This document shows, piece by piece, positions 1 to 64,000 of a stretch of 64,000 bases of DNA (positions within the stretch are counted from its first letter, which is position 1; the number at the start of each line of letters is the position of its first letter). The position numbers and the translations under genes are program-made. The stretch is from sequence record OZ346187.1; one strand, given 5' to 3'. The stretch comes from a phage. A model generated the notes under the pieces. The model saw nothing but the letters and a program-made list of their open reading frames with translations, was not told where the DNA came from and searched no databases.

Positions 1-29
1 CTGGTGAGCTGTCAAGAGAGGCAGAAACC

Positions 30-737
30 GTGACAACAATGTCACCTACTCCTAGCGGATTTATCAAGCTTACCAACAGAGAAAGATTCAATGAGGGCAG
101 GGATGTTGAGAAAGACTCAGAGTATCGCTTAAGAGCTTCCAGCACAAAACAGTTAACATCTAAGGCTACCCGTCCTGCAATCCTTAGCGCTGTAAGCGAG
201 GTGAAAGGTGTTGAGAAAGTGAGAGTGTTCTCCAACAACACCGATAAAACTGATGCTAAAGGTATACCTCCTTACAAGTTCCAAGTGGTTGTGTTTGGTG
301 GTGCAACGGAGGACATTTGCCAGGCACTTTACCAAACTATAGCTTGTACGAACAGGACTTATGGTAATATTTTCTACGATGTCACTACATCTGACGGTCA
401 AACTGAAAGAATTTATTACTCCAAGGCAAATACCTACCGCCTAGATGTAAGAATTACCTACTCCGGTGCTGCGCTTTCTACAACCGAAAAAGATGCCATT
501 GTAGAGGCTCTTTTGCAGGTTGTTAACGGACTGGATGTTGCAGATACGTTGTATAATATCCAATTGGTAGGTGCTGCATCTGCTGCTGTGTCAATAGGTA
601 GATTTAATAGACTGGTAATTCAAGTTAAACCAGTAGGGGCTTCTGATGAAGCTTACACTACAAACGATATTGTTGCGAACATGACCGAGGTGTTTGACCT
701 CGACGAAAGTAATATAACTTTCCAACAAACTATTTAA
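30..737 (+). CDS. hypothetical virion-module protein (235 aa)
   Basis: Long ORF opening the co-directional block that ends in tail-fibre genes; track start is GTG at 30, in-frame ATG at 39; no diagnostic motif. Confidence 0.5.
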   Translation: MTTMSPTPSGFIKLTNRERFNEGRDVEKDSEYRLRASSTKQLTSKATRPAILSAVSEVKGVEKVRVFSNNTDKTDAKGIPPYKFQVVVFGGATEDICQALYQTIACTNRTYGNIFYDVTTSDGQTERIYYSKANTYRLDVRITYSGAALSTTEKDAIVEALLQVVNGLDVADTLYNIQLVGAASAAVSIGRFNRLVIQVKPVGASDEAYTTNDIVANMTEVFDLDESNITFQQTI

Positions 738-748
738 GGCGGCGAGAT

Positions 749-1435
749 ATGGCAGAGATTAAGTCGGATGTTAACCACATCCACACTCTGCCAGATTTTG
801 TTCAGGGAGGTCTTGACTACCTACCTGGAGATTTTCTGGCTGAGAAGGTTAATTTAGTCACATTCTTAACCGTATACCTTAAAAGGTTGGAGGATGTTGA
901 TAAGATGCTGGTAGGTTTGGCTGAAGGAAGATTGCTTAACAATGCCAGCGGAAGATACCTTGACGAAGTTGGTAATCAACTTGGTATTCTTAGGAATGGA
1001 CTTTCAGATGCTGATTTTCGTGCCACACTAATTATTCAGCAGGCCGCAGCATCAAGGGGCGGGACTCGCGAAGATGTCATCTCCACCTTGCGACAATTGT
1101 TCGGAAGAGACAATTTCGATACGTGGAAAGGAGACAACTTCAGGTTTGACATAAATATTAGAAAAACTTGCTTTGACATATTGCAGTCTATCGATCAGAT
1201 CTTAGATATGCTACCATTGCCTTGTCATTTGCGTCTTACAGAATCGCAAGGGCAAGCTTTTGGTTTTGAAGGGGACTCTACAGCTCTGGGCTTCGGATCA
1301 GTGTGGGAAGAAAACCAATTCGGAGTTGGTGGGCTGGCTACTTTGCTATATGTTCCTGACGTAAGACCTGATTGGGACACCACAACCATTTATTGTGAAA
1401 GTATTACAGTAAACGCAACTAGACAGGAGGGTTAA
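749..1435 (+). CDS. hypothetical virion-module protein (228 aa)
   Basis: ATG start, tightly packed with neighbours in the structural block; no diagnostic motif. Confidence 0.5.
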   Translation: MAEIKSDVNHIHTLPDFVQGGLDYLPGDFLAEKVNLVTFLTVYLKRLEDVDKMLVGLAEGRLLNNASGRYLDEVGNQLGILRNGLSDADFRATLIIQQAAASRGGTREDVISTLRQLFGRDNFDTWKGDNFRFDINIRKTCFDILQSIDQILDMLPLPCHLRLTESQGQAFGFEGDSTALGFGSVWEENQFGVGGLATLLYVPDVRPDWDTTTIYCESITVNATRQEG

Positions 1436-3507
1436 TGGCAACAGCTGTTTTTAAACCTTACCGTGATTACTCTACAATGGCTGCACAGTTTCATTACCGC
1501 ACAGTTCAGGATACTGCCGTTCCTGGTAGAGATTATGATCATGTTGAGGGCGATGTAACTATCCCAGTTGGGGCAACCAGTATTGAGATCCCAGTGGAAA
1601 TTGTTGACAAATTACCCAACAGGTTGCCAAGAAGCTTCTTTATGGAGTTTTCATCAAAATCTCAAGGAGTGATGATTGGAACACAAAGGGCGAAATGTAC
1701 AATAGTTTCAGATGAGAATCTTGACAGGATATCTTGGGATACTGTTGAGGAGAGAATGTTTCACCCAAGATATTGGGTTACAACCACTCAGCAGACTGAA
1801 AGTACCTGTATTGTTGCAGATAACAACTGTTGTATTAACCGTTTAGTGTCAAGAACATATGGAGGTATGGCTGGGTGCATTTGGGAAACAGTTGACAAGT
1901 ATGACCATTTCGGTATTGGGTTTGATGATCACTATGAGATGAGAAACACCAAGCTTTGGTTCAGAATGTCAATAACCAACGCCAGCAACTTCTCCACTCC
2001 TGAAAAGATGATTATGACTGTAGACCTTGTTGATGGCACAATCATCTATGTTCCTTTAGCTCAATATGCTGTCAGCATCTCAGAGGATAAAAATGTTGCA
2101 GAAATTCATATTGATTTTGAGGACTGCGTCGGGATGGACCAGAACAACAACATGATGGGTGTTGATCCTCGGCAGGTGAGAAGGATTTTAATACCACTTA
2201 TGCCTAAAGACTGGGTAAGTAATAGCACAGATCCAAGAACGGAAAATGTAGAGTGTGAGTTGCGCCTAGATCTGCTTCAGCCAGACACAGGCTGGAAAAT
2301 GATGCAACTTAATAATATCCAGGTGAGAGAGCACGACGTTGGGATCTGCACCGCATATGACGATATGTGGAACGTGTCCCCTTTAAGGGTGTTGAACAAT
2401 ATCAAGCGTCTGGGCTATACCGGAACCATAAACCATTATGTTGGTATGAGTCATTATTATGACTACACATGGTCAGGAACCCAATGGTCTATAAACAGAA
2501 CAGGAGCGCTAAACGCTGCAGCTTATAAATGGCATGATGATTTTATGTACAATGCCAAACGACATAACTTCGACGTTATGCAATCTGTAAGTTTTGAGCT
2601 TTTCAGCGATGCCTGCCCGTTGGAATGGACCCAAAGAGACTGGAACGATAACTACGCTAAAACAGGGTATACACCTTGTAGCTACCTCCTGTCTCCAACC
2701 ATTGAAGAGGGTATGAATTTCCTTACTGCAGTATTTAAGAATTTTGCATCAGCCGCTATGAGAAACAACCTGCCAGTGATTATGCAGGTTGGTGAACCGT
2801 GGTGGTGGTACAATACCGATACTCGTAGACCTTGTATTTATGATTACCCTACAAAACAGGCGTTTTATGATGAGACAGGCGAGTATGCATTAGATATTGG
2901 GACTATTGACGATCCTAAAACTGGCGGTGTTTACGATAAGTATGTAGCATTTTGTCGTGGTAAGCTTGGCGCTCGTATTGCTGCTATTTCAAAGGCAATA
3001 AAGGCACACGCTGCATCAGCTCAGATGACAGCTCTGCTGTTTTTCCCAACCATTATGGAAACCGAGCTTACGCAAAAGCTTAACCTTGCTGACCAATATA
3101 AAAAGGAAGCAGGTGCTCTTGATTTCTTCTGCACCGAGTGCTACGATTGGGTGATGCAGGGAGGTATTGAAAAGGCAAAAGAGTCTGTAAACATACCTAT
3201 CGTTAAGTTAGGTTGGCAACCGTCTGAAATACAATACCTTGCAGGGTTCGTTCCTAGTAAAGAGCTTGCTCCGGTATATGGTTACGACCCAACTAGGAAT
3301 TACCAAGAATTTTTATGGAGATGTATTTGCGGAAACATGGCAACTATAGAGTATAGATACCCTGAGGTAAAACAGTATGTGTGGGCATACCCGCAAGTAA
3401 TGTCTGACAGCATCACTGTTACCGCTAGAGATTCTACCGTGCTTCATATGGGGCAGGTTGCTCTGAAAGGGTATGTAGAAGATGTTGTCCCGCCAGACTT
3501 CTCATAA
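1435..3507 (+). CDS. putative tail/baseplate structural protein (690 aa)
   Basis: ATG overlaps upstream stop (TAATG) with GGAGGG upstream; large ORF directly upstream of fibre genes; function inferred from position only. Confidence 0.55.
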   Translation: MATAVFKPYRDYSTMAAQFHYRTVQDTAVPGRDYDHVEGDVTIPVGATSIEIPVEIVDKLPNRLPRSFFMEFSSKSQGVMIGTQRAKCTIVSDENLDRISWDTVEERMFHPRYWVTTTQQTESTCIVADNNCCINRLVSRTYGGMAGCIWETVDKYDHFGIGFDDHYEMRNTKLWFRMSITNASNFSTPEKMIMTVDLVDGTIIYVPLAQYAVSISEDKNVAEIHIDFEDCVGMDQNNNMMGVDPRQVRRILIPLMPKDWVSNSTDPRTENVECELRLDLLQPDTGWKMMQLNNIQVREHDVGICTAYDDMWNVSPLRVLNNIKRLGYTGTINHYVGMSHYYDYTWSGTQWSINRTGALNAAAYKWHDDFMYNAKRHNFDVMQSVSFELFSDACPLEWTQRDWNDNYAKTGYTPCSYLLSPTIEEGMNFLTAVFKNFASAAMRNNLPVIMQVGEPWWWYNTDTRRPCIYDYPTKQAFYDETGEYALDIGTIDDPKTGGVYDKYVAFCRGKLGARIAAISKAIKAHAASAQMTALLFFPTIMETELTQKLNLADQYKKEAGALDFFCTECYDWVMQGGIEKAKESVNIPIVKLGWQPSEIQYLAGFVPSKELAPVYGYDPTRNYQEFLWRCICGNMATIEYRYPEVKQYVWAYPQVMSDSITVTARDSTVLHMGQVALKGYVEDVVPPDFS

Positions 3508-3519
3508 TCAGGAGATAAA

Positions 3520-4560
3520 ATGTCAAAACCTAGTTTTCCATTAGAGATTTGGGCAGAGGAGGATCAGGTTCTGCCTAACACCCACAGACAGAACAGGCTA
3601 CGCCCGATTGATGATTTGTGGAGAAAAGGTTGGGATCTTGGTCAAAAGCCCTCATGTGAAGAACTTAACTATATTTTCAATATGCTCGGAACTTGGGCAA
3701 AATACATTGCTGACGAGCAGATCCCCGCTCAAGAAGGCCGTTATCTGGTACGTGATAATAACTTGAGTGATCTTTTGAACATTCCTGTTGCCCGTAGAAA
3801 CCTTGGGATTATTACTAAGGAAGAGGCAGACGCCAGGTATGTAAAAGTTACAGGTGATACAATGACAGGCCCATTGGGTTTGCAACGTATCAACTTTAAA
3901 GCTGCAGAGTCAGATAAGGCTTGGATAGAGACAACTATTGGCCCAGATAAGACAACTCTCGACTTTGGGTTAAGTGATAATACCGGGTCGTTTGATGATG
4001 GTGGTACATCTACAGTGGATGCGTTCCGTTGGAGATTCCAGCCAACTCAGCCGGATATTAATCCAGAGTTCACTTTGATGTACCTTAACGCGATCACGGC
4101 TAACCGTGCGCTGTTGAAAGTGGTAGGCAATGTTGAAGTTGTCGATAACATGAGGTGCAATAACCTTACTATCAGCAATACAGCGACATTCACCAACTGT
4201 AATGTGGCTAGTCAGTTGACGGCTGGGTCAGTGTATGTTAATGGTGGTGCAAGTTGTGACAGTATGGTTGTAAGAAGCCAGCACTGTGTTGTCGGTAACA
4301 GAAATGTGGTTCGCTCTGTGAACGGAGTGACGGCTAACGGTAACGGTGATGTAACGATCACTATCCCGCAGACAGGTGTGCAAGACATCAGAATCGGTGC
4401 AAGACTTGTGGACGGAGTTTCTGAATCTCCAATCCGCAACGGCTACGTTGTCACAGGCTGGCATTTCGGTGACAAAAAAGAGATGCGTGGTTCAACCTAC
4501 TGGGCAGGACCTTTACAAAAACTTGTAAATGGTCAATGGATCACTGTTAATTATGCATAG
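3520..4560 (+). CDS. putative tail fibre / receptor-binding protein, paralog 1 (346 aa)
   Basis: RBS AGGAGA; N-terminal PLEIWA motif and C-terminal KLVNGQWITVNYA shared with ORF 5575-6618; Gly/Thr/Asn-rich central region. Confidence 0.6.
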   Translation: MSKPSFPLEIWAEEDQVLPNTHRQNRLRPIDDLWRKGWDLGQKPSCEELNYIFNMLGTWAKYIADEQIPAQEGRYLVRDNNLSDLLNIPVARRNLGIITKEEADARYVKVTGDTMTGPLGLQRINFKAAESDKAWIETTIGPDKTTLDFGLSDNTGSFDDGGTSTVDAFRWRFQPTQPDINPEFTLMYLNAITANRALLKVVGNVEVVDNMRCNNLTISNTATFTNCNVASQLTAGSVYVNGGASCDSMVVRSQHCVVGNRNVVRSVNGVTANGNGDVTITIPQTGVQDIRIGARLVDGVSESPIRNGYVVTGWHFGDKKEMRGSTYWAGPLQKLVNGQWITVNYA

Positions 4561-4574
4561 ATCGGAGGACTAGC

Positions 4575-5159
4575 ATGAAAATACTTCAAGAGTTTAAACT
4601 TTACCAACCGGGATCTGGCGAATACCGCACCAACAAGGAAACCAAGGAGCTGACCCCTCAAGAGGTTGAGGATTACACAGCATACACTGGGTATTTTTTA
4701 CGTAATGATGATGGCGATTGGTATGTGCAGTCACGAACATTACGACAAGAAAATCCGGGGTGTATCTTCCTACTTGTTGACGAGAAGGGAATTCTTAAGA
4801 CATCTACAGAAGAACCTGATGCCTTATGGCCTGCTCCAGGTCTTCGTGTGGTTATCGCCAAAAAAGAAGAGGTACCAGAAAACATTATGCTTCACCACGA
4901 CGCTTTGCGTTTAGTTGGTGATGAATTTGTCACAGACAATGAATTCTTTGTTCAACAGGCAGAGGGTGTCATAGAGACAGAACTTGCTTGGGCTACTGCT
5001 AGAATTGGTGCCTATCAAGACATGATTGACCTTGAATATGATCTTACTGATGACCAGAAACGTAACATCAGAGATTTGAAAATGTACAGGGTAAAACTTC
5101 TTGAAATAGATACATCTAAAGCCCCTGACATTTTCTTCCCGGAGCGACCTACCCTCTAA
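4575..5159 (+). CDS. hypothetical protein (194 aa)
   Basis: ATG with GGAGGA RBS; sits between the fibre paralogs (chaperone-like position), no motif. Confidence 0.5.
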   Translation: MKILQEFKLYQPGSGEYRTNKETKELTPQEVEDYTAYTGYFLRNDDGDWYVQSRTLRQENPGCIFLLVDEKGILKTSTEEPDALWPAPGLRVVIAKKEEVPENIMLHHDALRLVGDEFVTDNEFFVQQAEGVIETELAWATARIGAYQDMIDLEYDLTDDQKRNIRDLKMYRVKLLEIDTSKAPDIFFPERPTL

Positions 5160-5170
5160 GAGGAGGTGTT

Positions 5171-5485
5171 GTGGAGTTGGATCTGGCGGCATTGTACGGT
5201 ATCTGCATGGGTACCGTTGTCCCGATCTGTGTATGGGCTTTCAACCAGTGGCACACCAAATGGAAAGGCATTTCCAAGAGGTTGGATGAGCTGGAGAAAG
5301 ACCTCATCTTAGTGAAAAACAGTATGGTTACAAAAGATAAACTTGATTCCGTTATCGAGACCCGGTTAAGTAAGCTAGAGGCCGATATTAACGACCTTAA
5401 GCAGGATGTCAGGACAGATGTCTCCGGTATCCGAGCTGATGTACAAAAGATTTTGCACATGCTCGTAGAGCATAGTAAAAGGTAA
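5171..5485 (+). CDS. small membrane-anchored coiled-coil protein (104 aa)
   Basis: GTG start after GAGGAGG; N-terminal hydrophobic helix (LAALYGICMGTVVPICVWAF) then charged heptad-like region. Confidence 0.45.
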   Translation: MELDLAALYGICMGTVVPICVWAFNQWHTKWKGISKRLDELEKDLILVKNSMVTKDKLDSVIETRLSKLEADINDLKQDVRTDVSGIRADVQKILHMLVEHSKR

Positions 5486-5492
5486 ACAAAGG

Positions 5493-5527
5493 TCAGAACG
5501 GAAAGGACTCCGTTCTTGCATTTTGTT
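5493..5527 (+). terminator. rho-independent terminator-like hairpin
   Basis: Stem agaacgg/ccgttct with 8-nt loop followed by tgcattttgtt. Confidence 0.5.
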
Positions 5528-5574
5528 CCCTAAAGTGTTAAAATAGTCCTAAGGAATTTTCTCAGGAGAACGTG

Positions 5575-6618
5575 ATGACTAAACCAGTTATCCCTCTTGA
5601 TATTTGGGCCAATCAGGATGTTGTGCTTGAAAATACGGGAGAGTTGAATAAGTCTCAACCAAAAAAAGAAGAGAGATTGAAAGGTTGGGATATGACACAA
5701 AGAGTGGCATGTGAAGTTGTTAACTTTGAACTTCACATGCTTTCTGCGTGGTTGAAGCATTTAACAGAAGATGTTGTCCCAGGATGGGATAATAGATTCT
5801 TAAGGGTCACTAATAATCTAGCAGACGTTCCAGACAAAGCTGCTGCACGTCAAGTTCTCAATGTATACTCACCTGAAGAAATGGACGATCTATATGTTGA
5901 CAAGTCTGGAGACATAATGACTCAGACTCAAACTTTAGGTCTTCAAAGAATCGAGTTTGCATCTGCGTCAACAGACAGTGCGGCAATATATACCACCATA
6001 ACTCCAGACAAGACGACGATGGATTTCTGGATTATGGACAACATCGGTGGTGCTGACGGCACAGACCTTGATGATCCTTCTCACCAAATAGATGGGTTCC
6101 GTTGGAGATTTCAACCTTCTGGTGGGCAGCCTGTGTTTTCAGCTATGAAGCTCAATGCTATAACTGCCAACCGTGCAAGACTGGCTATCCAAGGAAATCT
6201 TGAATGCAACGATGCAAAAAGTTCCTCTGCAAATGCCAATGCGGTCACGATACCAAGAGCCACTGTTAATGGACAACAATCCTGCGGAAGCGCTCAAATA
6301 GGTGGAAGAGTTGATTGTAACGATGAAACCGTCAGGGGCCAATATGCAACAGTTGGTGGAAGAAACGTGGTCCGCAGGGTAAATGGTAACGGCGCAGACA
6401 GTAGCGGTAACCTTACTATCCCTATGCCTAGCAGAGGGGTTGATGATGTAAGGATAGCAAACCGTTTTAAAACCACCTACAGAGAGTCAAGAGTCTACCC
6501 TGGACATGTGATGTGCTCTGGTAACTACGCTTATAAACACCCTTATCAAGGTGATTACTGGACAGGTGCTATCCAAAAACTTGTAAATGGTCAATGGATC
6601 ACTATATCTTATGCTTAA
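5575..6618 (+). CDS. putative tail fibre / receptor-binding protein, paralog 2 (347 aa)
   Basis: ATG at 5575 after AGGAGA (track starts at GTG 5572); PLDIWA N-terminus and KLVNGQWITISYA C-terminus parallel ORF 3520-4560. Confidence 0.6.
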   Translation: MTKPVIPLDIWANQDVVLENTGELNKSQPKKEERLKGWDMTQRVACEVVNFELHMLSAWLKHLTEDVVPGWDNRFLRVTNNLADVPDKAAARQVLNVYSPEEMDDLYVDKSGDIMTQTQTLGLQRIEFASASTDSAAIYTTITPDKTTMDFWIMDNIGGADGTDLDDPSHQIDGFRWRFQPSGGQPVFSAMKLNAITANRARLAIQGNLECNDAKSSSANANAVTIPRATVNGQQSCGSAQIGGRVDCNDETVRGQYATVGGRNVVRRVNGNGADSSGNLTIPMPSRGVDDVRIANRFKTTYRESRVYPGHVMCSGNYAYKHPYQGDYWTGAIQKLVNGQWITISYA

Positions 6619-6629
6619 AAAGAGGGTAA

Positions 6630-6896
6630 ATGAAACTAACTCAGTTTTTATGGGGACTGGTTGCGGCATCTGATGACCCTACGAAAGTGTCCCAAACTAA
6701 GCTATGGTCGAACATAGGCATGGCGGTGATGACTGGGGTGTTTATTCATATGGGGTATAATGATACGCTTCCTGAATGGTATGCGTGGATATACGCGCCT
6801 TCAGTAGCTTGCCCCCAGCTTATTAGCAAATTCATCTCGCTCCGGTGGGGTTGCCAGCACCCTGACCACGTTAAAAACGAAGAGCAAAAAGCTTAA
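6630..6896 (+). CDS. hypothetical protein (88 aa)
   Basis: ATG with AGAGGG RBS; hydrophobic central segment. Confidence 0.45.
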   Translation: MKLTQFLWGLVAASDDPTKVSQTKLWSNIGMAVMTGVFIHMGYNDTLPEWYAWIYAPSVACPQLISKFISLRWGCQHPDHVKNEEQKA

Positions 6897-6905
6897 GGAG
6901 AAATC

Positions 6906-8651
6906 ATGGCGCAAGACATGACAAGCTTTGAGCAGGCGGTAGATCAAGTAATTGTTGATTCTGAACGTTTGCACCTGATTGTCAACGGTAACGCTGTGGA
7001 TGAAGTTGTCGTAGAGGATGGGACCACCATCCCTACGGTACGAAAAGCCATGCTTGACACCCTTTATTTTAAAACGCCACCGATCCCTTGGGCGTATGGT
7101 GCATCCACAACAGTTTTTAACCAGCTGTACGAGTTTAAAGGGGACACAGGCCCTCAGTGGTGGTACGCTCCCGCAGCATCAAAATCTAACCCGGTTAGAA
7201 TGCCAGCAGATCCTTCACAATCTCCAAACTGGAGATTATATACCGATTCTGCAGTAATGGCAAAATACTACGCAAAACTTAACAGTCCGAGGTTCGAAGG
7301 TGACCCGCGAGTACCTACGCCTCCAATGGACGACAAATCCGAGTCTATAGCAAACACAGAGTTTGTTGTTGACTATGTGGATAGCATATTTGAAGCCATG
7401 GAGGGAATGAAAGTTACTGTAGGGTCTTTGGTGGTAAAAGGTCTTACAGAACTTGCTAACACTATAGTTGGTGGCACACTCACCTTACATGGGCCTGTTA
7501 ATGGAGCAGATTCTACTGCACGCTTCAGGAACCTAATCCTCACGGCAAATACTTCTACACTTACTTTTGCGTGGAGTGATCCTAAGCATGCAGACTGGAG
7601 AAGCACAGAGCTGCAACCTCATGAAGTGTCCACCCACAGGGTTATAGCTGACACTATAACTTCTGGGAAACCAGTGGCTAATAATAACGATGTGCATTTT
7701 GATGGTCTAGGTAATAACTTTTTTGACTACGTGTACATTCGTGGTAATGCCATGAAGGCAGCAACCGAACCGACATTGCAGGTAGATGGAACCACCAGGG
7801 TTAAGAACCTTGAGGTGACAGGCACTGTTACAGGGATAACCTACTCTGTCGATGGCACCATGATTTACCCTAGCTATATTGAAAGCACGGGGGACGCATT
7901 AATAAATGGTGATTTAGAAGTTGGCGGATCTGTAGTTATTCGAGGTACAGTCTCTATCCAAAACATAGCTCTGAATACCCTAAGAGTCAATGAGCGTGCA
8001 ACTTTTGAAGGGGAAGGGCTTACAGCCAACAAAGGTGTAATTACCGAGCTGACAACCACTACTTTAACTGCAACAACTGCAAACTCTGAAAACTGCAACG
8101 TTACCAGAAACTTGCAGGTAAATGGAGATGTTAGTTTAAACGCAGCAGGGACGGGCACCACCTACCTTCACAACCTTGAAATATCCGGCACAGTGACTGG
8201 GTGGCTGCCAGACTTCTCTAATGTCAACTTTGTTTGTAATGGCATTAACTCCAGTGGCAAGATAACCACCTCTCAAGAAATTGAGGCGGGTAAAACCATT
8301 ACTGCCCCTACTTTCCACGCAGGAAAGGTAGATTTTGATTTAGAGGAGGTTGACGCGTCCAGTGGGACATGGACACCTAACGGGCAGGCCAGTATGTATG
8401 TTGTCCACGCGAAAGGGGATTTTACAATAGGACAATGGCCTGGTACATCAGCGGAAGATAAACCTTATCCATTCACTGCGGTTATCTATGTCATTCAGGA
8501 TGCTGTAGGTCACAACGTGACTTTGCACGATAAGTATGCTATCCTGTCGGCAACGCCTGTTATTAATAACAAGGCTAATAGTGTTACCTTGCTGCAATTA
8601 ACATATTGTGGTGTTGGTGATATCGTAGACGTAGTAATTGCACAACGTTAA
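6906..8651 (+). CDS. putative tail fibre/tailspike protein (581 aa)
   Basis: AAGGAGA RBS; repeated (L)E(V/I)(T/S)GTVTG-type motifs and Thr/Asn/Gly-rich repeats typical of fibrous proteins. Confidence 0.55.
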   Translation: MAQDMTSFEQAVDQVIVDSERLHLIVNGNAVDEVVVEDGTTIPTVRKAMLDTLYFKTPPIPWAYGASTTVFNQLYEFKGDTGPQWWYAPAASKSNPVRMPADPSQSPNWRLYTDSAVMAKYYAKLNSPRFEGDPRVPTPPMDDKSESIANTEFVVDYVDSIFEAMEGMKVTVGSLVVKGLTELANTIVGGTLTLHGPVNGADSTARFRNLILTANTSTLTFAWSDPKHADWRSTELQPHEVSTHRVIADTITSGKPVANNNDVHFDGLGNNFFDYVYIRGNAMKAATEPTLQVDGTTRVKNLEVTGTVTGITYSVDGTMIYPSYIESTGDALINGDLEVGGSVVIRGTVSIQNIALNTLRVNERATFEGEGLTANKGVITELTTTTLTATTANSENCNVTRNLQVNGDVSLNAAGTGTTYLHNLEISGTVTGWLPDFSNVNFVCNGINSSGKITTSQEIEAGKTITAPTFHAGKVDFDLEEVDASSGTWTPNGQASMYVVHAKGDFTIGQWPGTSAEDKPYPFTAVIYVIQDAVGHNVTLHDKYAILSATPVINNKANSVTLLQLTYCGVGDIVDVVIAQR

Positions 8652-8662
8652 TATATATCTAA

Positions 8663-8687
8663 CCGCTCCTGACGGGGCGGTTTTCTT
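8663..8687 (+). terminator. terminator-like hairpin
   Basis: Stem ccgctcc/ggggcgg (one G-U pair), loop tgac, then ttttctt. Confidence 0.45.
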
Positions 8688-8701
8688 ATCTGGAGAACAC
8701 A

Positions 8702-11700
8702 ATGCTTCCAATCCCTTTGCTAAAACTTGGTCGTCATTTCCTCGATAAGAGGGGTGGAATTAAGGAACTTGCTGTTCTGTCATACCCAATAGACAACAGT
8801 GATGGTACAAGCAACACAGTATCCTATGTAAATAGCTTAGCTATACTTTTTGATGATGGTCAGCTTAATATTACTGGCTATAATAGGTTCGGAGAGTGTC
8901 GGACTGGAGATCTTGATACAATAAACTATCCTAATGAGGCAGCTTGGAACGTAGACCATGTTTGGAGAGCTGACCGTGCATTTGTAATCCGCACATTCGA
9001 TAATAAATTTTTCTATATTGGTTGCACAGCTGGTCTTATCGGATCGGAGGCAGCAGGTGGAAACGATGTTTGTGTCAGAGAGTGGACACCTTTGCCGGAA
9101 CAGATCGTAACAGGGTTGCATTTGGACACCCATCCTGAGAGACTTGTTGAAGTAATGGGTGGCGTAAACAATACAGTGTGGGTAATTGCTGCACCAGAGG
9201 CTGATGGTATGCTTCACCTGTACGGCTCTGGCAATAATACTTACGGCTCTCTTCATGTTGACAAAAGTCAACACGCTACTCCAGTTAAGATCGGTGAAAC
9301 ATCTGAAAGTCCAGAGACAGGTCCTTGGAAAAATCCAAGAATTAATTGTGAAGTTCATGACAACTCGGTTATTTTTGGTGGTCCTAACGGATTCTGGATT
9401 GCAGGTTACGATTTCTTAAGAAATAACAGCAAAAACACACTAGTTTATCCAGCCGAGCATGTGACTCTTGACCAGTTTAAAGGCATCCCGGTGGGCGAGA
9501 CATGGAAAGGGTTCATGTGTGGACCTAATGGTGCAATTATAGCCACAGAAAGGATGCACAAACCTGATGACCAGCAGCTTGTTAACGTATTCTACGGGCA
9601 AGACGTCTGGGGAGATGACACATGGCGTTCCTTAAATATCACCTACACCCATGAGGTGATAATGGCTCGTGGATACGGCACAAGTGGCATTTTCTTCAAT
9701 AATGGCACTAAACAGTATCGTGGATTCTCTCGCAACTTGTGTAATGATATTGGTGCACAATCTGCAAACAATAGCCCTAGGGCTAATTTTATCCACTATC
9801 AGGCTCTTGCTACAGCTAAATATGTTGAGCAACGCCTGCCAGTTAGCTGGACAGAGAGTGTTTATTTCCAAGGCATCCACAGGGAAGGTTTCTTAGGAAC
9901 CTTTACTGTTGTTAATGGCAAACTTTGGTGGTCAGGCATCCCAAGGGGGAGTTTTGCAGGATCTAACAACCTCTTTGGCGGCAGACTTAACAGCCAAGGG
10001 TTCACAGAGATTCCGGAGAATTGGTATAAAAATGTCCCGGTAGATAGCTGGGGTATCGAAGACATCTTTGATGTCAATGGTGTGAGCAATGTTAGCAACA
10101 TTTACATCGGAGATACTGTCAAGATGAAATTGAAACCTCAGCCGGAGGGTGCTACGTTCATTATTGACAAGATTGAGTTGGTAAATGCTGCAGGCACTGT
10201 TGTTACAGATGCAAACTATCAGTTCTCCACTAACTGGAACCATGGTGGTGCTAACGAAGTTGTGGTCACCCAGTATAACCGTAACATCAACAGACGTGGT
10301 TTGTATTCTATCAAGATCACCTACCATGACAAGCATGGCACTGGAAGAACCTATACGACAAGAACTTTGAACTGGAACACTATAGTTCCTGCGTACCCGT
10401 CCAACGGCAAGTGGCATACCGTTGGTAGAAACAAGCAGTTCCATGTTAACGATACTGTATACTTTGGGCTGAATGGGACCCAGCCTGCAGTAGAAGGGGA
10501 TACATCGTATATGGTCAGACTCCACAGAATGGATGCTGGATCAGTCACTTATGATGTGACCCAAGAGATCTACGATCAAAGACGTGCCACGTATGACAAT
10601 ATTGTAAAAACACAAGCCTTGTGGGAGTTCAATCCTAATGGCAAGGGTGGTAAAATGTTGCAGGTTAATGAGCAGAACGGAACGTCGTTGACTGTTCACG
10701 AACACCCAGACCCTTGGCCTGATCCTGGAAAACCTCACCCGGGAGCTCGTACACTGAAAATTGTCAGCCATGATGCAGGATATTTCGGAATACGCTGGGA
10801 AGCTACAGTAAGATATGTCGACGGGACAACAAACAACATAGGGATTACACTTGGCGGCACTAGTGAAGATAACTCGCTGAAAATTGCCTACACGCCCAGA
10901 GGTATCTCTATTGATAGTATGGATGTTGTTCGCAATGGCTACGGCGATGTGAATGTCAAAGTTACTCTTGGCGAACATCTTGGTGGGGAAAGGATCATCA
11001 TGTATGCCTTTGATCATGATCCACGCACCAATGGAACTTATGCAAATCAGGCATGGAGTTACCTGATAAATGCACCTGAGCCGAATACTAAAGAGTTCTA
11101 CTATGGTATGAAGCGAGATGTGTGCAAGAAAACAGGAACACATGACTGGATTGCTATCTGCGTTAAAGATGAGCGCACAGCTTGGGATGAGCCTGTTAAC
11201 AGATGGTTCATAGGTATTCCTACCAGAAGTGATAAGTATGTCGCAGAATATATTGTATGCATGGGCGGTACCAACCTAAACATGTGTTGGAACGAAGATG
11301 TAAACAAATACTCTGATTATGACTATATGAGGGATTACTCTTGTAATTTGTGGTTTAACCAAACTACAGGTTACCCTCCAAGACAGGCGAGAGTAAACCC
11401 TGCAATCTTCACAGACACGCAGGTTTTCTTGACAAAACAGGCCAACGAGGTTCAGACCTTCAAGAATAAATACGATCCTAACAAGTGGTTCTACAACTGT
11501 TACGGCGCATTTTTCTGGGGACCTGGTGAGTTACCTGGTGGGGGATCTTGCTTGAATGAGGCAACTTACGCAAGTGACTACATCATGGGGCAGGTCAAGA
11601 AGTATAAGATAATCCCCGGTCCTGAGACTTTGGGCAATGCCGTTGACCCTTATATCATCATGACTGCACTGAGATCAAACATGGATGGGACATCCATGTC

Positions 11701-14329
11701 CATGCAAATTCCGGTAACAAACGGATACAAACGTGTTGTGATGATCATTAAGTGCGACCTGATAGGTAAACAAGTTCTTGCAGAAAACGGGACATCCACA
11801 CATCCTTTTGAGATCGCTCTGCACTATCAGTTTGCTGACTCACCTTTTGCAGGGGATAAGAGAATATCTGATACAGACGCACAGCGTTGTAAGAAAGTAT
11901 TGTTGGGTGCAGGTTGGTGGTGGTATGAGTTTGATTTAACAGACAAATTCACCGACACGTCTAAAGTTGTAACAGGACTTCGTCTAGACCTTGGCGAGAA
12001 CATGCACAAAGCTGTTTGTGATGGCACCTATGGTGACCCTACAATATACCTAAAATATGTTTCTTTTGAGCATCCGGAAGATGTTGTCTACGGTCCAAAA
12101 CTGAGATTGTTTGGCAGCTGGATTGCAAAAGATAGGGTAGGCATGGGTAAGAAGGTAAGAGGGCTCTTGGTTGATGCAGGAACAGAAGACATGCTGGTTA
12201 ATGCAGTGTGGCCTGAATTACCTGGGACTCAGTGGGACAACTCAGCCAAATCTATAAACTGGTTTAACATTCATAGGGCCATGTGGACCACTAACTGCTA
12301 CTTGTGGAGAGAGCTTAACGATCAGGCCTTTGGATTCAGCGATGGTAGAAGGATGGCGATCATTTGCTGGACAACACTGCAAAGATGTTATGACCATGAC
12401 TATGAGATTGGGGGCAGGGCATGGAAAAATATCAGGGATAGAATCATAACCAATTTTGCAGACGACAACGGTGGTGGAGCACATAACTTTGGCACAAGCC
12501 GACTCATCCATTTGAACGGATCCTCAGCCTACAAGAAAGAAGGTTACTCTGGGTCTATGATCGAGTGGGGTCTGGTGAAAGATGCTCGCGTATTGATGGG
12601 CCAGCAACTTGCTGCCGCAATAGGTCCCAGCGCAGTGCAGTCGGTTAAACCAGCGTGGTTCGATATTCCATTGTGGTCACCCGGAACACCGGGAACTGCT
12701 GCAATCAACCCTACCACTGGGGATCTAGAAATCTCCTGGGAGGACTTGAAGCAGGTCGGTGGTTGGGACAAAACAGGGTACCAGGTTCAGTGGTGGAGAG
12801 CTGATGGATCTTTAGCTGCTGATGAGTTTGTTAAGGACAATTTCTACACTATGTCCTCTGCAAAAGCACAGCAATTATTTGGTCAGGCAACTCCGTCAAC
12901 GATCACCATGTCTATGTGCTGTAAAGACAACAGGACTGGAGCTTTGGGGCCAAGGGTTGCTAAAGTTTTCTCAGGTATTAAATGGAATCTACCTGTCCAA
13001 AGTATTTCATGGAAGCAAATAGGTGATAACAAGCTGCTGGTTACCCCTGCCTGTCAGTTCAACGCAACTCTTAACGTTGATCCTGCTGTTGCGGCAAACT
13101 CAGCTAAAGCTTCTGACTTCTCTGTGTCTAACACTGCTATGGCAGATGTGAGGAAGATTGACACACTGAACGCCAGAATTACCTGTAAAAACACTTATGG
13201 CACATTCCAAATCATCAACAACTTCACAGATGCTGATTCTAAGGTAGTAAGGACAGCAAGCCAGACTCTGAGTTTAGGGACTCTGGCCTATGCGGCCCTG
13301 ATCACCGAACAGTCGGCAACACTCCAAGGAGGCGGTGTAGGCAAGTCCATTGCAACACCTGTGTGGAAGCCAAATGAGTGGGTTGTGTTTGATTTGACTG
13401 TGGACTTCTCCAGCGATAATAACTGGACATGGGTAAGGAATTGTTTGTCACAATTGATGGGCGGTCCAAGCTCCGTTAGTGATAGTCACGACTCTACTGA
13501 CCCGAGTGTGTTCCAGGTAGGTAAAACTCACCCAGAGACTGGAGAAACGTTGCCTGACAGGAAGTATGCGTTGGTTTGCATCTCTTACGGGAAGGCAGAT
13601 GTCACATTCTCAGGGACACACACTTATAACGGAACTTACAACTTCTCAAGGAAGTATAGTCTCAAAGCAGGGAACATTATAGACGAGGTCGGTGTGCTGT
13701 ATAATCCGGGCAACGGCATAGGGATTGTGGGCGGTAAACTGCAGATGCAGGAACCTTCTATCACCCCTTCCAACGTATCCGGGATTAGAAAGACTTGGGA
13801 AAGTAGTAATACCAACATTGCAACAGTGGATGCCACCACAGGGCTGGTAACATTTAAAGCTACTGGGAATGTCACCATAAAGTTTGTAGTTAGAGATGAT
13901 GCAGGCCGCAAAACGTCTTCAACATCGTTTACTGTCAGACAGATGGCACCTCAGTGGTTTATTTGGGAAGGAAATCCTCTTGACGGGGCTTACCCTAGAC
14001 CTGCAGGAACGTCCAATATGAGGGTCTTTACCGGTCCGGTCATGAACAATCCGACCACAACCACCAACCCTACATTTTTTGGTGCTTACATACCTGAAAT
14101 TATTGGCCTACCAAGGAACCAGATACAACTGCTTTTCGGAGCAGGTGTTGATGGTCTAGCCACTTTTGGGTACAGTGACAACATTGATGCAGCCAGAAGC
14201 TCGGGTTGGATTGGATTTAAGTTTCAGTGGAACCCTGGTGGTAGAACATTAGGTGTTGCAAGCATAGGTGTTATGCTACCTGGTAACCAGCAATACCATC
14301 TCGAAGCTTATACAAACTTCCCTAGTTAA
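8702..14329 (+). CDS. giant tail-associated/adhesin-like protein with Ig-like (Big_2-type) domain (1875 aa)
   Basis: 5.6 kb uninterrupted ORF with GGAG RBS; near the C-terminus a segment (ITPSNVSGIRKTWESSNTNIATVDATTGLVTFKATGNVTIKF) matches the bacterial Ig-like group 2 pattern. Confidence 0.7.
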   Translation: MLPIPLLKLGRHFLDKRGGIKELAVLSYPIDNSDGTSNTVSYVNSLAILFDDGQLNITGYNRFGECRTGDLDTINYPNEAAWNVDHVWRADRAFVIRTFDNKFFYIGCTAGLIGSEAAGGNDVCVREWTPLPEQIVTGLHLDTHPERLVEVMGGVNNTVWVIAAPEADGMLHLYGSGNNTYGSLHVDKSQHATPVKIGETSESPETGPWKNPRINCEVHDNSVIFGGPNGFWIAGYDFLRNNSKNTLVYPAEHVTLDQFKGIPVGETWKGFMCGPNGAIIATERMHKPDDQQLVNVFYGQDVWGDDTWRSLNITYTHEVIMARGYGTSGIFFNNGTKQYRGFSRNLCNDIGAQSANNSPRANFIHYQALATAKYVEQRLPVSWTESVYFQGIHREGFLGTFTVVNGKLWWSGIPRGSFAGSNNLFGGRLNSQGFTEIPENWYKNVPVDSWGIEDIFDVNGVSNVSNIYIGDTVKMKLKPQPEGATFIIDKIELVNAAGTVVTDANYQFSTNWNHGGANEVVVTQYNRNINRRGLYSIKITYHDKHGTGRTYTTRTLNWNTIVPAYPSNGKWHTVGRNKQFHVNDTVYFGLNGTQPAVEGDTSYMVRLHRMDAGSVTYDVTQEIYDQRRATYDNIVKTQALWEFNPNGKGGKMLQVNEQNGTSLTVHEHPDPWPDPGKPHPGARTLKIVSHDAGYFGIRWEATVRYVDGTTNNIGITLGGTSEDNSLKIAYTPRGISIDSMDVVRNGYGDVNVKVTLGEHLGGERIIMYAFDHDPRTNGTYANQAWSYLINAPEPNTKEFYYGMKRDVCKKTGTHDWIAICVKDERTAWDEPVNRWFIGIPTRSDKYVAEYIVCMGGTNLNMCWNEDVNKYSDYDYMRDYSCNLWFNQTTGYPPRQARVNPAIFTDTQVFLTKQANEVQTFKNKYDPNKWFYNCYGAFFWGPGELPGGGSCLNEATYASDYIMGQVKKYKIIPGPETLGNAVDPYIIMTALRSNMDGTSMSMQIPVTNGYKRVVMIIKCDLIGKQVLAENGTSTHPFEIALHYQFADSPFAGDKRISDTDAQRCKKVLLGAGWWWYEFDLTDKFTDTSKVVTGLRLDLGENMHKAVCDGTYGDPTIYLKYVSFEHPEDVVYGPKLRLFGSWIAKDRVGMGKKVRGLLVDAGTEDMLVNAVWPELPGTQWDNSAKSINWFNIHRAMWTTNCYLWRELNDQAFGFSDGRRMAIICWTTLQRCYDHDYEIGGRAWKNIRDRIITNFADDNGGGAHNFGTSRLIHLNGSSAYKKEGYSGSMIEWGLVKDARVLMGQQLAAAIGPSAVQSVKPAWFDIPLWSPGTPGTAAINPTTGDLEISWEDLKQVGGWDKTGYQVQWWRADGSLAADEFVKDNFYTMSSAKAQQLFGQATPSTITMSMCCKDNRTGALGPRVAKVFSGIKWNLPVQSISWKQIGDNKLLVTPACQFNATLNVDPAVAANSAKASDFSVSNTAMADVRKIDTLNARITCKNTYGTFQIINNFTDADSKVVRTASQTLSLGTLAYAALITEQSATLQGGGVGKSIATPVWKPNEWVVFDLTVDFSSDNNWTWVRNCLSQLMGGPSSVSDSHDSTDPSVFQVGKTHPETGETLPDRKYALVCISYGKADVTFSGTHTYNGTYNFSRKYSLKAGNIIDEVGVLYNPGNGIGIVGGKLQMQEPSITPSNVSGIRKTWESSNTNIATVDATTGLVTFKATGNVTIKFVVRDDAGRKTSSTSFTVRQMAPQWFIWEGNPLDGAYPRPAGTSNMRVFTGPVMNNPTTTTNPTFFGAYIPEIIGLPRNQIQLLFGAGVDGLATFGYSDNIDAARSSGWIGFKFQWNPGGRTLGVASIGVMLPGNQQYHLEAYTNFPS

Positions 14330-14341
14330 CAGGAGGCAAAT

Positions 14342-14371
14342 AAAAAGGGGCCAGACGGCCCCTTTCTTTTT
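14342..14371. terminator. bidirectional rho-independent terminator
   Basis: ggggcc-agac-ggcccc hairpin flanked by an A-run upstream and tttctttt downstream, between convergent genes. Confidence 0.7.
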
Positions 14372-14375
14372 ATAA

Positions 14376-14576
14376 TTAGTAATATTCCCAACACGACCCA
14401 TCTTCAGACGGCTGGACACGCTTACCTTCATGATCGACATAGGTGTAACCACAGCCTTCACAGATAACAGGGGCCGCATAACCTTCCTTCCACTGGTCCT
14501 CTGTGATCAGTCCTTTCAGATCTCCGCAGTCACGACCAAACAACTCTTCAGAACAATCTTTGCAAAAATCAGCCAT
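14376..14576 (-). CDS. small Cys-rich protein, possible zinc ribbon (66 aa)
   Basis: GGAG RBS; CKDC and CEGCGY motifs. Confidence 0.45.
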   Translation of the reverse strand: MADFCKDCSEELFGRDCGDLKGLITEDQWKEGYAAPVICEGCGYTYVDHEGKRVQPSEDGSCWEYY

Positions 14577-14642
14577 CTCTATCAGTCTCCATATTTAACC
14601 AATCTATATTACATATTGCCGAAGAAACAGTATTTCATTTCA

Positions 14643-14861
14643 TCACAGATCTCCAACAACTTCCCAAATACCCCAGTGAGCATCTATATCCTTGATAAAG
14701 TATCTTTCTCCACGGTTTGTCCACACACCTATCCCAACTTTACCATCTATCCCATTGTATACATCTGCCTCATACTCTTTGCCCGGTGTAAAGTGTACAC
14801 CCATCATAAGGGCTGTTATTCCGTTAGGATTTTTAAATTTAACAAATTTTACTTTGCTCAT
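14643..14861 (-). CDS. hypothetical protein (72 aa)
   Basis: ORF co-directional with neighbours in the minus block. Confidence 0.4.
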   Translation of the reverse strand: MSKVKFVKFKNPNGITALMMGVHFTPGKEYEADVYNGIDGKVGIGVWTNRGERYFIKDIDAHWGIWEVVGDL

Positions 14862-14862
14862 A

Positions 14863-15192
14863 TTACTTAATCCTTGCAGTTACAGTAGCGCTATACCCCA
14901 TGTAGTTATGAGACATAAAGAATGTAAGCCCTTTAAGTTCAGGATTCTTTCTAAGAAATCGTTTCAATTTTCGAATGCAATTAACACCATGATCATAGTT
15001 TGAGAAATTAAATTTAATACCCTGCTCCATCATAGTGCACACTTCTTCATGGGTATGCCATTGTCTATCGTGGTCACAAAACCAGTAACCAATACCTTCT
15101 TTTTCTTGGATATGCAATCCCCAAAATACTTTATGCATTGGATATTTTGGTTTTCTACCATGATAATGTAGTTTAATATTCACATGTGCCAT
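14863..15192 (-). CDS. hypothetical protein (109 aa)
   Basis: His-rich ORF, no confident family. Confidence 0.45.
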   Translation of the reverse strand: MAHVNIKLHYHGRKPKYPMHKVFWGLHIQEKEGIGYWFCDHDRQWHTHEEVCTMMEQGIKFNFSNYDHGVNCIRKLKRFLRKNPELKGLTFFMSHNYMGYSATVTARIK

Positions 15193-15361
15193 TTTTTTGT
15201 TACTCCGTTCTGTATCTGTGATAATGAGAATAGCAAACTGGGGTGTGTGCTGTCAACAACATTTTTAAGCGTTTTGGGGAAGTTTTTTGAAAGGTGGGTG
15301 TAATCCCAAGAGAGGGTGGAGTTATTGAAGGCACAGGCCTCTTTTGAGGCCTTAAAATCGA

Positions 15362-15742
15362 TTATGACACTTTGACGTAGCGCTCTGACAGAGCTGGAAA
15401 GCCAAAAGCAGTACCTACACTGCCGTACGCTATCCACCATTGAAGTTCATCGTGACACCATTTTCCGATCAGAAAGGTGCTTGGGTAGCGGGTCAGTATT
15501 TTGGCATAAGCTTTAGGGTCTGCATCCTCTGGGATAATGATGCTTGGAACATCTTTGTTATGACCACAGCAGCAGTTTAGAGTTTTCAATCCTGCCGCCC
15601 ATAGACTCATGATAGGCTTAGCCATGCACTTATCAAGGCACACACGTTTTTTGCCGTCTCGAAGTTTTTTAGGCACATCGACGATAACATTTGGATGCTT
15701 GGCACCTTTCACTTTCCAATTATAGGATTTACACTTGCACAT
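15362..15742 (-). CDS. hypothetical Cys-rich protein (126 aa)
   Basis: ORF in minus block; CCCGH motif; start uncertain. Confidence 0.4.
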   Translation of the reverse strand: MCKCKSYNWKVKGAKHPNVIVDVPKKLRDGKKRVCLDKCMAKPIMSLWAAGLKTLNCCCGHNKDVPSIIIPEDADPKAYAKILTRYPSTFLIGKWCHDELQWWIAYGSVGTAFGFPALSERYVKVS

Positions 15743-15949
15743 TTAATCAGTCTCCGTCTAGAAAGCAATACTTTACTTAAAATCTTTGTCACCTATTACG
15801 ATTGCACGAATCCACTCATTGTGATGTTCAATGGCGGTAAGGTGTAACATAATGCAGTGATTGTCATTACTAAACACGGTGCGGTAAGCTTTGGCAGCAC
15901 CATGATATAACTTCCACATCAGGTAATGATATCTTCGCCTCATGACTCT

Positions 15950-16420
15950 TTACTCCGGTTCAGGATCTGGGTAATCTTCAATAATAAAGGGCCATCCGTT
16001 CCGCTTAGCCTCAGACTTATACTCAATCTCCTTCATTGCAAACTCTAACTGATTCTTAGCCGGAATACATGCCGGAGAATCATCAATCCAGATATCTGGG
16101 TAGATATCAAACTGCGCCAGATAGGCTGCCTTCTGAACACCACCAGTATAAAACACACCAACATCAAGCTCCTTGCGCCAATACTCAATGTCTACATTGT
16201 CTTGAGTAATGAATCGGAAAGTCACAAGGTAGACTGTCCACCCCTCCTTCTTCAGATCCCTGATCAGGCGGGAGAAGATGAAAGGGCTCGCATTAAACGT
16301 TCCATCAAAGTCAATGGCAATGATGTGCGTGCCGTGGCGAGTCTCATATGGATTGCTCGTGGTAAGATTGCTGTAATTAAAAGGGACTTCTTCCCCGCAG
16401 TAGCTGTAGTCCATATTCAC
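15950..16420 (-). CDS. HAD-superfamily phosphatase-like protein (156 aa)
   Basis: Motif I IAIDFDGTF (DxDGT) and a WIDDSP Asp pair consistent with the HAD fold; substrate unknown. Confidence 0.55.
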   Translation of the reverse strand: MNMDYSYCGEEVPFNYSNLTTSNPYETRHGTHIIAIDFDGTFNASPFIFSRLIRDLKKEGWTVYLVTFRFITQDNVDIEYWRKELDVGVFYTGGVQKAAYLAQFDIYPDIWIDDSPACIPAKNQLEFAMKEIEYKSEAKRNGWPFIIEDYPDPEPE

Positions 16421-16692
16421 ACCTTCTCGTTGATAAATTTACGGGCGGTTTGGTGAGTTGTTTCTGCTGTCTTCAGAATGATATTAATTTTATTGTCAAG
16501 ATCATTCATCTCAGCAGTTAATTCAGGGATTTCTCCAGCATGCATGGTGAAATCATACATAGACATGCCCAGAATCTCATTGATGCGACGGTTGCATTCT
16601 GCAGCACGCTGGTTCATTTTCCAAGCTAACACCAAAGCCTCCTGCGTAGCCTCTAGTGCAAAATCTAATACGTCGGCCTCTTCTTTCGTCAT
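16417..16692 (-). CDS. hypothetical protein (91 aa)
   Basis: ORF overlapping neighbour by 4 nt (coupled). Confidence 0.4.
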   Translation of the reverse strand: MTKEEADVLDFALEATQEALVLAWKMNQRAAECNRRINEILGMSMYDFTMHAGEIPELTAEMNDLDNKINIILKTAETTHQTARKFINEKV

Positions 16693-16749
16693 CTTAGTCT
16701 CTCCTGTTGTATTGTTGGTAGGTGTATGAATACCTTATAACTCACCTTT

Positions 16750-17316
16750 TTATTCAAACTGCAATAGTAAGTCCACCACCGCGCTAGGTCTGTCAACAAA
16801 TTCCCCAGGTCCACATGCCCACAGAGGGTATCCGTCCACATACCGCCAAATCCAACCTGCAGTGTGGAGTTCGAGCAGGGCAGTACCGTCCTTACTGTCA
16901 ACCACTCTTTCCCACAGTGTTGGGCAGCGAAGCTTGAGAATCGGATCACCTCCCTTATACCCGTCCATGTAGATACCCATTGCAAAGTTCAGCATCATCT
17001 TTTTGTGCACTGATCTCTTACTGAGGGTGCTCATCACTTCCTCTTTGTGAATGTTTGTAAGCTTCTCTTTGGCTACCCGCAGATCGTTGCAACCATTGTT
17101 CAGCAAATCTTCCAGACACTTGATCCGGAGGTCGTGAATGTCTTTGTCGTGTACCGTTGGCACAGGGTCGTAGCGGTATAGCACTGTTGATACAAGGTTG
17201 CTCGGGTGTGGGTCTGACAACAACCCATAGCCCCAATACTCTTCTGTATCTGAAAGGACAAGGCACCCAATGTCTCTGTCAAGCTTTCCTGTGTTGTAAG
17301 CCACATTGACCGCCAT
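16750..17316 (-). CDS. hypothetical protein (188 aa)
   Basis: ORF in minus block. Confidence 0.45.
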   Translation of the reverse strand: MAVNVAYNTGKLDRDIGCLVLSDTEEYWGYGLLSDPHPSNLVSTVLYRYDPVPTVHDKDIHDLRIKCLEDLLNNGCNDLRVAKEKLTNIHKEEVMSTLSKRSVHKKMMLNFAMGIYMDGYKGGDPILKLRCPTLWERVVDSKDGTALLELHTAGWIWRYVDGYPLWACGPGEFVDRPSAVVDLLLQFE

Positions 17317-17318
17317 GA

Positions 17319-17564
17319 CTATAGCTCCACTAGCAAAGTGCTTTCAAAGTGCCGTTCATGCAGACCGTTGTAAGGGACCACCTCCACAACGCCATCACGG
17401 ACATATGGGGCCATCATGGTGGTATAATCTCCAAACGGGTTGGTATTGTCACTAACCACAACCACCTTCTGCCCTTCCTTGGCAGAGTGCCAAATAGATC
17501 TGCACTTCATCAGGTGTTCGAGAGCTCCAGGTAAAATTTTGTTACGTTCTTTACGGGTCTTCAT
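17319..17564 (-). CDS. hypothetical protein (81 aa)
   Basis: ORF in minus block. Confidence 0.4.
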   Translation of the reverse strand: MKTRKERNKILPGALEHLMKCRSIWHSAKEGQKVVVVSDNTNPFGDYTTMMAPYVRDGVVEVVPYNGLHERHFESTLLVEL

Positions 17565-18010
17565 AACAGGTATAGCTCCTTATGAAAGTGATCTTTTAAT
17601 TTCTCACTGAGAAACTTCTTGATACCTTCCTCTAAAGTGTTTTCGATGTAGTCCAGCTTAACTGCTTCGATGGACATATCATAGATCGCCAGCTCTAAGC
17701 TGTCAAGTCCCATCATAGCATGAACCATAAGATTTTCATCTTCAGATACATTCAGGGGACTTCCTATAACATCTGGAGGCAGAATAGTTTCCCAATTATT
17801 CTGGGTGGTAGTTCTCCCTCCCTCTGCTTTACGGCGCAGTTCGAATGTGTTCTTAGTATAAAACACTTCATAAGAAACGATACGACTGTCGCTCTCATAA
17901 TAAACGAAGTTCAGGTAGGAGCCTAGCCGCAGTCGGCAAACTTCCACCCCAAACCATTGTTTCTTATAAGAATTCAGGCTAATGCTGTCGCATTCACGTT
18001 TGCTCAACAC
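17561..18010 (-). CDS. hypothetical protein (149 aa)
   Basis: ORF in minus block. Confidence 0.45.
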   Translation of the reverse strand: MLSKRECDSISLNSYKKQWFGVEVCRLRLGSYLNFVYYESDSRIVSYEVFYTKNTFELRRKAEGGRTTTQNNWETILPPDVIGSPLNVSEDENLMVHAMMGLDSLELAIYDMSIEAVKLDYIENTLEEGIKKFLSEKLKDHFHKELYLL

Positions 18011-18026
18011 GGCTATCTCCTTTTTG

Positions 18027-18260
18027 TTAATCTTCGTAAATCAGGATTTCTGCTTTAGGTTTTCGTGCTTTCAGGTCCAGCTCTATCCAGTGCACCATAG
18101 CTGTTTCAAGAAAAACAGCTTGGATGCATCCGTCCTCAGCGTGCCCCACCAACATAACGAGATCTTCACCTTCGTCATCTGCATCACGAACATAAAGAAT
18201 CTCTCCAGATTCGAAGTCTTTCACAACCTGATTGCTAGATAATTTTCGAATTTTTGCCAT
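18027..18260 (-). CDS. small acidic protein (77 aa)
   Basis: ORF; acidic small-protein style like those in 50-61 kb. Confidence 0.4.
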   Translation of the reverse strand: MAKIRKLSSNQVVKDFESGEILYVRDADDEGEDLVMLVGHAEDGCIQAVFLETAMVHWIELDLKARKPKAEILIYED

Positions 18261-18261
18261 A

Positions 18262-18525
18262 TCAGAAACCCTCTAAAAAGCTCTTGTAGAAAACAATCTC
18301 AGTATCCACACCAGTCACAATCTTGTCGTTCCTGATTTCATCGGTAAGATAGGTGTCAAAACGCAGAACCTGTGTGGTGTTGTCACACATCCACTCAGCT
18401 GTGACCATTGCGAAAATCTTAGCATCTTCATTATCTGGTGTGAATGTTACCACCTCACCGCACTTAAACTTTTCGATAGGCTGAGTGTTAGCTTTCGGTT
18501 CTGCGATAGTGATTTTTGTGGTCAT
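18262..18525 (-). CDS. small protein (87 aa)
   Basis: ORF in minus block. Confidence 0.4.
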   Translation of the reverse strand: MTTKITIAEPKANTQPIEKFKCGEVVTFTPDNEDAKIFAMVTAEWMCDNTTQVLRFDTYLTDEIRNDKIVTGVDTEIVFYKSFLEGF

Positions 18526-18791
18526 TATTCTTCCTCCATAGTTTCACCAAATACTTCGATACGAGCATCGAGCTCGGTTGCTTTCAGCTCCCCAACAAAA
18601 TATTTTAGTTCTTTCTCGTCCAGATCGTAAGCCCACACACAAGAAGAACATGCAGATTTCACAATCAGCAGCGTAGATACACGACCTGACTCTGTGATCA
18701 TGCTCACAATGGTTCCCACAGGGAACGTGTTGATAGCTTTTTTAACTGGGCGTTCAGCTTTAATTACTACCTCTGTTGCCATAAATAACAT
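18525..18791 (-). CDS. small acidic protein (88 aa)
   Basis: ORF in minus block. Confidence 0.4.
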   Translation of the reverse strand: MLFMATEVVIKAERPVKKAINTFPVGTIVSMITESGRVSTLLIVKSACSSCVWAYDLDEKELKYFVGELKATELDARIEVFGETMEEE

Positions 18792-18797
18792 CCTCTC

Positions 18798-20258
18798 TTA
18801 CTTAGCGTACTCGATTAATTCCACAGTTTTACCAAAGCTAGGGATATAATTTTTATTATACCCTTCGGTTAGAACCCATAAAGTATCGTACTTTTTCCAC
18901 TTGTTGTCAACAGCCTTTTGTTCAAAGTTATGCTCAAAGTATAGGTCGGTCAGGACGATGACATCTTTTGCATTTGGTATGTTGGCATCCAGATACTCGA
19001 ACACGCAAGCAGCTGTTGTTCCCCATGTTGAGTGGACCTCATAGTTGATCATTTCGTCTATGTTGCCGCGAGTGTATACTTTAACCTCTCCAACCTCAGT
19101 TGACCAACAGAACATTGTAACCTTAAATTCTTTATACAGATTGCACAATCCGGTGATTTCATTGAACATTTTCTTTAAAGTTCTTTGAGAGATCGAGCCA
19201 GAAACGTCTAAAGCCACCACAATATCTATAGTGTTTTCCGGATTACGACCAGGAACAATAACGTGCTGGTTCTTGTTTATAGCTCCGACTTTTCGCATTG
19301 TGCTGGTCAAAGACCCAGATCGGCGACCAGGTTTTCTGTAGGTCAGTTCGGCCTTTCTTTTAGACAACATACGCTGCTTGATGATGTCTATATAATTGAT
19401 TACAGGCTTACCTCTATTCTTGACAAACTCACGAACCGCCTCAGGGCAACGACCTCCGGAAGCTTGCATTGCTGCCTCAAGCATGTCACCAGAGTCCTGC
19501 ATGGCCTGATCTTTATCAGATTGGCTGATTACTGGTTGCGGCTGATCATACCCCATAGCCTTTCCAAGATCATCACTAGTACCACCGTTCCCACTCATGT
19601 GATCATCGGTTTGTCGTTTATCTCCTTGGGAGTTCTCGCCTTTACCGTTCTTACTTTTACCGCTATTCTTATCTCTTTGTTTATCAAGAACTGCATAGAC
19701 GTTCTCAGCAATCCATTCATGAAACTTCATGTCGCAGTAGCAACTAGCTAAGAAGCCAAAAGGCTTACCTTTTACGAACTCAGTGCTTTTCCCCTTCGGG
19801 AAGAAAACACAAGGAGGCTTGCTAAAGTCAACCACAAGACCTGTGTTGATAACGTGATCACAAGCAATATTGAACAGTTCCGGCTCAAAGCTTTTACCAC
19901 GGACCAGATGATCACAGATAATGTGCCCCACCTCATGTGACAGAAGAAAGGCCACCTCTTTCACAGATTTTGGGGAATAGAAAACCTCAGCCATCTCAAA
20001 CTGCTTGTCAGTCAGAGATGATTTAAGAATGGTTTTACGCTCATCTGCCAACCCCATAATGAACTCAGGGCTGTAGTAGATGCGTTTATGGTCTGTTGCC
20101 ATAGTGGAGCACCATGTGTGGTTTTCTACGAACTGCAACCCTGACAACAGTGTGCCATAAAACGGCAGCTTTTCAAGAAGGTACATGCGAGCGGCCTGCA
20201 GCATTCGCAAGGCATCATCTTTTTGTGCGGTAATGATTTCTGAACTTCTGCTATCCAT
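18798..20258 (-). CDS. VWA-domain protein with N-terminal HExxH metallopeptidase-like motif (486 aa)
   Basis: HEVGHIICDH (HExxH) near the N-terminus; VVALDVSGS MIDAS-like DxSxS motif in the C-terminal half; likely start is ATG at 20258 after GGAG (track TTG at 20279). Confidence 0.7.
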   Translation of the reverse strand: MDSRSSEIITAQKDDALRMLQAARMYLLEKLPFYGTLLSGLQFVENHTWCSTMATDHKRIYYSPEFIMGLADERKTILKSSLTDKQFEMAEVFYSPKSVKEVAFLLSHEVGHIICDHLVRGKSFEPELFNIACDHVINTGLVVDFSKPPCVFFPKGKSTEFVKGKPFGFLASCYCDMKFHEWIAENVYAVLDKQRDKNSGKSKNGKGENSQGDKRQTDDHMSGNGGTSDDLGKAMGYDQPQPVISQSDKDQAMQDSGDMLEAAMQASGGRCPEAVREFVKNRGKPVINYIDIIKQRMLSKRKAELTYRKPGRRSGSLTSTMRKVGAINKNQHVIVPGRNPENTIDIVVALDVSGSISQRTLKKMFNEITGLCNLYKEFKVTMFCWSTEVGEVKVYTRGNIDEMINYEVHSTWGTTAACVFEYLDANIPNAKDVIVLTDLYFEHNFEQKAVDNKWKKYDTLWVLTEGYNKNYIPSFGKTVELIEYAK

Positions 20259-20267
20259 TAAAACTCC

Positions 20268-20290
20268 AGAAGGGGCCAATGGCCCCTGTC
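20268..20290 (-). terminator. GC hairpin between co-directional genes
   Basis: ggggcc-aat-ggcccc palindrome between stop of 20292-21341 and the 18798-20258 start region. Confidence 0.35.
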
Positions 20291-20291
20291 A

Positions 20292-21341
20292 TTATTTAAC
20301 GTGCTTGAAAATACCAGCCAACTCGGTCATTGTCATGCGAGTGGTCTTCATAAGGTCTGTCATAGCCTTTTCCATGATTGGAGATACTACCATGAAGTTA
20401 CCTTTGGTGAAACCTTTGTTCCAGTCGGTAACTAATAGTGGTTTAAGTCCGGCCCCGAGACGCTCACCAGTTAAAGCACAACATTTTCGAATGTATGTGC
20501 TCTTAAACTGGCTGAAGGACAGATCAACTTTCATACCTGCATCGTAGAACGTCTGGCAATAGAAAGTGTAAGCTTTGGCAATCTCAACATCGTCAGGCAG
20601 TGCAGGAACCTCTTCTGTAAGCTCTTCTTCGACCCCTTGAGGCTCTTTTTCCTCTTCGTAAGCCTGTTGCGTCATCTCTTCAATCTCCTCTACTACAGGC
20701 TCGTTTACAATGTCAGAAATGTGCTTGTTGGCTCCACGATTAGCCATGAAGTTTTTAAAATCCTGCATTGGTGACATATCTTCTTCCTCTTCGTCAAAAA
20801 GTGCTAGTTTATCTTCTTCTGTCCCATATTGCAAGATGAAATCTTCAAAAGTATAATCACCTTTCAATTTCTCCATACGCTCTTCGCTCAGGTGAAGCAT
20901 CATCTGCTGGACAATTTTTCGATCAGTTTTGTCTTTTATCAATATTGCAGTCTTTTTATCTACCAGACAGTCTTTCAGAGCGTTGCACCTCAACCCTACC
21001 ACACAACAATTGTCAATTGCGTAAGGACCTTCATCATCTATCCGCTCCAGAGATGGGTAGAAAGGATTCCCCAGCCCGTTTTCATCTGTGTGCATGTCAA
21101 AAGGTATAAGGGTATAGTCGCATACTCCATCTCCTAAAAGTTTTTTACCAAATAGGAGGTATTCTTCCCATGACAGGTCGAACTCTATATCTCGTTTCCG
21201 TGCGTTATTCTGTTTGCGTCTATATTTTTTGAGCAAGCGCTCTAACTCTTCTGGTGTATAATATTTTTCAAGATTCATGAGTCGTCTCTCGTGCTCTGTA
21301 AGTGAAGAAATCGTATCAATTGTCTCAACAGATGTCAACAT
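20292..21341 (-). CDS. HNH-type endonuclease-like protein with two tandem HNH-like segments (349 aa)
   Basis: DIEFDLSWEEY...CDYT...PSLERIDDEGPYAIDNCCVV..CNALK resembles phage HNH nucleases of the IDRID..GY..N..CN..K type; a second degenerate copy lies C-terminally; start ATG at 21341. Confidence 0.5.
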   Translation of the reverse strand: MLTSVETIDTISSLTEHERRLMNLEKYYTPEELERLLKKYRRKQNNARKRDIEFDLSWEEYLLFGKKLLGDGVCDYTLIPFDMHTDENGLGNPFYPSLERIDDEGPYAIDNCCVVGLRCNALKDCLVDKKTAILIKDKTDRKIVQQMMLHLSEERMEKLKGDYTFEDFILQYGTEEDKLALFDEEEEDMSPMQDFKNFMANRGANKHISDIVNEPVVEEIEEMTQQAYEEEKEPQGVEEELTEEVPALPDDVEIAKAYTFYCQTFYDAGMKVDLSFSQFKSTYIRKCCALTGERLGAGLKPLLVTDWNKGFTKGNFMVVSPIMEKAMTDLMKTTRMTMTELAGIFKHVK

Positions 21342-21351
21342 CAAAAACGTG

Positions 21352-21380
21352 TTGACTTTACTCTAACTCTACAATATAGT
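21352..21380 (+). promoter_or_regulatory. sigma70-like promoter (TTGACT-17-TATAGT)
   Basis: -35 at 21352-21357, 17-nt spacer, -10 at 21375-21380, in the divergent intergenic region upstream of 21421. Confidence 0.45.
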
Positions 21381-21420
21381 GCACCCATTCGAAAGAAAAC
21401 TAACATAGGAGCACTTACTT

Positions 21421-22320
21421 ATGGCAAATCTTAACAGTTTTAGTACGCGGTGGAAACAGGACATAACAACCAATCTTTCAGCTGGGGACATCCTTTCTGC
21501 AATTTACGAGGCTTTAGATGATAAAGCTACTTCAAAAGCGGTTTGTACCAACCCGCTAATTCCTGTAGTGATGAAGGTTATTGAGCGTAGATTGGTATCT
21601 GGGTCTGATAAGTGGACATATTTAGATAATGAAGGACACACCTATTCCAATGGGTACGTCGATATAAAAGTAGAATACGCGGTATCATACCGCCGGAGCG
21701 GTTCTGTAACTTTCAACTTCTCTGGAGGTTTTCGATCTCTGGCTACCTCACCTTTTGTTTCCTCAGAGGAGAAGTATGAGCTGCCATTTCTTTGGATGAT
21801 GGCTAACGCGACAGGAAAAACCCCCGTTAGCATCCGAGTAAAATACAACTACAACGGATCTAGTAAGATCTATGCCGAAAGTGTCTCAGCAAGTTTTTAT
21901 TTTGTGATGGGAGATGGAATCCTCAAACATATAAAGATGTGCGATATGCATGATGTTATAAATGAAGTGACTGATAAGAATGTTCTAGTGAAAGACCTCA
22001 ACAATTTTTATACACCCGGAGACTATTACGTCAGCCGTCCACTGTGCATCTTTAATGCCGCACACCCTCTAGGTGAGTATTTGATCGCCAATAGCGATAT
22101 TGCCAATAACCGATTCGAGGTAGCAAGAGTTCAGAATGAGGTATTGACATCTTGCAAGAGTGGTGATAAGTTTACCGAAGAAGAGATGAGTGTTTTAGAA
22201 ATGATGGGATATAAGTGTAGCCTTTGGGTAGATGAGGTGTTTAATGATTGCATCTATGGACAGGATATTTACCCATTAAAGAAGTATACTGATACAAGTT
22301 TAATTTATGCGAGGGTTTGA
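21421..22320 (+). CDS. hypothetical early protein (299 aa)
   Basis: AGGAG RBS; first gene after the divergent promoter. Confidence 0.55.
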   Translation: MANLNSFSTRWKQDITTNLSAGDILSAIYEALDDKATSKAVCTNPLIPVVMKVIERRLVSGSDKWTYLDNEGHTYSNGYVDIKVEYAVSYRRSGSVTFNFSGGFRSLATSPFVSSEEKYELPFLWMMANATGKTPVSIRVKYNYNGSSKIYAESVSASFYFVMGDGILKHIKMCDMHDVINEVTDKNVLVKDLNNFYTPGDYYVSRPLCIFNAAHPLGEYLIANSDIANNRFEVARVQNEVLTSCKSGDKFTEEEMSVLEMMGYKCSLWVDEVFNDCIYGQDIYPLKKYTDTSLIYARV

Positions 22321-22325
22321 CTACG

Positions 22326-22595
22326 ATGAAGTCGTGTGGTAATGTATATTACGTCGGTGAACATGTTCAGGCAGACAGTGTGTGGAAATCTATTAAGTCC
22401 ACCACTGACGATGCCTTTCTGAGTGGACTATGTTTCCCCAATCCGGGAGACATCCTCCCTCATCCTGGAGATTTTGTTGTCAACAAGATGGACGGTTATA
22501 CCGTGTGCCTGATGGTTGAAAAAATCTTTTTAGACACTAGACACAATCACCGTCTTGTGTTAAAATTTCAAGAATGTAAAATGACAATTGCCTAA
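22326..22595 (+). CDS. hypothetical protein (89 aa)
   Basis: In-frame ATG at 22326 (track TTG 22317). Confidence 0.4.
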   Translation: MKSCGNVYYVGEHVQADSVWKSIKSTTDDAFLSGLCFPNPGDILPHPGDFVVNKMDGYTVCLMVEKIFLDTRHNHRLVLKFQECKMTIA

Positions 22596-22608
22596 GGAGA
22601 CCTTACCG

Positions 22609-22965
22609 ATGTCTAAAGTTACTTATCGTGCAGCTATTTACTGCAATGAACACCCAATTAACAATGATGGTCACTGCCTTTTTAAAGAAAATCAGTTGGG
22701 ATGTATTGTCCTCCCTGATGAAGGGAAAGGTTATCTGATTGCATTGACAGGGTTTGAACCTGAAGCTCTGGAAGCCAATCTGGACTACCTGGTAGAAGAG
22801 GGTGCTGCAGACCTGGTTGCCAATGGCTTCTCCATAAGCCTTGACGAAGTGGAGCGCTTCATGGGCAATTACCGTGTAGTGCGTGAGTTTACTATCGAGG
22901 TGGAAACTCCAGAGTGGGGTAGCCATGAAACTAATGCCGAAGAAAAAGAAGAGGAGGTAGAATAA
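22609..22965 (+). CDS. hypothetical acidic protein (118 aa)
   Basis: ATG at 22609 preceded by AAGGAGA (track TTG 22588). Confidence 0.45.
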   Translation: MSKVTYRAAIYCNEHPINNDGHCLFKENQLGCIVLPDEGKGYLIALTGFEPEALEANLDYLVEEGAADLVANGFSISLDEVERFMGNYRVVREFTIEVETPEWGSHETNAEEKEEEVE

Positions 22966-23222
22966 TGAAAGTGCAGATCTTGACTAATGCCGAGAAGATG
23001 TTTATTGAAGATACACCTTTTGAAGCTGGTGAGCTCCAGTTCATTTATTTTGTTGACTTAGATAAGGTGTTCCCTGCACTGAATCTTGGTCTGGATGAAG
23101 TTCCTCATAAGGTTTTGTGCCAAGTTGTTCGTGCATTAGCGGCAGATGGGGAGTTCCACACCCTTGAAGATGTCCAGACCTACGGGTATCTTGAACTACA
23201 ACGAGAAGAAGAGGTGGACTGA
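22965..23222 (+). CDS. hypothetical protein (85 aa)
   Basis: GAGGAGG RBS, ATG overlapping upstream stop. Confidence 0.45.
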   Translation: MKVQILTNAEKMFIEDTPFEAGELQFIYFVDLDKVFPALNLGLDEVPHKVLCQVVRALAADGEFHTLEDVQTYGYLELQREEEVD

Positions 23223-23224
23223 TA

Positions 23225-23605
23225 ATGGCCCGGTGGAAGACAACAGTTGACCTTCATGATCAGTGGTTAGGACGCATCACTGAAGACGGGAAGCTAGTGG
23301 AGTGGGACAATAAGCATGTTAGCGAGTTGGCAAGTATTGTGGCTGGCAAGTTACGCTCCAAGTTCCCTGAACAACTGGATCCTGATAGTTCAAAGTTCGA
23401 TCCTGAGTTGGAGGATGTTGTATACTACTTCGACACCGTTGATGACTACGACGCGTGGTTTGCAGCACGGGAGCTTTACCCACAAGGCTCTGCTATGCGT
23501 CAGATGGAAGAAGATTATCCTCCGTGTGAGCAATTCAATAGTGCAATGACTTGCCTCTATGATTGGGCAGATAAGAACCTTGTCTGGATTCGGACTGCAT
23601 TTTAG
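23225..23605 (+). CDS. hypothetical protein (126 aa)
   Basis: ORF with RBS. Confidence 0.45.
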   Translation: MARWKTTVDLHDQWLGRITEDGKLVEWDNKHVSELASIVAGKLRSKFPEQLDPDSSKFDPELEDVVYYFDTVDDYDAWFAARELYPQGSAMRQMEEDYPPCEQFNSAMTCLYDWADKNLVWIRTAF

Positions 23606-23649
23606 TGGGCAGGAATGGCGGCAAGGATGCTGCTTAAGGAGTAGTAGAG

Positions 23650-23919
23650 ATGTTATACCAGCAATATGAACTTCGTGCAGAAAAAGAGTTAAATTTTGAC
23701 AAAGATATTCACAGATATTATTATGGGAAAGTTAGAGGGCAAGCAAGAAAGTGTACTCCAACACTCTTTTATGCCAGCAGACGACTAGCGCCAGAAGAGG
23801 CAACAGCAGAAAGGGTTGCGTACAACTGGAGAGTCACGTATGATATTGACAGATCCGATGTGATATCTGTTTTGGAAAACTTTGAAAACACTTACACACA
23901 AGTAGAGGACTTTTACTAA
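23650..23919 (+). CDS. hypothetical protein (89 aa)
   Basis: AAGGAG RBS. Confidence 0.45.
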   Translation: MLYQQYELRAEKELNFDKDIHRYYYGKVRGQARKCTPTLFYASRRLAPEEATAERVAYNWRVTYDIDRSDVISVLENFENTYTQVEDFY

Positions 23920-25103
23920 TGTCAAGAAACGTATTCGAAAGTGGTCAAATCACTGTCCGTGAGTTGCCAGCTATTATTCAGTTTGCCCAACGTCATAGCC
24001 GATCTGTCCTAGTTTTGGGACCAATGGGTGTGGGTAAAAGCCAGGTGATGAAGCAGATCGCTGATAATATGTTCGGTGAGCGAGATGACAACCTTGTTGA
24101 CGTGCGACTGTCAGATAAAGATCCTGCCGACTTATCTGGGCTACCTATCCCTGTAGAGGCGGATGGAACTACACGTACAGTGTTTGCAATTCCAGAATTT
24201 TGGCCTGCGGATCCTGACTGGAGCGGAATTATCTTTCTGGATGAGCTCACTCATGCAGATAACTACCTGCAAAAGGTTGCAATGCAAATTATGCTTGACC
24301 ACAAGTGCGGTACCTATGCATTCCCTAAGGGTTCTGTTTTTGTGGCTGCTGGTAACCGTTCTACAGATGGTGCGGTTCTTTCGGCGCTCGAAGCCCCTCT
24401 GGCTAACCGTTTTATCATTGTAGAGGTTACAAGCAATGCAGAGGTGTTTATTGAGGACTACGCATTCCTTAATGGGGTGCACTCCTCTGTAATTGGATAT
24501 CTGAAAAGAGTTCCATCAGCTATCGATAATTATGAGGCCATGGCTGAGATTAATTGTCCATCTTTTGCCACACCGCGATCTTGGGTTGCTGCATCTGATA
24601 TCTTGCACGATTTTGACAGCGGTATTATTTCTGACGCTATGGCCCGTGTTCTTCTGCAAGGTGCTATTGGTCACACTGCAGCGGTAGAGATCTGGACATA
24701 CCACACCAAGAAACGCAATTTACCTGAAATCGGTCGGATTATGGCAGGTGGTTGCAAAGAATACGTAGGTCCTAAGCAGCCAGACATTTTGTGGATTCTT
24801 GGATCTGAAGGTTGTATCGCTATTCGTAATATGATGGAAAATGCAAGTATCTCAGACGAAGATCTTGTCAGCTGCGTGGCAAACTTCCTCGATTTCCTTT
24901 GGGAAAACTTCAAGGACGAGAACCGAGATTTTGTATTCTCAGTCTTTATGGCGATGATGAAACCTAATGCCTTAGGAAATGCCTTGCTTATCGGCAAAGG
25001 GCGTGACAAGATTGTTGCTCAGCTGATCAAAGCATACCCAAACCTGATGAAGATTGTAAAAGAGTTTGGTGAAGAGTTTAGCGCCATTTTGGCTAAAGCT
25101 TAA
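23919..25103 (+). CDS. MoxR/CobS-like AAA+ ATPase (394 aa)
   Basis: Walker A VLVLGPMGVGKSQ, Walker B IIFLDELTHAD, sensor-like FVAAGN and ALANRF, the AAA_5/MoxR arrangement. Confidence 0.75.
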   Translation: MSRNVFESGQITVRELPAIIQFAQRHSRSVLVLGPMGVGKSQVMKQIADNMFGERDDNLVDVRLSDKDPADLSGLPIPVEADGTTRTVFAIPEFWPADPDWSGIIFLDELTHADNYLQKVAMQIMLDHKCGTYAFPKGSVFVAAGNRSTDGAVLSALEAPLANRFIIVEVTSNAEVFIEDYAFLNGVHSSVIGYLKRVPSAIDNYEAMAEINCPSFATPRSWVAASDILHDFDSGIISDAMARVLLQGAIGHTAAVEIWTYHTKKRNLPEIGRIMAGGCKEYVGPKQPDILWILGSEGCIAIRNMMENASISDEDLVSCVANFLDFLWENFKDENRDFVFSVFMAMMKPNALGNALLIGKGRDKIVAQLIKAYPNLMKIVKEFGEEFSAILAKA

Positions 25104-25112
25104 GGGGGTTGT

Positions 25113-25493
25113 ATGGCTAAAGTAGGTAAGCGGGGAAACTACCTGGTGGTATTGACCGAGGAGCCGGAGAAGGAGTACGAATGCAGCTCCACTTGCGTGA
25201 TCGATATCCGAGAAAAAGATGTAGATGAAATCTGGTTTAAAATATTAGACGCTTGCGACAGCAGTGATTATTTCTTCATCTATGTCAACGATAAGGCTGG
25301 ATTCTTCCATGACGACGGAGAGTTGCCGTATGAAATCTATGAACTTGTAGAGGCTTGCCATCGTGGAGATGCGGAGTTGTTTGGCTTACGGCTGAAAAGC
25401 GGTAAATTCTTCTATCAAGATGAGTGCATGAATCTTCATAACTTTGTAGAGGGAACTTGCAACGATGGAGAGATTTTGGCACACTACGATTAA
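25113..25493 (+). CDS. hypothetical protein (126 aa)
   Basis: ORF with RBS. Confidence 0.45.
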   Translation: MAKVGKRGNYLVVLTEEPEKEYECSSTCVIDIREKDVDEIWFKILDACDSSDYFFIYVNDKAGFFHDDGELPYEIYELVEACHRGDAELFGLRLKSGKFFYQDECMNLHNFVEGTCNDGEILAHYD

Positions 25494-25505
25494 TTTCTAA
25501 TACCA

Positions 25506-25530
25506 CCCCGCTTCGGCGGGGATTTTCTAT
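25506..25530 (+). terminator. rho-independent terminator-like hairpin
   Basis: ccccgc-ttcg-gcgggg followed by attttctatt. Confidence 0.55.
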
Positions 25531-25541
25531 TTGGAGTTATT

Positions 25542-26042
25542 GTGAAAATTAAGATCTTTGCTATTATTTTGAGCGCATTTTTATCGCTGCCTGTTGTTGC
25601 AGCACCAAAACAAAAAGTATATCATACTTGCAAGCCCTCAGATACTAAGGAAAACATTTTGGCATGTAATATCTACAGGGAGGCTAGAGGGGATGGCACG
25701 ATGGGTATGCTGGCATCAGGGTTTGCCACACTAAACAGGAAATCTCACCCCAAATACCCAGACACTATAAGAAAGATTGTCTACCAACCTAACCAGTTTT
25801 CGTGGACAAACCACGGCAAAACTTTTAAGGTGACAGAAAAAGATTCATGGGATCACGCTAAAAGTCTTGCAAAGATGCTTCTAAAGGTCTATAATAACAA
25901 CCATGTTGCATACATGGCTATGGACATAACAGGTGGAGCAACACACTACCATACAACCAAAGTACGACCGAAATGGGCAAAAAAGATGCAGAGGACAGCT
26001 CAATTCGGGAGTCATATCTACTACAAGGAGCGCAATAAATGA
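25542..26042 (+). CDS. secreted SleB-type cell-wall hydrolase (166 aa)
   Basis: GTG start after GGAG; N-terminal signal peptide; NIYREARGDG, VYQPNQFSW and ATHYHT motifs match the Hydrolase_2/SleB catalytic domain. Confidence 0.75.
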   Translation: MKIKIFAIILSAFLSLPVVAAPKQKVYHTCKPSDTKENILACNIYREARGDGTMGMLASGFATLNRKSHPKYPDTIRKIVYQPNQFSWTNHGKTFKVTEKDSWDHAKSLAKMLLKVYNNNHVAYMAMDITGGATHYHTTKVRPKWAKKMQRTAQFGSHIYYKERNK

Positions 26043-28021
26043 TTGTAAACAGTAATGAAACTAAAGCAGTACTAACCGGAAATATGGAGGTCACCAGGGG
26101 CTCAATTTCTCTGAACAAAGAGACTTTTGGGCTAATCATTAAAGGGATTTACGAAGATAAGGTGCTGGCAAGCTGCCGTGAACCAATCTTCAATGCTGTG
26201 GACTCCCATGTTGAGTCTGGACGGGGTGATGTACCGATCATCATTCACTCTCCTACAGACCTTGAACCATACTTCTTTGTGCAGGACGTTGGATTGGGCA
26301 TGTCGGAAGAGATGGTCCGCAACACTTTCATGAACCTCGGGGAGTCAACCAAGCGCAACAGCAACGCTCTGGTAGGTAATAAAGGTGTAGGTTCAAAGGC
26401 CCCGTTCAGCATGGTGGACACTTTCGATGTGATCAGTGTGCACAACGGTGTTGAAAGCACATATCTGTTGTTCTTGGATCAGGGTATCCCAAACGTTACC
26501 AAGATCCGCGAGCGAAAGACTGAAGAGCACAACGGGGTAAAAGTTCAGTTCCATGTTAAGAAAGAGCATGTTCTGAAATATCGCACTGCTATTGCGTCAT
26601 GCCTACGCTATGCAAAGTTTCCGTTTACCGTTACCGACCCTATGACCAGTAAGATGCTGGAAGGTGACAAGGTTGAGGCGCAGTATCGCTACGAGAAAGA
26701 TGGTTGGAAAATGACTATCCTGAAAGGTTATACCAGCTCTGATGAGAGCCGTGTGGTGATGGGACACCAACCTTACCGCTCTAAGTTTCTGGAAACATTG
26801 ACAGACTACCCTGCAATCTGTGTAGAGATCCCTATCGGGGATTGCAATATTAACCCTGGGCGCGAATGGACCATAGAGGGGCACGACGATGGTGGATTCC
26901 AGGATCGCCTGGAGGCCTTTGTCAAAGAAGGTATACGTCTTCGTGGGGCAGAAGTTGTTGCGGAATTGGAGACAGCAAAAACATCCTCAGAAGCACGTGA
27001 GATGATGAAGAACAGTGGAGTGTTCGGACACATCTTCGGCAAAAACTTTATGTGGAACCGTTGGGAAGAAACAGGGCTTGGCGACTTAGGCGATTGTGAA
27101 ATTTTCGCTGGCGGCTTAAATAAAGGCCGCATAGGCTATGCTCGTTACGGAAAGTCGGAGTTCTTACGAGGTGTATACCTTGTATTTAACGACGGAGACG
27201 GCAAATATAACCGAAATAAGTGTAACTACTTAAGCGAGATCACCGGACGCAACGTTTTCTATTGCCGTAACACGGATCTGATGGAAGAGTTTAAAGAAGC
27301 GGCACACCACCCGTTCTTTGCAGATACGGTCAAATTGTTATCAGAGCTCCCTCGCCGTCCTGTAAAGAAAGGTGAAACAAAAACTCACTATGAGCCAGGG
27401 TATTGGGTTAAAAAACTTGAGAAAGATGGTTACTTCCGTCGTGAGCGTATTACTAAGGCAGAGTTCAAGAAGATTAAGCACTGCATTCCTTATGAGGGTG
27501 ATATCCAACGTGGAAGTTGTTGGCTGGGACAGCTAAGTAACATCTACCAGCAAAATTATGACCGTGTGCGTGCGGCACTCCAGATTCCTGAAGGGGAAGA
27601 TCTGTACCTGGTATCAGAATCTCGTCTGCTTTGGACTGATCCTGATTGCCAGTATGTTACAGAGAAAAATGTGGAACATTTGTTGAAAGAGGACGCCTGG
27701 AAATTCTTACTGACTCGCGCAGCAAATGAAACTTCATATGACAGCCTGTATAGACAATTAGGGAAAATTATCCCCATGCAAGATTTTGGAAATTATCGGC
27801 CACATTTCCACAAGTGGGAAGGTAACACCGCGTGGAAGCACAGTGAGCTAAATCATCGTGCCAAAATCTTAATCGCCAACCGAGTCAAGTGCGGGAAGGC
27901 CTATATTGCAAGATTGGAAAAGAAATATCCACTTTTGAAGCATGTGGGCTTGAAATATTGGGACACTCCTGCTATGATTGAATACCGTGAACTGATCGAC
28001 GCAAAGAATAACACCAAATAA
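26039..28021 (+). CDS. GHKL (Bergerat-fold) ATPase-like protein (660 aa)
   Basis: N-box-like EPIFNAVD, G1-like QDVGLGMS and G2-like GNKGVGSKA in the first 120 residues; no Toprim EGDSA motif, so not obviously a topoisomerase. Confidence 0.5.
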   Translation: MIVNSNETKAVLTGNMEVTRGSISLNKETFGLIIKGIYEDKVLASCREPIFNAVDSHVESGRGDVPIIIHSPTDLEPYFFVQDVGLGMSEEMVRNTFMNLGESTKRNSNALVGNKGVGSKAPFSMVDTFDVISVHNGVESTYLLFLDQGIPNVTKIRERKTEEHNGVKVQFHVKKEHVLKYRTAIASCLRYAKFPFTVTDPMTSKMLEGDKVEAQYRYEKDGWKMTILKGYTSSDESRVVMGHQPYRSKFLETLTDYPAICVEIPIGDCNINPGREWTIEGHDDGGFQDRLEAFVKEGIRLRGAEVVAELETAKTSSEAREMMKNSGVFGHIFGKNFMWNRWEETGLGDLGDCEIFAGGLNKGRIGYARYGKSEFLRGVYLVFNDGDGKYNRNKCNYLSEITGRNVFYCRNTDLMEEFKEAAHHPFFADTVKLLSELPRRPVKKGETKTHYEPGYWVKKLEKDGYFRRERITKAEFKKIKHCIPYEGDIQRGSCWLGQLSNIYQQNYDRVRAALQIPEGEDLYLVSESRLLWTDPDCQYVTEKNVEHLLKEDAWKFLLTRAANETSYDSLYRQLGKIIPMQDFGNYRPHFHKWEGNTAWKHSELNHRAKILIANRVKCGKAYIARLEKKYPLLKHVGLKYWDTPAMIEYRELIDAKNNTK

Positions 28022-28031
28022 GGAGACAGCT

Positions 28032-29237
28032 ATGATTTTCATCTACGAACATTTCAAAACTCGTAAAGAAGCACGCGACCGCCGTGCAGAACTTGAGAAG
28101 AAGGGTTTCACATGTGCTATTGAGAAAGGTACTACAACATGGACACTGGCAGTAGGTGCCCCAGAGCTGTTTGATCCTGACCGAGACAGTGTCTGCTATA
28201 CCCGTGAGGATTTTGAAACCCGCGAAGAGGCCCGTTTATTCCGCTACGGACTGGAAGACAACGGTAAGTACGCCATGATCTTAGATTCAGGTGAAGGTTC
28301 CGTTAAACGTTGGGGCGTGGTATACCCACTGTGTGTTGTTCACGGTGTGGGGGTCACTGGGGTAGCAATCAAGTCAGAAGAACCTTTAGTAGAAGTCAAA
28401 GATCCGGTGCTGGAAGTGGTGAGCAGTGTGTCTCAGCAACAGTCTCGAAGCATCGAGCCTTTGGTAGTTATTTGCGGGGAACTCCTCCAAATCACCTGCA
28501 ACGAAGGCATTTTTGAAATTCGCCGCAGCGAAAGTGAGGAAGTTTACCAGAAAGTCTTCGACCATATTTCTGTTCAGGAATATGATGAGGCAATTGGTGA
28601 AATCCTTGTCTGGCTGGAACGCAAGAATGAGTTCACCACACTTGCAGACAACCTGATCATGAAAGATGGTAAGCTCTACTACTACGGTGTAGAGATGCGA
28701 TCCACCATTGCAAAGAAAATTGAGGAAGATTATGTAGATGGAACACTGGACGACCGATATGTTAAATTCCTTGTCCGTCTGCTACGCAACCCGTCTGCAA
28801 AATCTGTGAACATGCTCTACGATTTCATGCAGGCTAATGACATCCAGGTTGCAGAAGATGGTCGAATCATTTGCTATAAGGGGGTTCAGTTTAACGGGAG
28901 CAGGTGGGTGGATTGGCACAGCGGTAAAGTTCCACAATACCAGGGTGCTTTTGTGTCCATGCCTCGTAACTTTGTAGAAGATGATCCGGAAGCTGCGTGT
29001 TCTTATGGCCTGCACTGCGCCAGCAAAGAGTATGCAGCGGGCTATGGCACTGTAATGATGGTTATGGTTGACCCTGCGGATGTGGTTAGTGTGCCATACC
29101 AACACAACAGTGCTAAGTGCCGTGCATGCCGCTACGAAATCGTAGCAGCACCGGAATCACGCAAAGATGGCGATCCGATTGAATACGTAGTTGACCGTGA
29201 TGGTAACATCATCGACATTATCTACGAGGAGGCGTAA
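28032..29237 (+). CDS. hypothetical protein with two N-terminal about 40-aa repeats (401 aa)
   Basis: AAGGAGA RBS; tandem N-terminal repeats; no catalytic motif recognised. Confidence 0.5.
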   Translation: MIFIYEHFKTRKEARDRRAELEKKGFTCAIEKGTTTWTLAVGAPELFDPDRDSVCYTREDFETREEARLFRYGLEDNGKYAMILDSGEGSVKRWGVVYPLCVVHGVGVTGVAIKSEEPLVEVKDPVLEVVSSVSQQQSRSIEPLVVICGELLQITCNEGIFEIRRSESEEVYQKVFDHISVQEYDEAIGEILVWLERKNEFTTLADNLIMKDGKLYYYGVEMRSTIAKKIEEDYVDGTLDDRYVKFLVRLLRNPSAKSVNMLYDFMQANDIQVAEDGRIICYKGVQFNGSRWVDWHSGKVPQYQGAFVSMPRNFVEDDPEAACSYGLHCASKEYAAGYGTVMMVMVDPADVVSVPYQHNSAKCRACRYEIVAAPESRKDGDPIEYVVDRDGNIIDIIYEEA

Positions 29238-30607
29238 TGGAAAAAGGGCAGTATGACGTAGGCACAGATGCTGCCCTCATTGCAATCATGAGTGGTGAGA
29301 ATGTCTTCGTTTCAGGACCTGCAGGTTGTGGGAAGACGTATCTCATCAACATGATCCAGTCAATGTATGGAGACTCTTGCATAACGGTTGCCCCGACAGG
29401 GGTAGCCGCTTTAAACGTTAATGGAGCAACAGCACACCGAACATTCGATCTTGCAGCAGGTGTGAGCATGGAGTCGGACTGGACCGCAATAAGGGCAAAA
29501 ACAGCAAAGCCTTTGAAAAGCAAGGCATTTACCATCCTAATTATCGATGAAATCTCTATGATCCGTGCTGATAAGTTTATAGAGATGGATAGGAAACTCC
29601 GCTTCCTTCGAAAAAATGACAAACCTTTCGGAGGCATACAGGTCATATTGTTTGGCGATTTTTACCAGGCACCTCCTGTTGTCTCTTCTATGGAGAAGGA
29701 AGCCTACTTCAACTTCTACCATACGGACCTGTGTTGCTACACCGAATCTTGGAAAGAGCTTGACCTCCACAACATAGCCCTAATAGATCAGTTCCGACAG
29801 GAGTCTATTCGATTTGCCACAATGCTCAACTGTGTTCGTGAGGGTCGTCGCATAAAAGAGGTTGTAGCAGAACTTAATGCTCGCTGTTACAAAGGTGGTG
29901 TACCAACAGATGCTCTCACAATTTGCGCCACCAACAAACAAGCAGAGGAAGTAAACAGAAGGTTCTATGATGCCATCAACGCCCCAGAGAAGGTATACAC
30001 TGGTGAAATGAAGGGTAAGTTTCCCTCCACCCTGCCAGTTGAGCAGGAGATGAAGTTGAAAATTGGCATGAAAGTTATGATAACCGCCAACGATGTTGAC
30101 CCGACGCACAAAGTACCTTATTATGTTAACGGAACACGTGCCACAATTGTTAAATTTAAGAACAAGGCGGTGGTGGTAGAGCTTGAAGATGGAACACAGG
30201 TTGACATAGAGCAGAGGTTGTGGGAGAATAACGAGTATAAGCCCTCTCAGAGATACAACATTGCAGAAAGGAAGATGGAGAAGTTTATAGAGAGGGTAGT
30301 GATTGGGTCATACAAGCAACTTCCTCTGAAATCTGGGTACGCCGTAACATCTCATAAAAGTCAAGGACTTACGCTAGATTGTTACAACCTAGACCTTGGA
30401 AAGAACGGAGCTTTCTCTCCTGGGATGACGTATGTCGCTTTGAGTAGAGTTAAGACAATACAAGGAATAAACTTGTTGCGTCCCCTAAGAGAAGTTGACA
30501 TTATTGTTGACCCGCGAGTAGTAGAGTTTTACAATACAACATTCCCTGACTTAGACAAAATTGTCAGGAAAGATTTTGAAACCAGAGCAGAAGAGGGGGA
30601 CGTATGA
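29237..30607 (+). CDS. Pif1/RecD-family SF1 DNA helicase (456 aa)
   Basis: Motifs I GPAGCGKT, Ia VAPTGVAALN, II IIDEISMI, III LFGDFYQAPPV, V VTSHKSQGLT, VI YVALSRVK. Confidence 0.85.
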   Translation: MEKGQYDVGTDAALIAIMSGENVFVSGPAGCGKTYLINMIQSMYGDSCITVAPTGVAALNVNGATAHRTFDLAAGVSMESDWTAIRAKTAKPLKSKAFTILIIDEISMIRADKFIEMDRKLRFLRKNDKPFGGIQVILFGDFYQAPPVVSSMEKEAYFNFYHTDLCCYTESWKELDLHNIALIDQFRQESIRFATMLNCVREGRRIKEVVAELNARCYKGGVPTDALTICATNKQAEEVNRRFYDAINAPEKVYTGEMKGKFPSTLPVEQEMKLKIGMKVMITANDVDPTHKVPYYVNGTRATIVKFKNKAVVVELEDGTQVDIEQRLWENNEYKPSQRYNIAERKMEKFIERVVIGSYKQLPLKSGYAVTSHKSQGLTLDCYNLDLGKNGAFSPGMTYVALSRVKTIQGINLLRPLREVDIIVDPRVVEFYNTTFPDLDKIVRKDFETRAEEGDV

Positions 30608-30945
30608 GTTTGTGGAGAAATATCGTTAACTACGTGTGTGGCAATCCGACTCCTGAAGAGAAGGATGTTGTGATTCACGATTTTACTAAAAGATCTCGTG
30701 AAAAAGATTTACTGCTAACAAAGGTGACCGATAAAGATCCTGCAGTAGGGGACTGGGCAGGTTTTGCGTTTACATCGGACAAATACACCTTTAACAAAGG
30801 TGACTACCTTGTTGTGGATTTTAACGAAGACATTGAGGGTGCTGAACCTTACTATCAAACCCTTATTGTTGCAGGGTGTGTTAATCTCTCTGCAGGTATG
30901 CACAGTTTGATTCTTTTTGAGCTTGACTCTGAAGACCTTGAGTAG
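30604..30945 (+). CDS. hypothetical protein (113 aa)
   Basis: ATG overlapping helicase stop. Confidence 0.45.
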   Translation: MSLWRNIVNYVCGNPTPEEKDVVIHDFTKRSREKDLLLTKVTDKDPAVGDWAGFAFTSDKYTFNKGDYLVVDFNEDIEGAEPYYQTLIVAGCVNLSAGMHSLILFELDSEDLE

Positions 30946-30962
30946 TAAGATGTGAGTATAAA

Positions 30963-30980
30963 GGGGAGGCACTCCTCCCC
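30963..30980 (+). other. GC-rich hairpin (ggggagg-cact-cctcccc) without U-tract
   Basis: Perfect 7-bp stem between 30945 and 31007; possible processing or attenuation element. Confidence 0.3.
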
Positions 30981-31006
30981 ACAAAAACTAAGGAGAGCAC
31001 CAAACG

Positions 31007-32332
31007 ATGAGTAAAACCAAATTAGAACTAACCTGGATAGGTAAAAACGAGCGCAAAAAGTTAGAGCCGCACATTTTGTTAGAAGATTCTAGCAAGTCTT
31101 ACCACAGCCAGAAAGTGACCGAAAACGATATTTTTGATAATAAACTGATTTTTGGAGATAACTTATTAGCATTGAAGGCGCTAGAGCAAGAGTATGCAGG
31201 CAAAGTGAAGTGTGTTTACATAGACCCACCATTCAATACTGGAAGGGCTTTTGAGCACTACGATGATAGCCTTGAGCATTCCATTTGGCTGGGCTTAATG
31301 AGGGATAGGTTAGAAATAATTCGTAATCTTCTAAGTGATGATGGGGTAATATTCGTTCACTTAGATGATTGCGAAATGGCGTATTTAAAAGTTTTGATGG
31401 ACGAGATTTTTGGTCGTGCAAATCAGTTAAATACCATATCGATGACCACAAATTCCCCTTCGGGATTTAAGGCAACAGGAGCCACAGTTTTCTCCACAGC
31501 AAACTTTTTGCTTGTATATGCAAAAGATCGCACCCAGAAACCGCTTAACAAAATCTATATACCTAAAGGGTATGATACAGGATATAACAAATACCTATTA
31601 AACCCGGATGACCATTATAAAAATTGGACGTGGTGCGGTATTGCCGATGCGTTTGCAAAGGCCAATGGCTATAAAGATGCAAAAGAGGCCAAGAAAAAAC
31701 TGCCTGATACATTCGATGATGAATTAGCACAATTCGCAATTGATAATGCAGAACGTGTATTTCAATCTGTTGCAATCGGCGGTGGTGCTAAAATAAAGAG
31801 AAAAGAAACTATCGAGAAGTCAAAGAAAGATAGGGATAAGGTTTATGTACATCCAAATGAAGATGTTGAAGGATTTTATATCGTAAATGGTAGGCAAATG
31901 GTCTTTTACTCCAACAGGCTTTTGGAAATTGACGGTGATATGCAACCTGCGGAACTAATAACTGATGTTTGGACAGACATTAGTTGGAATGGAATAGCAA
32001 ATGAAGGCGGCGTTAGTTTCAAAAATGGGAAAAAACCAGAAGCGCTTTTGAAGCGAATTTTCGAAATGTGTACGCGAGAAGGCGATTTGGTATTGGATTC
32101 ATTCGGTGGTTCGGGAACTACTGCTGCTGTAGCTCACAAGATGAAAAGACGTTGGATCTCAATCGAGCTAGGTGATCATTGTCATACCCATATTATTCCG
32201 CGCTTGGAAAAAGTGATCGATGGTGAAGATCAAGGTGGTATTTCTAAGTCTGTAAACTGGGAAGGTGGTGGTGGCTTCCGCTATTACAAACTTACCCCGA
32301 CCTTAATTGCGAAAGATAAGTCTGACCAATAA
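31007..32332 (+). CDS. beta-class DNA N6-adenine/N4-cytosine methyltransferase (441 aa)
   Basis: Catalytic VYIDPPFNTG (motif IV) near the N-terminus and SAM-binding DSFGGSGTTAAVA (motif I) near the C-terminus, the IV-before-I order of beta-class amino-MTases. Confidence 0.8.
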   Translation: MSKTKLELTWIGKNERKKLEPHILLEDSSKSYHSQKVTENDIFDNKLIFGDNLLALKALEQEYAGKVKCVYIDPPFNTGRAFEHYDDSLEHSIWLGLMRDRLEIIRNLLSDDGVIFVHLDDCEMAYLKVLMDEIFGRANQLNTISMTTNSPSGFKATGATVFSTANFLLVYAKDRTQKPLNKIYIPKGYDTGYNKYLLNPDDHYKNWTWCGIADAFAKANGYKDAKEAKKKLPDTFDDELAQFAIDNAERVFQSVAIGGGAKIKRKETIEKSKKDRDKVYVHPNEDVEGFYIVNGRQMVFYSNRLLEIDGDMQPAELITDVWTDISWNGIANEGGVSFKNGKKPEALLKRIFEMCTREGDLVLDSFGGSGTTAAVAHKMKRRWISIELGDHCHTHIIPRLEKVIDGEDQGGISKSVNWEGGGGFRYYKLTPTLIAKDKSDQ

Positions 32333-32345
32333 AGAGTACAATCAA

Positions 32346-32651
32346 ATGATGAAACGTTATAAACCATACACTTTTGAAATCGATTTCGAACTTGACGATA
32401 TGTTCACTGTGGAAGCTCAGGCAGTTGTCCAGTTGCCAGACCCAGAGTGCCGTGATTCTGATGTTGACTATTACGGATTTAGACAAATTACCGATGTGCA
32501 TGTTTACCACAACGGTGAAGAGGTGGACTTCCACCAACTGCCAAACGATTTGCGACACTCAATTTACAAACGTGCAGCCCGTGAACTAGAGTCCTATCTG
32601 GATGCAGCGACGACAGCAGCTGCATTTGCTGAAGAAGTGGGAGGTTTCTGA
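32346..32651 (+). CDS. hypothetical protein (101 aa)
   Basis: First in-frame ATG at 32346 (track TTG 32307 overlaps MTase). Confidence 0.45.
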   Translation: MMKRYKPYTFEIDFELDDMFTVEAQAVVQLPDPECRDSDVDYYGFRQITDVHVYHNGEEVDFHQLPNDLRHSIYKRAARELESYLDAATTAAAFAEEVGGF

Positions 32652-33046
32652 TGATTACAGGTGTGAAGGTTATCCAATACCACTTAACCAAATTGGAAGA
32701 TGCTGAAAAAGAGCTTGCAGAAGTTCTGAATAGTGGATATACTTTGCTATCATGCGCCTGCTCAGACACCTACGCTGTGTGGACACTTATCCGGAAGGAG
32801 GAGCCTGCAGGGATCTTGGTGCCAAACCCTAAGATTATCAGTGAAGTGGATGACTGCTCTCAGGACGGCCTGTCAGAAGGCTGGGAAGTATGGGAAGGTG
32901 GTGAAAACCCTGCACCAGGTAAGTGGGTAAAATACAAACTACGTAGCGGTGCACAGCACGCTGGATACTCTGATAACCTGGACTGGAGTCATTCTTCACC
33001 GGAATCATTGGTAAGTGCATATGATATCGTTGCTTTTCAGGAATAA
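32651..33046 (+). CDS. hypothetical protein (131 aa)
   Basis: ATG overlapping upstream stop, GGAGG RBS. Confidence 0.45.
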   Translation: MITGVKVIQYHLTKLEDAEKELAEVLNSGYTLLSCACSDTYAVWTLIRKEEPAGILVPNPKIISEVDDCSQDGLSEGWEVWEGGENPAPGKWVKYKLRSGAQHAGYSDNLDWSHSSPESLVSAYDIVAFQE

Positions 33047-33058
33047 GGAGAGAGTGTT

Positions 33059-33541
33059 ATGTCAGATTTTATGTGGAAAGTAGGTTATGCCTCTCCTGAA
33101 ATGTGCGAGGCTTGCTTTGTAAAAATAGGCCGCGAGGATATTGACAAAGTGATCTTTAAGTTTCGTGATGTATCTGTGATCGGCAACCGAGTGCTTAAGC
33201 ACTTAAAGAATCTGAAGCTCACCAAAAAGAAGTTCTTCGGACTTTTCGAAGAGAAAGTTGATGCTTGGACCCATTGCATTCAGGAAGCTAAATCTCACTA
33301 CAGTGCTATCGTTACCCCAGAACGGGTAGCCAAGATGGAAGGATTCATCAACAGCACAGAGTTTGAGTGCCTAAAGGCTGCCCTTAATAGTTATCCAAAG
33401 TGCCTCAAACACCTTGACAAGTATGTAGAAAAGGATGGGGAAATGTACCTAACCCTGGACGCATATTATGAGATGCAAGAAATTTTAAATTTAGATTTGA
33501 CATTGGTATCCACCGAGTATACAATAGGTATCCGGGTTTAA
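33059..33541 (+). CDS. hypothetical protein (160 aa)
   Basis: AAGGAGAG RBS. Confidence 0.45.
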   Translation: MSDFMWKVGYASPEMCEACFVKIGREDIDKVIFKFRDVSVIGNRVLKHLKNLKLTKKKFFGLFEEKVDAWTHCIQEAKSHYSAIVTPERVAKMEGFINSTEFECLKAALNSYPKCLKHLDKYVEKDGEMYLTLDAYYEMQEILNLDLTLVSTEYTIGIRV

Positions 33542-33547
33542 CACTAG

Positions 33548-33573
33548 GCCCTGCCCGAAAGGGTGGGGCTTTT
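33548..33573 (+). terminator. rho-independent terminator, GAAA-tetraloop hairpin
   Basis: ccctgccc-gaaa-gggtgggg then cttttt; the same 22-nt core recurs at 44926-44947. Confidence 0.6.
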
Positions 33574-33592
33574 TGCATTAGGAGACAGCAAA

Positions 33593-34357
33593 TTGAAATT
33601 CATCTACAAAGAACACTACCACAAAGGTGTTGTGTGGAGTCTATTTGACGGGTCTGGTGGTGCAGTTATTGACTGGGCAAAAGCTGGGTACCTGTGCCTG
33701 TGCTTTAATGCAGAAGGTGCTGACCACGGCAGTTATGCAGAGGTGATAACCGATCATCCTAACATTCACTATGTGGATTATTGGATTGACCCATGGTTCC
33801 CTCAGGAAACTTTTTGCATGTATCCAGCTCCAGACTTTATTCTTGCATTTCCTCCGTGCACGCATTTAGCGGTATCAGGTGCTGCACATTTTAAGAAAAA
33901 GCTGGCTAAGGATCCTTTGATCCAAATTAATGCTGTAAAGGATGCTCGGGTTGCGGAAGAGTTGGGAGAGATTTACGATTGCCCGTGGCATGTAGAGAAT
34001 CCTGTAGGGGTTATGTCCACACTGTGGCGAAAACCTGATTACCGTTTTCATCCTTCGGATTATGGTGGGTATTTACCGGAGGATGATGTAAACCCCTGGT
34101 TTCCTGAATTTATAGCTCCACGTGATGCCTACCCAAAAATAACTTGCGGCTGGATAGGCAATGGATTTATAATCCCGGCCACAAAACCTGTCCCGCAAAT
34201 AGTTGACGCGGTTAGCGGGTATTCCATGCAACACGCCAAGCTGGGTGGAAAGAGTGCAAGAACGAAGATGATCCGAAGCCTCACGCCACGTGGCTGGGCA
34301 AAAGCCGTATTCTTAGCAAACGAGCCTGTAGTAAGGAGCAGAATTAATGGGAAGTAA
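33593..34357 (+). CDS. DNA cytosine-5 methyltransferase-like protein (254 aa)
   Basis: Probable TTG start at 33593 after AGGAGA; motif I-like LFDGSGG, catalytic Pro-Cys in AFPPCTHLAVSG, motif VI-like HVENPVG; short, target-recognition region unclear. Confidence 0.45.
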   Translation: MKFIYKEHYHKGVVWSLFDGSGGAVIDWAKAGYLCLCFNAEGADHGSYAEVITDHPNIHYVDYWIDPWFPQETFCMYPAPDFILAFPPCTHLAVSGAAHFKKKLAKDPLIQINAVKDARVAEELGEIYDCPWHVENPVGVMSTLWRKPDYRFHPSDYGGYLPEDDVNPWFPEFIAPRDAYPKITCGWIGNGFIIPATKPVPQIVDAVSGYSMQHAKLGGKSARTKMIRSLTPRGWAKAVFLANEPVVRSRINGK

Positions 34358-36425
34358 ATTTATGGCATCTGCATACAACCGTTTCGGTGAGCCAAACCCG
34401 AAAGCAATTAAGTATAAAAGTGGGGGAAGTGTGAAACGAGACTATCGTGATGAAAAAGAGGTTGAAACTGTAGAGACTGTTTTAGAAAATACTAAAATCG
34501 TCCCTGTCCCACAACAAAATATCGGTCTGATGGCTGCACAATATTTTGGTGTGCGATCAGCATTGTCCCAAGAAGACGGTGTGACAGTCACTGCAACATA
34601 TTTCCCATATTACGACCGATACGGAAATCTGTCCGGTTTCAAAAAGCGTGACTGGACTATTCCTAAAGAACAAAGGGGCCACTTCTCCGTTGTTGGCATA
34701 GTAAAGGCCAACTCCCAGATGTTTGGTCAAAAGCTGTGTGCATCTTCCAACAACCGTAAGCAGATTAACGTTTGTGAGGGAGAAGGTGATGTTATTGCAG
34801 CATGGCAGGCTGCATATCAGATACAAGTAAAAGGGATTCTCACCAACGCTAAAGCCCCGGCAAAGGTGAAGCAGTGGGCTAAAGAGGTCCAGGACGGGAT
34901 CGACGCAGTTATCAACGGTGGTGATCTGGCAGGAAAACCCTGCCTGCCTTTTGTTGGAATTAACTGTGGATGTGCAAACGCAGTAGATACTTTTGCAAAC
35001 AATGAGAAGTTTATCCGTAGCTATGGAACAGTTGTGCTGGCAATGGATAACGATGCAGCTAACGAGGTAGAGAAGCAAAAACACGTCATTAAAGGTGTTG
35101 AGGCCACGCACAATATCGCAGCATTTTTGATGGCTGATAACGTTTACCACGTAGAATACCCTGGTGAAGTAAATGACCCTGACGGGGTAAAAGATATCCG
35201 TGACATGCTGAAGGCTAAAAAGCTGGAAGATATTGTCAACATGTTCCGGCACCCTGTTAAATATGTGCCTGATGCTGTGTCGGATTTAGAAGACTTCTCT
35301 ATCGAGTCTTTGCGGAAAAAGACTTCCAACGGGGTAGATATCAGCGCAGAGTTCCCAAAACTGCAAAAAATGCTAAAAGGCTTGCACAAAGGGACACTCG
35401 TAATGCTTACAGGGCCATCAGGGGGCGGTAAAACAACTGTAGCTAAAAAACTGGAACATTGTATTGCAAGATACCTAATGGACCCGACATGCCCGAAGGC
35501 TGATGACTATGAAGAGGATGATCGTCTATGTATGATCCATCTTGAGGAGGACCCAGAGGAAGCAATTAACTCCTTGTATGCAAACCAGTTAGGGTTTGAT
35601 GTTAAAGAGTTTGTTGAAGATCCTAGCCAGTTTTTAACTGATCAAGAACACGCAGAGATTCACCAATCATGGGCAAAAGCTGGAAAAATCAAAGTGTTCA
35701 AACATTTCGGATCTATTCCGGTGGACGAGTTGATTACCAAGCTTAAGCAAATGGTTTGCCTGTACCATTGCCGTTATATTGTGCTGGATCACCTATCCAT
35801 GGTAATTTCAGGGCTTAATGTTAAGGATGAGCGAAAAGAACTGGACATGGCTATGACTCAGCTGGCTGCGTTTTGTAAGCAGTTTAACGTGTTTATCTTG
35901 GTGATCGCTCACCTCAAACGTACAGAGATTGTGCCTCCTAAGGACAAGGATGGTAACCCGTTACCTTTCTGGTATCCTGTGCGAAAAGAGAATTTGCGAG
36001 GATCGGCGGGGCTTGAACAGTTGAGTTGGGTAGTCATAGGTGTCGAGGCCGAAGAAATGGTGGATCGTTCTCGTGGACGTGTCCGTCTGGTAGGTCTTAA
36101 AAACCGTCCAGCAAAAACTCTAGGTATTGCTGACACTTTGGTTATGGACCCGCACACAGGTAAGTTCCATGATGCCAGTAATTGGTACTGGGACAAAGAA
36201 ATGCAAATGTTTACAGACGGAGAAGGTGGGGAGGTTGTTTGGAGACCTCAGGCTATGTTTGAGGATCAGGAGCATGCAGTTGTAGAAACACCTATGGGCA
36301 AGGTTGTGGCTGATAAGGTTGTAACTCCTACTGTTAAGCCTGTTGACACGCAGGAAGACCTCCAGTACGATGATCCATCCTCTGACCCGGTCCCTGGTTT
36401 TGAGGATGATGAAACGCCTTTTTAA
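34347..36425 (+). CDS. DNA primase-helicase (Toprim + P-loop helicase) (692 aa)
   Basis: Toprim-like CEGEGD and VLAMDNDAANE; Walker A LTGPSGGGKTT, Walker B IVLDHLS; acidic C-terminus ...FEDDETPF. Confidence 0.75.
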   Translation: MGSKFMASAYNRFGEPNPKAIKYKSGGSVKRDYRDEKEVETVETVLENTKIVPVPQQNIGLMAAQYFGVRSALSQEDGVTVTATYFPYYDRYGNLSGFKKRDWTIPKEQRGHFSVVGIVKANSQMFGQKLCASSNNRKQINVCEGEGDVIAAWQAAYQIQVKGILTNAKAPAKVKQWAKEVQDGIDAVINGGDLAGKPCLPFVGINCGCANAVDTFANNEKFIRSYGTVVLAMDNDAANEVEKQKHVIKGVEATHNIAAFLMADNVYHVEYPGEVNDPDGVKDIRDMLKAKKLEDIVNMFRHPVKYVPDAVSDLEDFSIESLRKKTSNGVDISAEFPKLQKMLKGLHKGTLVMLTGPSGGGKTTVAKKLEHCIARYLMDPTCPKADDYEEDDRLCMIHLEEDPEEAINSLYANQLGFDVKEFVEDPSQFLTDQEHAEIHQSWAKAGKIKVFKHFGSIPVDELITKLKQMVCLYHCRYIVLDHLSMVISGLNVKDERKELDMAMTQLAAFCKQFNVFILVIAHLKRTEIVPPKDKDGNPLPFWYPVRKENLRGSAGLEQLSWVVIGVEAEEMVDRSRGRVRLVGLKNRPAKTLGIADTLVMDPHTGKFHDASNWYWDKEMQMFTDGEGGEVVWRPQAMFEDQEHAVVETPMGKVVADKVVTPTVKPVDTQEDLQYDDPSSDPVPGFEDDETPF

Positions 36426-36487
36426 TGTTTAACAAAGAGTGGGAGGGGTAGTACAACCGCCTCCCCTTTAAGGAGAACGTTTATACT

Positions 36488-39400
36488 ATGAGTATGTGGA
36501 ATTTTGACTTTGAGGCCTCAGGTCTTCTGGACGAGGAAGATCTTTACTACCATTGTGGCCTGTTTAAAGAGTTGAATAAAAATAATTTTATGTTGTTTTT
36601 GCCTATCAATGATAGATCTCATTACAGTGAAGAGGAGGTTGAAAAAGCAAAACAATTTATGCTGGCAAAGCAAGATATCTATCCTAGCTGCTCTGTCCGT
36701 ATTGCGGATTTCAGCCAGCTTGAATGGTGGTTAACCGGGAACTCCGATTGGTCACCCACATCATTAAGTTGTCACAACTGTTTTAGTTATGACTTTATCT
36801 TGATGGAGAAGCTGTCTGGTATTCATTTTGATATGTTCCGTGATCCCAAGTGTATGGGGACAATCAATAATCATCAGGTGAACCTGTTCGACACTCTGCC
36901 AATGAGTCGTATACTATGGCCCGACAGACCGTTACCTAAAGGATGCCCTGATTCTGTATACAATCCTGTTACAAAACGTATGCAGCAGGTAGGTCCTCAT
37001 GGCCTAATGGCGTGGGGGTACGCTTTAGGAAACCAGAAGGTTAAAATTGATGACTGGAGAAATTTACCTCTGTGGAAGTATGTTGATCGTGTATTCGAGG
37101 ACGTTATCATCCAGGAGCTGCTCTGGAAAGAGCTGGTAGCGGAATCAAAAGGTGTATTCTACGGCAAATCTGACATGCAGAACTTTATGTACGATCCAGC
37201 CAAAGAGAAGCCGAAAGGGTTCAAGAAGATTACCTGGAAGAATGCATTACGCCGAGGCATGCTGCAGCACTTCCTGATGGAGCTGCAGGCCCGTCAGGGT
37301 GTATACTTCGACATAGATGGAGCTATTGCTTTACGTGACCGTTGCGATGCGTGGATGAAAGAAATCGCTGATCGTGTTGAACCACAACTACCTTTAAAAG
37401 AGCTGTCAATGTCTCAGCGGCCCAAGTTCCCTGAAAAGCCGTTTAACCAAGACGGGACAATCTCTAATAATGGTTGGAAATGGTTAAAAGATAAGCTTGG
37501 CTATCCTGTAGACATGAGTGCTTTAGAGTTCAAAGCCCCGCCTAAGCGAGCATTTACCTCTACAGGAGATGTCAGCAAGATGGGGATAAAATGGTGTGAA
37601 GAGATGGGCTGCAAAGACCCCGATAAGATGGCTGATTTCTTGAGAGGCTATATTAAGGGCACCTCCACACCACAACCCTTACCTAAAGAGCTGATGGATC
37701 AGGCAATAAGTGATCTGCAGCAGAAGCGAATGCCTGACTGCAAGATACCTATGAAAATCAGCAATCAGGACGACATCAAGCGATACCTAATCAGTGCTGG
37801 TTGGCTCCCAACAATGTGGAGAACTAAAGATGTAACTAAAGACAGCAAGAAGAAAGCTTTACCTGATGCAGATGTTGATGCACGAGTATATGCATATATG
37901 GACGAGCTTTTGGAGTCAGAGTATTGTGACCTAATTATCAACTTCTGGAACAAAACTGATGCTAAGTTCCAGACAACCGTGCACAAGTTCCGAAGCTTTC
38001 CTAACTCCGAAAGGATTAAAAAGGAAGTATTCGGGAAAATACGTAGAAAAGCCAGGGCACTTATTACTTCTCCGCAACTGAAAGATACGTTTGGACACCT
38101 ATGCCCAAATCTTGAAAAATTGAACGGAGAGATGGCTAAAGATATCGTCTTGTGGTTATCATTGCGAAACCGCAGATCGGTCCTTGATCCAATCAAGGAG
38201 GATAAGGTTGATACTGGTCTTCTTAATCACCCACGTTTGAAGATTGACCATAAGCTTCCTGCTAAAAGCTCTGGATTAACAAACACTTCCAGACAGAAAC
38301 ACAGTATTTGTGCAAACATGCCTAAACCATCTCCTAAAGTGGTTATGGGTAAAGAGATGCGTAGTCTGTGGGGTGTTCCTCCGGGATACTTTGAGATCGG
38401 TATTGACGGGTCCAACTTAGAGCAGCTTATCGGGGCTTGGGGTGCCTTTGAGTTCGACAACGGCCTGTATTATGATGTTGTAAGTAATGGCGATGCACAC
38501 TGTTATTCAGGAGATACACAAATTCTCACGGAGAAAGGGTGGGTGAGGTTTGAAGATCTTGATCCGGGAACACAAGTGTTCCAGTACGATCACAACACCT
38601 CGTCAATGAACCTTGTTACTCCATTAAATTACGTTAAGCGTAGTTATTGTGGGGATATGTATCATTTCCACAACAGTAGTGTGGATTTTATGGTTACAGA
38701 TCAACACAGGATGCTGACTGTGGATCACAGAAGCAATAAATTGTTTGAAGATTTGGCAAAAGACCTGAAAGCAGGTAAAGGGTCTAATTCAGGAAGAAGG
38801 TTTATCCATGCGGCAGAGTTTTATGGGAATACAACCTTATCTCCTGCCCAGGTTAATTTGCTTATTGCTATTCACGATGATGGGCACTTGCATACAAATA
38901 AGGACGGCAGCATCGTGTGCAGGATTCAGGTCGGAAAGGGAAGAAAAGTTGCAACGCTTTTAGATACTTTTTCTGCTCTAAGCCTTAGTTATGTAGAGCA
39001 GAGCGGGAAAACCACAAAAGGGGGCTTACTGGCGAGAAGGTTCCAATTCCACGTTCCGTCCTGGGTATTTGAGTTTTTGGACAACAATAAGGATTTCACC
39101 TATAACCTGATGAACCTTGATAAAGAATCTAAAAACCTGTTTATAGCTTCTTTATCTAACTGGGACGGGTGGGTATCTTCCGAAGGTGGAAAGGTTGCTT
39201 ACTACTCCCAGGCCGAGTGCAGGAAGAAATCTGTAGAGGTGGTGTCTGCGCTGGCTACTCAGTGTGGTTTACGGAATAATACGGTGGCGATTCACAAAAA
39301 AGGTCGTGCCGTGCAGCACAGAATCACAATTGGTAGCAAACAGAGAGCAGGGTTGCTGACACTATCTAAAGAGTCTGTCGAGGTGAGCGGTTCTTTGGTT

Positions 39401-39886
39401 TATTGCGTTACCGTCCCTTCTGGAGCAATCATTGTGAGAAGGAATGGTAAAGTGGCAGTGTGCGGTAACTGTAATAACGCCAAAGCTTACTCTTCTGTAG
39501 CAGGCAAGGAGATTTCCCGTAACGATGGTAAACCTATCACGTATGGGGTTATGTATGGGGCACAAAAAGATAAAGTTGCAGATATGCTGGACATCTCCCC
39601 AGAGTTGGGACAAAGGGTAATCGATGCACTCTGGGATGCCAACCCAGGTCTTAAGGGGCGCAAAGAGGATCTGGAGAAATTCTGGGAAGCAACAGGTAAG
39701 AAGTTTATCTACTCTTTTGATGGTCATGCTATCTGGACCCGATCTAAACACTCTTTACTTAATGCATACCAACAAAATGGCGGTGCATCGTTGTGTGACT
39801 TAGTTGGAATACTCATGCACCACCAGATGGTGAAGCGTGGGTGGTACGATGAAGGTGTTCGTCGTATTATTTATTACCATAAATAA
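36488..39886 (+). CDS. family A (Pol I/T7-like) DNA polymerase with 3'-5' exonuclease domain, interrupted by an intein (1132 aa)
   Basis: Exo I-like NFDFEASGL at the N-terminus; motif A-like IDGSNLEQL followed by GDAH; motif B-like RNDGKPITYGVMYG after the insertion. Confidence 0.85.
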   Translation: MSMWNFDFEASGLLDEEDLYYHCGLFKELNKNNFMLFLPINDRSHYSEEEVEKAKQFMLAKQDIYPSCSVRIADFSQLEWWLTGNSDWSPTSLSCHNCFSYDFILMEKLSGIHFDMFRDPKCMGTINNHQVNLFDTLPMSRILWPDRPLPKGCPDSVYNPVTKRMQQVGPHGLMAWGYALGNQKVKIDDWRNLPLWKYVDRVFEDVIIQELLWKELVAESKGVFYGKSDMQNFMYDPAKEKPKGFKKITWKNALRRGMLQHFLMELQARQGVYFDIDGAIALRDRCDAWMKEIADRVEPQLPLKELSMSQRPKFPEKPFNQDGTISNNGWKWLKDKLGYPVDMSALEFKAPPKRAFTSTGDVSKMGIKWCEEMGCKDPDKMADFLRGYIKGTSTPQPLPKELMDQAISDLQQKRMPDCKIPMKISNQDDIKRYLISAGWLPTMWRTKDVTKDSKKKALPDADVDARVYAYMDELLESEYCDLIINFWNKTDAKFQTTVHKFRSFPNSERIKKEVFGKIRRKARALITSPQLKDTFGHLCPNLEKLNGEMAKDIVLWLSLRNRRSVLDPIKEDKVDTGLLNHPRLKIDHKLPAKSSGLTNTSRQKHSICANMPKPSPKVVMGKEMRSLWGVPPGYFEIGIDGSNLEQLIGAWGAFEFDNGLYYDVVSNGDAHCYSGDTQILTEKGWVRFEDLDPGTQVFQYDHNTSSMNLVTPLNYVKRSYCGDMYHFHNSSVDFMVTDQHRMLTVDHRSNKLFEDLAKDLKAGKGSNSGRRFIHAAEFYGNTTLSPAQVNLLIAIHDDGHLHTNKDGSIVCRIQVGKGRKVATLLDTFSALSLSYVEQSGKTTKGGLLARRFQFHVPSWVFEFLDNNKDFTYNLMNLDKESKNLFIASLSNWDGWVSSEGGKVAYYSQAECRKKSVEVVSALATQCGLRNNTVAIHKKGRAVQHRITIGSKQRAGLLTLSKESVEVSGSLVYCVTVPSGAIIVRRNGKVAVCGNCNNAKAYSSVAGKEISRNDGKPITYGVMYGAQKDKVADMLDISPELGQRVIDALWDANPGLKGRKEDLEKFWEATGKKFIYSFDGHAIWTRSKHSLLNAYQQNGGASLCDLVGILMHHQMVKRGWYDEGVRRIIYYHK
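38501..39469 (+). mobile_element. intein with LAGLIDADG-like homing endonuclease domain inserted in the DNA polymerase (323 aa)
   Basis: In-frame insertion between GDAH and motif B; starts CYSGDTQILTEKG (Hint block A), ends ...VYCVTVPSGAIIVRRNGKVAVCGN then Cys +1; internal LLIAIHDDGH and FIASLSNWDGW resemble LAGLIDADG motifs. Confidence 0.65.
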
Positions 39887-40153
39887 CATTGTGGCTTCAT
39901 AGAGTAATCTATGTCGAATAACCTCTTTAACTGCGGGAAGCCTAAACCTTATGGCAAGGTAATCCGCAACGAAGCGCTCAAAAGAGCGAACGCTCAGAGG
40001 CCATTCCGAAAGGAAGTAGACCAGCAAGTGCGGTCGAAATGGGAGGATTCCTGTGGTTGCTTATCATAGGAATATGAGATGGTCCGATCCTACGTGAAAA
40101 CGTATGGCTATGCACGTAATGGTGCGGGGTAGCTTAACGACCTACCTGAACTA

Positions 40154-40510
40154 TTGGATGAGTACCAACTTCAAGTGCCTGACACACCGAAGTATAAGAC
40201 TGTGTACACCTTCGACACAATTGAAGAACTGGAAGCATTTAAGGCAGAGCAGGAAGCCAAACTTCATGTGTTCGACGGTCATAAGTACAAAAAGGCACGC
40301 AAGGATGAGGACGGAAACGAAGTGGTTGACAGAGACGGAAACACGGTGTACGATCCTATCCTGAACGATGACGGAAAGCTTGAACTTATCTGGAGCCCTG
40401 TGGGTGAAATGGTGGTACATTGCTTCTGGCAAGCTTCTAAAATGATGGGAGTCCCGTTCCAGATCACAGGTGAATACTTGTGTGGTCGTAATTGGGGTGA
40501 TTGTCACTAA
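40154..40510 (+). CDS. hypothetical protein (118 aa)
   Basis: ORF with TTG start in track; start uncertain. Confidence 0.35.
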   Translation: MDEYQLQVPDTPKYKTVYTFDTIEELEAFKAEQEAKLHVFDGHKYKKARKDEDGNEVVDRDGNTVYDPILNDDGKLELIWSPVGEMVVHCFWQASKMMGVPFQITGEYLCGRNWGDCH

Positions 40511-40559
40511 TGTAAACTATCAACACATGGAAGTGTTGTTGAGCAAAGAGGAGACTTTT

Positions 40560-40844
40560 ATGGTAGTAGAACCAACAAAAACATTTACATCCATGACTAT
40601 CCCTGTTATTATGCAGGTGGAGTGTGTTCAGGTATCTCAAGTGTGGCCTGGCACCAAAATCCCAACAGGGCCTGATTTCTTTCAGGTTGGGAAAGTGTAC
40701 AATGTCTGGAAGGCACCAGATTGTTACCCTTTCATTAAAGATGACCGTGGGATGCTGTGGTATCTTGGAAATGACTTGACACTGCACCTTGGGAATGCTA
40801 TTATTGCAGTATTCAGACTTAACAAGAAGGAGACCGATCAATGA
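40560..40844 (+). CDS. small early protein, triplicated family member 1 (94 aa)
   Basis: ATG at 40560 after AGAGGAG; shares G-K-x-Y...KDD-x-G-x-x-W-Y pattern with the next two ORFs. Confidence 0.45.
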   Translation: MVVEPTKTFTSMTIPVIMQVECVQVSQVWPGTKIPTGPDFFQVGKVYNVWKAPDCYPFIKDDRGMLWYLGNDLTLHLGNAIIAVFRLNKKETDQ

Positions 40845-41068
40845 CGACTTTGGTTAAAGCCACCTTTGTAGAAGAAAAGATGACAGACATGTCATTCTTT
40901 AAAGAAGGAAAGACCTACGAGGTTTATTCCGATAAAGCTCGTGCAAACAAAATGATTAAAGACGAGGAAGGGGTTGACTGGTATATCTCTCACCTGGCAA
41001 ACGGTGAGTATCATATCTACGGAACCACTTTGCTTGCCAAGTTTGTAGTTGTTGAAGAGGACCTATGA
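40841..41068 (+). CDS. small early protein, triplicated family member 2 (75 aa)
   Basis: AAGGAGA RBS; family pattern GKTYEVYSD...KDEEGVDWYISH. Confidence 0.45.
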   Translation: MTTLVKATFVEEKMTDMSFFKEGKTYEVYSDKARANKMIKDEEGVDWYISHLANGEYHIYGTTLLAKFVVVEEDL

Positions 41069-41259
41069 AAGTAAAGTATCTTGCTGAAGGTATGAATAGG
41101 TATTTTACCCTTGGTGAAGAATATTGGCCCTTTACAAACAACGGCGATGTCTACGTGAAAGATAATTTCGGCACGCCGTGGTTTCTGCACTCTAATGGGC
41201 TGGGATACTCCATTTACTGCGGTGCAGTGAACAACACAACTCTTGCAGAGTTCGTTTAG
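41065..41259 (+). CDS. small early protein, triplicated family member 3 (64 aa)
   Basis: ATG overlapping upstream stop; GEEYWPF...KDNFGTPWFLHS. Confidence 0.45.
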   Translation: MKVKYLAEGMNRYFTLGEEYWPFTNNGDVYVKDNFGTPWFLHSNGLGYSIYCGAVNNTTLAEFV

Positions 41260-41269
41260 AGGAGGTAGG

Positions 41270-41641
41270 ATGTTAGTAAAAGGTACCCACACAGTCAAAC
41301 AACGTATTGAAGTTGAGATTGATGATTGTGAGCTGAAGCATATTTTACGGTCATGCTCCAACGTTTTGCTCCTTAGTATTCTTCAGGAGCGAGCGGAGAA
41401 CGAGTTCTTAAATGCATTGGCAGGCCGTCCCGGTGACTTCTGTGTGCGTAAGCGTGGTGACAACAAGTCGTGGTTGTGGGAGATCGATGCCGACTGGGAT
41501 TACCACAAAAATGAGGGTATAGATGAGCCTATTCGTGAACTGACGGACAAAGAGATTCAGATGTACAATGAAGTTTGTCATTGGGCAACACGCCAACAAA
41601 TTTACCTAGACCCTGTGTGGCTGATTGAAAATAGTCGTTGA
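41270..41641 (+). CDS. hypothetical protein (123 aa)
   Basis: ATG at 41270 after GAGGAGG (track start 41243). Confidence 0.45.
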   Translation: MLVKGTHTVKQRIEVEIDDCELKHILRSCSNVLLLSILQERAENEFLNALAGRPGDFCVRKRGDNKSWLWEIDADWDYHKNEGIDEPIRELTDKEIQMYNEVCHWATRQQIYLDPVWLIENSR

Positions 41642-41666
41642 CAAGAAGTAAGGTTAGATGTAAGAT
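41638..41666 (+). promoter_or_regulatory. sigma70-like promoter (TTGACA-17-TAAGAT)
   Basis: -35 overlaps the upstream TGA stop; upstream of 41718. Confidence 0.4.
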
Positions 41667-41717
41667 ACTCCTCACAAACAGAGTATTGATTGTTAAATAA
41701 TTAAGGAGACCTCTAAG

Positions 41718-41945
41718 ATGAAAATCATGTTGAAACCAGAATGCGTTGCAAACGACCGAGCTTTTAAAGATTGCACACTTGGCGCTACTTATGAAGCAGA
41801 GTTTTGTGAGAACCCTTTGGTAAAAGCCCTTTTGGAAGAAGTACTTTATCACAAGAAGAGCTTGATGAGCTGGAAAACTCAGCACAGTGCCTTACCTTTA
41901 AAGATGATGAAGGAGACTCTGTCTGGTGCACTGTTAACGAAGTAG
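41718..41945 (+). CDS. small early protein, KP...AF(K/R)DCT family, copy 1 (75 aa)
   Basis: AAGGAGA RBS; MLKPECVANDRAFKDCTLGATYEA parallels ORF 42032-42292. Confidence 0.45.
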   Translation: MKIMLKPECVANDRAFKDCTLGATYEAEFCENPLVKALLEEVLYHKKSLMSWKTQHSALPLKMMKETLSGALLTK

Positions 41946-41971
41946 TTTTTGTAAAAACTGAACATTAATAC

Positions 41972-42000
41972 TTGACAACAGCGATAGGACCTAATACAAT
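41972..42000 (+). promoter_or_regulatory. sigma70 consensus-like promoter (TTGACA-17-TACAAT) with palindrome over the -10
   Basis: -35 41972-41977, -10 41995-42000; inverted repeat ataggacc/ggtcctat (41984-42008) brackets the -10. Confidence 0.5.
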
Positions 42001-42031
42001 GGTCCTATCAAAACGAAAGGGGACCACAGCA

Positions 42032-42292
42032 ATGACCAAACAATATCAACGAATTAAAGCCAAGGTTAAGCCAGACTATCTAGAGAAGGACTCTGCTTTT
42101 CGGGACTGCACAGCTGACAAAGTTTACACAGGGGCCGTCCTGTTGAACGATAAACTTGAAGTAGATGTGCTGGGTAAAGAGGCCGTTATCGAGGATGACA
42201 ACGGTGACTGTGTTTTCTGCACCACACGAGAGCTAGAAGTCTTAGAATATTTCGGTGAAATCTTCAACTCCTTAGACGACGAGGAAGCGTGA
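42032..42292 (+). CDS. small early protein, KP...AF(K/R)DCT family, copy 2 (86 aa)
   Basis: ATG at 42032 after AAAGGGGA (track TTG 41972 lies inside the promoter); KVKPDYLEKDSAFRDCTADKVYTG. Confidence 0.45.
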   Translation: MTKQYQRIKAKVKPDYLEKDSAFRDCTADKVYTGAVLLNDKLEVDVLGKEAVIEDDNGDCVFCTTRELEVLEYFGEIFNSLDDEEA

Positions 42293-42681
42293 TGAAAAAT
42301 ATTTGGGATATCGATATCTTTGAAGCCTCTAAGCTTGACGGTGCTGATGGAGTGATTATGGTGTCTGATGGCAAGGCAACACTAACTTCCGGAGATATCA
42401 TCTATGCCTTGGACGAGCTGGCGCTTCTGAAATCTACCGGTAACACTTTGGAGGAGCGTCTTCAAGGATTCGCTTTCAAAGAAGGTACAAATACAGCCAT
42501 GATGTGCACCACACGGACAGTTCAGGTTGGTAACGGTGTCTATATGATTATTGCTGTGTGTCCTAAATTCAGCAACGTCAACAAAGATGATGCTGACGCG
42601 GTCAACGATGTGGTTGTTCTCTTCGTGGGTGACGCTATGGCAGATCTGATGAATGCAGGAGAAGCAGCAAATGAAGACTGA
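42292..42681 (+). CDS. hypothetical protein (129 aa)
   Basis: ATG at 42292 (track GTG 42289). Confidence 0.45.
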   Translation: MKNIWDIDIFEASKLDGADGVIMVSDGKATLTSGDIIYALDELALLKSTGNTLEERLQGFAFKEGTNTAMMCTTRTVQVGNGVYMIIAVCPKFSNVNKDDADAVNDVVVLFVGDAMADLMNAGEAANED

Positions 42682-42973
42682 AAACATCACCCCAGCAGGG
42701 TTCTTAAAAGTATACCGTGAACTGCTATATACTACAGAGGACAGTGTTCTAGAGTATCCAGAATATCTTTTGCTGTATAAGTATCTGCAGGAGGCTGGTG
42801 AAAATCTGCCAGTTAGTGCAGAAGGTGGTCCAAACTGGATATACAGCGCATGGAGAAAGGTTGACATTCTCCCAGACCCAGGTAAAGATATGGTAGTTTG
42901 GCAGCTTATCAACAACATCGGGATTCCAATCTTTGATGAAGCTGTTAAAATCTATTTTGAACTTGACGATTAA
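42674..42973 (+). CDS. hypothetical protein (99 aa)
   Basis: ATG at 42674 (track start 42653). Confidence 0.4.
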   Translation, partial: KTENITPAGFLKVYRELLYTTEDSVLEYPEYLLLYKYLQEAGENLPVSAEGGPNWIYSAWRKVDILPDPGKDMVVWQLINNIGIPIFDEAVKIYFELDD

Positions 42974-42990
42974 TATCAGGAGACCTTAAG

Positions 42991-43236
42991 ATGACTGAAG
43001 CAGTTGCTCGCGCAGGACAGAAAGTACGTTGTGTTGAAGTAGGTTTTGGTGGCAAAGGGTGTCAAAACTTGACTCAAGGCAAGGAATATGCTGTTATCTC
43101 TGGTGGTGGCGACGAAAGTATTGTGTTCGAGGGCCACATCCTGGATGCTGAAAACTTTGAAATCTTTGACGACGATGGGGATCCGATCACCTGCCTGCTG
43201 GACGGGAATTGGGGAACTTTCGAAGTGATTGGCTAA
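42991..43236 (+). CDS. small acidic protein (81 aa)
   Basis: AGGAGA RBS. Confidence 0.45.
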   Translation: MTEAVARAGQKVRCVEVGFGGKGCQNLTQGKEYAVISGGGDESIVFEGHILDAENFEIFDDDGDPITCLLDGNWGTFEVIG

Positions 43237-43246
43237 CAAATACCTA

Positions 43247-43275
43247 TTGTAATTTACAGAAGGGGATGCTAAAAT
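43247..43275 (+). promoter_or_regulatory. sigma70-like promoter (TTGTAA-17-TAAAAT)
   Basis: Hexamers with 17-nt spacer upstream of 43320. Confidence 0.35.
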
Positions 43276-43319
43276 AGTGTCTCCTTCTATGTTGTTCAAA
43301 TAAAATCGGAGATTCCATA

Positions 43320-43688
43320 ATGGAACAAATGAACGATCAAGAGTCGGTTGCGATGAACGAGCAAGAACAACCTCAAGAATTTTTCTTAGGGTTAAGTAAA
43401 GATCAAGTGTCTCTTTTGCTAGTGCTTTCTTCTTTCATGGGAAGACTTCAGGAGCTCACACAACAACCGGAGGCTGAACAATTATTTCAGGCTCTGCGTG
43501 AAGAAGAAAAATATCGTCGTTTGGACTATGCCTTAGGTTGGGTAGCTCAACAACGAGATATGCTGATGGCCCTCTCTGGGACCACAAGTTTTGCAATGGG
43601 CCTGTTGGCTCAAGTTCAGGACAAATTAATTCAAGCAGGGTTTGCACACACGGCAAACACTAACGAAGAACAAGGAGACAAAGAATGA
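43320..43688 (+). CDS. hypothetical protein (122 aa)
   Basis: ORF with RBS, Gln/Glu-rich. Confidence 0.45.
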   Translation: MEQMNDQESVAMNEQEQPQEFFLGLSKDQVSLLLVLSSFMGRLQELTQQPEAEQLFQALREEEKYRRLDYALGWVAQQRDMLMALSGTTSFAMGLLAQVQDKLIQAGFAHTANTNEEQGDKE

Positions 43689-44911
43689 GCGTTATTCAAC
43701 AATTCGCTAACCCGATGAATCCGCGTGAAACTGTTTTACTGGCTCACGGCATGATTAAACGCGTCAGCATCAAGCCTATCAAAGGTGCTGATCCTACAAC
43801 AGGTATTAAAACCACTGTGTGGCAAGGTAAGAAAATTGAATCCAGCCACACCATCTCTTTACTGATTTCTGAACTGGATTCCTCTGATAACCTACTTCAA
43901 GGTGGTGAAGAAGTTTGGATCAGTATGGGCGATAAGCTGCTTAAACCGGGTCATCAAGACTCTGTCTCTGTTAAAATTGATGACAAGTGGGAAACCGTAA
44001 CGCCAGGATGGATCGTAAATATCCCTTTGAAGGCAAACGAGCATAACGGTAAGACCTACTACAAAGGCTCACTGGCTAAGATGGTTAAGCTGGGTGCAGG
44101 AGAGGCTCCAGCAGCGACTCAGCAGCAAAAACAGCAACAAGGTGCACAATCACAAGGCCAGAAGCAGAAACCTCAGCAGAATGCCAATCAGGACGTTTTA
44201 CGCATCTATGGTGATGTGACTCAGATTGTTGGCAACGTGGTTACTGTAAATGACCACAAGATTGGCGAAGGTGCTATGGTTGTAACTGATGAGCAGCTTA
44301 AAGACCTGGTGGTAGGTGGTCGTGTTGCAGCCATTGTTGACAAAGACACTGGAAACATTATCAGTGGTTTCAAGGCCTATCCTCCTAAGGCAGAGAACGG
44401 CACTCAAGGCTCCGGTGGCAAGCGTAAATCCTCTTACGACCCTATCGGTGTGGAAACGGGGCATAGCATCAATGCGTTGCAGATCATCCTGGATCGCGGG
44501 TTTAAGGTAGACGACCCACTGGGCGTGGCTAAAACACTGCACGTAGTCACCATTGAGCTTAAGAAAGAGTATGCTCAAGCCACCAACCGAACTGAAGATG
44601 AAGTAGGTGCCAGTGTCGGTAATGCGGTGTTGAACGCTTGTCGCCGTATTGACAAGAAAACGAAAGTTGATGATTTTGCAGCGGCAATTACTGCAGAAGC
44701 AAAAGATGTCTTGACTAATCTGGCTGAGCCGTTGTACGATTGGATCAAGAACGGTGCTGGGTCAACTGACCATCAAGAACCTCAGGCTGCCAAACAGGAA
44801 GCAGCTCCACAGCAAAACACTGTAGACGCTCCTCCTGTAAATGATGGGGAAGATGACCCGATGGATCAGAATCCAGCACAGTACGCCTTTGATGATGACA
44901 TCCCTTTTTAA
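43685..44911 (+). CDS. ssDNA-binding-protein-like protein with SSB-type C-terminal tip (408 aa)
   Basis: Ends in DDDIPF, identical to the bacterial SSB C-terminal tip, after a Gln/Ala-rich linker; N-terminal fold not assigned. Confidence 0.5.
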   Translation: MSVIQQFANPMNPRETVLLAHGMIKRVSIKPIKGADPTTGIKTTVWQGKKIESSHTISLLISELDSSDNLLQGGEEVWISMGDKLLKPGHQDSVSVKIDDKWETVTPGWIVNIPLKANEHNGKTYYKGSLAKMVKLGAGEAPAATQQQKQQQGAQSQGQKQKPQQNANQDVLRIYGDVTQIVGNVVTVNDHKIGEGAMVVTDEQLKDLVVGGRVAAIVDKDTGNIISGFKAYPPKAENGTQGSGGKRKSSYDPIGVETGHSINALQIILDRGFKVDDPLGVAKTLHVVTIELKKEYAQATNRTEDEVGASVGNAVLNACRRIDKKTKVDDFAAAITAEAKDVLTNLAEPLYDWIKNGAGSTDHQEPQAAKQEAAPQQNTVDAPPVNDGEDDPMDQNPAQYAFDDDIPF

Positions 44912-44927
44912 CAATTAGTTAACATAG

Positions 44928-44955
44928 CCCTGCCCGAAAGGGTGGGGCATTTTTG
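44928..44955 (+). terminator. rho-independent terminator, GAAA-tetraloop hairpin (second copy)
   Basis: ccctgccc-gaaa-gggtgggg then cattttt; same core as 33548. Confidence 0.6.
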
Positions 44956-44973
44956 TATAAGGAGATCTGAAAA

Positions 44974-45390
44974 ATGACATTAGAAGATATCATTGTTAAA
45001 CCTGAGAACTATGACCAATACAACCTGTCAACTCAATCTGTAGACCTTGGATGCGCCACAGTTAGTGCGTGGCTGGTTAATGGAAAAGAGCTGGACAAGT
45101 GCTTAGAAGCTCACATGTCTGTTAACAAGTTTCTGGATGAAAATACTCACTGGCTTGAGGGTGCTGGAGTATATGCTTCATGGTTGGAGAGCATGGGCTT
45201 TGACTATCAATCTGATGAAGGGTGGTGGAGCTATCTGGCTATCTGTCCAGAAACACTGCAATGCTTCATGAAATACTCTGAAGATCTTGAGTACCGAGCG
45301 GTGGTTGATAGTGCTATTGCCCGTTATAGCCGTAAACCTTTTTCCCATGACATTAAAACTGTGGAAGAATTTGTTGAAGTTTTCTGTTGA
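44974..45390 (+). CDS. hypothetical protein (138 aa)
   Basis: AAGGAGA RBS. Confidence 0.45.
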   Translation: MTLEDIIVKPENYDQYNLSTQSVDLGCATVSAWLVNGKELDKCLEAHMSVNKFLDENTHWLEGAGVYASWLESMGFDYQSDEGWWSYLAICPETLQCFMKYSEDLEYRAVVDSAIARYSRKPFSHDIKTVEEFVEVFC

Positions 45391-45486
45391 CACAGGTTGA
45401 AAGGTGTGCAATTATAACTTCATAAAACGGGAGGACGCGATGAACGAAGAAAACTGGGATGTATAACTAACAGGAGACCACTGCCC

Positions 45487-45684
45487 ATGATTTATCGAAT
45501 CCGTGTAAGAGAAGATGCACCAGGCTGTTACTTTGACTGGCGTGGGTGGTGGTTTCTCCACCCAATGGATGGACTCACAGATAGAATGCTGGATGCTGCC
45601 CTTTATACAGATACCGACATAGAATATAATCTCTATCTGAAGGACGGTATAGATAACGGTCTATTTGAAGCAATTCCTGTGTAA
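45487..45684 (+). CDS. hypothetical protein (65 aa)
   Basis: AGGAGA RBS. Confidence 0.4.
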   Translation: MIYRIRVREDAPGCYFDWRGWWFLHPMDGLTDRMLDAALYTDTDIEYNLYLKDGIDNGLFEAIPV

Positions 45685-45752
45685 GAGACTGTGATAGCCA
45701 TGTTTTATGATCTTCCTGTAGCACCACCACCTGTTGAACCTGGAGAACTAAG

Positions 45753-46172
45753 ATGATCTATGAAATGCCAAAACTGATTCGTGACGATGCCCAAAACCAC
45801 ACCATTATTATGGGTAAACGCATGAATATCCTTTGCCGTAACGATTTCTGTGGTGTAGAATACGTTGCAGACTACTTCGGTGAGAATGGTAAACACCCTG
45901 TTCAGTTCTTCCTTGACCATGAGGATAACATTATCTGGGAGTTTGAAACTGAAGATATCCGCAACCTCTTCATCTTCCTCGGTGTCAAGGTTAAGGCCAA
46001 TTTCGCGGAAGGTGAGTGCGACGATTGTGGATTTTATGAGGTGACAGACTTCTATCTCCCGAGTGGCAAGAACATTTACTATGAGAGTCACTTCGGAAAC
46101 ACCAACATGCCTCAAAGCTGGGAAGAATTTTTCAGTATCGTAGAAGAGGAGCTGGCATACCGTGATTATTGA
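45753..46172 (+). CDS. hypothetical Cys-containing protein (139 aa)
   Basis: ORF with RBS. Confidence 0.45.
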   Translation: MIYEMPKLIRDDAQNHTIIMGKRMNILCRNDFCGVEYVADYFGENGKHPVQFFLDHEDNIIWEFETEDIRNLFIFLGVKVKANFAEGECDDCGFYEVTDFYLPSGKNIYYESHFGNTNMPQSWEEFFSIVEEELAYRDY

Positions 46173-46620
46173 TACTGTAAAGGGAGATTTAATCTCCCTT
46201 TTTAAGAGCGGTGCTGGTCACCTAATCCACGGTTGTAACTGCTTCCACACAATGGGTAAGGGCATAGCAAAACAGATTGCCCGTGAGTTTCCTCAAGCAT
46301 TGTCAGCCGACAAAGAGACCAGACACGGTTGCCTAAGTAAACTGGGTGCGTTCTCCCGATGGGAGCACTTATCTCCGAGAGGTATTGTCTACGGAATCAA
46401 TCTGTATACTCAGTTCTACCCAGGGCCTAATGCTGAATATTTCTCAATCCTGAAAGGCTTTGAGCTAGTCAATGAGGTATTCGAGGGATCGACTTTACCA
46501 TTCTACATCCCTAAGATCGGATGCGGCATAGGCGGTTTGAAGTGGGAGCACGTAGAGGACGTTATTAACCTCGCCACTTTTGATATAGATATTATCGTGG
46601 TGGAGTACAAAGAGTGTTGA
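46162..46620 (+). CDS. macrodomain protein of the DarG/TARG1 type (152 aa)
   Basis: N-terminal GDL...AGHLIHGCNCFHTMGKGIAKQIAREFP matches the GNLL...NTVN..GVMGKGIA...FP signature of TARG1/DarG-type ADP-ribose-processing macrodomains; GTG start. Confidence 0.55.
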   Translation: MIIDTVKGDLISLFKSGAGHLIHGCNCFHTMGKGIAKQIAREFPQALSADKETRHGCLSKLGAFSRWEHLSPRGIVYGINLYTQFYPGPNAEYFSILKGFELVNEVFEGSTLPFYIPKIGCGIGGLKWEHVEDVINLATFDIDIIVVEYKEC

Positions 46621-46645
46621 CAGCTGACTTTTGAGATGGTATAGT
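46617..46645 (+). promoter_or_regulatory. sigma70-like promoter (TTGACA-17-TATAGT)
   Basis: -35 overlaps upstream TGA stop; upstream of 46677. Confidence 0.45.
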
Positions 46646-46676
46646 CACCACAACGATTGAGAGAGGGAGCACCACT

Positions 46677-46877
46677 ATGGAGACTAAAATCTTAATTCTG
46701 GCTGTGATAGATACGACCGAAGGGGCCGTGTTCGAATCTGCAGGAGGGTATTTCTACCTGCCCTACGGAAAAATAACTTCCGAACCGAGTAAAGATTCAA
46801 TCCTTAAAGTGTTCCCTTGTGCTTTCTGGCTGGAGATTCTGGTAGAAGATTGCAGAGGATTGGGGAGAGAATTATGA
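46677..46877 (+). CDS. hypothetical protein (66 aa)
   Basis: GAGAGGGAG RBS. Confidence 0.4.
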   Translation: METKILILAVIDTTEGAVFESAGGYFYLPYGKITSEPSKDSILKVFPCAFWLEILVEDCRGLGREL

Positions 46878-47068
46878 GAAACAAGAAAGAGCTTTACTCT
46901 GGCGAGTGGATCAACGATCAACAGGTCGGAGAGGTAACCTGCTTCCGGTGTTTTACTCGGTACAATCTTAAAACTGCACCAAAAAGTGTTCCAAAGACTG
47001 ACGGTTATTACATAAAAGAACCTCATTGCCCAAAATGTAAATGCCGATTGTACTGGAGCAATCTATAA
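46874..47068 (+). CDS. small zinc-ribbon-like protein (64 aa)
   Basis: ATG at 46874; CFRC and CPKCKC Cys pairs. Confidence 0.4.
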   Translation: MRNKKELYSGEWINDQQVGEVTCFRCFTRYNLKTAPKSVPKTDGYYIKEPHCPKCKCRLYWSNL

Positions 47069-47072
47069 GAGG

Positions 47073-47100
47073 TTGACATCTGAAAACTGCAGTGTATAGT
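47073..47100 (+). promoter_or_regulatory. sigma70-like promoter (TTGACA-16-TATAGT)
   Basis: Hexamers upstream of 47132. Confidence 0.4.
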
Positions 47101-47131
47101 ATACACATAAACTAACAGAGAGCGATGTATT

Positions 47132-47323
47132 ATGGTAATTTTTAACCGGGATGGTATCATAGTTAGACAGCACCCGTTCCTTGAATACTATCAAATTGAG
47201 CAATGGTGCTACGGGGATTGCAGTCACTCCTATGGGCAAAGTTGGGGATATCGTACAGTTTTTGAATCAACAGACCTTGACAAAGTAAGACAGAAAGTTT
47301 TAGAACTTATTAACAACAAGTGA
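47132..47323 (+). CDS. hypothetical protein (63 aa)
   Basis: ORF downstream of promoter. Confidence 0.4.
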   Translation: MVIFNRDGIIVRQHPFLEYYQIEQWCYGDCSHSYGQSWGYRTVFESTDLDKVRQKVLELINNK

Positions 47324-47332
47324 GTATGATAT

Positions 47333-47665
47333 ATGGTAACATTAGAAAGACGTAAAGCTATCGCCGCCACACTGGCAGACATCTTTTGGGATTGCAACTT
47401 AAAAGATACCAGAAATTGTGGCGCATCTGTAGATGTATTATTCCCACGGCCCACCATTGTTGCAATGGGAAACCTGTTAAACGTAGTGTACGGAGCATGG
47501 GACAAAGAAGGTGGATTCTATATCTGGCAACCTGACTACAGAGCCTGGAAAGAGGTAAGGGGTGCGGTTGACTTTGGGCCTGCAAGTGCTAAGATGGATG
47601 GCTGGGAAATTTATGTTGGAAACGACATGAAGCTGAAAGGCGAGATTGTTTACTGGTTACCTTAA
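47333..47665 (+). CDS. hypothetical protein (110 aa)
   Basis: ORF with RBS. Confidence 0.45.
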   Translation: MVTLERRKAIAATLADIFWDCNLKDTRNCGASVDVLFPRPTIVAMGNLLNVVYGAWDKEGGFYIWQPDYRAWKEVRGAVDFGPASAKMDGWEIYVGNDMKLKGEIVYWLP

Positions 47666-47685
47666 GAGAATGCAGGAGATAAAGT

Positions 47686-47931
47686 ATGAACAAAGGGTGG
47701 ACATTTGTAGACGGCGTTGAAAACATGCCTCTAGGAAAGTATATTGTAGCCATGGCAGATGAGAATGGCAAGGTTGATTTCGGAGCTTGCGAGGTTGTTC
47801 TTGCAGGATCTGGTGACTATGCTCACAAAACTGGGATAATTAACGGTCATTTCTACTTTGATTACAACCCTGTTGTGGCGTATATGGCTATGCCAGAGTT
47901 CGAGCTCCCAAAGGAGGGTGCGGATGTTTAA
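47686..47931 (+). CDS. hypothetical protein (81 aa)
   Basis: AGGAGA RBS. Confidence 0.45.
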   Translation: MNKGWTFVDGVENMPLGKYIVAMADENGKVDFGACEVVLAGSGDYAHKTGIINGHFYFDYNPVVAYMAMPEFELPKEGADV

Positions 47932-48121
47932 GCTTAAATCTGCATGGAACATCGCTGTGGGGGACGAGATCCGCATCCCAGGTGGAAAGACCATTATGAA
48001 GATATCTCGTATCGAGTACGAAGGTGATCGTGTATTTCATATCTTTGCAGAAGATGGTCGAGAAATTTATATACAGGCAGGCTCTCACATCTATATTCGT
48101 AAGAAAGGGGACGACAAATGA
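47924..48121 (+). CDS. hypothetical protein (65 aa)
   Basis: ATG at 47924 after GGAGGG (track start 47858). Confidence 0.4.
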   Translation: MFKLKSAWNIAVGDEIRIPGGKTIMKISRIEYEGDRVFHIFAEDGREIYIQAGSHIYIRKKGDDK

Positions 48122-48447
48122 CAGAGATCATCATTTCAACTGCAGGGTATGTGTTCCTGACAATCATTGCACTGACCATTTTGGTGGTGGTATATGGAAT
48201 TGTTATTCTCCCTATTCTTGAGACAATTAGTTTGTGTCGGTGTTGGAGAAAGGCTTACGGTCCACAGCCGTGGAAGGACTGGCCCCACCTGGTGCACATA
48301 GCGTTCTCTTATGCTTATGATCACGCCAGCAGTGCATGCATAACCGGGTATCACGCCCACAACTGGAGCTGGGAAGGGTTGAGGAAATGGAATGTTACAA
48401 AGACCATACCTCTGCGCATGTACAAACCTAAAAACAAAGACAGCTGA
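48118..48447 (+). CDS. membrane protein (109 aa)
   Basis: N-terminal long hydrophobic segment IIISTAGYVFLTIIALTILVVVYGIVILPIL; last gene of the plus block. Confidence 0.45.
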   Translation: MTEIIISTAGYVFLTIIALTILVVVYGIVILPILETISLCRCWRKAYGPQPWKDWPHLVHIAFSYAYDHASSACITGYHAHNWSWEGLRKWNVTKTIPLRMYKPKNKDS

Positions 48448-48476
48448 TACTTGAAAATCCCTGGCATATCAAGTGT

Positions 48477-48512
48477 AAGGAGGATTTCTAAAATGGATTT
48501 CCTCCTTTTGAT
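48477..48512 (+). terminator. terminator-like hairpin at end of plus block
   Basis: aaggagga ... tcctcctt stem with about 15-nt loop followed by ttgatattt. Confidence 0.35.
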
Positions 48513-48747
48513 ATTTCACCGGGCCAGATATTTTAAAATTCTTAGAAAATCAGGTCTTTGAAATGAAAAACAGATCGAGTACCGAAAGAGGATGTACAAA
48601 TTTTCTGATAATAATGGACTTATTGTTATAAAAGGTCAGAGGTAAGCTGGGAAAGTTCTGGTAGAAGGGTGAGAGTATGTGCGGAAAAATCTGGAATAGT
48701 GACTTAAAGTACGGTGCGAACGATAAGGAATTGAGCAGCACATCTTA

Positions 48748-49150
48748 TCGTGCCTGTATTTTGTGTGGATGAATGAGAATACCTATCATTGTGAGAACCA
48801 TTATCATTACGGGCAATTTAACAGTACCGATTATGCGCACCACTGGCGATACATACAGGGATTGATAACATGGGTTACTGTTTACGCACATAACAATTGT
48901 ATTTCTTACTATTTGTGTGGGCGTTTAGACGTTGACGGTCAGAAGTCTGCAGGTTAATATCTAATCTATTGGCTGCTAACTATATCCCACACAAATAGTA
49001 AGAAATACAATTGTTATGTGCGTAAACAGTAACCCATGTTATCAATCCCTGTATGCATGCCAGTGGTGCGCATAATGGGTATTATGTTAAATTGCCCGTA
49101 ATGATAATGGTTCTCACAATGATAGGTATTCTCATTCATCCACACAAAAT
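48748..49150. repeat. large imperfect inverted repeat (arms about 170 bp, spacer about 64 bp)
   Basis: 48748-48921 is the near-exact reverse complement of 48986-49150 (identical for the outer 66 nt and the inner about 66 nt; one indel-containing patch); track ORFs 48763-48957(+) and 49014-49205(-) are mirror images of it. Confidence 0.85.
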
Positions 49151-49379
49151 AGATTGCAAATGTTGTGCCACTGTGTGAACGGCCTGGCCTATTAATTTGC
49201 CTCACTGCCTTGATATTTGAGAATTATTATAAGAATGAGAAGTATTCCCATTTCGTCCGCCTGGCAGCACTCCTGTAGGTCCTGCAAGGACTCTAGCTGA
49301 AAGCTAGACCCTTCGGGCCTCCCTGCAGGTCAGGTCAAAATCGTGGTAGAATTGGGCCTGTTCAGATATTTCTGGCTGA

Positions 49380-50587
49380 CTCTTCAGGTCTGTGTGGGAA
49401 AAGCCAACCTCTCCGGCGGGGCATGGGGTCATGACGGGAAAATTGCAGGTCAATTAAAAAATTTACGTGGTGTATGAAGCGCTCTTCAGGTAAGGCAGGT
49501 ATTATGGGATGAAACCCTCTTCAGGCAATGATATTTGTGGGTGTGATATTTGCTGGAAAGCCAGATATGACGGGACTCCCGGCGGGGCAGGGGTAGTACA
49601 GACAGGGAAAATATGGAGGATGTGGTTGGGTAAATTGATCAGGCAGGTAGAGTATGGAATATGTTACAGGTATGTTAAATAGGGAGGCTGAATATCTGTA
49701 GGATTTGTGTGTAAAATCAAAGACTTAAGTGGTGTTGTGGTATTTTCTATAAATAATTCAAGTTTAATAGGTAATATTTGTCTCTATTCGCTTTGTGTGG
49801 TAAACAGATTCAGATGAGATTGGTTTACAAGTGTATACATAATATACAAATTAAAGATACAAGAAACCCCCCTCCCCCTTCGGCTACCATTCACCTTTTC
49901 CTCTGACTGGTACTTAAACACTTATTCAGACTCTTCAGGTTATCACCCATATATCATATGGCAGTGACTGGTGTCCTCCGGCCCCTCTTTCGTCACCCGT
50001 CCGCTTCGCCATGCTAATGCCATAGCCAATGGTTCGGTTGTTCACCCTGTTCACTCAGGTGTATCTCCATACCCCTTCAAACCGAAGAGAACAGAAAACC
50101 CGAATTACTCGGTAAAAGAAAAGAGAAGAACTTAATTTTATCAGGATAGGCAAGAATGTCAAGGCATGACTGCTCACTAAACAAGCAAACAGTCATGTGT
50201 GGAAGGTAAGTGATTGTGGTGGTAGGAAATTTAGTTGAAAGATGTGTTATAGGTGCTTCCAGCACTTTAGCCGGGCAGCTAATTGTGTGTCAGTCCAGCG
50301 GTTCATCCTCTACTTCACTGAAATCAATGTTCATGGTCTCTTCCCAACCATCGATCTCAGCACAAGAGTGGAGTTCTTTAGGGTTTACTCCCAAAGCCTC
50401 AGCAACAGAGTCTATATTTAACACCTCTGGCAGGTATGATTCATCGAATTCAAGGTAAATCAGGCCACGAGTGTTGTCAGCTCCACCAAATATCTCTATC
50501 TTCATGAAATCTCCTCTGGAAATGAGAGTGTGAACAGGGTTTTATACGTTCTAATGCACAGGAATTATACACGTTTGCCTCTTCAGG
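49380..50587. repeat. iteron-like direct repeats in non-coding DNA
   Basis: CTCTTCAGG at 49380, 49482, 49517, 49931, 50579; about 35-nt repeat ctcc(c)ggcggggca(t/g)ggg...gggaaaat at 49411 and 49577; AT-rich stretch 49741-49860; C-tract 49867-49878. Confidence 0.5.
50290..50505 (-). CDS. small acidic protein (71 aa)
   Basis: ORF, first of minus-strand small-gene array. Confidence 0.4.
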   Translation of the reverse strand: MKIEIFGGADNTRGLIYLEFDESYLPEVLNIDSVAEALGVNPKELHSCAEIDGWEETMNIDFSEVEDEPLD

Positions 50588-50626
50588 CCATGCTTTAGCA
50601 TGAGGAACCTGTGTGGGCTCGGTGCT

Positions 50627-50839
50627 TCATAGTCTACCACCTCTGAACTCTTCGTGCTCAGGCATAATAGAGAACCAGATATCTACGATGTCCTCCCACG
50701 TCAGGTCATCAGCCTCAGGATCTGTCTGGGACGAAGATGAAGAGTCCTCAGAATCTAAGTTTTCCTCTTTAACTGGCTCATCCAAGGGACATATGGTCAC
50801 TCCTTCGGATGTCTCTTCAGATGCATGTGTGTTGATCAT
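50627..50839 (-). CDS. small acidic protein (70 aa)
   Basis: ORF; start overlaps the stop of an upstream 33-codon hydrophobic micro-ORF (ATGA). Confidence 0.4.
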   Translation of the reverse strand: MINTHASEETSEGVTICPLDEPVKEENLDSEDSSSSSQTDPEADDLTWEDIVDIWFSIMPEHEEFRGGRL

Positions 50840-51199
50840 GTTCCCCCCGTGAGTATTCCGGCAACAGCCGCTATGGAAGTAATGATCATCAGGATCACCA
50901 CTAAAACTTCAGACAATGTTCTCATTGTGTATTCCATATTCTCCAAACTGTGTGTGGATACTATCACGGGAGCGGTAATGTGTCAACAGCAACGCCGCGA
51001 GGGTTTGGTTAAAATCCGAGCGTATGGTGATTTGGGTCAAAACGGACGTGCGTTCTCGCTACGCTCGAAATATGGAGTTGTTTGTAGGGAGCTCTTAAAC
51101 GCTCTGTAATGAGATTAACTGCCCAAGGTATGCAATCGTGCACCAGATAAAGAAAAGGACGCCACAGAGCGTCCTAGGTGTCTTAAATTTGATATTTTG

Positions 51200-51511
51200 C
51201 TATACCCACGAGGGCTTATCAAGGTTGGAGTAGCTGAAAGGTGTCAAAAGGTGACTGTCAAAATCTCTCAAACTATCCAAATCTTTTTCCTCGTCCTGAC
51301 ACCATCTGTGCCTACATTTGTTGTTGTAGTGCATGGAATGCATAGCGTTCTGCAACTTAACAGGCACAAGTGATTCAGGAGTAGATAGTATTGTTGGGTA
51401 TGCCAGAACCACCTCAAACAGTGGAAACACATCGAAACTAAAGTCTACCTCTGCAGAGGTTGATGGCATGTAGGAGTATTTAGCCGCCTTTGTAGACATA
51501 ATCCACCTCAC
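51200..51511 (-). CDS. hypothetical protein (103 aa)
   Basis: ORF in minus block. Confidence 0.4.
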   Translation of the reverse strand: MRWIMSTKAAKYSYMPSTSAEVDFSFDVFPLFEVVLAYPTILSTPESLVPVKLQNAMHSMHYNNKCRHRWCQDEEKDLDSLRDFDSHLLTPFSYSNLDKPSWV

Positions 51512-51834
51512 ACAGGTTTGATAATACCTTCACCGAATAGCTCTTCGTATCTAATCTTGTCCGGATCCCACTCTTGGATAATTTCGAAGACAATATCCAA
51601 CCCAGGGATAATCACTTCTCCAGTGTCAAGTTTGGCAAGAACAAAACCAGAAGGCTGAATGGTTTCCCAGTTGCGCCGATTGGAATAGAAGACCTCGAAA
51701 ATATCGCCGACCTTTATCTGTTGATCAAGATGTTCAAGATTCTCTTTCATATAGACGCAGCGGATTTTTCGTGCAGGCCATAGACCACCTGCATCACGTT
51801 CATTTAGCTCTTTTACAGTAATCGGTATACCCAT
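51508..51834 (-). CDS. hypothetical protein (108 aa)
   Basis: ORF in minus block, coupled to downstream ORF. Confidence 0.45.
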   Translation of the reverse strand: MGIPITVKELNERDAGGLWPARKIRCVYMKENLEHLDQQIKVGDIFEVFYSNRRNWETIQPSGFVLAKLDTGEVIIPGLDIVFEIIQEWDPDKIRYEELFGEGIIKPV

Positions 51835-51850
51835 CTCAAATCTCCTTCAT

Positions 51851-51883
51851 AGATAGTAAAAAGAGGGGCCCAAGCCCCCCTCT
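51851..51883 (-). terminator. rho-independent terminator-like hairpin (minus strand)
   Basis: agagggg/cccctct stem; on the minus strand followed by a U-run (plus-strand taaaaag). Confidence 0.45.
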
Positions 51884-51889
51884 TTGTCA

Positions 51890-52195
51890 TTATTCTACAG
51901 AGCGTTTGAACAGAATGTCTGCCTCAGACATGTGCTCAACCTCTTCTTCGATTTTAGCGCGACGTTTTTCAGCCTCATAGCGAATATCGAACTCGGTAGC
52001 CACCAGAGATTTGATGAATTTAGGAGAATACAGGTGATCCTGCTTCTCAACGAGAATGATATCCTTAATGGCATCTTTCAGATCTTTAATCTGAAGTTGG
52101 AGTTCTACCAGTTCTTCGATTGTTTTGCGAAGGCGATCACGCTCTGCAGTGTCAGAAGGAAGAGAGGTGAACAGTTCAACTTTAGATTTAGCCAT
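51890..52195 (-). CDS. coiled-coil protein (101 aa)
   Basis: ORF; charged heptad-rich sequence. Confidence 0.45.
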   Translation of the reverse strand: MAKSKVELFTSLPSDTAERDRLRKTIEELVELQLQIKDLKDAIKDIILVEKQDHLYSPKFIKSLVATEFDIRYEAEKRRAKIEEEVEHMSEADILFKRSVE

Positions 52196-52223
52196 AGTAA
52201 GAGTCTCCTTATGTTGTTTTAAA

Positions 52224-52475
52224 TTAACGTTCTACAAAAATACCGTTCAGTTCAATAACCAGGAATTTCTGGTCTTCACTATCGTCTCGTGCCAGCACCT
52301 CACAGACGTATCGGTCATCCCCATCATCATCGCAGTAAAATACAAGACTGAGGACTTTATCATGGTAAACCTTCGCAACTACCGCCTCGTAAGTATTGCC
52401 GATTGTGAATCCAAGATAATCTCCGATGCATTTGACAACAACATGGTCTCCAGCATTTAAGTCAATCTTCGTCAT
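52224..52475 (-). CDS. small protein (83 aa)
   Basis: ATG at 52475 after AAGGAG (track start 52541). Confidence 0.4.
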   Translation of the reverse strand: MTKIDLNAGDHVVVKCIGDYLGFTIGNTYEAVVAKVYHDKVLSLVFYCDDDGDDRYVCEVLARDDSEDQKFLVIELNGIFVER

Positions 52476-52630
52476 TACTGCGCTCCTTGGGTAATAATAC
52501 TGTATGTAAAACTTTAACCAGAGATGTGAATAACGCCCCAAAACACACCGATAGCGCTAAAACAGACAAGGCCATCATTAAAGCTTCAGTAAAATCAGTC
52601 ATTCCTCACCTCTTGTTAGTCACTATACTA

Positions 52631-52894
52631 TCATTTATCCTTGTCGTCAAGAACTTTTTTAAATCTTTCAGGGATATCTCCCGTTCTTAGATAGTTCATG
52701 ACCTCGCAAGGTTCCCACTTGAATTTCTTACAGAGCAGGGCGGCTGAGATTGTTTCATTGCGAAAAGAAAGGATATTAATATCCCACTCTGAGAACCCCA
52801 ACTTCCGAAGGGTAGCTACAGAAATCCTCACCGCAACCCAGCAGCAAAAACATGCAACAAACGCCACTGCTACAACCCACATCAGGATGTTCAT
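52631..52894 (-). CDS. membrane protein (87 aa)
   Basis: N-terminal hydrophobic helix. Confidence 0.4.
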   Translation of the reverse strand: MNILMWVVAVAFVACFCCWVAVRISVATLRKLGFSEWDINILSFRNETISAALLCKKFKWEPCEVMNYLRTGDIPERFKKVLDDKDK

Positions 52895-52983
52895 ATAAGC
52901 ACCTTACTGAAATACAAGACACAGTGTTAAGGTTACTGACCAGCAAATAATTAACAGTGCCGTTGCAACCTTGGCAAGATTTA

Positions 52984-53271
52984 TCATAGTGCCTCTAAGA
53001 TTTCATATCCTTCGGGTCGGAATACAAGCCACTCCGTGGCTCCGTTTGGTCGATACGCTTTATACAGAACAACCTGGTCTCGGCACATGCACATGGCTAC
53101 ATAGTTTTCATCCACACCTGCAGCCTGCATTGCATCTTCTTCTCCGGCAACTGCTTTGCTTACAACTTCCTTGGTAGGCAGGTGTGCGATCAGCTCGTCA
53201 CCATCATTAATTCCAAAATGGCTGAGTTCGCCGTTGGTATCTTTAATCTTAATCTTAACCAGATCTTTCAT
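52984..53271 (-). CDS. small acidic protein (95 aa)
   Basis: ORF in array. Confidence 0.4.
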   Translation of the reverse strand: MKDLVKIKIKDTNGELSHFGINDGDELIAHLPTKEVVSKAVAGEEDAMQAAGVDENYVAMCMCRDQVVLYKAYRPNGATEWLVFRPEGYEILEAL

Positions 53272-53600
53272 TAGTCTTCCCCCAGGTTCAAAGGTCCTAA
53301 GATTTCATATGCCAGATTAGAAGTTACAAGAGGGTCTTCTGCGTCTTTAGTATTATACCACCCGTGAATAACCAGAGTCCCACTTTGTTTCATGTCCAAC
53401 TGGAACTCTTCTGCCGTTTCCTCATCCAGCTCCAAGATTTCCATAAGGTATTTGATGTTAGGGAGGTATGCAGCTGTTACAGTCCCCTCTACCAGACCTT
53501 CAGGCCAACCTACATCTGGATGACAAGTAGGAACCAGATTGGTCAGCTTAATGGTGTACGCTTTTTCTGCACGAGCCTTCAGTAACGGGTCAATCTTCAT
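53271..53600 (-). CDS. small acidic protein (109 aa)
   Basis: ORF in array. Confidence 0.4.
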   Translation of the reverse strand: MKIDPLLKARAEKAYTIKLTNLVPTCHPDVGWPEGLVEGTVTAAYLPNIKYLMEILELDEETAEEFQLDMKQSGTLVIHGWYNTKDAEDPLVTSNLAYEILGPLNLGED

Positions 53601-53950
53601 TATTCGTCCTCCTCTTCGGTACCTGCTTCCAGTAATAAGTTAAGAATATCTTCTGCACAAGGCTCATAGAACTCTTGGCCTTCATTATCGATGATTTTGT
53701 AGTCATCTCCGCGAATAATCAGAGGATCACTCTCAAAATTATCGAGACCTTTAACAACGACAACACGATCGATTGCCATCATTGTAAGAACTTTATCGAC
53801 ATCTTCCTCTGCTACACCATACTGCAGCAGAATGTCTTTGGTAGGAGGAACAGCATCCACCACAACACCGTTACCAAAACCTTCCGGTAAGTTAGCTAAA
53901 ATATCTTCCGGAACCACACTAACATCAAAACCAGTAATTTCTACTTTCAT
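53600..53950 (-). CDS. small acidic protein (116 aa)
   Basis: ORF in array; acidic C-terminus. Confidence 0.4.
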   Translation of the reverse strand: MKVEITGFDVSVVPEDILANLPEGFGNGVVVDAVPPTKDILLQYGVAEEDVDKVLTMMAIDRVVVVKGLDNFESDPLIIRGDDYKIIDNEGQEFYEPCAEDILNLLLEAGTEEEDE

Positions 53951-54211
53951 TTACAGCACCTCTTCGTCAACTACTTCATAAAAATGGCCTGGGATTGCAA
54001 TAGCGTTCTCACCTTCACCTACAAACACAGTTCCGTCAAGAATCAACATCATAAGAGTTTCTGGAATATCCTCTTCCTGAACGTTGCCAAAACCTTTAAT
54101 CAGCTCGTAGGTTGGAAGATTTACCTCTAAGATGTCACCATCTTTAGAGCGGAAATCAACACCATCCTGAATCTCTGCCATTTCAAGGTTTTTCAGTTTA
54201 ATCTTCATCAA
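53951..54211 (-). CDS. small acidic protein (86 aa)
   Basis: ORF in array. Confidence 0.4.
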   Translation of the reverse strand: MMKIKLKNLEMAEIQDGVDFRSKDGDILEVNLPTYELIKGFGNVQEEDIPETLMMLILDGTVFVGEGENAIAIPGHFYEVVDEEVL

Positions 54212-54287
54212 TCAGTCTCCCGTCTTGTTAAGATGAAGGTATTATTTCACACAGGGTTGGCGTTGTCAACACCTGTGTGCAAGAAAA

Positions 54288-54683
54288 TTACTGAAACAGT
54301 GCGGATAAATTACCTTCTGGTGGGAACTTATCTGCCAAAAACGGTGTTAGCACAGTAGCCTTCTGAAGATCTGGGGTCCACTCGTTGTTCAGAACATCCC
54401 AGTAGTACGCAATGTTGCTGTGTGGGTGCCGCATTACGAACTTTTTCCCTTCGTAGTCATCTGAAACCTCTACAGAAGAAATAACAACAGAATCTTCAAG
54501 GGTTTCTTCATAGAAAGATCCACCTTCAAATTTCCAACGAGATGCAAGAGCTCCTGCCTTGAACGCTGCAGATAACGGACTGTCTGCAAGAACATACATT
54601 TCTTGCACTCTGTCGCTGCGATCTTTGCTTCTTACGTTGTATACAGTATCTGAGCTATACTCAACACGGTATAGGCTTACCAT
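54288..54683 (-). CDS. HP-x-S...YW...WTP family protein, copy 1 (131 aa)
   Basis: Shares A..A...W.(F/Y)EG and HP.S....YW......WTP motifs with ORF 56490-56888. Confidence 0.45.
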   Translation of the reverse strand: MVSLYRVEYSSDTVYNVRSKDRSDRVQEMYVLADSPLSAAFKAGALASRWKFEGGSFYEETLEDSVVISSVEVSDDYEGKKFVMRHPHSNIAYYWDVLNNEWTPDLQKATVLTPFLADKFPPEGNLSALFQ

Positions 54684-55042
54684 TACCGCACCTCCTCAAT
54701 AACTTCCACATCTGAGCCCACCACAAATGCAAAAGGACAGGTTTCATGAAAGACATCCGGATCGCCGCCAAGCTTGCTAACAATCTCTCCACCACTAATA
54801 AACACAAGCTCACCGATATTCATCAGATTGCTGAAATAGTACCCATAATGATTAAAGAATGCAGCAGGGTCAGGTAGACTAGTAGCCTCAAGCACTACAT
54901 CAGTTGAGGTTACTTTCTTATCATAACCTCTCGCCTTTTGAGATGCAAGATCTGCAGAATCCTCAGGCGACCGGAGATGCACAGGAATTGTTTCACCAAT
55001 AAAGCGTACTTTCATATTATCACCCAACAACCATAGCTTCAA
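54683..55042 (-). CDS. MKV(K/R)-family small protein (119 aa; alternative start at 55015)
   Basis: Contains MKVRFIGE... and C-terminal GSDVEVIEE like the 56901-57372 paralogs. Confidence 0.4.
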   Translation of the reverse strand: MKLWLLGDNMKVRFIGETIPVHLRSPEDSADLASQKARGYDKKVTSTDVVLEATSLPDPAAFFNHYGYYFSNLMNIGELVFISGGEIVSKLGGDPDVFHETCPFAFVVGSDVEVIEEVR

Positions 55043-55283
55043 AAGGGGTCATGAACGAATAAACGGCATCATCATCTGCTTCAGGGAATGCTCCCAAAGA
55101 CTTCATGTCTGAGCCCTTGACAAATACAAGGTTTTGATCAAAAGCTTCTTGAGGATCAATCCGATACATATTTCGTAGAATATCGCCTACCTCCTCATCA
55201 AGAGGTGAGTATGCTGTGCACGTTTTTCCGATCAAGCTTTGAGAATCAGGGTATCCACCTGAAGTTTTAAAATAAACAATCAT
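55020..55283 (-). CDS. MKVK-family-related small protein (87 aa)
   Basis: GYPD..IGK and VFVKGSDMKSLGA resemble ORF 60786-61019. Confidence 0.4.
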   Translation of the reverse strand: MIVYFKTSGGYPDSQSLIGKTCTAYSPLDEEVGDILRNMYRIDPQEAFDQNLVFVKGSDMKSLGAFPEADDDAVYSFMTPFEAMVVG

Positions 55284-55374
55284 ATAGTATCACCTCTGGT
55301 AAGAGATTGGGATTCCTTTCCCACAAATAATTACAAACCTTCCTTATCGAGGAAGTATGCTAATCCAAGCAGGA

Positions 55375-55644
55375 TTATTCCTCTACAATCTCATACACAT
55401 CCGGAGTTACAATCAACTCTTCTCCGTTACCCGGTGCAACAAACACCACCATGCCTTCAGGTGTGTGCTTTTTAGCCATCTCGATAACATCTTCTCGCAG
55501 AGCTGGCTCCATCAGATCAAAACCTTCACCCAGGGCATCACGAACCACCTTCATATAGTCAACTGGTTGTGCTTCGACAATCATACCTTCAACCAGTCCA
55601 CAGTTTTTGTCTGCCAGCTCAGTTTTGAATAATTTAATTTTCAT
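55375..55644 (-). CDS. small acidic protein (89 aa)
   Basis: ORF; MKIKLF N-terminus, acidic EIVEE end. Confidence 0.4.
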   Translation of the reverse strand: MKIKLFKTELADKNCGLVEGMIVEAQPVDYMKVVRDALGEGFDLMEPALREDVIEMAKKHTPEGMVVFVAPGNGEELIVTPDVYEIVEE

Positions 55645-55781
55645 TTAGAGGTCTCCTCAATTATTTGATATTAATAGCCGTAACCTAACACATTAACTAC
55701 AACTGCGATTGCAAACATAATTTCAAAGCATGCAATCTCTACATTTGGAACTAATTTCTTGATCACACCCATTGTAGCACC

Positions 55782-56099
55782 TCATTCTCTAAAGTCAATC
55801 TTTACTTTGCCTTTCCCCTTACCTTTCTTTCCACCGCATTTAGCCAGTTGACGTGCTGCAACATCTACCATACGGTCAGTTGCCTCGTAAGCATCACTGC
55901 CTTTAGCTTTGGCAATAACTTCTTTTCCAGAATTGTCAAAAATGAACGCCATAACTTCCTGGTGATCATTTTCAACTTTTACACTCACACGTGCATAGTT
56001 GGCAGAGGGATGCAAACGCTCCAGCTTAGACATTTTGTGGGAAATGAAAGACACCATACCTTCAGTGATTTCTACGTTGCCAGTGATTTCAATTTGCAT
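55782..56099 (-). CDS. hpf: ribosome hibernation promoting factor / RaiA-family protein (105 aa)
   Basis: MQIEITGNVEITEGM...KLERL...VSVKVEN...SGKEVIAKAKGSDAYEATDRMVDVAARQLAK aligns along its length with E. coli HPF (MQLNITGNNVEITEAL...VNGGEIHASAEGQDMYAAIDGLIDKLARQLTK); Lys/Gly-rich tail. Confidence 0.8.
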   Translation of the reverse strand: MQIEITGNVEITEGMVSFISHKMSKLERLHPSANYARVSVKVENDHQEVMAFIFDNSGKEVIAKAKGSDAYEATDRMVDVAARQLAKCGGKKGKGKGKVKIDFRE

Positions 56100-56181
56100 A
56101 ACGTGTTCCTTTTAAAGAAGAGGGAACCAAACCCTCTTTGAAAACAATGATACTAAATCTGAAGCGTTGTGTCAACAGTTT

Positions 56182-56472
56182 TTACAGATTGTTGTCGATA
56201 GTTTTTAAAATATCCACAGCAAGATCTGCCATTTTTCGAACATACTCTGCAAACTCAACAGGATCCTTGATCAAAGAATTCACAGGGTCGTACCCTAGAG
56301 CGTTCAAAATGGCTGCAGCATCTACAACCTTCTCATCATTTGCGAAGATCTCTCCATCAAACTTGTAGGTCCATTTTGAGTCAATCTTGGCAGGGAATGA
56401 TTGGTCAACGCTTGTTACACCATCCTTTTTAAACGCTCCGGTGTTATCAGTGTCTAGAACTAAATCCATCAT
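56182..56472 (-). CDS. hypothetical protein (96 aa)
   Basis: ORF in array. Confidence 0.4.
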   Translation of the reverse strand: MMDLVLDTDNTGAFKKDGVTSVDQSFPAKIDSKWTYKFDGEIFANDEKVVDAAAILNALGYDPVNSLIKDPVEFAEYVRKMADLAVDILKTIDNNL

Positions 56473-56489
56473 GTTAGTACCTCACCGTT

Positions 56490-56888
56490 TCAGTTTAGCT
56501 TTTCTTCAACAACCCCATAGCTCGGGACAGAGTCAAGAGCTTTCTGGTTTAAAAGTGGTGTAGCAGAATCTGCAAACGGTGTCCAAGTTTTTGTTCTGGC
56601 ATTCCAGTAATGCTTCACTCTGGAATCTGGATGCACTATAACAAAAACTTTTTCACTTGTCAACACATTAATTTCTTCTACACCCTTGCTGATAATTTCT
56701 CCGTCATAGCCACCAGTCTGGTATCCTTCGTACCAGGTTCTTGCATATGCATAGCCAGCCTGCCAGCATGCAGCCTCCTCCGAGGTGGAGACTACGTAGA
56801 AGTCTTTCTCAAATTCTGGGATACGCCCTTGCTTTACGCTCCAAGCTCCGCGAATTTTCATTGTAACTTTGAACAGTTTATTTTTCAC
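56490..56888 (-). CDS. HP-x-S...YW...WTP family protein, copy 2 (132 aa)
   Basis: Paralog of ORF 54288-54683. Confidence 0.45.
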   Translation of the reverse strand: MKNKLFKVTMKIRGAWSVKQGRIPEFEKDFYVVSTSEEAACWQAGYAYARTWYEGYQTGGYDGEIISKGVEEINVLTSEKVFVIVHPDSRVKHYWNARTKTWTPFADSATPLLNQKALDSVPSYGVVEEKLN

Positions 56889-56900
56889 AACGGTTACCCA

Positions 56901-57155
56901 TCACAGCTCTACAATCTCTGCATCTGACCCTGCCCCAAAGGCATAATAGGATTCTTCCCCGAAATAATATTCCGGTGCACCAGCAGCGATCAGGTCTGAT
57001 CCCAAGATAAACACCACGTTGTGGCCTACATAACTGTGATGTTGCCGCACAGGATCATCCCACGGCAACCCTTCAAAGTATACCGCAGGAACGACCTTTC
57101 CCTTCAGGAAGGATTGTCCCAAGTAGACGTTAGAATCAAGAATTTTAACCTTCAT
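56901..57155 (-). CDS. MKVK-family small acidic protein (84 aa)
   Basis: MKVKILD...GKV...GSDLIAAGA...EIVEL; family with 57145-57372 and 60786-61019. Confidence 0.45.
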   Translation of the reverse strand: MKVKILDSNVYLGQSFLKGKVVPAVYFEGLPWDDPVRQHHSYVGHNVVFILGSDLIAAGAPEYYFGEESYYAFGAGSDAEIVEL

Positions 57156-57372
57156 TCTCGTCCTCCACTATCTCTACATCCTCACCAAGGGCAAAGTTGT
57201 AGGTCCACTGGCTGTCAAAGCAGTCCTGAGATGCACCAGCGGAAATAAGATCTGCACCTTTTATTTTTAAAAGGTCAGGATAATCTTCGTTAGGGATAGC
57301 GGTAAACACTTTCCCCACTAAGGGCTCCTGACCAATATAGAAGCTTGAATCTAAAACTTTAACTTTCATCAA
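57145..57372 (-). CDS. MKVK-family small acidic protein (75 aa)
   Basis: MMKVKVLD...GKV...GADLISAGA...EIVED. Confidence 0.45.
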   Translation of the reverse strand: MMKVKVLDSSFYIGQEPLVGKVFTAIPNEDYPDLLKIKGADLISAGASQDCFDSQWTYNFALGEDVEIVEDENEG

Positions 57373-57656
57373 CGGTCTCCCTCAGGCGGTTGTGGGACGT
57401 AAACACTGTTACGAATATCGTCAGCAGTGTAGTAATAAGTGGTTCCAACCCTATCTCGGGCTGCAATGTACTCTGCTATACCAATAAGTGCCATTGATTT
57501 GGTGGCGTATCTTCCCCACTCGTTAGCTCCCCAGTAGAATTTAGACCAGTAGGGAATAATACCGAACAAATATACCTTTTGACGAACTTCCCAGTAAGTG
57601 CCTTTTCCGACAAGTTTAAACTCTACTTCACTACTGTTAATCTTTTTCATTATCAA
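57369..57656 (-). CDS. hypothetical protein (95 aa)
   Basis: ORF, Trp/Tyr-rich. Confidence 0.4.
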   Translation of the reverse strand: MIMKKINSSEVEFKLVGKGTYWEVRQKVYLFGIIPYWSKFYWGANEWGRYATKSMALIGIAEYIAARDRVGTTYYYTADDIRNSVYVPQPPEGDR

Positions 57657-57949
57657 TCTCCCTCTACCGTGGTCGGATTGTCAGTAAGAAATTGAGCATT
57701 GGCTGGAGGCACGCCTGACATTTTCCACACAACCATAAGTTTGTAACCAGGAACTCTATTAAGTGCAGATCGAGTAGAGTTTGTGCACGTATACTTTCGC
57801 TTTCCAAACCCGTTCTCCATCATAATCCAGTACCCAGTATCTTTGTCACCAGGTATCGGTAGACCACCTTCATCAACCCACTGAATGGACCACGGCACGA
57901 TGGCTACAGCTTTATATTTAAACTTTTTAAACCACTCAAAAAGTTTCAT
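57653..57949 (-). CDS. hypothetical protein (98 aa)
   Basis: ORF in array. Confidence 0.4.
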   Translation of the reverse strand: MKLFEWFKKFKYKAVAIVPWSIQWVDEGGLPIPGDKDTGYWIMMENGFGKRKYTCTNSTRSALNRVPGYKLMVVWKMSGVPPANAQFLTDNPTTVEGD

Positions 57950-58044
57950 AATTCAGCCTCGCATAGACATAATCACTATAAACAGGCAAACAATGAATCC
58001 GAATGCCACGCCACCCATAAACGTTAATATTGATGCAATCATAG

Positions 58045-58230
58045 TCAATCAGCCTCGCTTGGCAACTCTTCTACCTTAACATGCCGAAAAGTGTTACCGT
58101 AATGGTTGATCCATGACATCAGCTCGCTTTCTTGCTCTTCCTCTGGGATGAACTCTCGAATGCTGACAAGTTTTAAGAAAACCCAATCACAATCTGCACC
58201 CATTCTACCAGACAGGCAATAGTGCTTCAT
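58045..58230 (-). CDS. hypothetical protein (61 aa)
   Basis: ORF in array. Confidence 0.35.
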   Translation of the reverse strand: MKHYCLSGRMGADCDWVFLKLVSIREFIPEEEQESELMSWINHYGNTFRHVKVEELPSEAD

Positions 58231-58248
58231 AAAACCCCCCCACCTGGT

Positions 58249-58443
58249 TTAGAATATTGCTTCTTCCATTGCACCTGAGAGCAACAAAGAGGTGATCTGG
58301 CTAACATTCATCTCAGACTCTACTTCCTCCCCTTTGAAAGGTTCGCGGCAGAATAGGACTGTTTCAGGACTTTTACTTCGAACAATATAATACAAATCAT
58401 TCAATGTGTTGTAGTAATAAGTGTTAAAACGTAAGTTTTTCAT
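58249..58443 (-). CDS. hypothetical protein (64 aa)
   Basis: ORF in array. Confidence 0.35.
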   Translation of the reverse strand: MKNLRFNTYYYNTLNDLYYIVRSKSPETVLFCREPFKGEEVESEMNVSQITSLLLSGAMEEAIF

Positions 58444-58727
58444 TTTCTAGTCCCCTTCTTAGATTTTTGTGTAGAAACGCTTTCTGCAATACGAGACAAA
58501 CGTTCTTCTGAAGCCTTGCCTATTCCAGGTTTTTTGAGTGGGTTATCTTTATGACCACAATCCAATTGGATATTGGATACCTCTCCAACCTTGTAAGTCA
58601 ATTCTAGCAAAAGGTTGTCGTCCTTGTCAAATGTTCTTACGATAAATTTTTTATCGTTCTCCTGAACTTCGTATCGGGTACCCGCAGTATACAACATGGT
58701 GCCATCCGCATAGGATATCCAGATCAT
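58440..58727 (-). CDS. hypothetical protein (95 aa)
   Basis: ORF in array. Confidence 0.4.
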   Translation of the reverse strand: MIWISYADGTMLYTAGTRYEVQENDKKFIVRTFDKDDNLLLELTYKVGEVSNIQLDCGHKDNPLKKPGIGKASEERLSRIAESVSTQKSKKGTRK

Positions 58728-59071
58728 TGAACCTCCTTCTGCTGCAACAGCATTAACTCTTTGTTGGAGATTTTTACTGCTGTTTTTATTGTTCCATCTT
58801 CACGAAACCACGACCAGAACTCTACAGTGTCCCCACTGTCAAGCAAAGCATACCCGTGGTAGAAGTCTTTGTCCTTAGACAGTTTCTCATCTATGTCTGC
58901 ATCGACACATTCGTGATCCATAGCATTTTGCCTGAATGCATCGGTTATACCAATGCACGCCTTGCTCTCAAGACTGGTATATCCGATATCTTTTAATTCA
59001 GTTTCCCAAGTCCAGTACCCTATAAAAGCTAAAACAGCTACCCACATTAATAACGTTTTAATCTTTGGCAT
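58724..59071 (-). CDS. membrane-anchored protein (115 aa)
   Basis: N-terminal signal-anchor-like helix LLMWVAVLAFIGYWTW. Confidence 0.45.
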   Translation of the reverse strand: MPKIKTLLMWVAVLAFIGYWTWETELKDIGYTSLESKACIGITDAFRQNAMDHECVDADIDEKLSKDKDFYHGYALLDSGDTVEFWSWFREDGTIKTAVKISNKELMLLQQKEVQ

Positions 59072-59133
59072 TCTCTCTACCTCTTTCTTAGTTTATTTCA
59101 CTATGGCACATCCTTTGTGCCATATCTCAACCA

Positions 59134-59595
59134 CTACTTAAATAGTAGTCCAAAATAGTGCAAAATTAACAGAAGTTGAACTACACCTAGTGCAACGGCG
59201 AGTATGTTAATCTTAGAATCGAAAAACTTCTTAACTTTTACTCTAAAAGGTTCCTTAATGTCCTTTACGATCCTATTTATAGATGATTTCATATCCCTGA
59301 TTACCATCCTAAACATTAGAGACGGATCTTCCTTCTCTGTAATAGAATCGAAAACATACTCTCTTCGGTCATAAGGACCTCCAGATCTGCGTATTAACCT
59401 CTCCACAGAGACCTCGTACGACACACCTGTAACGTAATCATCTATGATAAGTAGTGACGGGTCTTTATCGTCCAAGGGTATTAAAGTTATCTTTCCAGAT
59501 TTTGTTAAAATTTCTCCTTTTTCAAGCAAGGTGTACCAATGCTCTCTACCAAGATTGTTGAGGCACGTTTTTACATATTTAACAAACATCGTCAC
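59134..59595 (-). CDS. C-terminally membrane-anchored protein (153 aa)
   Basis: C-terminal hydrophobic helix INILAVALGVVQLLLILHYFGLLF. Confidence 0.45.
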   Translation of the reverse strand: MTMFVKYVKTCLNNLGREHWYTLLEKGEILTKSGKITLIPLDDKDPSLLIIDDYVTGVSYEVSVERLIRRSGGPYDRREYVFDSITEKEDPSLMFRMVIRDMKSSINRIVKDIKEPFRVKVKKFFDSKINILAVALGVVQLLLILHYFGLLFK

Positions 59596-59777
59596 CCCTC
59601 ATAGCACGTCTGATATAACCACTCTATGAAATCTTGATACCATTCGCCCTCTGAGCGCTCCGTAGGCCAATAATCTTCACCCTCTCGTGCATTAAAATCT
59701 GAGTATTCAACTTTCCACTCCTTTACCAGCTCGTGGAGAAGGTTTTCAGCCTGCTCTAAAGATTTATTTTTTGCCAT
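59592..59777 (-). CDS. small acidic protein (61 aa)
   Basis: ATG at 59777 after AAGGAGA (track start 59795). Confidence 0.4.
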   Translation of the reverse strand: MAKNKSLEQAENLLHELVKEWKVEYSDFNAREGEDYWPTERSEGEWYQDFIEWLYQTCYEG

Positions 59778-59996
59778 TGCTGTCTCCTTTTTCAAGATAG
59801 TTATACATCAGAACTGCACCACCTAAGATGGCTACCAGTAACAATATCCCAGATAGCATCTCAATAAACATGGCTTGAAACACTGGAAGGTCTCCCTAAA
59901 TTAACGCACCATTTTAAATACATGCTCTTTTCCCATAAAGGTGCCTGGCTAAGATCTGCGTAGAACGCAATCTCTTTAAGAACAGTATAGATAGTT

Positions 59997-60223
59997 TTAG
60001 GTGCGGTCTCCATCCCTACTCTCCTTCCTGATATTCTTGTAGTAATCAACTAGGCACATTATTACGATGAAGATAACAACAGGCCAAAAAGGTGCAGCAG
60101 TGATGATGGTGATAAAATCATCAAACTTCACCCTTCGTCTGGACACGATGCATACACCTGTCAAGAATACCGCTGTTATAACGGACATTACCAGGTAACC
60201 TATTAGCACAACATTTATACTCA
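59997..60223 (-). CDS. small two-helix membrane protein, holin-like topology (75 aa)
   Basis: ATG at 60223 with GGGGAGG 4 nt upstream; two hydrophobic helices with Arg-rich loop and charged C-terminus. Confidence 0.4.
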
Positions 60224-60255
60224 TTGGTCCTCCCCTTTGTAGGTTAAATTGTATA

Positions 60256-60789
60256 CTACAAATGGTCGCTGAGGGTGTCAAGAAAATTATCCCGTTCTTT
60301 CTCAGAGTTTTCATGTGTGTAGCTGAAAAACATATCGAGAATAACCTTATTGATATATTCCAGCTCCTCTGTGTTCAGATGCTTAGCAGGATCTACAATG
60401 ACATCCCAAATATCATACAGACCACACTCATGATACCCATAACGCCACTCAATTGTCAAGCTGAGCGGCAAATCTTTACCGTCACAAACAACCTTCCATC
60501 TACATATGTTGGTATCTGGTCGTACCTGTGCACGGTACACCTGTACAAAATCCAATTTGAATTTGAGGTACTCGTCATACAATTTAAGCACAAAGCTCTC
60601 GATTTGTGGAGACACTTTTGCAGCAAACTGTGCGTATTTGTACTTGCACTGGATGATCTTTCTGCGTTTTGCAGTTAAATTTTTTGCCGCCAGTTGTTCT
60701 TCAGTGTATCTCCACCTACGATCAACAAACGCAACAGGGTCTTTGTCCCCATAGAGGTCTTCCCAGTTAATCAGAAGCATACCTGTCAC
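60256..60789 (-). CDS. hypothetical protein (177 aa)
   Basis: ORF in minus block. Confidence 0.45.
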   Translation of the reverse strand: MTGMLLINWEDLYGDKDPVAFVDRRWRYTEEQLAAKNLTAKRRKIIQCKYKYAQFAAKVSPQIESFVLKLYDEYLKFKLDFVQVYRAQVRPDTNICRWKVVCDGKDLPLSLTIEWRYGYHECGLYDIWDVIVDPAKHLNTEELEYINKVILDMFFSYTHENSEKERDNFLDTLSDHL

Positions 60790-61019
60790 TCCTCCACAAC
60801 TTCAAGGCCTTTACCGCCTCGCTCTGGCAGATTACTTAAAGATAGGTAATACATATAATCAGGAGAGATCCTGCCAGACTCTGCACCTGCAGCTAGTAAA
60901 TCCTTCCCTTTAACCAGGACAACATTCTCGTTTGCAGATAGCCGTTTTGCTTCCACAATTTTACCAACACAGTCAACCAAGGAAGGGTACCCTAAATCTG
61001 TAAGAAATTTAACTTTCAT
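60786..61019 (-). CDS. MKVK-family small acidic protein (77 aa)
   Basis: MKVKFLTDLGYPS...GKIV...GKDLLAAGA...EVVEE. Confidence 0.45.
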   Translation of the reverse strand: MKVKFLTDLGYPSLVDCVGKIVEAKRLSANENVVLVKGKDLLAAGAESGRISPDYMYYLSLSNLPERGGKGLEVVEE

Positions 61020-61056
61020 GCTACCTCCTACCTACCATCCCTGGTAAGATAAATTA

Positions 61057-61455
61057 TTACTGAACAGAGCGCGGTGCTGGGAAGGATAACTCTTCTAAAG
61101 AGAAGATTTCATTTCCTACCACCCAAGTTGCTGGGTCATCTGGATCAACAGGTTGGATAATCATTACCTCATCAGCCTCGCACACACGTTTCCCACCCAT
61201 AGTAGCGTCAGCCACTAACATACGCGGCTCTTCAGAAATGCACAGGTAGCCACCTCGGCCCACTGTTCCTTCCACGGGATCCTGCCCTTTGACCACAATG
61301 AATACCTTCTCTCCTGTGGCGATATTACTTTTCACACTAACAGTTTGACCAACTTTAGATGTACCGATCTTGGTGGCTTCAAACATTAAATCCCGAATTA
61401 CTGTTGCATAGTTGCCGGACACTTTCTTACCTTCTTTAGTAATCTCAATCTTCAT
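61057..61455 (-). CDS. hypothetical protein (132 aa)
   Basis: ORF in minus block; no confident family. Confidence 0.45.
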   Translation of the reverse strand: MKIEITKEGKKVSGNYATVIRDLMFEATKIGTSKVGQTVSVKSNIATGEKVFIVVKGQDPVEGTVGRGGYLCISEEPRMLVADATMGGKRVCEADEVMIIQPVDPDDPATWVVGNEIFSLEELSFPAPRSVQ

Positions 61456-61727
61456 AATCTAGGCTCCTTAAATGAATCTATGTAATCAATTAAATCCCAA
61501 GCATCGCGATGGGCTGTCAGAGGGTATACTTCTCCGAGAGGGATCATAGCAATAAGTCTATCAAAAACCCAGTCTGGACGCAACATTTTATGGTGATATT
61601 CCCACTCACCTTCCACAGATTTTTTCTGAGTTATCAGGATCTCTGTGTAGTGTTTCTCCTGTCTTGAGTAGATTGAAAATGACTTGTACATAAATGACCC
61701 CCTCTTGTTGAAAACAACAATACACAA
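61452..61727 (-). CDS. hypothetical protein (91 aa)
   Basis: ORF coupled to neighbour. Confidence 0.4.
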   Translation of the reverse strand: MCIVVFNKRGSFMYKSFSIYSRQEKHYTEILITQKKSVEGEWEYHHKMLRPDWVFDRLIAMIPLGEVYPLTAHRDAWDLIDYIDSFKEPRL

Positions 61728-62042
61728 CTACCAGGTTACTGTCAAGTAGGCAACCGTATTATTTTTCTCTGGGGAGATGCCAACAACATCTACCTGCAGA
61801 CCTCCTGCCCTTAAATCTCCAACAATGTGAGGGAAGTAATCTGAGAGATGCGAGGGTAGATTTATCGAAAATCCGCACCCCAGAAAGCCTGCTAACGCTT
61901 TATTTTGTATCTCCCCCACAATCGCATCATAAATGGAGTTAAGCTCGTCAGGGAGCGTTACAGGACGTTTTAGCGCTAACTGGTGTAATTTGTCCTTAGC
62001 ACTCATTTTCATTTCAGGTCTACCTCTGGAGGTGCCAACCAC
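61728..62042 (-). CDS. hypothetical protein (104 aa)
   Basis: ORF in minus block. Confidence 0.4.
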   Translation of the reverse strand: MVGTSRGRPEMKMSAKDKLHQLALKRPVTLPDELNSIYDAIVGEIQNKALAGFLGCGFSINLPSHLSDYFPHIVGDLRAGGLQVDVVGISPEKNNTVAYLTVTW

Positions 62043-62542
62043 ATAAACGGCGGCAAGTCTAAACGGTTTTTCTTATCCCACACAAAATATGCATATGCTT
62101 GCCCGTCAGTTCTGCCGTTTGATTGAAATGATGGACGCTTAGATATTGTGATCACAGTAGTAGGTGCATTATCAAGCCACCATTCAAATCTGGCTTTGCT
62201 TTCCAGAAAATTAAGACGCAAAAGCATAATAACTACGTCAGCATCTTTCAACGCCTTGTCTACAAACTCACGAGCCAGGCTGTATGGTGGGTTGGTGATA
62301 ATACAGTCAACATGGTTGTATTCTGTATTCAGATAGTCAACACCTTCTTGTATTTCTCCCCATGCAGATCCTAACGGCATACGGGAGTAGAACACACCTG
62401 AGGCACTATTCCTGCAAGGCTCTAAGTAGGTCCAGTCTTCTGGGAACGGAATAAGGTCATACAGCCCTTCTGCACACCACTCCGGTGTCACATACTCATC
62501 GTAGGCGTTACGTTGTTCATCAGGTTTTCGAGCACAAGTCAT
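62009..62542 (-). CDS. small phage Dam-type DNA N6-adenine methyltransferase-like protein (177 aa)
   Basis: Catalytic IITNPPYS (NPPY) motif with upstream YVTPEW...F segment, as in small phage Dam-family MTases. Confidence 0.55.
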   Translation of the reverse strand: MTCARKPDEQRNAYDEYVTPEWCAEGLYDLIPFPEDWTYLEPCRNSASGVFYSRMPLGSAWGEIQEGVDYLNTEYNHVDCIITNPPYSLAREFVDKALKDADVVIMLLRLNFLESKARFEWWLDNAPTTVITISKRPSFQSNGRTDGQAYAYFVWDKKNRLDLPPFMWLAPPEVDLK

Positions 62543-62554
62543 GCAAATCTCCAG

Positions 62555-62580
62555 ATCATAAAAGCCCTCCGAAGAGGGCT
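62555..62580 (-). other. hairpin between protease and MTase genes
   Basis: aaagccctc-cgaa-gagggcttt perfect 9-bp stem; weak U-tract. Confidence 0.35.
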
Positions 62581-62593
62581 TTAGAATTAATGT

Positions 62594-63643
62594 TTAAGCT
62601 TCTTCGACAATTCCTGCACCCAGGATTTTTTCATTGAGCTCTTTTGCTGTTTTAATAATATTGTCCACCAGACGCTTGCGAGTCTTATCTTTTACCTTAA
62701 CCTCTTCACCGCCGTTTAGGGTTGTCTTCAATTGGGACAAAATGTCTTGAAGTTCAACGACAGAGAATCGCTGCAGATCTTCTGAGGTAATCTCACCTAA
62801 GGCAATCTTAACGGTCTCACCACTTTCCATCTGCAGGTTCAGGAACACAGTGTGAACATCACCTTTCGAACCACCAGCTTTTGCAGATTCAACAGCATGA
62901 ACTAACTCATCTAAAGAGGTACACTGGTGAATCTCCGGGAGACCTGCTTCACCTAACACACCTTCTTCATCACCTTTTGCCAGAAGCTTTTTCGGTTTTT
63001 GTCCGTTCTGGATGCGTTGTATGTTACCTTCATCCAGAATGATAGCTCCAGTTCGAGCTGCCAGCTCCTCTCCGTCCAACCACACTTCACCACCAGCTGT
63101 GATGGATGCGATCTCATCTTCTGTCAGCACCCAACCGTAGTATTTTTCGATCAGGCGTTCGAAACGCTTTTTCCAGTAGCTGACCTGAGTATTCATGTTC
63201 ACACCGTTACCATAAGTGCCACCTTGATAGTAGTGGAACATAAATTCTGTGTCCGGAGCCACAGTACGTTCTTTGCAACCCAGCCATAAGATTGTTCCCG
63301 CAGAGCAGCACATCCCTTCCGCATGTGCAACAACGCTTGCCTGAGACTCGCGGAATGCCTGCAGATAAGCCATCGCAATGTGCACGCAACCACCAGGGCT
63401 GTTAATGATCACTCGAATGCTTTCTTCAGGCTGAGCCATACGGATCGTCTGCAGGCGAGACATATGATCCTGCAGGTCTTCCAAATCGTCGATATAAAGA
63501 ACGTGGTCAACAACAGGTGTTGGGTAGCTGTATGTCTCCATAATACCACCCGGCATACCGAACATTTTATTACTCATAGGTTCGAAACCGTTCTGTTTTT
63601 CTTTCATGCCGTGTACCATGGTGCTGCGAGGTGTTAAATTCAT
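62594..63643 (-). CDS. ClpP-family serine protease (prohead-protease-like) with about 120-aa C-terminal extension (349 aa)
   Basis: INSPGGCV, active-site-like GMCCSAGT (Ser), MFHYYQGG (His) and downstream Asp fit the ClpP/S14 triad arrangement. Confidence 0.75.
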   Translation of the reverse strand: MNLTPRSTMVHGMKEKQNGFEPMSNKMFGMPGGIMETYSYPTPVVDHVLYIDDLEDLQDHMSRLQTIRMAQPEESIRVIINSPGGCVHIAMAYLQAFRESQASVVAHAEGMCCSAGTILWLGCKERTVAPDTEFMFHYYQGGTYGNGVNMNTQVSYWKKRFERLIEKYYGWVLTEDEIASITAGGEVWLDGEELAARTGAIILDEGNIQRIQNGQKPKKLLAKGDEEGVLGEAGLPEIHQCTSLDELVHAVESAKAGGSKGDVHTVFLNLQMESGETVKIALGEITSEDLQRFSVVELQDILSQLKTTLNGGEEVKVKDKTRKRLVDNIIKTAKELNEKILGAGIVEEA

Positions 63644-63703
63644 GAGAAATCCTTAATATTGGAAGTTGAAAGCTATTTATTTAAACCTGATTCACATTTA
63701 CCT

Positions 63704-63949
63704 TTATTTAGCAATCACTAGTGAATACTTACGATTGTCAGAAGCATCACAGCTCAATGATTGCCAGTCTACCACATACCACGTATCATTGTCAACAATT
63801 ACTTTATCGCCTGTTCTGTAGCAGGTACTGCTTTCAATAATCCGAGACTCGATAAAGAATCTGTGTCGGCGCTCACGTAGCAACGCTAAGTTGATTATAT
63901 TACCACCGCTGTCCTTGATCCACACATTCTTGGATCCTTTATTTGCCAA
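63704..63949 (-). CDS. hypothetical protein (81 aa)
   Basis: ORF at window edge. Confidence 0.4.
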   Translation of the reverse strand: MANKGSKNVWIKDSGGNIINLALLRERRHRFFIESRIIESSTCYRTGDKVIVDNDTWYVVDWQSLSCDASDNRKYSLVIAK

Positions 63950-64000
63950 AATTGTCTCGCCGTTGTAGACAAACAGGCAGTATATTTTATTCAGTTTCTC

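Follow-up and report, generated by a model that had tools for sequence, protein, structure and literature searches.

A histidine next to the last residue is common in inteins, and is not obligatory. Splicing without it has been documented (PMC5050341, PMC7891396). Kelley et al. 2016 (PMC5050341) showed that the RDF intein of mycobacteriophage Bethlehem splices to completion and is slowed by the substitution G316H; its endonuclease proved toxic to E. coli. In the AceL NrdHF intein, both of the usual histidines are absent; G145H abolishes activity through a clash with Arg69, and R69A splices more slowly (Hoffmann et al. 2020, PMC7891396). The Bethlehem intein belongs to the same sequence family as the element described here (145.7 bits against the family profile; 317 aa versus 323), while the AceL NrdHF split intein (PDB 6zgq) has the closest solved splicing domain.

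Here, we analyse a 64,000-nucleotide stretch of phage DNA (record OZ346187.1), referred to as the window. The host is a Vequintavirus (rV5-like) phage of E. coli, and the interrupted gene encodes a family A DNA polymerase. We confirm that positions 38501–39469 are a genuine intein with a built-in LAGLIDADG homing endonuclease, predicted from its sequence to be self-splicing. The preliminary description had reported an in-frame insert of 323 codons that starts with Cys, ends in Gly-Asn and is followed by Cys, and translation of the plus strand bears this out: 38501–39469 reads CYSGDTQIL...GKVAVCGN without a stop, and the next codon (39470–39472) is Cys. The intein junction signature is likewise present in full, with the position-1 nucleophile Cys1, TxxH in block B (T66-D-Q-H69), the terminal Asn and Cys+1. 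The insert lies in the open reading frame 36488–39886, between the 5′ flank ...VVSNGDAH and a 3′ flank, CNNAKAYSSVAGKEISRNDGKPITYGVMYG, that corresponds to motif B. The N-extein contains the exonuclease domain and motif A, and ends ...SNGDAH. Alignment to T7 gp5 upholds the proposed position between the GDAH segment and motif B. The His at the N-extein end is the equivalent of T7 His506, with motif A upstream and motif B downstream, and the protein spliced in silico is collinear with T7 gp5 through the junction (NGDAH/CNN versus NGDIH/TKN; here and below, slashes mark junctions). The coordinates of all features are collected in Table 1.

Table 1. Features of the interrupted DNA polymerase gene, in window coordinates
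Feature	Coordinates	Strand	Basis or remarks
N-extein, first 671 codons of the family A DNA polymerase	36488..38500	+	ORF; PHROG DNA polymerase families; T7 gp5 alignment
Intein, 323 codons, Cys1 ... Gly322-Asn323	38501..39469	+	Exact 969-nt indel; homologues in unrelated genes; fold
HINT N-terminal half, aa 1–105	38501..38815	+	Sub-threshold Hint_2/TIGR01445; AceL NrdHF profile match
Block A, Cys1	38501–38503	+	
Block B, T66-D-Q-H69-R70-M71	38696–38713	+	
LAGLIDADG homing endonuclease domain, aa about 106–285	38816..39355	+	Two motifs and conserved K197
LAGLIDADG motif 1, LLIAIHDDG, aa 120–128, D127	38858–38884	+	
LAGLIDADG motif 2, IASLSNWDG, aa 215–223, D222	39143–39169	+	
HINT C-terminal part, aa 286–323	39356..39469	+	Blocks F and G; layout as AceL NrdHF
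Block F, VYC302VTVPSG	Cys302 at 39404–39406	+	RRNG turn after
Block G, VAVC321-G322-N323	Gly-Asn at 39464–39469	+	
Cys+1 codon and 27-nt extein tract travelling with the intein (putative co-conversion or adaptation tract)	39470..39496	+	
C-extein, rest of exon 1, 137 codons	39470..39880	+	Motif B RNDGKPITYGVMYG; last residues ...IIYYH
Group I intron, 276 nt, without ORF	39881..40156	+	Splits motif C of the polymerase between its His and Asp-Glu; Rfam RF00028
Polymerase exon 2, 117 codons and stop	40157..40510	+	First residues DEYQLQV, last ...GRNWGDCH

That the insert is an intein, as claimed earlier, follows from its absence from orthologues, its occurrence in unrelated host proteins and its HINT fold. 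Profile searches, which the preliminary description had proposed as a check, gave a divided answer. No curated Pfam or NCBIfam intein profile scored above its cut-off on the window copy; Hint_2 (23.6 bits against 28.4) and TIGR01445 (14.4 bits against 24.5) matched the N-terminal part only, and Pfam LAGLIDADG gave no significant match. Because curated profiles yielded so little, the domain type was settled by a family alignment together with a structure model. The family profile matches the AceL NrdHF intein across aa 6–105 (E 1.9e-14), and the AlphaFold model (pLDDT 94.2, pTM 0.91) has a HINT fold. At the family level, an exhaustive HMMER search with the 323 residues found thousands of relatives: 7698 cluster representatives at E ≤ 1e-3 and 2145 at E ≤ 1e-10. 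A word-indexed protein search with the intein alone had returned nothing at E ≤ 1e-3; given the HMMER result, this blank is a limit of sensitivity and not an absence of relatives. The clade is very large and mostly phage-borne, with at least 2145 clusters (50% identity) at the stricter threshold. Full-length homologues of 25–40% identity lie inside NrdA, NrdB, PhoH, ThyA, NAMPT, a primase-helicase and other PolA proteins. In the window itself, the family profile, run in six frames for a second intein, matches at this locus only.

The Gly-Asn ending is real and is no peculiarity of this copy: penultimate Gly is a near-invariant hallmark of the family. Among 133 full-length members, the position of Gly322 (block G position 6, where the penultimate His would stand) is Gly in 130, and the last residue is Asn in 120 and Gln in 11. 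These counts, together with the experiments in two relatives, make the ending less unusual than first implied. Cys1, the block B His69 and the block F Cys302 are invariant in the alignment (133/133), and position 66 is Thr or Ser in every member. Of the 132 database members, 79 have Cys at +1, 40 have Ser and 12 have Thr.

Taken together, the most probable explanation is that the insert is an intein that is functional and has been mobile recently, splicing by the class 1 route and spreading by endonuclease-driven homing. Splicing and DNA cleavage by this copy are predictions. A precursor translated from intron-spliced mRNA would comprise a 671-aa N-extein, the 323-aa intein and a 254-aa C-extein, and protein splicing would yield a 925-aa family A DNA polymerase with the junction ...NGDAH-CNNAK.... 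The standard class 1 pathway is the most likely chemistry. An N-S acyl shift at Cys1, aided by Thr66 and His69 of block B, would be followed by passage of the thioester to Cys+1; cyclisation of Asn323 would then free the intein, and an S-N shift would restore the peptide bond. The window intein lacks both usual histidines, the penultimate one and that of block F. By analogy with AceL NrdHF, Arg70 of block B may stand in for both missing histidines by contacting the C-terminal scissile carbonyl, and Gly322 would be required to leave room for Arg70, with which a bulkier side chain would clash. Arg occupies position 70 in only 81 of the 133 members, which weighs against transferring this role from AceL NrdHF.

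The class 1 assignment follows convention, from the presence of Cys1. A separate observation points the other way: in the nearest solved relative, the first nucleophile is the homologous block F Cys (class 3), a residue invariant in the family. It is therefore possible, though we consider it unlikely, that splicing is class 3-like or uses two nucleophiles, with Cys302 attacking the N-terminal junction instead of Cys1 or in relay; a branched thioester would then form on Cys302 before transfer to Cys+1. Several features would fit such a route. Block F position 4 is Cys in all 133 members, 97 members have Thr or Ser just before the penultimate Gly (position G:5), in keeping with the class 3 triplet, and members at the same polymerase site apparently lack Cys1 and keep the block F Cys (P0012, starting KLPHYTEYLT, and P0037, starting AFPVSSQLLT), although the N-terminal boundaries of these variants are only loosely aligned. 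However, Cys1 is just as invariant in the full-length family, as class 1 requires, and it is the absence of a Cys or Ser nucleophile at position 1 that defines class 3 inteins. The triplet Trp-Cys-Thr (B:12, F:4, G:5) reads Met71, Cys302 and Cys321 here, so that the Cys alone matches; in AceL NrdHF, a proven class 3 intein, it reads Met-Cys-Thr. Moreover, Kelley et al. placed penultimate-Gly phage inteins, including that of Bethlehem RDF, in class 1 (PMC5050341). The invariance of both cysteines, the class 3 relative and the Cys1-less members at the same site do raise the idea, to which we give a similarly low probability, that the clade still bridges class 1 and class 3 splicing and is no ordinary class 1 group, with the block F Cys a working nucleophile despite Cys1, by a relay or a redundant route.

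Class 1 splicing thus remains our preferred reading, and the rest of that reading concerns mobility. The two LAGLIDADG-like segments noticed earlier are real: D127 is kept in 127 of the 133 family members and D222 in 128. The motifs have the spacing of about 95–100 residues, and the endings in an acidic residue and Gly (D127-G128, D222-G223), of two-motif enzymes. The family profile aligns both Asp residues with the LAGLIDADG acidic residues of the solved intein endonucleases PI-PkoII, TliVMA and PI-PfuI, Pfam LAGLIDADG_3 is matched by 9 of 24 family members, and the fold and profile resemble those of solved LAGLIDADG enzymes. An HNH or GIY-YIG endonuclease was also considered, and rejected for want of any such profile or fold match. 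The central domain is probably a monomeric two-motif LAGLIDADG homing endonuclease with D127, D222 and K197 as key residues. These conserved residues, a dN/dS of about 0.1 and a mosaic distribution suggest site-specific cleavage of the intein-less allele.

The distribution is indeed patchy, with the insert in only 7 of 134 related phage records. The empty site predicted for intein-less relatives exists: MaxTheCat and rV5 lack exactly 969 nt at this point (GDAH/QNNAE... versus GDAH[intein]CNNAK...; in nucleotides, ...AACGGGGACGCACAC/CAAAACAATGCTGAGGC...), and the exteins are collinear across it. The window N-extein has 98.6% nucleotide identity to that of intein-less MaxTheCat and only 88–90% to those of the intein-bearing phages, while the intein is about 98% identical to their copies. 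Six intein-bearing phages share the 30 nt that directly follow the intein at 100% identity, and the seventh at 90%. This tract cannot be aligned by blastn to the intein-less alleles, as 13 of its first 27 nt differ and the +1 residue is Gln there versus Cys here. We find a dN/dS of about 0.1 in the splicing part and the endonuclease part alike. Mosaicism and dN/dS together point to recent homing and purifying selection, and the intein appears to have recently invaded the polymerase gene of an rV5-like phage. During co-infection, the endonuclease would cut the empty site at about ...GGGGACGCACAC/CAAAACAATGCT..., and repair from the intein-bearing allele would copy the intein along with the adjoining 27 nt or so of C-extein, the Cys+1 codon among them. 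The mosaic could also stem from ordinary recombination between co-infecting phages, with no part played by the endonuclease. The site after the T7 His506 equivalent is a recurrent one for inteins, as at least five further, divergent lineages of family A polymerase carry an intein at the same point.

It is also conceivable, if rather improbable, that the intein splices and is immobile, its endonuclease inactive and its patchiness the product of vertical descent, loss and general recombination. The window sequence has no significant Pfam LAGLIDADG match, its motif 1 reads HDDG where the family has QADG, phage genomes recombine freely, and polymerase-gene identity is uneven along its length. Against this, both catalytic Asp residues and Lys197 are kept, dN/dS in the endonuclease domain is 0.08–0.16, and one family member has an endonuclease that proved toxic to E. 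coli (PMC5050341). Nor would immobility readily account for an intein so uniform across phages whose flanking polymerase is 88–90% identical to that of the window, or for an empty site in a polymerase with so similar an N-extein. Endonuclease-driven homing is thus the better account. That the insert is no intein at all, and instead a domain native to the polymerase of this lineage, or a once free-standing endonuclease gene that has been fused in and stays in the mature enzyme, is extremely improbable: sub-threshold standard profiles and the lack of an intein annotation in all seven GenBank records of insert-bearing phages would fit it, but the insert is missing, with a clean junction, in 127 of the 134 close relatives, directly follows the T7 DNA polymerase His506 equivalent between motifs A and B, has all splice-junction residues, invariant in its family, and a HINT fold, and recurs inside many unrelated proteins, and the exact indel and these unrelated-protein homologues rule out a native domain.

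The same gene holds a second interruption, which the preliminary description did not notice. A group I intron begins 411 nt downstream of the intein (Rfam RF00028 match at 39871–40106, 64.7 bits against a gathering score of 50), and an Rfam search of the window at the gathering score finds this one intron only. The last base of the 5′ exon is U and that of the intron G. The intron-less NHEP1 allele reads ...TATTACCAT/GACGAA..., the MaxTheCat polymerase is annotated as a two-piece join, and exon 2 continues the alignment to T7 gp5 (YYH/DEYQL with WVH/DEIQV). The intron explains why the stop codon of the reading frame, at 39884–39886, is intronic and the polymerase runs on to 40510. The mature polymerase would thus need both RNA splicing and protein splicing.

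These interruptions have escaped annotation. In the window phage and seven deposited relatives, the polymerase is mis-annotated as a truncated ORF, a "hypothetical protein" or one long polymerase; all seven GenBank records pass over the intein, and it goes unrecognised by standard profiles. Papers on the intein-bearing phages Mangalyan and NHEP1 mention neither intein nor intron, and literature searches for inteins in Vequintavirus or rV5 turned up none but those of the related genus Certrevirus, where they lie in other genes. What is unannotated is this copy; its phage intein family is very large and already studied. Within a well-sampled coliphage genus, the locus would be a clean case of recent intein homing: donor-like and recipient-like alleles are identified, and a short co-converted extein tract would supply the required Cys+1. 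The presence or absence of intein and intron gives easy PCR markers for Vequintavirus typing. Since splicing by Gly-Asn inteins of this family is complete or fast in the two relatives tested, this copy could be a candidate tool for protein engineering.

Finally, the known systems each share part of this arrangement. The Bethlehem RDF intein resembles the window intein in several ways: position 1 is Cys, block B contains TxxH-R, the fourth position of block F is Cys, the endonuclease is of the LAGLIDADG type and the last two residues are Gly-Asn; it is also phage-borne, in a replication-related protein. It differs in its host protein (a phosphoesterase) and insertion site, in its +1 residue (Ser, TG316N/S, versus Cys) and in its source, an actinophage and not a coliphage, and its sequence is only distantly similar. 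AceL NrdHF shares (S/T)xxH-R-M in block B, a Pro-Gly kink after the block F Cys (C124...P128-G129...G145-N146), the absence of the block F and penultimate His, and the Gly-Asn end. However, it has Ala1, a class 3 route (triplet Met-Cys-Thr) and Ser at +1, and it occurs as two natural halves, separated by a free-standing GIY-YIG endonuclease gene, and has no LAGLIDADG domain. The solved archaeal and yeast LAGLIDADG inteins TliVMA, PI-PkoII, PI-PfuI and PI-SceI are only 13–16% identical to the window intein; they are larger, with extra DNA-recognition or stirrup regions, and, unlike it, they end in His-Asn and carry the canonical Asp in block F. In gene layout, a parallel comes from other phage genes of replication or nucleotide metabolism that combine an intein and a group I intron as the window polymerase does, such as NrdA of Pectobacterium phage CB7, a member of the same virus subfamily (Vequintavirinae; PMC7344957). 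The CB7 DNA polymerase also carries introns (PMC7344957), but these hold HNH genes, whereas the window intron has no ORF, and the inteins of CB7 interrupt its helicase, NrdA and NrdB and spare its DNA polymerase.

The 323-residue insert in the family A DNA polymerase of this phage is an intein. Translated, it runs without a stop from CYSGDTQILTEKGW to RRNGKVAVCGN and is followed by Cys. In BLAST comparisons with intein-less relatives, alignment breaks exactly at 38500/38501, and the insert amounts to exactly 969 nt; the empty allele of MaxTheCat and rV5 reads GDAH/QNNAEAYTKVAGREVS (slash, insertion point), and the window reads GDAH, the 323 residues, then CNNAKAYSSVAGKEIS. The insert is present in 7 of 134 related phage records. 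Upon in-silico removal of insert and intron, the polymerase has 925 residues and is collinear with T7 gp5, with NGDAH/CNN aligned opposite NGDIH/TKN. The insertion point thus lies immediately C-terminal to the residue aligned with T7 His506, which contacts the incoming nucleotide, with motif A (GIDGSNLE) upstream and motif B (RNDGKPITYGVMYG) downstream. A preliminary description, based on the sequence alone, had placed the insert at these junctions and predicted an empty site in intein-less relatives; its coordinates, sequence features and placement all prove correct.

Features of the polymerase locus, with nucleotide identity of the window to intein-less MaxTheCat and to intein-bearing phages
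Feature	Coordinates	Strand	Length	Versus MaxTheCat	Versus intein-bearing phages	Remarks
Polymerase ORF	36488-39886					After primase-helicase gene; PHROG 17 (phage DNA polymerase families), E 1e-81; weak Pfam DNA_pol_A match
N-extein			2013 nt	98.6%	88-90%	
Intein	38501-39469	+	969 nt	absent	97.7-98.5% in six, 88.9% in seventh	
C-extein, first 30 nt			30 nt	not alignable	100% in six	
Group I intron	39881-40156	+	276 nt			No ORF; Rfam RF00028, 64.7 bits (gathering score 50)
Polymerase exon 2	40157-40510	+				

Homologues covering all 323 residues (100% coverage), with 25-30% identity, occur within unrelated phage proteins: nicotinamide phosphoribosyltransferase, both RNR subunits, a PhoH-like protein, thymidylate synthase and another PolA. 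Searched exhaustively with HMMER, a set of 1.84 billion cluster representatives gave 7698 relatives at E<=1e-3, 2145 of which also reach E<=1e-10. Among the best 150 matches, most span residues 1-323 and sit at varying points along host proteins 353-2583 residues long; Pfam identifies RNR small chain, DNA_pol_A and DnaB/Toprim domains in a sample of the hosts. Family statistics come from these 150 matches of one search and are biased toward query-like sequences. All 133 full-length members have Cys1, His69 (block B) and Cys302 (block F position 4), and Thr/Ser66 is universal. Among the 132 database members, 116 end in Gly-Asn, 11 in Gly-Gln and 5 otherwise, and position +1 is occupied by Cys (79 members), Ser (40) or Thr (12). 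A family alignment of 35 sequences gives a confident AlphaFold2 model (pLDDT 94.2, pTM 0.91), and Foldseek gives a concordant picture of the fold. Together, the homologues in unrelated proteins, the invariant splice residues and the fold model bear out the earlier intein call. Curated profiles score the window copy below threshold (Hint_2, 23.6 versus 28.4 bits; TIGR01445, 14.4 versus 24.5), which probably accounts for the lack of any intein annotation in the seven GenBank records carrying the insert. In the searchable literature and in GenBank annotation, we came across no intein reported from a Vequintavirus DNA polymerase; LAGLIDADG inteins, penultimate-Gly phage inteins and genes with both intein and intron are already known. 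Some proteins (P0066, of 2583 residues, P0025, P0013, P0070 and others) show 6-7 separate matches to the intein N-terminal region and so are many-intein hosts; here the match is limited to the first 72-100 intein residues, suggesting related splicing domains with different central domains.

The central domain carries both endonuclease motifs, LLIAIHDDG (D127; family consensus LLxAxQADG) and FIASLSNWDG (D222; FxxELxxWDG), separated by ~95 residues with a conserved Lys (K197) between. At the profile level, the family is similar to PI-PkoII (E 1e-8 to 7e-10), the TliVMA intein, PI-PfuI and I-DmoI (E 4e-6); D127 and D222 align with the LAGLIDADG acidic residues of these proteins, so the original label "LAGLIDADG-like" holds. 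By analogy, the window intein would be an active endonuclease.

Identities across the locus (see table) are as would be expected for recent intein transfer into a MaxTheCat-like genome. Relative to the intein-less allele, 13 of the first 27 nt of the C-extein differ, and the empty allele has Gln in place of Cys+1; the intein may have arrived with a short co-converted tract carrying this obligatory Cys. Termini are identical in all eight copies. Compared with the most divergent copy, overall dN/dS is 0.10; the N-terminal splicing part has a value of 0.06 and the endonuclease part one of 0.10. Therefore, splicing and endonuclease activities both appear to be under purifying selection. Five other divergent PolA clusters have related inteins at this GDxH/ site, and these tend to be the closest relatives outside Vequintavirus (31-40% identity).

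The ORF's stop codon (39884-39886) is intronic and not the end of the polymerase. The intron-less NHEP1 allele (...IIYYH DEYQLQV...) fixes the boundaries of the intron, which follows a 5′ exon ending in U, itself ends in G, and lies between the His and Asp-Glu of motif C (WVH/DEIQV in T7). In some relatives (Mangalyan, VB-EcoM-WM) it contains a 507-nt HNH gene. With intein and intron in one gene, the mature enzyme requires both RNA and protein splicing, as already known for phage genes such as NrdA of CB7, of the same subfamily (PMC7344957). Polymerase-region DNA is 90-99% identical to that of rV5-like Escherichia phages (genus Vequintavirus). The window's polymerase gene shares 92-93% identity with sixteen "Campylobacter phage" records (MG0656xx; host Campylobacter jejuni), whose host label looks doubtful. 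Annotation of the gene is inconsistent between deposits: rV5 RefSeq NC_011041 splits it into gp223 and gp220 and calls small "hypothetical" ORFs in the intron, YP-6 and EPFV3 label the intein-bearing polymerase "hypothetical protein", and only MaxTheCat, among the records examined, joins the exons across the intron. In 241Ecol014PP, an HNH endonuclease gene (L002 4544-5011) lies directly downstream of exon 2, a position taken up in the window and the remaining relatives by a small hypothetical gene; the locus is polymorphic for this mobile element as well.

How does splicing begin? The presence of Cys1 makes the window intein class 1 by convention, and Kelley et al. (PMC5050341) placed penultimate-Gly phage inteins in that class. 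A class 3-like or relay route, starting at the block F Cys, is unlikely here but has three results in its favour. First, this Cys is as invariant in the family as Cys1. Second, in the AceL NrdHF split intein (6zgq), the closest solved splicing domain, which has Ala1, the nucleophile at the branch point has been proven to be the homologous Cys124, placed by modelling 3.0 Å from the N-scissile carbonyl. Third, family members found at this site in two library family A polymerases (P0012, P0037) keep the block F Cys and appear to start with Lys or Ala rather than Cys, within loosely aligned N-terminal boundaries. The class 1 route is the more likely. P0012, P0037 and a third family A polymerase, P0011, have two inteins back to back at this site. 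The first ends in ...(S/T)GN, directly followed by Cys1 of the second (CLSSDTELLT and similar); a retained block F Cys and an apparent start at Ser, Lys or Ala (boundaries loosely aligned) would make this first intein class 3-like. For intein specialists, interest may lie solely in the family pattern of invariant Cys1 and block F Cys, penultimate Gly and a class 3 nearest solved relative, which curators of intein alignments may already know.

The Gly-Asn ending had been described as a departure from the usual His-Asn. The ending is present, but it is a family trait rather than an oddity of this copy, penultimate Gly occurring in 130 of the 133 members. The mycobacteriophage Bethlehem RDF (phosphoesterase) intein belongs to the family, scoring 145.7 bits; it has a Cys at residue 95 and ends in ...HLTG316N/S. 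Its splicing is essentially complete, G316H leads to precursor build-up and slow splicing, and its endonuclease is toxic in E. coli (Kelley et al. 2016, PMC5050341). AceL NrdHF likewise lacks the penultimate His, as well as the block F His; its block F is reshaped by a Pro-Gly kink, Arg69 (block B position 11) hydrogen-bonds the C-terminal scissile carbonyl, R69A slows splicing, and activity is lost in G145H owing to a clash with Arg69 (PMC7891396). These features recur in the window copy, displaced by one residue (H69-R70-M71, C302-V-T-V-P306-S-G308, G322-N323). By analogy with AceL NrdHF, Arg70 may stand in for the missing His, and Gly322 may be required for steric reasons.

Follow-up and report, generated by a model that had tools for sequence, protein, structure and literature searches.

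The open reading frame at 43685-44911 of the window, by which we mean the whole 64,000-nucleotide stretch of phage DNA analysed (sequence record OZ346187.1), probably encodes the replicative SSB of this phage, a member of the phage-specific family phrog_4477 which would operate in a T7-like replisome together with a primase-helicase of the gp4 type and a polymerase of family A. The 408-amino acid product terminates in FDDDIPF, which alignment to PDB entries 1eqq and 4mz9 established to be identical to the last seven residues of E. coli SSB. The source phage is an rV5-like E. coli phage, and phrog_4477, whose profile matched the protein over residues 1-408 (E 2.9e-173), is a family confined to phages and without a Pfam entry, for which ssDNA binding is predicted from structural models. 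The initial annotation had drawn attention to two acidic tails, and both were found at exactly the coordinates and with exactly the sequences given there, the SSB-like protein ending in ...DQNPAQYAFDDDIPF, i.e. ...AFDDDIPF, and the primase-helicase in ...DPVPGFEDDETPF, i.e. ...FEDDETPF.

A phage SSB-like protein bearing the tip of the host SSB has already been published for Bas52_0087 (bas52_0087/QXV84166.1), which is practically the same protein as that of the window: 405 of the 408 residues are identical (99.3%), the three substitutions that separate the two, A369T, G388E and A401S, are all located in the tail, and D252, Y351 and FDDDIPF are all retained. Bas52_0087, encoded by Escherichia phage RudolfGeigy (BASEL Bas52), was described in April 2026 as an SSB-like fold made up of two OB domains and a C-terminus which is disordered and has a FDDDIPF tip like that of E. 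coli SSB, and was identified as the protein that triggers DRT10 (UG17), a reverse-transcriptase defence (bioRxiv 10.64898/2026.04.29.721553). According to the same study DRT10 is restrained by host ExoI, Bas52_0087 is needed for triggering and an interplay with SbcB was proposed; two escape mutants were obtained, at D252 and at Y351, both being missense mutations in the helical domain, and triggering during infection via these residues was reported for Bas52 only (bioRxiv 10.64898/2026.04.29.721553). That both escape mutations are missense changes in this domain is consistent with the gene being essential. By analogy, the window protein, in which D252 and Y351 are present, may also act as a trigger of DRT10. 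The text of the preprint contains no per-phage DRT10 data for Bas50 as compared to Bas52 (bioRxiv 10.64898/2026.04.29.721553), and it omits the primase-helicase tail, the family-wide conservation of the tip and the endonuclease-masked alleles. What is added here is that the tip appears to be under selection throughout the family, and that the helicase tail would be inherited from gp4, its match to the SSB tail being found in Vequintavirinae only.

The gene, the domains assigned to its product and the terminator that follows it are given below.

43685..44911, + strand: SSB-like gene, 408 aa, ATG start (open reading frame call; ortholog of Bas52_0087 and member of phrog_4477)
43685..44101, + strand: OB1, residues 1-139, basic domain with an OB fold at the N-terminus, predicted ssDNA-binding core
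44102..44191, + strand: Q-rich disordered linker 1, residues 140-169 (pLDDT <50; 13 Gln in 30 residues; linker of differing length in homologs)
44192..44392, + strand: OB2, small domain of predicted b1-b2-b3-alpha-b4-b5 topology, residues 170-236
44435..44770, + strand: residues 251-362, predicted to form a four-helix bundle; best-conserved domain within the family and location of both sites of DRT10 escape, D252 and Y351
44771..44908, + strand: acidic disordered C-terminal tail, residues 363-408 (pLDDT 31-45; net charge -10)
44888..44908, + strand: tip FDDDIPF-COOH, identical to the C-terminal heptapeptide of E. coli SSB; in relatives, a homing endonuclease gene is inserted here
44927..44954, + strand: intrinsic terminator hairpin and T-run, 16 nt past the stop of the SSB-like gene (9-bp stem, 7 GC pairs)

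The SSB-like nature proposed by the initial annotation is supported by the structural models, in which an OB fold of the ssDNA-binding type is predicted for the N-terminal region and is followed by a second, small OB-like domain, the latter being missing in short-form family members of 270-310 aa. The basic OB1 is combined with an acidic tail, and a second SSB was found neither in the rV5 paper, nor in the A6-1 annotation, nor by a scan of the genome with a canonical-SSB HMM (best E 0.48). Residues 363-408 are abundant in Q, A, P, D and E, and the disordered stretch (pLDDT <50) leads into D-D-D-[IL]-P-F at the very C-terminus, as in bacterial SSBs. The protein is thus like E. coli SSB (PF00436) in its OB core at the level of the fold, in its disordered low-complexity linker and in FDDDIPF-COOH, whereas the core is without detectable sequence homology to that of the bacterial protein, which also lacks the four-helix bundle; in the phage, this bundle and two OB folds are predicted on one polypeptide. 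No relevant Pfam match was obtained for the 408-aa protein or for 137 family members (SSB models 0/137), and no sequence homology was detected to the PF00436, DUF2815/gp2.5 or gp32 families, while neither sequence nor structure placed the protein in the gp2.5 (DUF2815) family. Whether the 408-aa protein itself or the family profile served as query, the sole match among PDB sequences was to the E. coli SSB tail, the profile aligning over the last ~25 residues only (E 0.84), through DFDDDIPF. In BFVD all relatives were labelled 'uncharacterized' and echoes of gp2.5/DUF2815 were weak (E ~0.01); in some records relatives are already labelled SSB, namely those of KpS11 and Mt1B1_P17 (gp116). A structural search with the four-helix bundle found no solved relative, and this helical domain without a known counterpart, together with a core without homology to known SSB families, argues against the SSB reading.

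The tip is a family-wide trait and, judged from the alignment, appears to be under strong selection, since PF forms the terminus of 112 of the 150 family representatives, which are clusters at 50% identity (68 IPF, 23 LPF and 14 VPF), and since P407 and F408 are conserved at 95% and 96%, respectively, against a mean column identity of 16%. The PF terminus is spread over ~240 clusters, and the endonuclease is absent from most of these. Within the window, acidic endings in PF are confined to the SSB-like ORF and the primase-helicase among ~107 non-overlapping ORFs, and the same two ORFs alone end in this way in A6-1, the closest relative, whose complete genome contains 921 ORFs with a length of 40 aa or more. 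Identity to the host SSB tip reaches 12 residues in relatives, which bear EPPMDFDDDIPF.

The replication genes to which the SSB-like gene is linked are the following.

34347..36425, + strand: T7 gp4-type primase-helicase, 692 aa (phrog_239, 8e-160; DnaB_C/AAA_25; PDB chains of T7 gp4, E ~1e-15)
36399..36422, + strand: tip of the primase-helicase tail, FEDDETPF-COOH (read from the ORF; tail statistics of homologs)
36488..39886, + strand: exon 1 of a T7-like DNA polymerase of family A; an intein occupies 38501-39469 (matches to phrog_17 and to DNA polymerase I families; alignment to T7 gp5)

The T7-like character that had been suspected of the primase-helicase tail was borne out. The protein is a gp4 homolog which matched PDB entries 1cr0, 1e0j, 1q57 and 6n7i with E values of 5.9e-16 to 2.4e-15, and its tblastn matches extend to T7 genomes themselves. 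An aromatic residue ends 112 of 120 homologs (99 Phe, 13 Tyr), and the near-universal acidic and aromatic ending of gp4-type proteins supports, at the level of sequence, the view that this tail is a family trait. The SSB-like gene, the primase-helicase and PolA are syntenic in each lineage examined, both long-form and short-form, and the family A polymerase is a candidate docking partner of both tails.

From these features we infer ssDNA binding, oligomerisation and each partner contact of the 408-aa protein. The basic OB1, aided by OB2 in the long form, would cover ssDNA bared by the helicase, while the conserved four-helix bundle may allow the protein to self-associate or may provide a conserved contact with another protein. 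The acidic tail, 46 residues long, would act as a flexible tether for FDDDIPF-COOH, which may be a genuine docking peptide of the bacterial SSB-Ct type and which, by analogy, could dock to partners via the Phe side chain and the free carboxylate. Because the tip equals that of the host, over seven residues here and up to 12 in relatives, its main clients are in our view host SSB-interacting proteins such as ExoI/SbcB, RecQ, PriA, chi or RNase HI, which on phage ssDNA would be either recruited or competed away; the polymerase of the phage may be an additional client. The primase-helicase tail would represent an inherited gp4-type polymerase-docking tail, the Vequintavirinae version of which may have drifted to an x-P-F ending like that of the SSB. 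The hijacking of host SSB partners which the initial annotation had offered as one option is plausible, and was proposed before (bioRxiv 10.64898/2026.04.29.721553). A phage precedent is found in HK620, the SSB of which ends in NDYPPF, six bacterial-tip-like residues that are required to engage the phage partner Sak4 (PMC5928155); the HK620 protein is a distant canonical SSB homolog, however, and Sak4 is an annealase (PMC5928155).

In related phages, EndoVII-type homing endonuclease genes are inserted directly 3' of the codon for the terminal Phe. Four gene families unrelated to one another are affected, namely canonical phage ssb, rV5-type SSB, phi92-type SSB and gp4-type primase-helicase, and the landing of such a gene exactly on this SSB tail is unreported. 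The insertion overlaps and replaces the stop codon, and the resulting extension of 15-16 residues, with the consensus A-P-[IV]-G-L-Q-Y-[GA]-x-x-x-[ILV]-[HY]-x-[LIF], masks the tip, the capped form (tip plus extension) being ...DDIPFAPVGLQYGKSRIHAL. In Seunavirus KE23, and in P0213, the same extension, brought in by the endonuclease, follows the primase-helicase tip. The inserted gene belongs to phrog_1035, 'endonuclease VII' (E 5.7e-40), bas50_0089, which corresponds to 4244-4867 of L002, is annotated as 'putative homing endonuclease', and relatives of the endonuclease occur in 148 phage records. As compared to the window, which represents the endonuclease-free, free-tip allele, the endonuclease-positive allele L002 carries ~646 extra nt at the region 44927-44954 between flanks that are >95% identical. 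In genomes that are otherwise collinear and near-identical, a single site thus either contains the endonuclease ORF or is devoid of it, as is characteristic of free-standing homing endonucleases, and cleavage of the endonuclease-free allele followed by spread through repair is the putative route. In having an EndoVII/HNH gene present or absent beside a conserved coding target the arrangement is like that of T-even seg/mob and of T7 gene 2.8, which begins at the base following the gp2.5 stop; the tip lineage differs from these in that it overlaps the stop, adds 15-16 residues and meets the same peptide motif in four families. A junction scan of viral contigs gave 12 matches, 4 of them due to chance, and one of bacterial genomes gave 34, of which a single match (Sodalis sp. 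ssb) was genuine and the others were due to chance.

Readthrough of the stop codon was ruled out as a source of the extension in the window, where TAA is followed by unrelated sequence and the terminator, and neither a beta-clamp motif (QL[SD]LF) nor a PIP box fits the extension by eye. A neutral, out-of-frame by-product of the Shine-Dalgarno sequence, ATG and N-terminus of the endonuclease would account for 'GLQY', albeit not for the synonymous-biased divergence seen in endonuclease-less alleles, in which the extension remains after loss of the endonuclease. Extended alleles of this kind occur in Seunavirus, Mydovirus, Avunavirus and Phapecoctavirus. Tentatively, a single EndoVII-type lineage may home to the DNA of the SSB-Ct tip plus stop and have invaded at least four unrelated families, with the cap being kept under purifying selection after endonuclease loss for a function of its own (e.g. 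modulating or replacing tip docking) and with SSB-Ct modules (EPPMDFDDDIPF) being shuttled between genes.

Canonical SSB-Ct pockets and T7 gp2.5 both require a free Phe carboxylate. Residues that continue past the Phe, 15-16 in number, are nevertheless found in the viable phages Bas50 DrSchubert, JEP1, SSE121 and BIS47, which argues that a free carboxylate is not strictly required for growth and that a free tip is not essential.

It is possible, though we consider it the less probable reading, that the tails follow T7 logic alone, both x-P-F endings binding one basic site on PolA and thereby coupling the replisome, with the likeness to the host tip being convergent and host proteins irrelevant. 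In T7 the gp5 basic patch, K587/K589/R590/R591, docks the tails of both gp2.5 and gp4, and the terminal aromatic residue is required. The phage resembles this system in having a gp4 homolog, a family A polymerase adjacent in all lineages, and acidic tails with a C-terminal aromatic residue on SSB and helicase alike. The two tails are matched in three genera of Vequintavirinae (SSB/helicase: AFDDDIPF/GFEDDETPF, MDFDDDIPF/DMDEDTPF and MDWDDDVPF/DDWDDAAPF), the F-to-W change of phiTE being common to both proteins, and Vequintavirus PolA has K-K at the position equivalent to R590/R591 as well as a nearby KGRK cluster, which lies 12-18 residues upstream and is confined to Vequintavirus. The shared polymerase-docking logic put forward by the initial annotation is only partly supported. 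Matched acidic-x-P-F tails are limited to Vequintavirinae; in the phi92-like lineage the SSB retains DFDDDIPF whereas the helicase ends in ...GSY, ...DMKF or ...GAY, and this persistence of DDDIPF alongside helicase tails that lack an acidic-PF end favours a partner of the tip that is independent of the helicase tail. Judged from the alignment, the front basic patch of gp5 is mostly missing from the phage polymerases, KWKRRW aligning opposite GKKF in Vequintavirus PolA and GK[KTQ]Y in the short-form lineage. The T7 tails themselves end in D-x-D-F (gp2.5 ...DEDGDF, gp4 ...SNDTDF) as opposed to I/T-P-F, and the core of gp2.5/DUF2815 is unrelated to that of the phage SSB. Moreover, an identity of 12 residues to the host tip exceeds what convergence on 'acidic plus Phe' would need, and the viability of masked-tip phages is at odds with the T7 requirement.

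The viability of those phages could also mean that the tip is mainly a passenger, i.e. an SSB-Ct coding module spread by co-conversion with the homing endonuclease and kept as a harmless feature with a small contribution to fitness, which we regard as unlikely. The exact placement of the endonuclease in four unrelated gene families agrees with such a reading, as do the module EPPMDFDDDIPF plus extension being common to SSB cores that are at most 36% identical outside of it and the polymorphism of free and extended alleles within genera; it is opposed by the mostly endonuclease-free distribution of PF ends, by old extended alleles in which DDDIPF is still intact, and by the slur12-type allele, which has the endonuclease yet a stop codon right after IPF, consistent with selection for a free tip. 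Equally improbable is that the protein is not the replicative SSB but an OB-fold decoy or regulator which titrates host SSB partners (e.g. ExoI, RecQ), or a recombination mediator, acting via its mimic tip. Such a role would fit a conserved helical domain without SSB precedent, an ssDNA-binding activity that is predicted, the finding that expression of Bas52_0087 alone is non-toxic and does not trigger DRT10, and the SbcB competition proposed in the preprint (bioRxiv 10.64898/2026.04.29.721553). It is countered by the protein being the sole SSB candidate in a genome with its own helicase-primase and polymerase, by the conserved synteny with replication genes, by the bipolar layout of basic OB and acidic tail that is typical of SSBs, and by the recovery of escape mutants of the missense type only. 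A replicative SSB with a host-type docking tip is the reading that we prefer.

A phage SSB of a new family with the exact tip of its host suggests that these large lytic phages tap into the host SSB interactome or compete for it, and it is the same SSB-like protein that is sensed by the DRT10 defence; the literature already contains both points, in the form of predictions and genetics. The SSB-Ct coding sequence is identified here as a homing target and, if modules are indeed shuttled as suggested, this would explain the occurrence of host-type tips on a non-homologous phage SSB and on a helicase. The tip states present in related viable phages, free in Bas52, capped by 15 residues with the endonuclease in Bas50, and free with the endonuclease in slur12 and WalterGehring, make the requirement for a free C-terminal Phe, long assumed for SSB-Ct function, directly testable in phage.

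The source phage of the window is an rV5-like Vequintavirus, and its 408-aa SSB-like protein is 100% identical to the counterpart in Escherichia phage A6-1 and 97–99.8% identical to those in approximately 115 other records. The protein, which belongs to phrog_4477 ('unknown function') over its entire length, is labelled hypothetical, as are its relatives, in nearly all GenBank records, the exceptions being Klebsiella phage KpS11 ('ssDNA-binding domain-containing protein') and the short-form relative of Mt1B1_P17 ('single-stranded DNA-binding protein'). Searches of Pfam and of PDB sequences gave no match to it; none of 137 family members matched the relevant Pfam models, and the sole PDB match of the family profile was E. 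coli SSB, via ...DFDDDIPF alone. The N-terminal OB fold for which the initial annotation had proposed fold prediction was confidently predicted as a beta domain.

Tail-bearing genes, and domain layout of the 408-aa protein (AlphaFold2, alignment of 32 sequences)
43685–44911, + strand, SSB-like gene, 408 aa, C-terminus ...AQYAFDDDIPF and stop
34347–36425, primase-helicase, tail ...PGFEDDETPF and stop
Residues 1–139, beta domain (OB1), confident
Residues 140–169, Q-rich linker, disordered
Residues 170–236, OB2, small b1-b2-b3-alpha-b4-b5 domain, confident
Residues 237–250, linker, disordered
Residues 251–362, four-helix bundle, confident
Residues 363–408, acidic tail, disordered

An exhaustive profile search established a family of 240 cluster representatives, the commonest form of which (270–310 aa) comprises OB1, the helical domain and the tail without OB2, while the long form with OB2 is typical of Vequintavirinae. 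The domain mosaicism of the family indicates recombination between domains; in protein alignment A1, homologues P0040–P0043 are divergent from P0010–P0039 in OB1, yet near-identical in linker, OB2 and tail. At the SSB-like locus, sixteen 'Campylobacter phage' records (MG0656xx) share ~99% identity with Vequintaviruses of E. coli, and the host labels of these records look doubtful.

The SSB-like gene is located in a replication module with a Dda-like helicase, methyltransferases, the gp4-type primase-helicase and a family A polymerase (PolA), and primase-helicase, PolA and SSB-like gene occur in this order in long-form and short-form lineages alike. The rV5 genome paper lists a ligase, a polymerase and two helicases and no SSB, published Certrevirus and Septuagintavirus descriptions name none, the A6-1 annotation has no SSB entry, and a canonical-SSB HMM found nothing among the A6-1 ORFs (best E 0.48); this leaves the 408-aa protein as the sole candidate SSB of a phage with its own helicase-primase and polymerase. 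As a prediction, its assignment as an SSB is well supported and probably correct. Directly upstream, a 122-aa gene (43320–43688; phrog_7310, unknown function) has an ATGA overlap with the SSB-like start, and a 113–122-aa ORF occupies this position in every Vequintavirinae locus examined; its product may be a translationally coupled partner of the SSB-like protein. The polymerase ORF of the window contains an intein of ~323 residues (38501–39469; CYSGDTQIL...VCGN/C), which the polymerases of A6-1 and locus L028 lack, and a group I intron (39871–40106; Rfam RF00028, 64.7 bits; full extent probably ~39882–40156) that splits the polymerase gene precisely within motif C (...IIYYH / DEYQLQV), with exon 2 running from ~40157.

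Both C-terminal tails were found exactly as initially described, and the two proteins are the only ones with acidic plus PF ends among ~107 non-overlapping ORFs of the window and, with a minimum length of 40 aa, among 921 ORFs of the complete genome of A6-1. (The A6-1 ribonucleotide reductase small subunit, 40846–41994 of that genome and beyond the window, ends ...DAEEEIWEF, which is acidic and aromatic too, but of the unrelated NrdB-NrdA docking type.) A PF end is present in 112 of 150 family representatives (68 IPF, 23 LPF, 14 VPF), the remainder being mostly fragments, PW/DF variants and extended alleles; P407 and F408 are 95% and 96% conserved, against a mean column identity of 16%, and the 12-residue C-terminus of E. 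coli SSB, EPPMDFDDDIPF, occurs in several relatives. Such conservation strongly implies that the tip would serve in docking.

As to the partner, the T7 model offers one alternative, as the tails of gp2.5 (SSB; ...EEADEDGDF) and gp4 (primase-helicase; ...WSNDTDF) are reported to dock on the front basic patch of the gp5 polymerase. The primase-helicase is a true gp4 homologue (E ~1e-15 to 1cr0, 1q57 and 6n7i; tblastn reaches T7), and among 120 homologues 99 have a terminal Phe and 13 a terminal Tyr after an acidic stretch, with [DE]-x-P-F ends in close homologues of Vequintavirinae type and DF, EF or GF in gp4-like proteins of ~550 aa.

Paired tails (SSB-like; primase-helicase)
Vequintavirus: AFDDDIPF; GFEDDETPF
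Related clade: DFEDVPF; PEDEDCPF
Seunavirus: MDFDDDIPF; DMDEDTPF
Certrevirus phiTE: MDWDDDVPF; DDWDDAAPF
phi92-like short form: DFDDDIPF; ...GSY, ...DMKF or ...GAY

This comparison supports the T7-like logic initially proposed only in part: a tail grammar shared by SSB and helicase is real but lineage-specific, and conservation of the SSB tip does not depend on it, the phi92-like tails being unmatched. At the site of T7 KWKRRW, the alignment shows GKKF for Vequintavirus PolA, and GK[KTQ]Y for the short-form lineage. In our view, host SSB-interacting proteins are likelier partners of the tip than a shared site of the pure T7 type, and the phage PolA may be an extra client. A recent preprint (bioRxiv, 30 April 2026; 10.64898/2026.04.29.721553) identified Bas52_0087 as the phage factor needed for triggering the DRT10 reverse-transcriptase defence. 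It described the protein as SSB-like, with two OB domains, a disordered C-terminus and an FDDDIPF tip resembling that of E. coli SSB, located the escape substitutions (D252V, Y351C) at a 'putative oligomerization interface', and proposed an interplay with the ExoI (SbcB) of the host. Bas52, also named Escherichia phage RudolfGeigy, encodes a protein (QXV84166.1) that is 99.3% identical to ours, differing at three positions, all in the tail; both escape sites lie within the helical domain, D252 being 81% conserved across the family. The preprint thus anticipates, by prediction combined with genetics on this ortholog, both the main initial observation and the proposal of host hijacking, and the central claim is of low novelty.

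Some homologues of the SSB-like protein carry ~15 residues beyond IPF. In the L002 genome (99% identical), a 207-aa EndoVII-type ORF (phrog_1035, 5.7e-40) separates the SSB-like gene from its downstream neighbour; it lies within an insertion of ~646 nt relative to the window (L002 4225–4867) that starts in the tail codons (window ~44885–44911). The endonuclease ATG is 16 nt past the Phe codon, its Shine-Dalgarno sequence and start codon being the 'GLQY' codons (GGA TTG CAA TAT G), and the SSB frame continues past Phe to a stop 15 codons on. The window represents the endonuclease-free allele; beyond its stop codon the sequence is unrelated, and an intrinsic terminator occupies 44927–44954. In four gene families unrelated to one another, namely rV5-type SSB, canonical ssb, phi92-type SSB and gp4-type primase-helicase, the gene of an EndoVII-type homing endonuclease is inserted immediately behind the last Phe codon of an acidic-PF tail, replacing the stop codon and lengthening the protein by 15–16 residues (loci L006, L007, L008, L005 and L055, besides L002).

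Junctions (tail / extension, then stop)
Canonical ssb, phage morffagbaw: MDFDDDIPF / ASVGLQYGKHRIYAL
phi92-type SSB, Mt1B1_P17: ...IPF / APIGLQYGRNFLHCF
Primase-helicase, Seunavirus KE23: PEDMDDDTPF / APIGLQYANHAIYVL
Primase-helicase P0213: same junction

A pattern scan of viral contigs gave 12 matches, 8 of them further genuine cases, and a bacterial scan (one genome per species) gave one such case, a Sodalis sp. ssb; this ssb-like ORF of strain dw_96 (L059, NZ_JAAVUT010000028.1, ~7390–7423) ends NEPPMDFDDDIPF / APLGLQYGRNFIYAIS and stop, and is presumably on a prophage or plasmid. Among Vequintavirus-level records, ~32 carry the masking endonuclease, ~20 are of slur12 type, with TGA right after IPF and a variant endonuclease that has a remodelled N-terminus and begins 8 nt later (L027 350–976), and the rest, including the window, have none. 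The 3' end of the SSB-like gene is an endonuclease hot spot: an HNH gene overlaps the stop codon (TAATG) in Mydovirus Ro1 (L047 1686–2116), another adjoins it in Certrevirus phiTE, and in Henunavirus pEa56 one follows the terminator (L051 1877–2338); the tip stays free in slur12, Ro1 and pEa56. Similarly, T7 endonuclease gene 2.8 begins immediately behind the gene 2.5 stop, with no intervening base (L056 859–1278), and HNH gene 3.8 precedes gene 4, paralleling the association with SSB and helicase genes here.

Extended alleles without any endonuclease were found in Seunavirus SSE121, Mydovirus BIS47 and KpS11, Phapecoctavirus-type and Avunavirus-like contigs and some canonical ssb genes (L024 15183–15230, L025 7710–7757, L039, L049, L003, L032), while congeners EspYZU12, 4MG, Ro1 and 24-2-1 have free tips.

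Codon differences over the 15 extension codons of endonuclease-less alleles (both L039 pairs counted by eye)
SSE121 versus BIS47 (60% identical elsewhere): 5 synonymous, 1 non-synonymous
SSE121 versus L039: 7 synonymous, 2 non-synonymous
BIS47 versus L039: 6 synonymous, 3 non-synonymous

The mostly synonymous divergence of this small sample of three pairs in the SSB frame suggests that the cap peptide itself may be constrained; read in the former endonuclease frame, the substitutions are mostly non-synonymous. Selection on the cap peptide would account for this pattern, as would recent re-seeding of the scars from sources that bear the endonuclease. A capped allele is present in the viable BASEL laboratory phage Bas50 (DrSchubert); growth therefore does not depend on a free Phe carboxylate, and this speaks against a strict requirement of the canonical SSB-Ct or T7 type. 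As far as literature searches show, the endonuclease on the tip and the naturally capped tips are undescribed, and together they provide a direct experimental handle.

What the first reader, a model, noticed from the sequence alone, without database searches (positions are those of the whole stretch)
46162..46620. DarG/TARG1-type macrodomain protein among early genes
The N-terminus (GDL...HLIHGCNCFHTMGKGIAKQIAREFP) carries the signature of the macrodomain subclass found in TARG1 and the DarG antitoxin, which hydrolyse ADP-ribose from modified substrates. DarT ADP-ribosylates DNA as an anti-phage defence and other defences use ADP-ribose-derived chemistry, so a phage macrodomain is a plausible counter-defence enzyme. 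The gene ends inside the -35 of the next promoter, so it is part of the early programme.
Basis: partly seen in the sequence, partly recalled or inferred. Interest (0 to 1): 0.7.

Follow-up and report, generated by a model that had tools for sequence, protein, structure and literature searches.

The report
Phage macrodomain, probable anti-DarT2 enzyme

Summary

The window is a Vequintavirus (98.6% identical to phage MaxTheCat/Bas57). The protein is 40% identical to T4 Tk.4 and 70% identical to RB49 Tk.4, and falls in the same PHROG (335). A 2025 preprint showed that tk.4 (adfM) is the gene T4 needs to grow on DarTG2. A 2026 paper showed that a jumbo-phage macrodomain, also named AdfM, removes DarT2 marks from DNA.

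The catalytic Lys of DarG/TARG1 is an invariant Gln here (Q84; 258 of 259 relatives). SCO6735, a proven thymidine-ADP-ribose DNA hydrolase, has the same Gln, and so does T4 Tk.4.

The protein has no DarT-binding domain and no DarT neighbour, so it is not a DarG. It is a free-standing eraser.

The consensus promoter overlapping the stop codon is confirmed and conserved. Early timing is inferred, not shown.

Verdict: a new, untested member of a known kind; modest interest.

The parts
46162..46620 (+). Macrodomain gene (152 aa, GTG start, TGA stop); Vequintavirus orthologue of T4 tk.4/adfM (bas57_0089 in MaxTheCat)
46146..46151 (+). GAGGAG ribosome-binding site, 10 nt before the GTG start
   Evidence: read from the sequence
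46228..46269 (+). Codons H23-A36 (HGCNCFHTMGKGIA): first ADP-ribose-binding loop. N26 is the counterpart of DarG N22, SCO6735 N27 and phiKZ AdfM N23. H23 is the counterpart of SCO6735 H24.
   Evidence: In 115 relatives: N26 115/115, H23 114/115, G24 115/115, G34 and A36 115/115. N26 is also 144/144 in further representatives. Mutational data come from PMC9411070 and PMC13309987.
46399..46413 (+). Codons N80-Q84 (NLYTQ). Q84 occupies the column of the catalytic Lys of DarG (K80) and TARG1 (K84), and of the essential Gln85 of SCO6735.
   Evidence: alignments A2; Q84 114/115 and 144/144
46510..46536 (+). Codons P117-G125 (PKIGCGIGG): Gly-rich diphosphate-binding loop. G120 and G122 correspond to SCO6735 G126 and G128. 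G124 replaces TARG1 Asp125.
   Evidence: the model blocks covering this loop have pLDDT 94-98
46617..46645 (+). Sigma-70-type promoter for the next gene (TTGACA, 17 nt, TATAGT, with a TG extension). The macrodomain stop codon lies inside the -35 hexamer.
   Evidence: 11 of 12 matches; hexamers conserved in 4 relatives while the spacer diverges
45387..45415 (+). Nearest strong upstream promoter-like site (TTGACA, 17 nt, AATTAT, with TG); probable start of the transcript that carries the macrodomain gene. It also overlaps the stop codon of the preceding ORF.
   Evidence: its use is inferred, not shown
44927..44948 (+). Intrinsic-terminator-like hairpin followed by a T run, after the 408-aa gene; upstream boundary of the gene group
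45487..46172 (+). Two upstream ORFs of unknown function (65 aa and 139 aa), probably co-transcribed. Neither is a DarT or another ADP-ribosyltransferase.
   Evidence: no Pfam family found for them

Best explanation
The gene encodes a free-standing ADP-ribosyl hydrolase of the Tk.4/AdfM family (ALC1/TARG1-like macrodomain class, Gln type).

Proposed sequence of events:
1. Host RNA polymerase transcribes the gene from sigma-70-type promoters soon after infection.
2. If the host carries a DarTG2 system, infection frees the DarT2 toxin. DarT2 attaches ADP-ribose to thymidines in single-stranded phage DNA and so blocks replication.
3. The phage enzyme binds the ADP-ribose between its two Gly-rich loops (G32-A36 and P117-G125).
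4. Q84, held in place by N26, positions the distal ribose. The thymine-ribose bond is then hydrolysed by a lysine-independent, water-mediated mechanism like that proposed for SCO6735. This frees the DNA and lets replication continue.

The protein has no DarT-binding domain, so it acts by erasing the mark rather than by sequestering the toxin.

Shown here: gene, fold, class, conserved site residues, and homology to T4 Tk.4.
Shown by others for homologues or analogues: the DarTG2 phenotype (T4 tk.4) and thymidine-ADP-ribose hydrolysis (SCO6735; phiKZ AdfM).
Inferred: that this orthologue has the same substrate, and that it is expressed early.
For: - Macrodomain fold and class.
- Full-length homology to T4 Tk.4: 40% identity, E 8e-42. 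RB49 Tk.4 is 69.5% identical. All fall in PHROG 335.
- T4 tk.4/adfM was the single significant HIDEN-SEQ hit on DarTG2, and a clean knockout sensitised T4.
- Window H23, N26, Q84 and G122 match SCO6735 H24, N27, Q85 and G128, whose mutation abolishes or strongly reduces de-ADP-ribosylation of thymidine-ADPr DNA, although the paper attributes the H24Y loss to a disrupted fold. SCO6735 also rescues E. coli from DarT (mapping).
- These residues are nearly invariant in 259 relatives.
- Gln-type macrodomains of this clade are fused to NADAR, the guanine-ADPr DNA hydrolase, in the three longest relatives. Three of 48 bacterial loci have a NADAR neighbour. This links the clade to erasing ADP-ribose from nucleic acids.
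- T5, which is sensitive to DarTG2, has no match to the family profile in its first 86 kb.
- Consensus promoters flank the gene.
Against: - No experiment exists on any Vequintavirus orthologue. The Bas54 (Vequintavirinae) transposon library was not reported against DarTG2.
- The T4 evidence is a preprint and is genetic only. No biochemistry exists for any Tk.4-type protein.
- The protein is only 26-29% identical to SCO6735 and DarG.
- It lacks SCO6735's longer mobile loop with Lys89/Lys94, which aids DNA binding.
- K33, the counterpart of SCO6735 Lys34, is not conserved in the family (11 of 115).
- SCO6735 also acts on proteins, so the substrate range is open.
- Bacterial relatives are not next to DarT.
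Confidence: 0.7

Rival explanations
1. It is a broader or different eraser. Its main targets would be ADP-ribosylated proteins or RNA, for example marks placed by other host ADP-ribosyltransferase defences or toxins, or by a phage-encoded transferase. Activity on DarT2-modified DNA would then be absent or secondary.
For: - SCO6735 and TARG1, members of the same class, hydrolyse protein-linked ADP-ribose as well as DNA-linked ADP-ribose.
- The family is very widespread: 2812 phage records and 1429 50%-identity cluster representatives at E<=1e-30. That may exceed what one defence system explains.
- Bacterial members are not linked to DarT.
Against: - The only phenotype known for a family member is specific to DarTG2.
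- The fusion and neighbour partner is NADAR, a DNA-base eraser.
- No ADP-ribosyltransferase was found among the adjacent genes.
Confidence: 0.15
2. It is a small-molecule enzyme, as the legacy 'phosphatase' or 'O-acetyl-ADP-ribose deacetylase' labels say. It would be an ADP-ribose-1''-phosphate phosphatase like yeast Poa1p, or a deacetylase of sirtuin products, tidying up NAD-derived metabolites during infection.
For: - Poa1p shares the IHxCNC N-terminal motif.
- PHROG 335 and several GenBank records carry the 'phosphatase' or 'deacetylase' labels.
Against: - Those labels are inherited from domain names, not from tests.
- No tRNA-splicing 2'-phosphotransferase or sirtuin partner was found among the neighbours.
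- The T4 homologue has a defence-specific phenotype.
- The window protein has HGCNCFHTMGKGIA in its first ADP-ribose-binding loop. From my own recollection of the MacroD-type motif (Nx6GG[V/L/I]D), that motif is absent; this comparison was not run as a tool test.
Confidence: 0.08
3. It is a non-catalytic ADP-ribose binder that sequesters an ADP-ribose-derived immune signal or shields modified sites, rather than hydrolysing anything.
Against: The residues that replace the Lys-based site (H23, N26, Q84, G122) are the ones needed for catalysis in SCO6735, and they are almost invariant. Such conservation is not expected for a mere binder.
Confidence: 0.03

Closest known systems
T4 Tk.4 = AdfM (anti-DarT factor macrodomain; HIDEN-SEQ preprint 10.1101/2025.11.20.689424), including RB49 Tk.4
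   Same: Same length (about 152-155 aa), single domain, 40% identity (69.5% for RB49) over the full length, and the same PHROG 335. It shares the HGCNC, NLYTQ and P[KR]IG[CA]GIG motifs, including the Gln at the catalytic-Lys column. Both sit among small non-structural genes.
   Different: Different phage family (Vequintavirinae, not Straboviridae) and different neighbours (T4: vs, regB, tk; here: unknown ORFs). The DarTG2 phenotype has been shown only for T4.
SCO6735 (Streptomyces coelicolor) and BT1257 (PDB 5E3B, 2FG1/2AFC), the Gln-type ALC1-like macrodomains
   Different: Only 26% identical. The mobile loop after the Gln is 5-7 residues shorter and lacks Lys89/Lys94. Val25 is Gly24 here. 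The motif is NLYTQ rather than NMIGQH. SCO6735 and BT1257 are cellular, not viral.
DarG2 antitoxin macrodomain (M. tuberculosis 5M3I, T. aquaticus 5M31/5M3E, Thermosipho 7OMU)
   Different: Catalytic Lys80 is replaced by Gln. There is no C-terminal DarT-binding domain. It scores 48.5 bits against a cut-off of 250. No darT gene is adjacent.
Chimallivirus AdfM (phiKZ gp104; Cell Rep 2026, PMC13309987)
   Same: A phage-encoded single macrodomain, proposed or shown to erase DarT2 marks on DNA. It also matches PHROG 335.
   Different: Only 20% identical to the window protein (E 7e-5). phiKZ gp104 is 37% identical to M. tuberculosis DarG (E 9e-28) and keeps the Lys (FPTK). It is imported into the phage nucleus. 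It appears to be a separate lineage.
Human TARG1/OARD1 and yeast Poa1p
   Different: The TARG1 Lys84/Asp125 dyad is Gln84/Gly124 here. Poa1p acts on a small molecule.

Membership tests
Macrodomain superfamily (Pfam PF01661) | Profile match above the curated gathering score | tested here: met
   28.5 bits against a cut-off of 22
Macrodomain superfamily (Pfam PF01661) | Three-layer alpha/beta/alpha macro fold | tested here: met
Macrodomain superfamily (Pfam PF01661) | Two Gly-rich ADP-ribose/diphosphate-binding loops | tested here: met
   G32-K-G34-I-A36 and P117-K-I-G120-C-G122-I-G124-G125, almost invariant. Ligand binding itself was not tested.
ALC1/TARG1-like macrodomain class | Closer in structure to TARG1, DarG, Poa1p and SCO6735 than to MacroD, viral or PARG classes | tested here: met
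DarG2 antitoxin (NCBIfam NF048014) | Whole-protein score at or above the equivalog cut-off | tested here: not met
   48.5 bits against 250; only model positions 2-143 of 338 are matched
DarG2 antitoxin (NCBIfam NF048014) | C-terminal DarT-binding domain | tested here: not met
   The protein is 152 aa, and the macrodomain fills it
DarG2 antitoxin (NCBIfam NF048014) | Catalytic Lys (K80 in T. aquaticus and M. tuberculosis DarG) | tested here: not met
   Gln84 occupies that column
DarG2 antitoxin (NCBIfam NF048014) | Encoded next to a darT toxin gene | tested here: not met
   Ten neighbouring ORFs have no DarT or other relevant Pfam family. No DarT is found beside 48 bacterial relatives either.
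TARG1 | Lys84/Asp125 catalytic dyad | tested here: not met
   Gln84 and Gly124 occupy those columns
SCO6735/BT1257 Gln-type subclass | Gln at the Lys column, with the supporting His and Asn and the PB-loop Gly (H24, N27, Q85, G128) | tested here: met
   H23, N26, Q84, G122; their functional importance comes from PMC9411070
SCO6735/BT1257 Gln-type subclass | Extended mobile loop carrying Lys89/Lys94, and Val/Ile at position 25 | tested here: not met
   The loop is 5-7 residues shorter and lacks the lysines. Position 24 is an invariant Gly.
Tk.4/AdfM family of phages (PHROG 335) | Full-length homology to T4 Tk.4 and the same PHROG | tested here: met
   40% identity, E 8e-42. PHROG 335 at E 3e-60 for the window protein and E 1e-65 for T4 Tk.4.
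Tk.4/AdfM family of phages (PHROG 335) | Shared HGCNC, NLYTQ and PxIGxGIG motifs | tested here: met
   alignment A2; residue census
Tk.4/AdfM family of phages (PHROG 335) | Needed for growth on DarTG2 hosts | not testable with these tools
   Shown only for T4. Not reported for the Vequintavirinae phage Bas54.
Chimallivirus AdfM (phiKZ gp104 type) | DarG2-like sequence with catalytic Lys (K78) and import into the phage nucleus | tested here: not met
   20% identity; Gln instead of Lys. Vequintaviruses are not chimalliviruses (taxonomy lines).
Poa1p-like ADP-ribose-1''-phosphate phosphatases | Phosphatase activity on Appr-1''-p | not testable with these tools
   Only fold and N-terminal motif similarity are available. 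The Poa1p residue at the Q84 column could not be read.

The most novel reading that the evidence does not exclude
The Tk.4-type phage macrodomains, including this one, are not 'orphan DarG2 antitoxins' captured from darTG2 operons. They form a separate, very large Gln-type lineage.

- Size: 1429 50%-identity cluster representatives at E<=1e-30. All 144 newly returned representatives among the best 150 hits carry Gln.
- Mechanism: they would use a lysine-independent mechanism like SCO6735.
- Origin: phages would then have acquired anti-DarT2 erasers at least twice, as Lys-type AdfM in jumbo phages and as Gln-type Tk.4 in T4-like, rV5-like, FelixO1-like and other phages.
- Substrates: like SCO6735, the Gln type may act on both DNA and protein, so it could counter more than DarT2. 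The natural Macro-NADAR fusions would be bifunctional erasers of thymidine- and guanine-linked ADP-ribose on DNA.
Probability: 0.45. Interest if true: 0.4.

Novelty: new member of a known kind. Interest (0 to 1): 0.25.

Why it matters
DarTG systems are common in E. coli and other pathogens, and rV5-like phages are candidates for phage therapy. Knowing that Vequintaviruses carry a probable anti-DarT2 eraser helps predict host range and explains resistance to one defence.

The useful detail added here is that this widespread phage family uses Gln, not the Lys expected from DarG and TARG1. A motif check for 'the catalytic lysine' would therefore wrongly dismiss these genes. The two proteins currently called AdfM (T4 Tk.4 and phiKZ gp104) appear to be mechanistically different lineages.

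The concept itself has already been published, so the finding mainly extends it to another phage subfamily.

Tried and rejected
- **Partner genes.** I looked for a toxin or transferase partner. Ten neighbouring ORFs gave no Pfam family except a phage zinc-binding domain in 46817-47068, so this is not a toxin-antitoxin pair.
- **DarT next to bacterial relatives.** Among 48 loci and 110 neighbouring ORFs, no PADLOC DarT match was found. Housekeeping genes dominate instead, for example class I aminoacyl-tRNA synthetases. The 'captured antitoxin' origin is therefore not supported. Caveats: only up to three ORFs within 500 nt were scanned per locus, and the Pfam list shows only the top 25 of 62 families.
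- **Failed locus search.** The first locus search, with alignment A1, failed for lack of a conserved stretch. It worked with A4.
- **Poa1p residue at the Q84 column.** It could not be read. The structure paper is not in the library, and a C-terminal fragment query did not retrieve Poa1p.
- **Opposite strand and RNA genes.** The opposite strand of the gene holds only 32- and 35-aa ORFs. There are no tRNAs in the window, and no Rfam family lies at the locus.
- **T5 consistency check.** The first 86 kb of T5 has no match to the family profile. The last 36 kb (late genes and the terminal repeat) was not searched.
- **3D geometry.** Residue distances in the model could not be measured because model coordinates are not exposed. 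Site mapping rests on alignments.

Full report
**1. Observation**

The window holds an ORF at 46162-46620 on the + strand (GTG start, 152 aa).
- The GTG overlaps the stop codon of the upstream 139-aa ORF (GTGATTATTGA), and a GAGGAG site lies 10 nt upstream.
- Homologues in RB49 and T4 start with the same residues.
- Relatives annotate an identical 459-nt CDS.
- The opposite strand has only 32- and 35-aa ORFs.
- No tRNA or Rfam family lies at the locus.

**2. Source of the window**

A 3-kb query around the gene is 98.6% identical to Escherichia phage MaxTheCat (Bas57). It is 92-97% identical to many other Vequintavirus (rV5-like) genomes. In MaxTheCat the gene is bas57_0089, annotated 'hypothetical protein'. 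A few relatives call it 'macro domain protein', 'O-acetyl-ADP-ribose deacetylase' or 'Poa1p_like'. It lies downstream of the replication genes (helicase, primase, DNA polymerase) in a long run of small + strand genes.

**3. Macrodomain fold and class**

Sequence evidence:
- Pfam Macro scores 28.5 bits against a cut-off of 22.
- PHROG 335 matches at E 3e-60.
- The PADLOC and NCBIfam DarG models match over their macrodomain part only. NCBIfam gives 48.5 bits against a cut-off of 250, covering positions 2-143 of 338.
- The best single-sequence PDB hit is the M. tuberculosis DarG macrodomain (5M3I, E 8e-8), followed by Poa1p, BT1257, SCO6735 and TARG1.

Structure evidence:
- An AF2 model built on 37 homologues has pLDDT 94.1 and pTM 0.89.
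- Foldseek puts TARG1, Poa1p, DarG, BT1257 and SCO6735 on top.

**4. The catalytic lysine is absent, and that is the family norm**

In the pairwise and profile alignments, DarG K80 ('FPTKKHW') and TARG1 K84 ('ITKK') align with Q84 of the motif NLYTQ. TARG1 D125 aligns with G124.

Residue census in 115 homologues from the 5.8-billion-protein search:
- Q84: 114/115
- N26: 115/115
- H23: 114/115
- G24: 115/115
- G34, A36, N80: 115/115
- G120: 114/115

In the 144 newly returned representatives among the best 150 hits of the 1.84-billion-protein library, Q84 and N26 are 144/144.

SCO6735 and BT1257 also have Gln there ('NMIGQH'). With the family profile they become the best PDB matches (74 and 67.5 bits).

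The SCO6735 paper (PMC9411070) reports the following:
- Gln85 sits at the position of the TARG1/DarG lysine.
- Q85A abolishes activity. N27S almost abolishes it and G128E substantially reduces it. H24Y also abolishes it, but the authors attribute that loss to a disrupted fold.
- The enzyme removes ADP-ribose from thymidine in ssDNA and rescues E. coli from DarT.
- The authors propose a water-mediated, lysine-independent mechanism.

The window protein keeps the four counterparts (H23, N26, Q84, G122). It differs in three ways:
- Its mobile loop is shorter and lacks Lys89/Lys94.
- It has Gly24 where SCO6735 has Val25.
- Its K33 is not conserved in the family.

**5. Homology to a tested phage protein**

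A tblastn search of 50,697 phage records finds the family in 2812 of them. These include T4-like phages, where it is Tk.4:
- 69.5% identity to RB49 Tk.4.
- 40% identity to T4 Tk.4 (pairwise E 8e-42).

T4 Tk.4, RB49 Tk.4 and the window protein all match PHROG 335 end to end, and all carry the Gln.

The HIDEN-SEQ preprint (10.1101/2025.11.20.689424) reports that tk.4 was the only significant conditionally essential T4 gene on a DarTG2 host. A clean knockout sensitised T4, and the authors named the gene adfM. They built a library for a Vequintavirinae phage (Bas54) but do not report testing it on DarTG2.

Independently, a Cell Reports 2026 paper (PMC13309987) showed that phiKZ gp104, also named AdfM, removes DarT2 marks from DNA and protects chimalliviruses. 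That protein keeps the Lys. It is 37% identical to M. tuberculosis DarG but only 20% identical to the window protein. The two proteins called AdfM therefore look like different lineages.

**6. Context**

None of ten neighbouring ORFs has a relevant Pfam family, so there is no DarT or other transferase partner.

Bacterial relatives were found in 48 loci, mostly Rhodobacterales and Hyphomicrobiaceae. They are also single-domain proteins of about 150 aa carrying HGCNC and NAYTQ. Their 110 neighbouring ORFs include no PADLOC DarT match. Three have NADAR neighbours, one has an ADP-ribosylglycohydrolase neighbour, and eight sit next to class I aminoacyl-tRNA synthetases.

The three longest family members are Macro-NADAR fusions, one of which also carries DUF4326. 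NADAR is the guanine-ADP-ribose DNA hydrolase of DarG1 and AdfN (PMC11825919). These associations point to erasing ADP-ribose from nucleic acids.

As a small consistency check, T5, which is restricted by DarTG2, has no match to the family profile in its first 86 kb.

**7. Promoters**

TTGACA, 17 nt, TATAGT (46617-46645, with a TG extension) is an 11/12 match. The TGA stop of the gene lies inside the -35 hexamer. The hexamers are kept in four relatives while the spacer diverges.

The same 'TGT TGA CA' design ends the ORF 44974-45390, at the promoter-like site at 45387. This is the likely start of the transcript that carries the macrodomain gene, downstream of a terminator-like hairpin at 44927-44948.

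Promoter-like sites are enriched in 40-54 kb: 44 against 26.9 +/- 5.2 in shuffles. Early expression by host polymerase is thus plausible. It remains an inference, because no expression data were found.

**8. Conclusion**

The most likely function is a free-standing eraser of DarT2-made thymidine ADP-ribosylation on phage DNA, that is, a Vequintavirus member of the Tk.4/AdfM family (confidence about 0.7).

It is not a DarG. It fails four defining features: full-length score, C-terminal DarT-binding domain, catalytic Lys, and darT adjacency. It works like one half of DarG, the eraser half.

The rivals cannot be excluded without biochemistry:
- a protein or RNA eraser (0.15);
- an Appr-1''-p phosphatase or O-acetyl-ADP-ribose deacetylase (0.08);
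- a non-catalytic binder (0.03).

The concept and the family are already published (2025-2026), so this is a new, untested member of a known kind. The added value is the Gln-for-Lys point and the evidence that Tk.4-type and phiKZ-type AdfM proteins are distinct lineages.

Noticed in passing
window 48553-49322 (inverted repeat arms 48757-48921 and 48986-49151): A near-perfect palindrome of about 395 bp sits where collinearity with relatives breaks. The left arm is an inverted copy of the segment that follows it. This phage also lacks the block of small + strand genes that relatives carry here (5.4 kb in rV5_ev146, more in MaxTheCat). Relatives have a single copy of the segment. It could be a natural deletion with an inverted duplication, or an assembly artefact.
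   Followed up: partly
window 48450-51200: A stretch of about 2.7 kb has no long ORF. It lies between the + strand and - strand gene blocks, and cumulative GC skew peaks near 49750-50000. It probably corresponds to the roughly 2-kb intergenic region of Bas54 that tolerated no transposon insertions, and may be an origin of replication.
   Followed up: no
window 39871-40106 (+): A group I intron (Rfam RF00028, 64.7 bits) lies at the 3' end of the DNA polymerase ORF. Exon 1 ends ...IIYYH(K*), and the downstream frame reads DEYQLQVP... The intron therefore seems to split the polymerase within what I recall as the family-A polymerase 'HDE' motif (motif identity from memory, not tested). In rV5_ev146 an HNH endonuclease gene sits at this place.
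   Followed up: partly
window 38501-39472 (residues 672-995 of ORF 36488-39886): The DNA polymerase ORF carries an in-frame insertion of 324 aa relative to rV5_ev146 (1132 against 809 aa). The insertion starts CYSGDTQILT, ends ...VAVCGN, is followed by Cys, and has a weak Hint-domain match. It is very probably an intein.
   Followed up: partly
window 45385-45392 and 46615-46622: Two genes end with TGT TGA CA, so that the stop codon is embedded in the -35 hexamer of the next promoter. This looks like a recurring compact design in this gene block.
   Followed up: partly
P0149, P0217, P0218, P0197 (metagenomic relatives); L007-L054: Gln-type macrodomains of this clade occur fused to NADAR and/or DUF4326, and three bacterial loci have a NADAR neighbour. 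The fusions may be dual erasers of thymidine- and guanine-linked ADP-ribose on DNA.
   Followed up: partly
L004 (RB49) 1501-1956: The Vequintavirus protein is 69.5% identical to Tk.4 of the T4-like phage RB49 but only 40% identical to T4 Tk.4. This suggests gene exchange between Krischvirus and Vequintavirus lineages.
   Followed up: no
hits H10, H11, H18-H21 (MG0656xx records): Sixteen records labelled 'Campylobacter phage' with host C. jejuni are 93-94% identical to this E. coli rV5-like phage and are unannotated. The host labels look doubtful.
   Followed up: no
window 46817-47068 (+): The 83-aa ORF just downstream has a phage zinc-binding domain (PF23903, E 1.6e-22). It overlaps the 66-aa ORF 46677-46877. 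Relatives differ in which of these ORFs they annotate.
   Followed up: no
L057 7588-8094 (T5.105) and 6447-7265 (T5.102): T5 carries two genes annotated as Sir2 but has no match to the Tk.4-type macrodomain profile in its first 86 kb.
   Followed up: no

Follow-up and report, generated by a model that had tools for sequence, protein, structure and literature searches.

An inverted duplication within the direct terminal repeat of a Vequintavirus genome, probably a private rearrangement scar

The DNA analyzed here, a stretch of 64 kb referred to below as the window, reads as a Vequintavirus (rV5-like) coliphage, and approximately 120 sequenced relatives match it at 90-98%. Two gene blocks converge on a non-coding zone of 1.8 kb (48448-50289); in relatives, the gene-poor zone at the convergence point measures approximately 2.5 kb. 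The left flank has its closest relative in phage MaxTheCat (98.8%), and a protein identical to the product of the last gene of the left block (Table 1) occurs on numerous public contigs, each of which runs on into the normal small-gene block. This last plus-strand gene is followed, upstream of the repeat described below, by a hairpin that is conserved in ECP2309; direct reading suggests that it is terminator-like, and a consensus scan did not flag it. No tRNA genes were detected in the window and no tandem repeats between 48.4 and 50.4 kb.

Elsewhere in the window, a 441-aa open reading frame on the plus strand (31007-32332) gives a strong match to the DNA methylase domain N6_N4_Mtase (E = 5.9e-42). 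The corresponding 1.3-kb segment, 31010-32344, has no counterpart at the same position in MaxTheCat, and the open reading frame thus represents an inserted DNA methyltransferase gene. The DNA polymerase gene (36488-39886, plus strand, 1132 aa) carries an extra in-frame segment of approximately 1 kb (38500-39497), which is likewise absent from MaxTheCat, begins with the intein-like 'CYSGDTQILT' and yields a weak, sub-threshold match to the Hint domain at aa 672-706; it is possibly an intein. Annotations in relatives give the polymerase either as a join of two parts or as containing a homing endonuclease. Among the INPHARED records, 18 'Campylobacter phage' entries of the MG0656xx series (75-143 kb, unannotated) are 92-95% identical to the coliphage region and appear to be rV5-like coliphages deposited under the name of a different host.

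The non-coding zone contains an inverted repeat, the reality of which in the sequence is confirmed. The repeat finder resolves it into three collinear inverted blocks, 48757-48823/49085-49151 (67 nt, 100%), 48825-48847/49059-49081 (23 nt, 96%) and 48849-48921/48986-49058 (73 nt, 99%), which together form the two arms. Local BLAST aligns the arms over 167 columns at 96.4% identity, with two small divergent patches. The G+C content of the repeat is 37.5%, and no other inverted repeat in the window has arms reaching 60 nt, the remaining pairs being 32 nt long and 72-75% identical. As single-stranded DNA, region 48740-49170 folds at -193.9 kcal/mol, compared with -44 ± 4.2 kcal/mol for 100 shuffled versions (z = -35.7). 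The original prediction, which placed a large inverted repeat where the two transcription blocks converge and proposed a calculation of its folding energy, is thus upheld in these respects: the repeat finder, the local BLAST and the folding score mark the repeat as genuine and exceptional, and it lies between the last plus-strand and the first minus-strand gene. The predicted coordinates agree with ours to within approximately 9 nt, with the left end misplaced (48748 rather than 48757), and the single divergent patch that had been described for each arm proved to be an undercount, since the comparison of the arms reveals two. The octamer CCACACAA or its complement occurs at both ends of each arm (48761, 48913, 48987 and 49140) and also at 49793 and 62078; a longer motif, CCACACAAAWTAG, is repeated only locally, at the arm ends, and shows no significant enrichment over chance across the window.

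Table 1. Features at the convergence of the two gene blocks (positions in the window; DTR, direct terminal repeat).
Feature	Position	Strand	Size	Remarks
Last gene of the left block	48118-48447	+	109 aa	Homologue of MaxTheCat bas57_0096
Terminator-like hairpin	48477-48518	+		AAGGAGGA...TCCTCCTT followed by a T-rich tail; read from the sequence
Segment x'	48535-48756		~220 bp	Inverted with respect to relatives; directly abuts the left flank
Junction J1	~48553/48554			No base-exact overlap; adjoins an imperfect inverted homology of ~19 nt containing AGAAAAT
Junction J2 (x'/left arm)	48756/48757		1 nt	Overlap
Left arm	48757-48921		165 nt
Junction J3	48914-48921		8 bp	Microhomology TGTGTGGG, present both where the left arm ends and in the ancestral sequence before the spacer
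Retained DTR-homologous part	48914-49261		348 of 459 bp	Gotham positions 351-1, 95.7% identity
Spacer (loop)	48922-48985		64 nt	Ancestral terminal-repeat sequence, colinear with relatives
Right arm	48986-49151		166 nt
First gene of the right block	50290-50505	-	71 aa

Vequintaviruses have direct terminal repeats (DTRs) of 458-459 bp and a fixed packaging start (PMC6563267; PMC7471380). In Gotham (MT682716), the repeat is annotated at positions 1-459 and 136567-137025, and in this numbering, the right arm corresponds to terminal-repeat positions 277-111, with the left arm being an inverted copy of positions 111-277. Given that 48914-49261 maps to positions 351-1, the right arm and the spacer are ordinary terminal-repeat sequence. 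The boundary at the outer edge of this part, ...CGTCCGCC/TGGCAGC at 49261/49262, is precisely where the sequences of 4 records, namely, Gotham, EdH4, HdK5 and ECP2309, start. The inner boundary (GTCA/GACAAGTTTTTC..., GACAAG...) is absent from the entire window, and the inner 108 bp of the DTR are missing from it together with the neighboring iterated region of the GTGTAAAC type; each of these three parts is kept in all 120 relatives compared and in 20 of the 20 fetched loci. In Gotham, the region just inside the inner boundary (460-620) is an iterated GTGTAAAC/ATGTAAAC-like cluster, conserved in relatives and deleted here, which represents a possible recognition array for packaging or replication. 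Directly outside the retained boundary, 49262-49600 contains short imperfect direct repeats: two copies each of ATGAAGCGCTCTTCAGGTAA (35 nt apart), TGCAGGTCA... (120 nt) and CCGGCGGGGCAKGGG (166 nt).

The repeat is private to this genome. A second, inverted copy of the arm was found in none of the approximately 120 sequenced Vequintaviruses, and all 20 fetched terminal-region loci are single-copy, this being the outcome of the comparison with related phages that the original prediction had called for. The inverted repeat was not found in APECc02, Alma and navn, and the evolved, shorter rV5_ev146 has no comparable repeat. None of 50,697 phage genomes covers at least 80% of a 501-bp query spanning the repeat, and searches of Escherichia coli complete genomes and plasmids returned either nothing or one ordinary single-copy relative. 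The right arm is single-copy ancestral sequence with an orthologue in every relative, and the left arm has none; the inverted duplication that had been suspected is therefore real, with the left arm as the extra inverted copy. The exact J2 and J3 junctions had no match in IMG/VR, metagenome contigs and genome contigs, collections that, according to positive controls, contain few Vequintaviruses, with only 1-2 terminal regions from the genus, so that these negative results are weak.

The duplication accompanies a large deletion; that the left arm marks its junction, and that the repeat lies within the DTR, had both escaped the original prediction. Colinearity with MaxTheCat extends from 40001 to 48553 (locus 14498-23051) and resumes from 48914 onward (locus 35859 onward), leaving out MaxTheCat locus 23052-35858, that is, 12.8 kb comprising bas57_0097 to 0131, approximately 35 small genes, and the left part of the non-coding zone. 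The distance between the equivalents of 48553 and 48914 is 11.9-12.8 kb in the 7 relatives for which both coordinates are listed. The 12.8-kb block was not found elsewhere in the 64-kb window; it may have been relocated outside it.

The place of the lost block is occupied by a filler of 360 bp (48554-48913), which consists of segment x' followed by the left arm. Relative to ECP2309, the window thus runs through locus 17692 to 13138, then 12884 to 13103 (x', inverted), 111 to 277 (inverted) and, finally, 351 to 1. In ECP2309 and in 10 of the 10 contigs with the identical upstream gene, the corresponding segment x is found in the opposite orientation, 35-254 bp past the left breakpoint, and strand data from further records agree with the orientation in ECP2309. 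In relatives (e.g., ECP2309 12884-13103), segment x is non-coding and lies within a gap of 0.3-1 kb that follows the final replication-block gene. By eye, a promoter-like TTGACC...CATTAT can be read on its gene-sense strand; in the inverted x', this sequence would point back into the left block. At the other end of the filler, the J3 octamer TGTGTGGG has its reverse complement, CCCACACA, at the beginning of the right arm, the two being 64 nt apart here and approximately 66 nt apart in ECP2309 and Gotham.

Both arms carry the same genome-specific combination of variants, indicating that one arm was copied from the other. They differ at two private patches. In the left arm, GGGTATTATG is changed to CGGTAC--TG (in the sense of the right arm), and in the right arm, GTATCGCC is changed to GCAT-GCC; at each site, the opposite arm retains the ancestral state. 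Neither patch occurs in any of the 120 relatives, and the possibility that the patches are circulating natural variants was accordingly rejected. The presence of one small private patch per arm suggests that replication of the structure has been going on for a while since its formation.

Collectively, these results favor the view that the repeat is a private structural scar, left by a deletion and a fold-back or template-switch inverted duplication, rather than a conserved device, a reading to which we assign a probability of roughly 0.6. The observed deletion, two inverted templated pieces, junction sequences and absence from relatives would be accommodated by the following order of events, which, like the enzymology, we infer. 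The ancestor would have had the normal Vequintavirus layout, with the left block, approximately 12.8 kb of small genes, the non-coding zone containing the 459-bp DTR, and the right block, and would have lost both the 12.8-kb block and the terminal repeat's inner 108 bp. A minus-strand 3' end at terminal-repeat position ~351 (...CCCACACA) could have folded onto TGTGTGGG, located 64 nt upstream on the same strand, and primed synthesis, copying 165 nt of the terminal repeat backwards into what would become the left arm and leaving the 64-nt spacer. The nascent strand would next have switched, almost bluntly, at J2 to the far side of the deletion, where approximately 220 nt would have been copied in the inverted sense, before a final switch at the short imperfect inverted homology of J1 into the left flank. 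Either template switching during replication or break-induced fold-back priming may have been responsible.

The fold-back model reproduces the left arm, the length of the spacer and the J3 microhomology exactly. Both inverted templated insertions are drawn from within approximately 250 bp, at most, of a deletion end, and the left arm sits between two breakpoints. Furthermore, the overlaps at the junctions, 1-8 bp, are far shorter than the k-mers used by assemblers, which implies that the junctions must exist in the sequenced molecules. Several other origins of the arrangement were considered and rejected. Head-to-head ligation of virion ends would place the center of symmetry at an end of the repeat, position 1 or 459, whereas the observed center, ~48953, corresponds to repeat position ~315. 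Simple inversion of the whole block would put x' beside the right flank, not the left one. Finally, derivation of the left arm from a different, co-infecting phage is incompatible with the genome's own variant combination being shared by both arms. The product can, on its predicted folding, form a very stable hairpin or cruciform; use of that potential is not indicated.

Some observations weigh against the scar reading. The inner DTR boundary and the iterated region have been lost although 120 of 120 relatives retain both, and this loss casts doubt on whether the sequence as written corresponds to a viable, normally packaged phage; moreover, no independent assembly carries the junctions, in collections with few Vequintaviruses. 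In a different explanation, the junctions stem from in-vitro chimeras (inverted chimeras of MDA or PCR, or fold-back long reads) or from a defective deletion subpopulation followed by the assembler, and the dominant viable phage has the normal layout. Amplification chimeras typically take the form of inverted joins at short microhomology, just as observed here, and the structure is unique when set against approximately 120 relatives and 20 loci. It also removes a DTR boundary that is conserved in every relative and that a phage with fixed packaging ends should need (PMC7471380). Nevertheless, a consensus assembly usually takes the majority path, three linked junctions together with a clean loss of 12.8 kb exceed what a single chimeric read would produce, and mis-joins in a k-mer graph cannot create overlaps as short as the 1-8 bp at these junctions. 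In addition, identical arms would be expected from a fresh in-vitro fold-back, whereas here two private patches distinguish the arms, each patch facing the ancestral state in the other arm. The patches could be sequencing errors in a hairpin that is hard to sequence, rather than real divergence. On balance, we consider an artefact or a defective molecule somewhat unlikely.

If the phage is viable, the inverted partial copy might instead have been retained after the loss of the boundary because it helps to form or regenerate the genome ends, for instance as a hairpin that primes duplication or re-synthesis of the terminal repeat, as has been proposed for concatemer processing in T7, or as an additional terminase recognition site of opposite orientation. 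The duplicated piece originates inside the terminal repeat and is located exactly at the lost boundary, and 459 bp measured from the retained boundary would end within the left arm, at 48803. That the arms appear to have diverged also suggests propagation of the genome. However, such a role is pure inference and no relative uses a structure of this kind, whereas the fold-back microhomology accounts for the arm as a by-product of rearrangement without selection, which makes a part in end formation quite improbable. We regard as very improbable, in turn, that the repeat is a conserved regulatory or replicative element, even though it sits where two transcription blocks converge and has an extreme folding energy: it is conserved in no relative (approximately 120 sequenced, 20 loci), and a separate terminator-like hairpin precedes it. 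The specific functions put forward in the original prediction fare no better. A cruciform origin and a precursor of a hairpin RNA would both be expected to be conserved across the genus, in which the sequence is single-copy throughout the approximately 120 Vequintaviruses and the 20 loci. A bidirectional terminator or insulator is not supported, given its absence from relatives and a scan that found no intrinsic-terminator signature in the repeat. An Rfam scan of 44-54 kb returned a single chance-level match (22 bits against a gathering score of 120). The idea of a fold-back mobile element, or fold-back transposon, is ruled out by arms that are copies of the local terminal repeat with the genome's own variants and by the lack of any other copy in the window or in public collections; no target-site duplication was found, the flanks GCCTGT and GATTGC being unduplicated. 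As for the duplication of a small gene, searches of Pfam and PHROG gave no match for the open reading frame in the arms, 'MNENTYHCENHYHYGQFN', the start codon of which lacks conservation; several relatives have an in-frame stop upstream, and most records leave the frame unannotated. It is present in both arms only because the DNA is duplicated, and it is not a gene.

Should the phage carrying this presumed scar prove viable, the approximately 35 small genes, bas57_0097 to 0131 in MaxTheCat and among them a 'putative holin', would be dispensable, as would the iterated region and, in the DTR, both the inner boundary and the inner 108 bp. Dispensability of these terminal parts would constrain models of how the Vequintavirus terminal repeat is cut and duplicated, and the genome would provide a clean example of fold-back or template-switch rearrangement in a lytic phage, with 3 of the 3 junctions readable. 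If the repeat did take part in end formation, it would amount to a natural experiment on the making of fixed terminal repeats in rV5-like phages. If, on the other hand, it is an artefact or belongs to a defective genome, the record should be flagged. Either way, annotation of the repeat as an origin, a terminator or a gene would be wrong.

With the DTRs of Gotham, EdH4 and HdK5, the locus shares the homologous sequence at 48914-49261 and a boundary at 49261/49262 coincident with the record starts, but here the inner 108 bp and the second boundary have been replaced by the inverted copy of positions 111-277. In T7, a hairpin intermediate has been proposed for the processing of concatemer junctions and the duplication of the terminal repeat, and there, too, an inverted repeat lies beside or within a short direct terminal repeat in a genome with fixed ends. 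The T7 element, however, is wild-type, whereas ours is missing from every relative and thus cannot be the normal end-forming mechanism of the genus. The hairpin nuclease SbcCD acts on long palindromes that have been cloned in phage lambda or E. coli, and arms of approximately 165 bp would similarly be able to form a hairpin or cruciform in an E. coli host; by contrast with such palindromes, the present repeat has a 64-nt spacer and 2 mismatch patches, which are expected to make it better tolerated. Fold-back inversion and FoSTeS/MMBIR, that is, serial template switching at microhomology, have been described for bacteria, yeast and human genomes. The likeness to this class is manifold: an ancestral arm and its inverted copy lie at a breakpoint, the spacer is unduplicated, an 8-bp inverted microhomology existed beforehand, and short inverted templated insertions stem from near the deletion ends, with one junction almost blunt. 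The difference lies in the setting, a lytic phage and the interior of its DTR, and in a mechanism deduced from sequence alone. On this comparison, the repeat would be a further case of a familiar type of rearrangement, unusual in its location within the direct terminal repeat of a phage.
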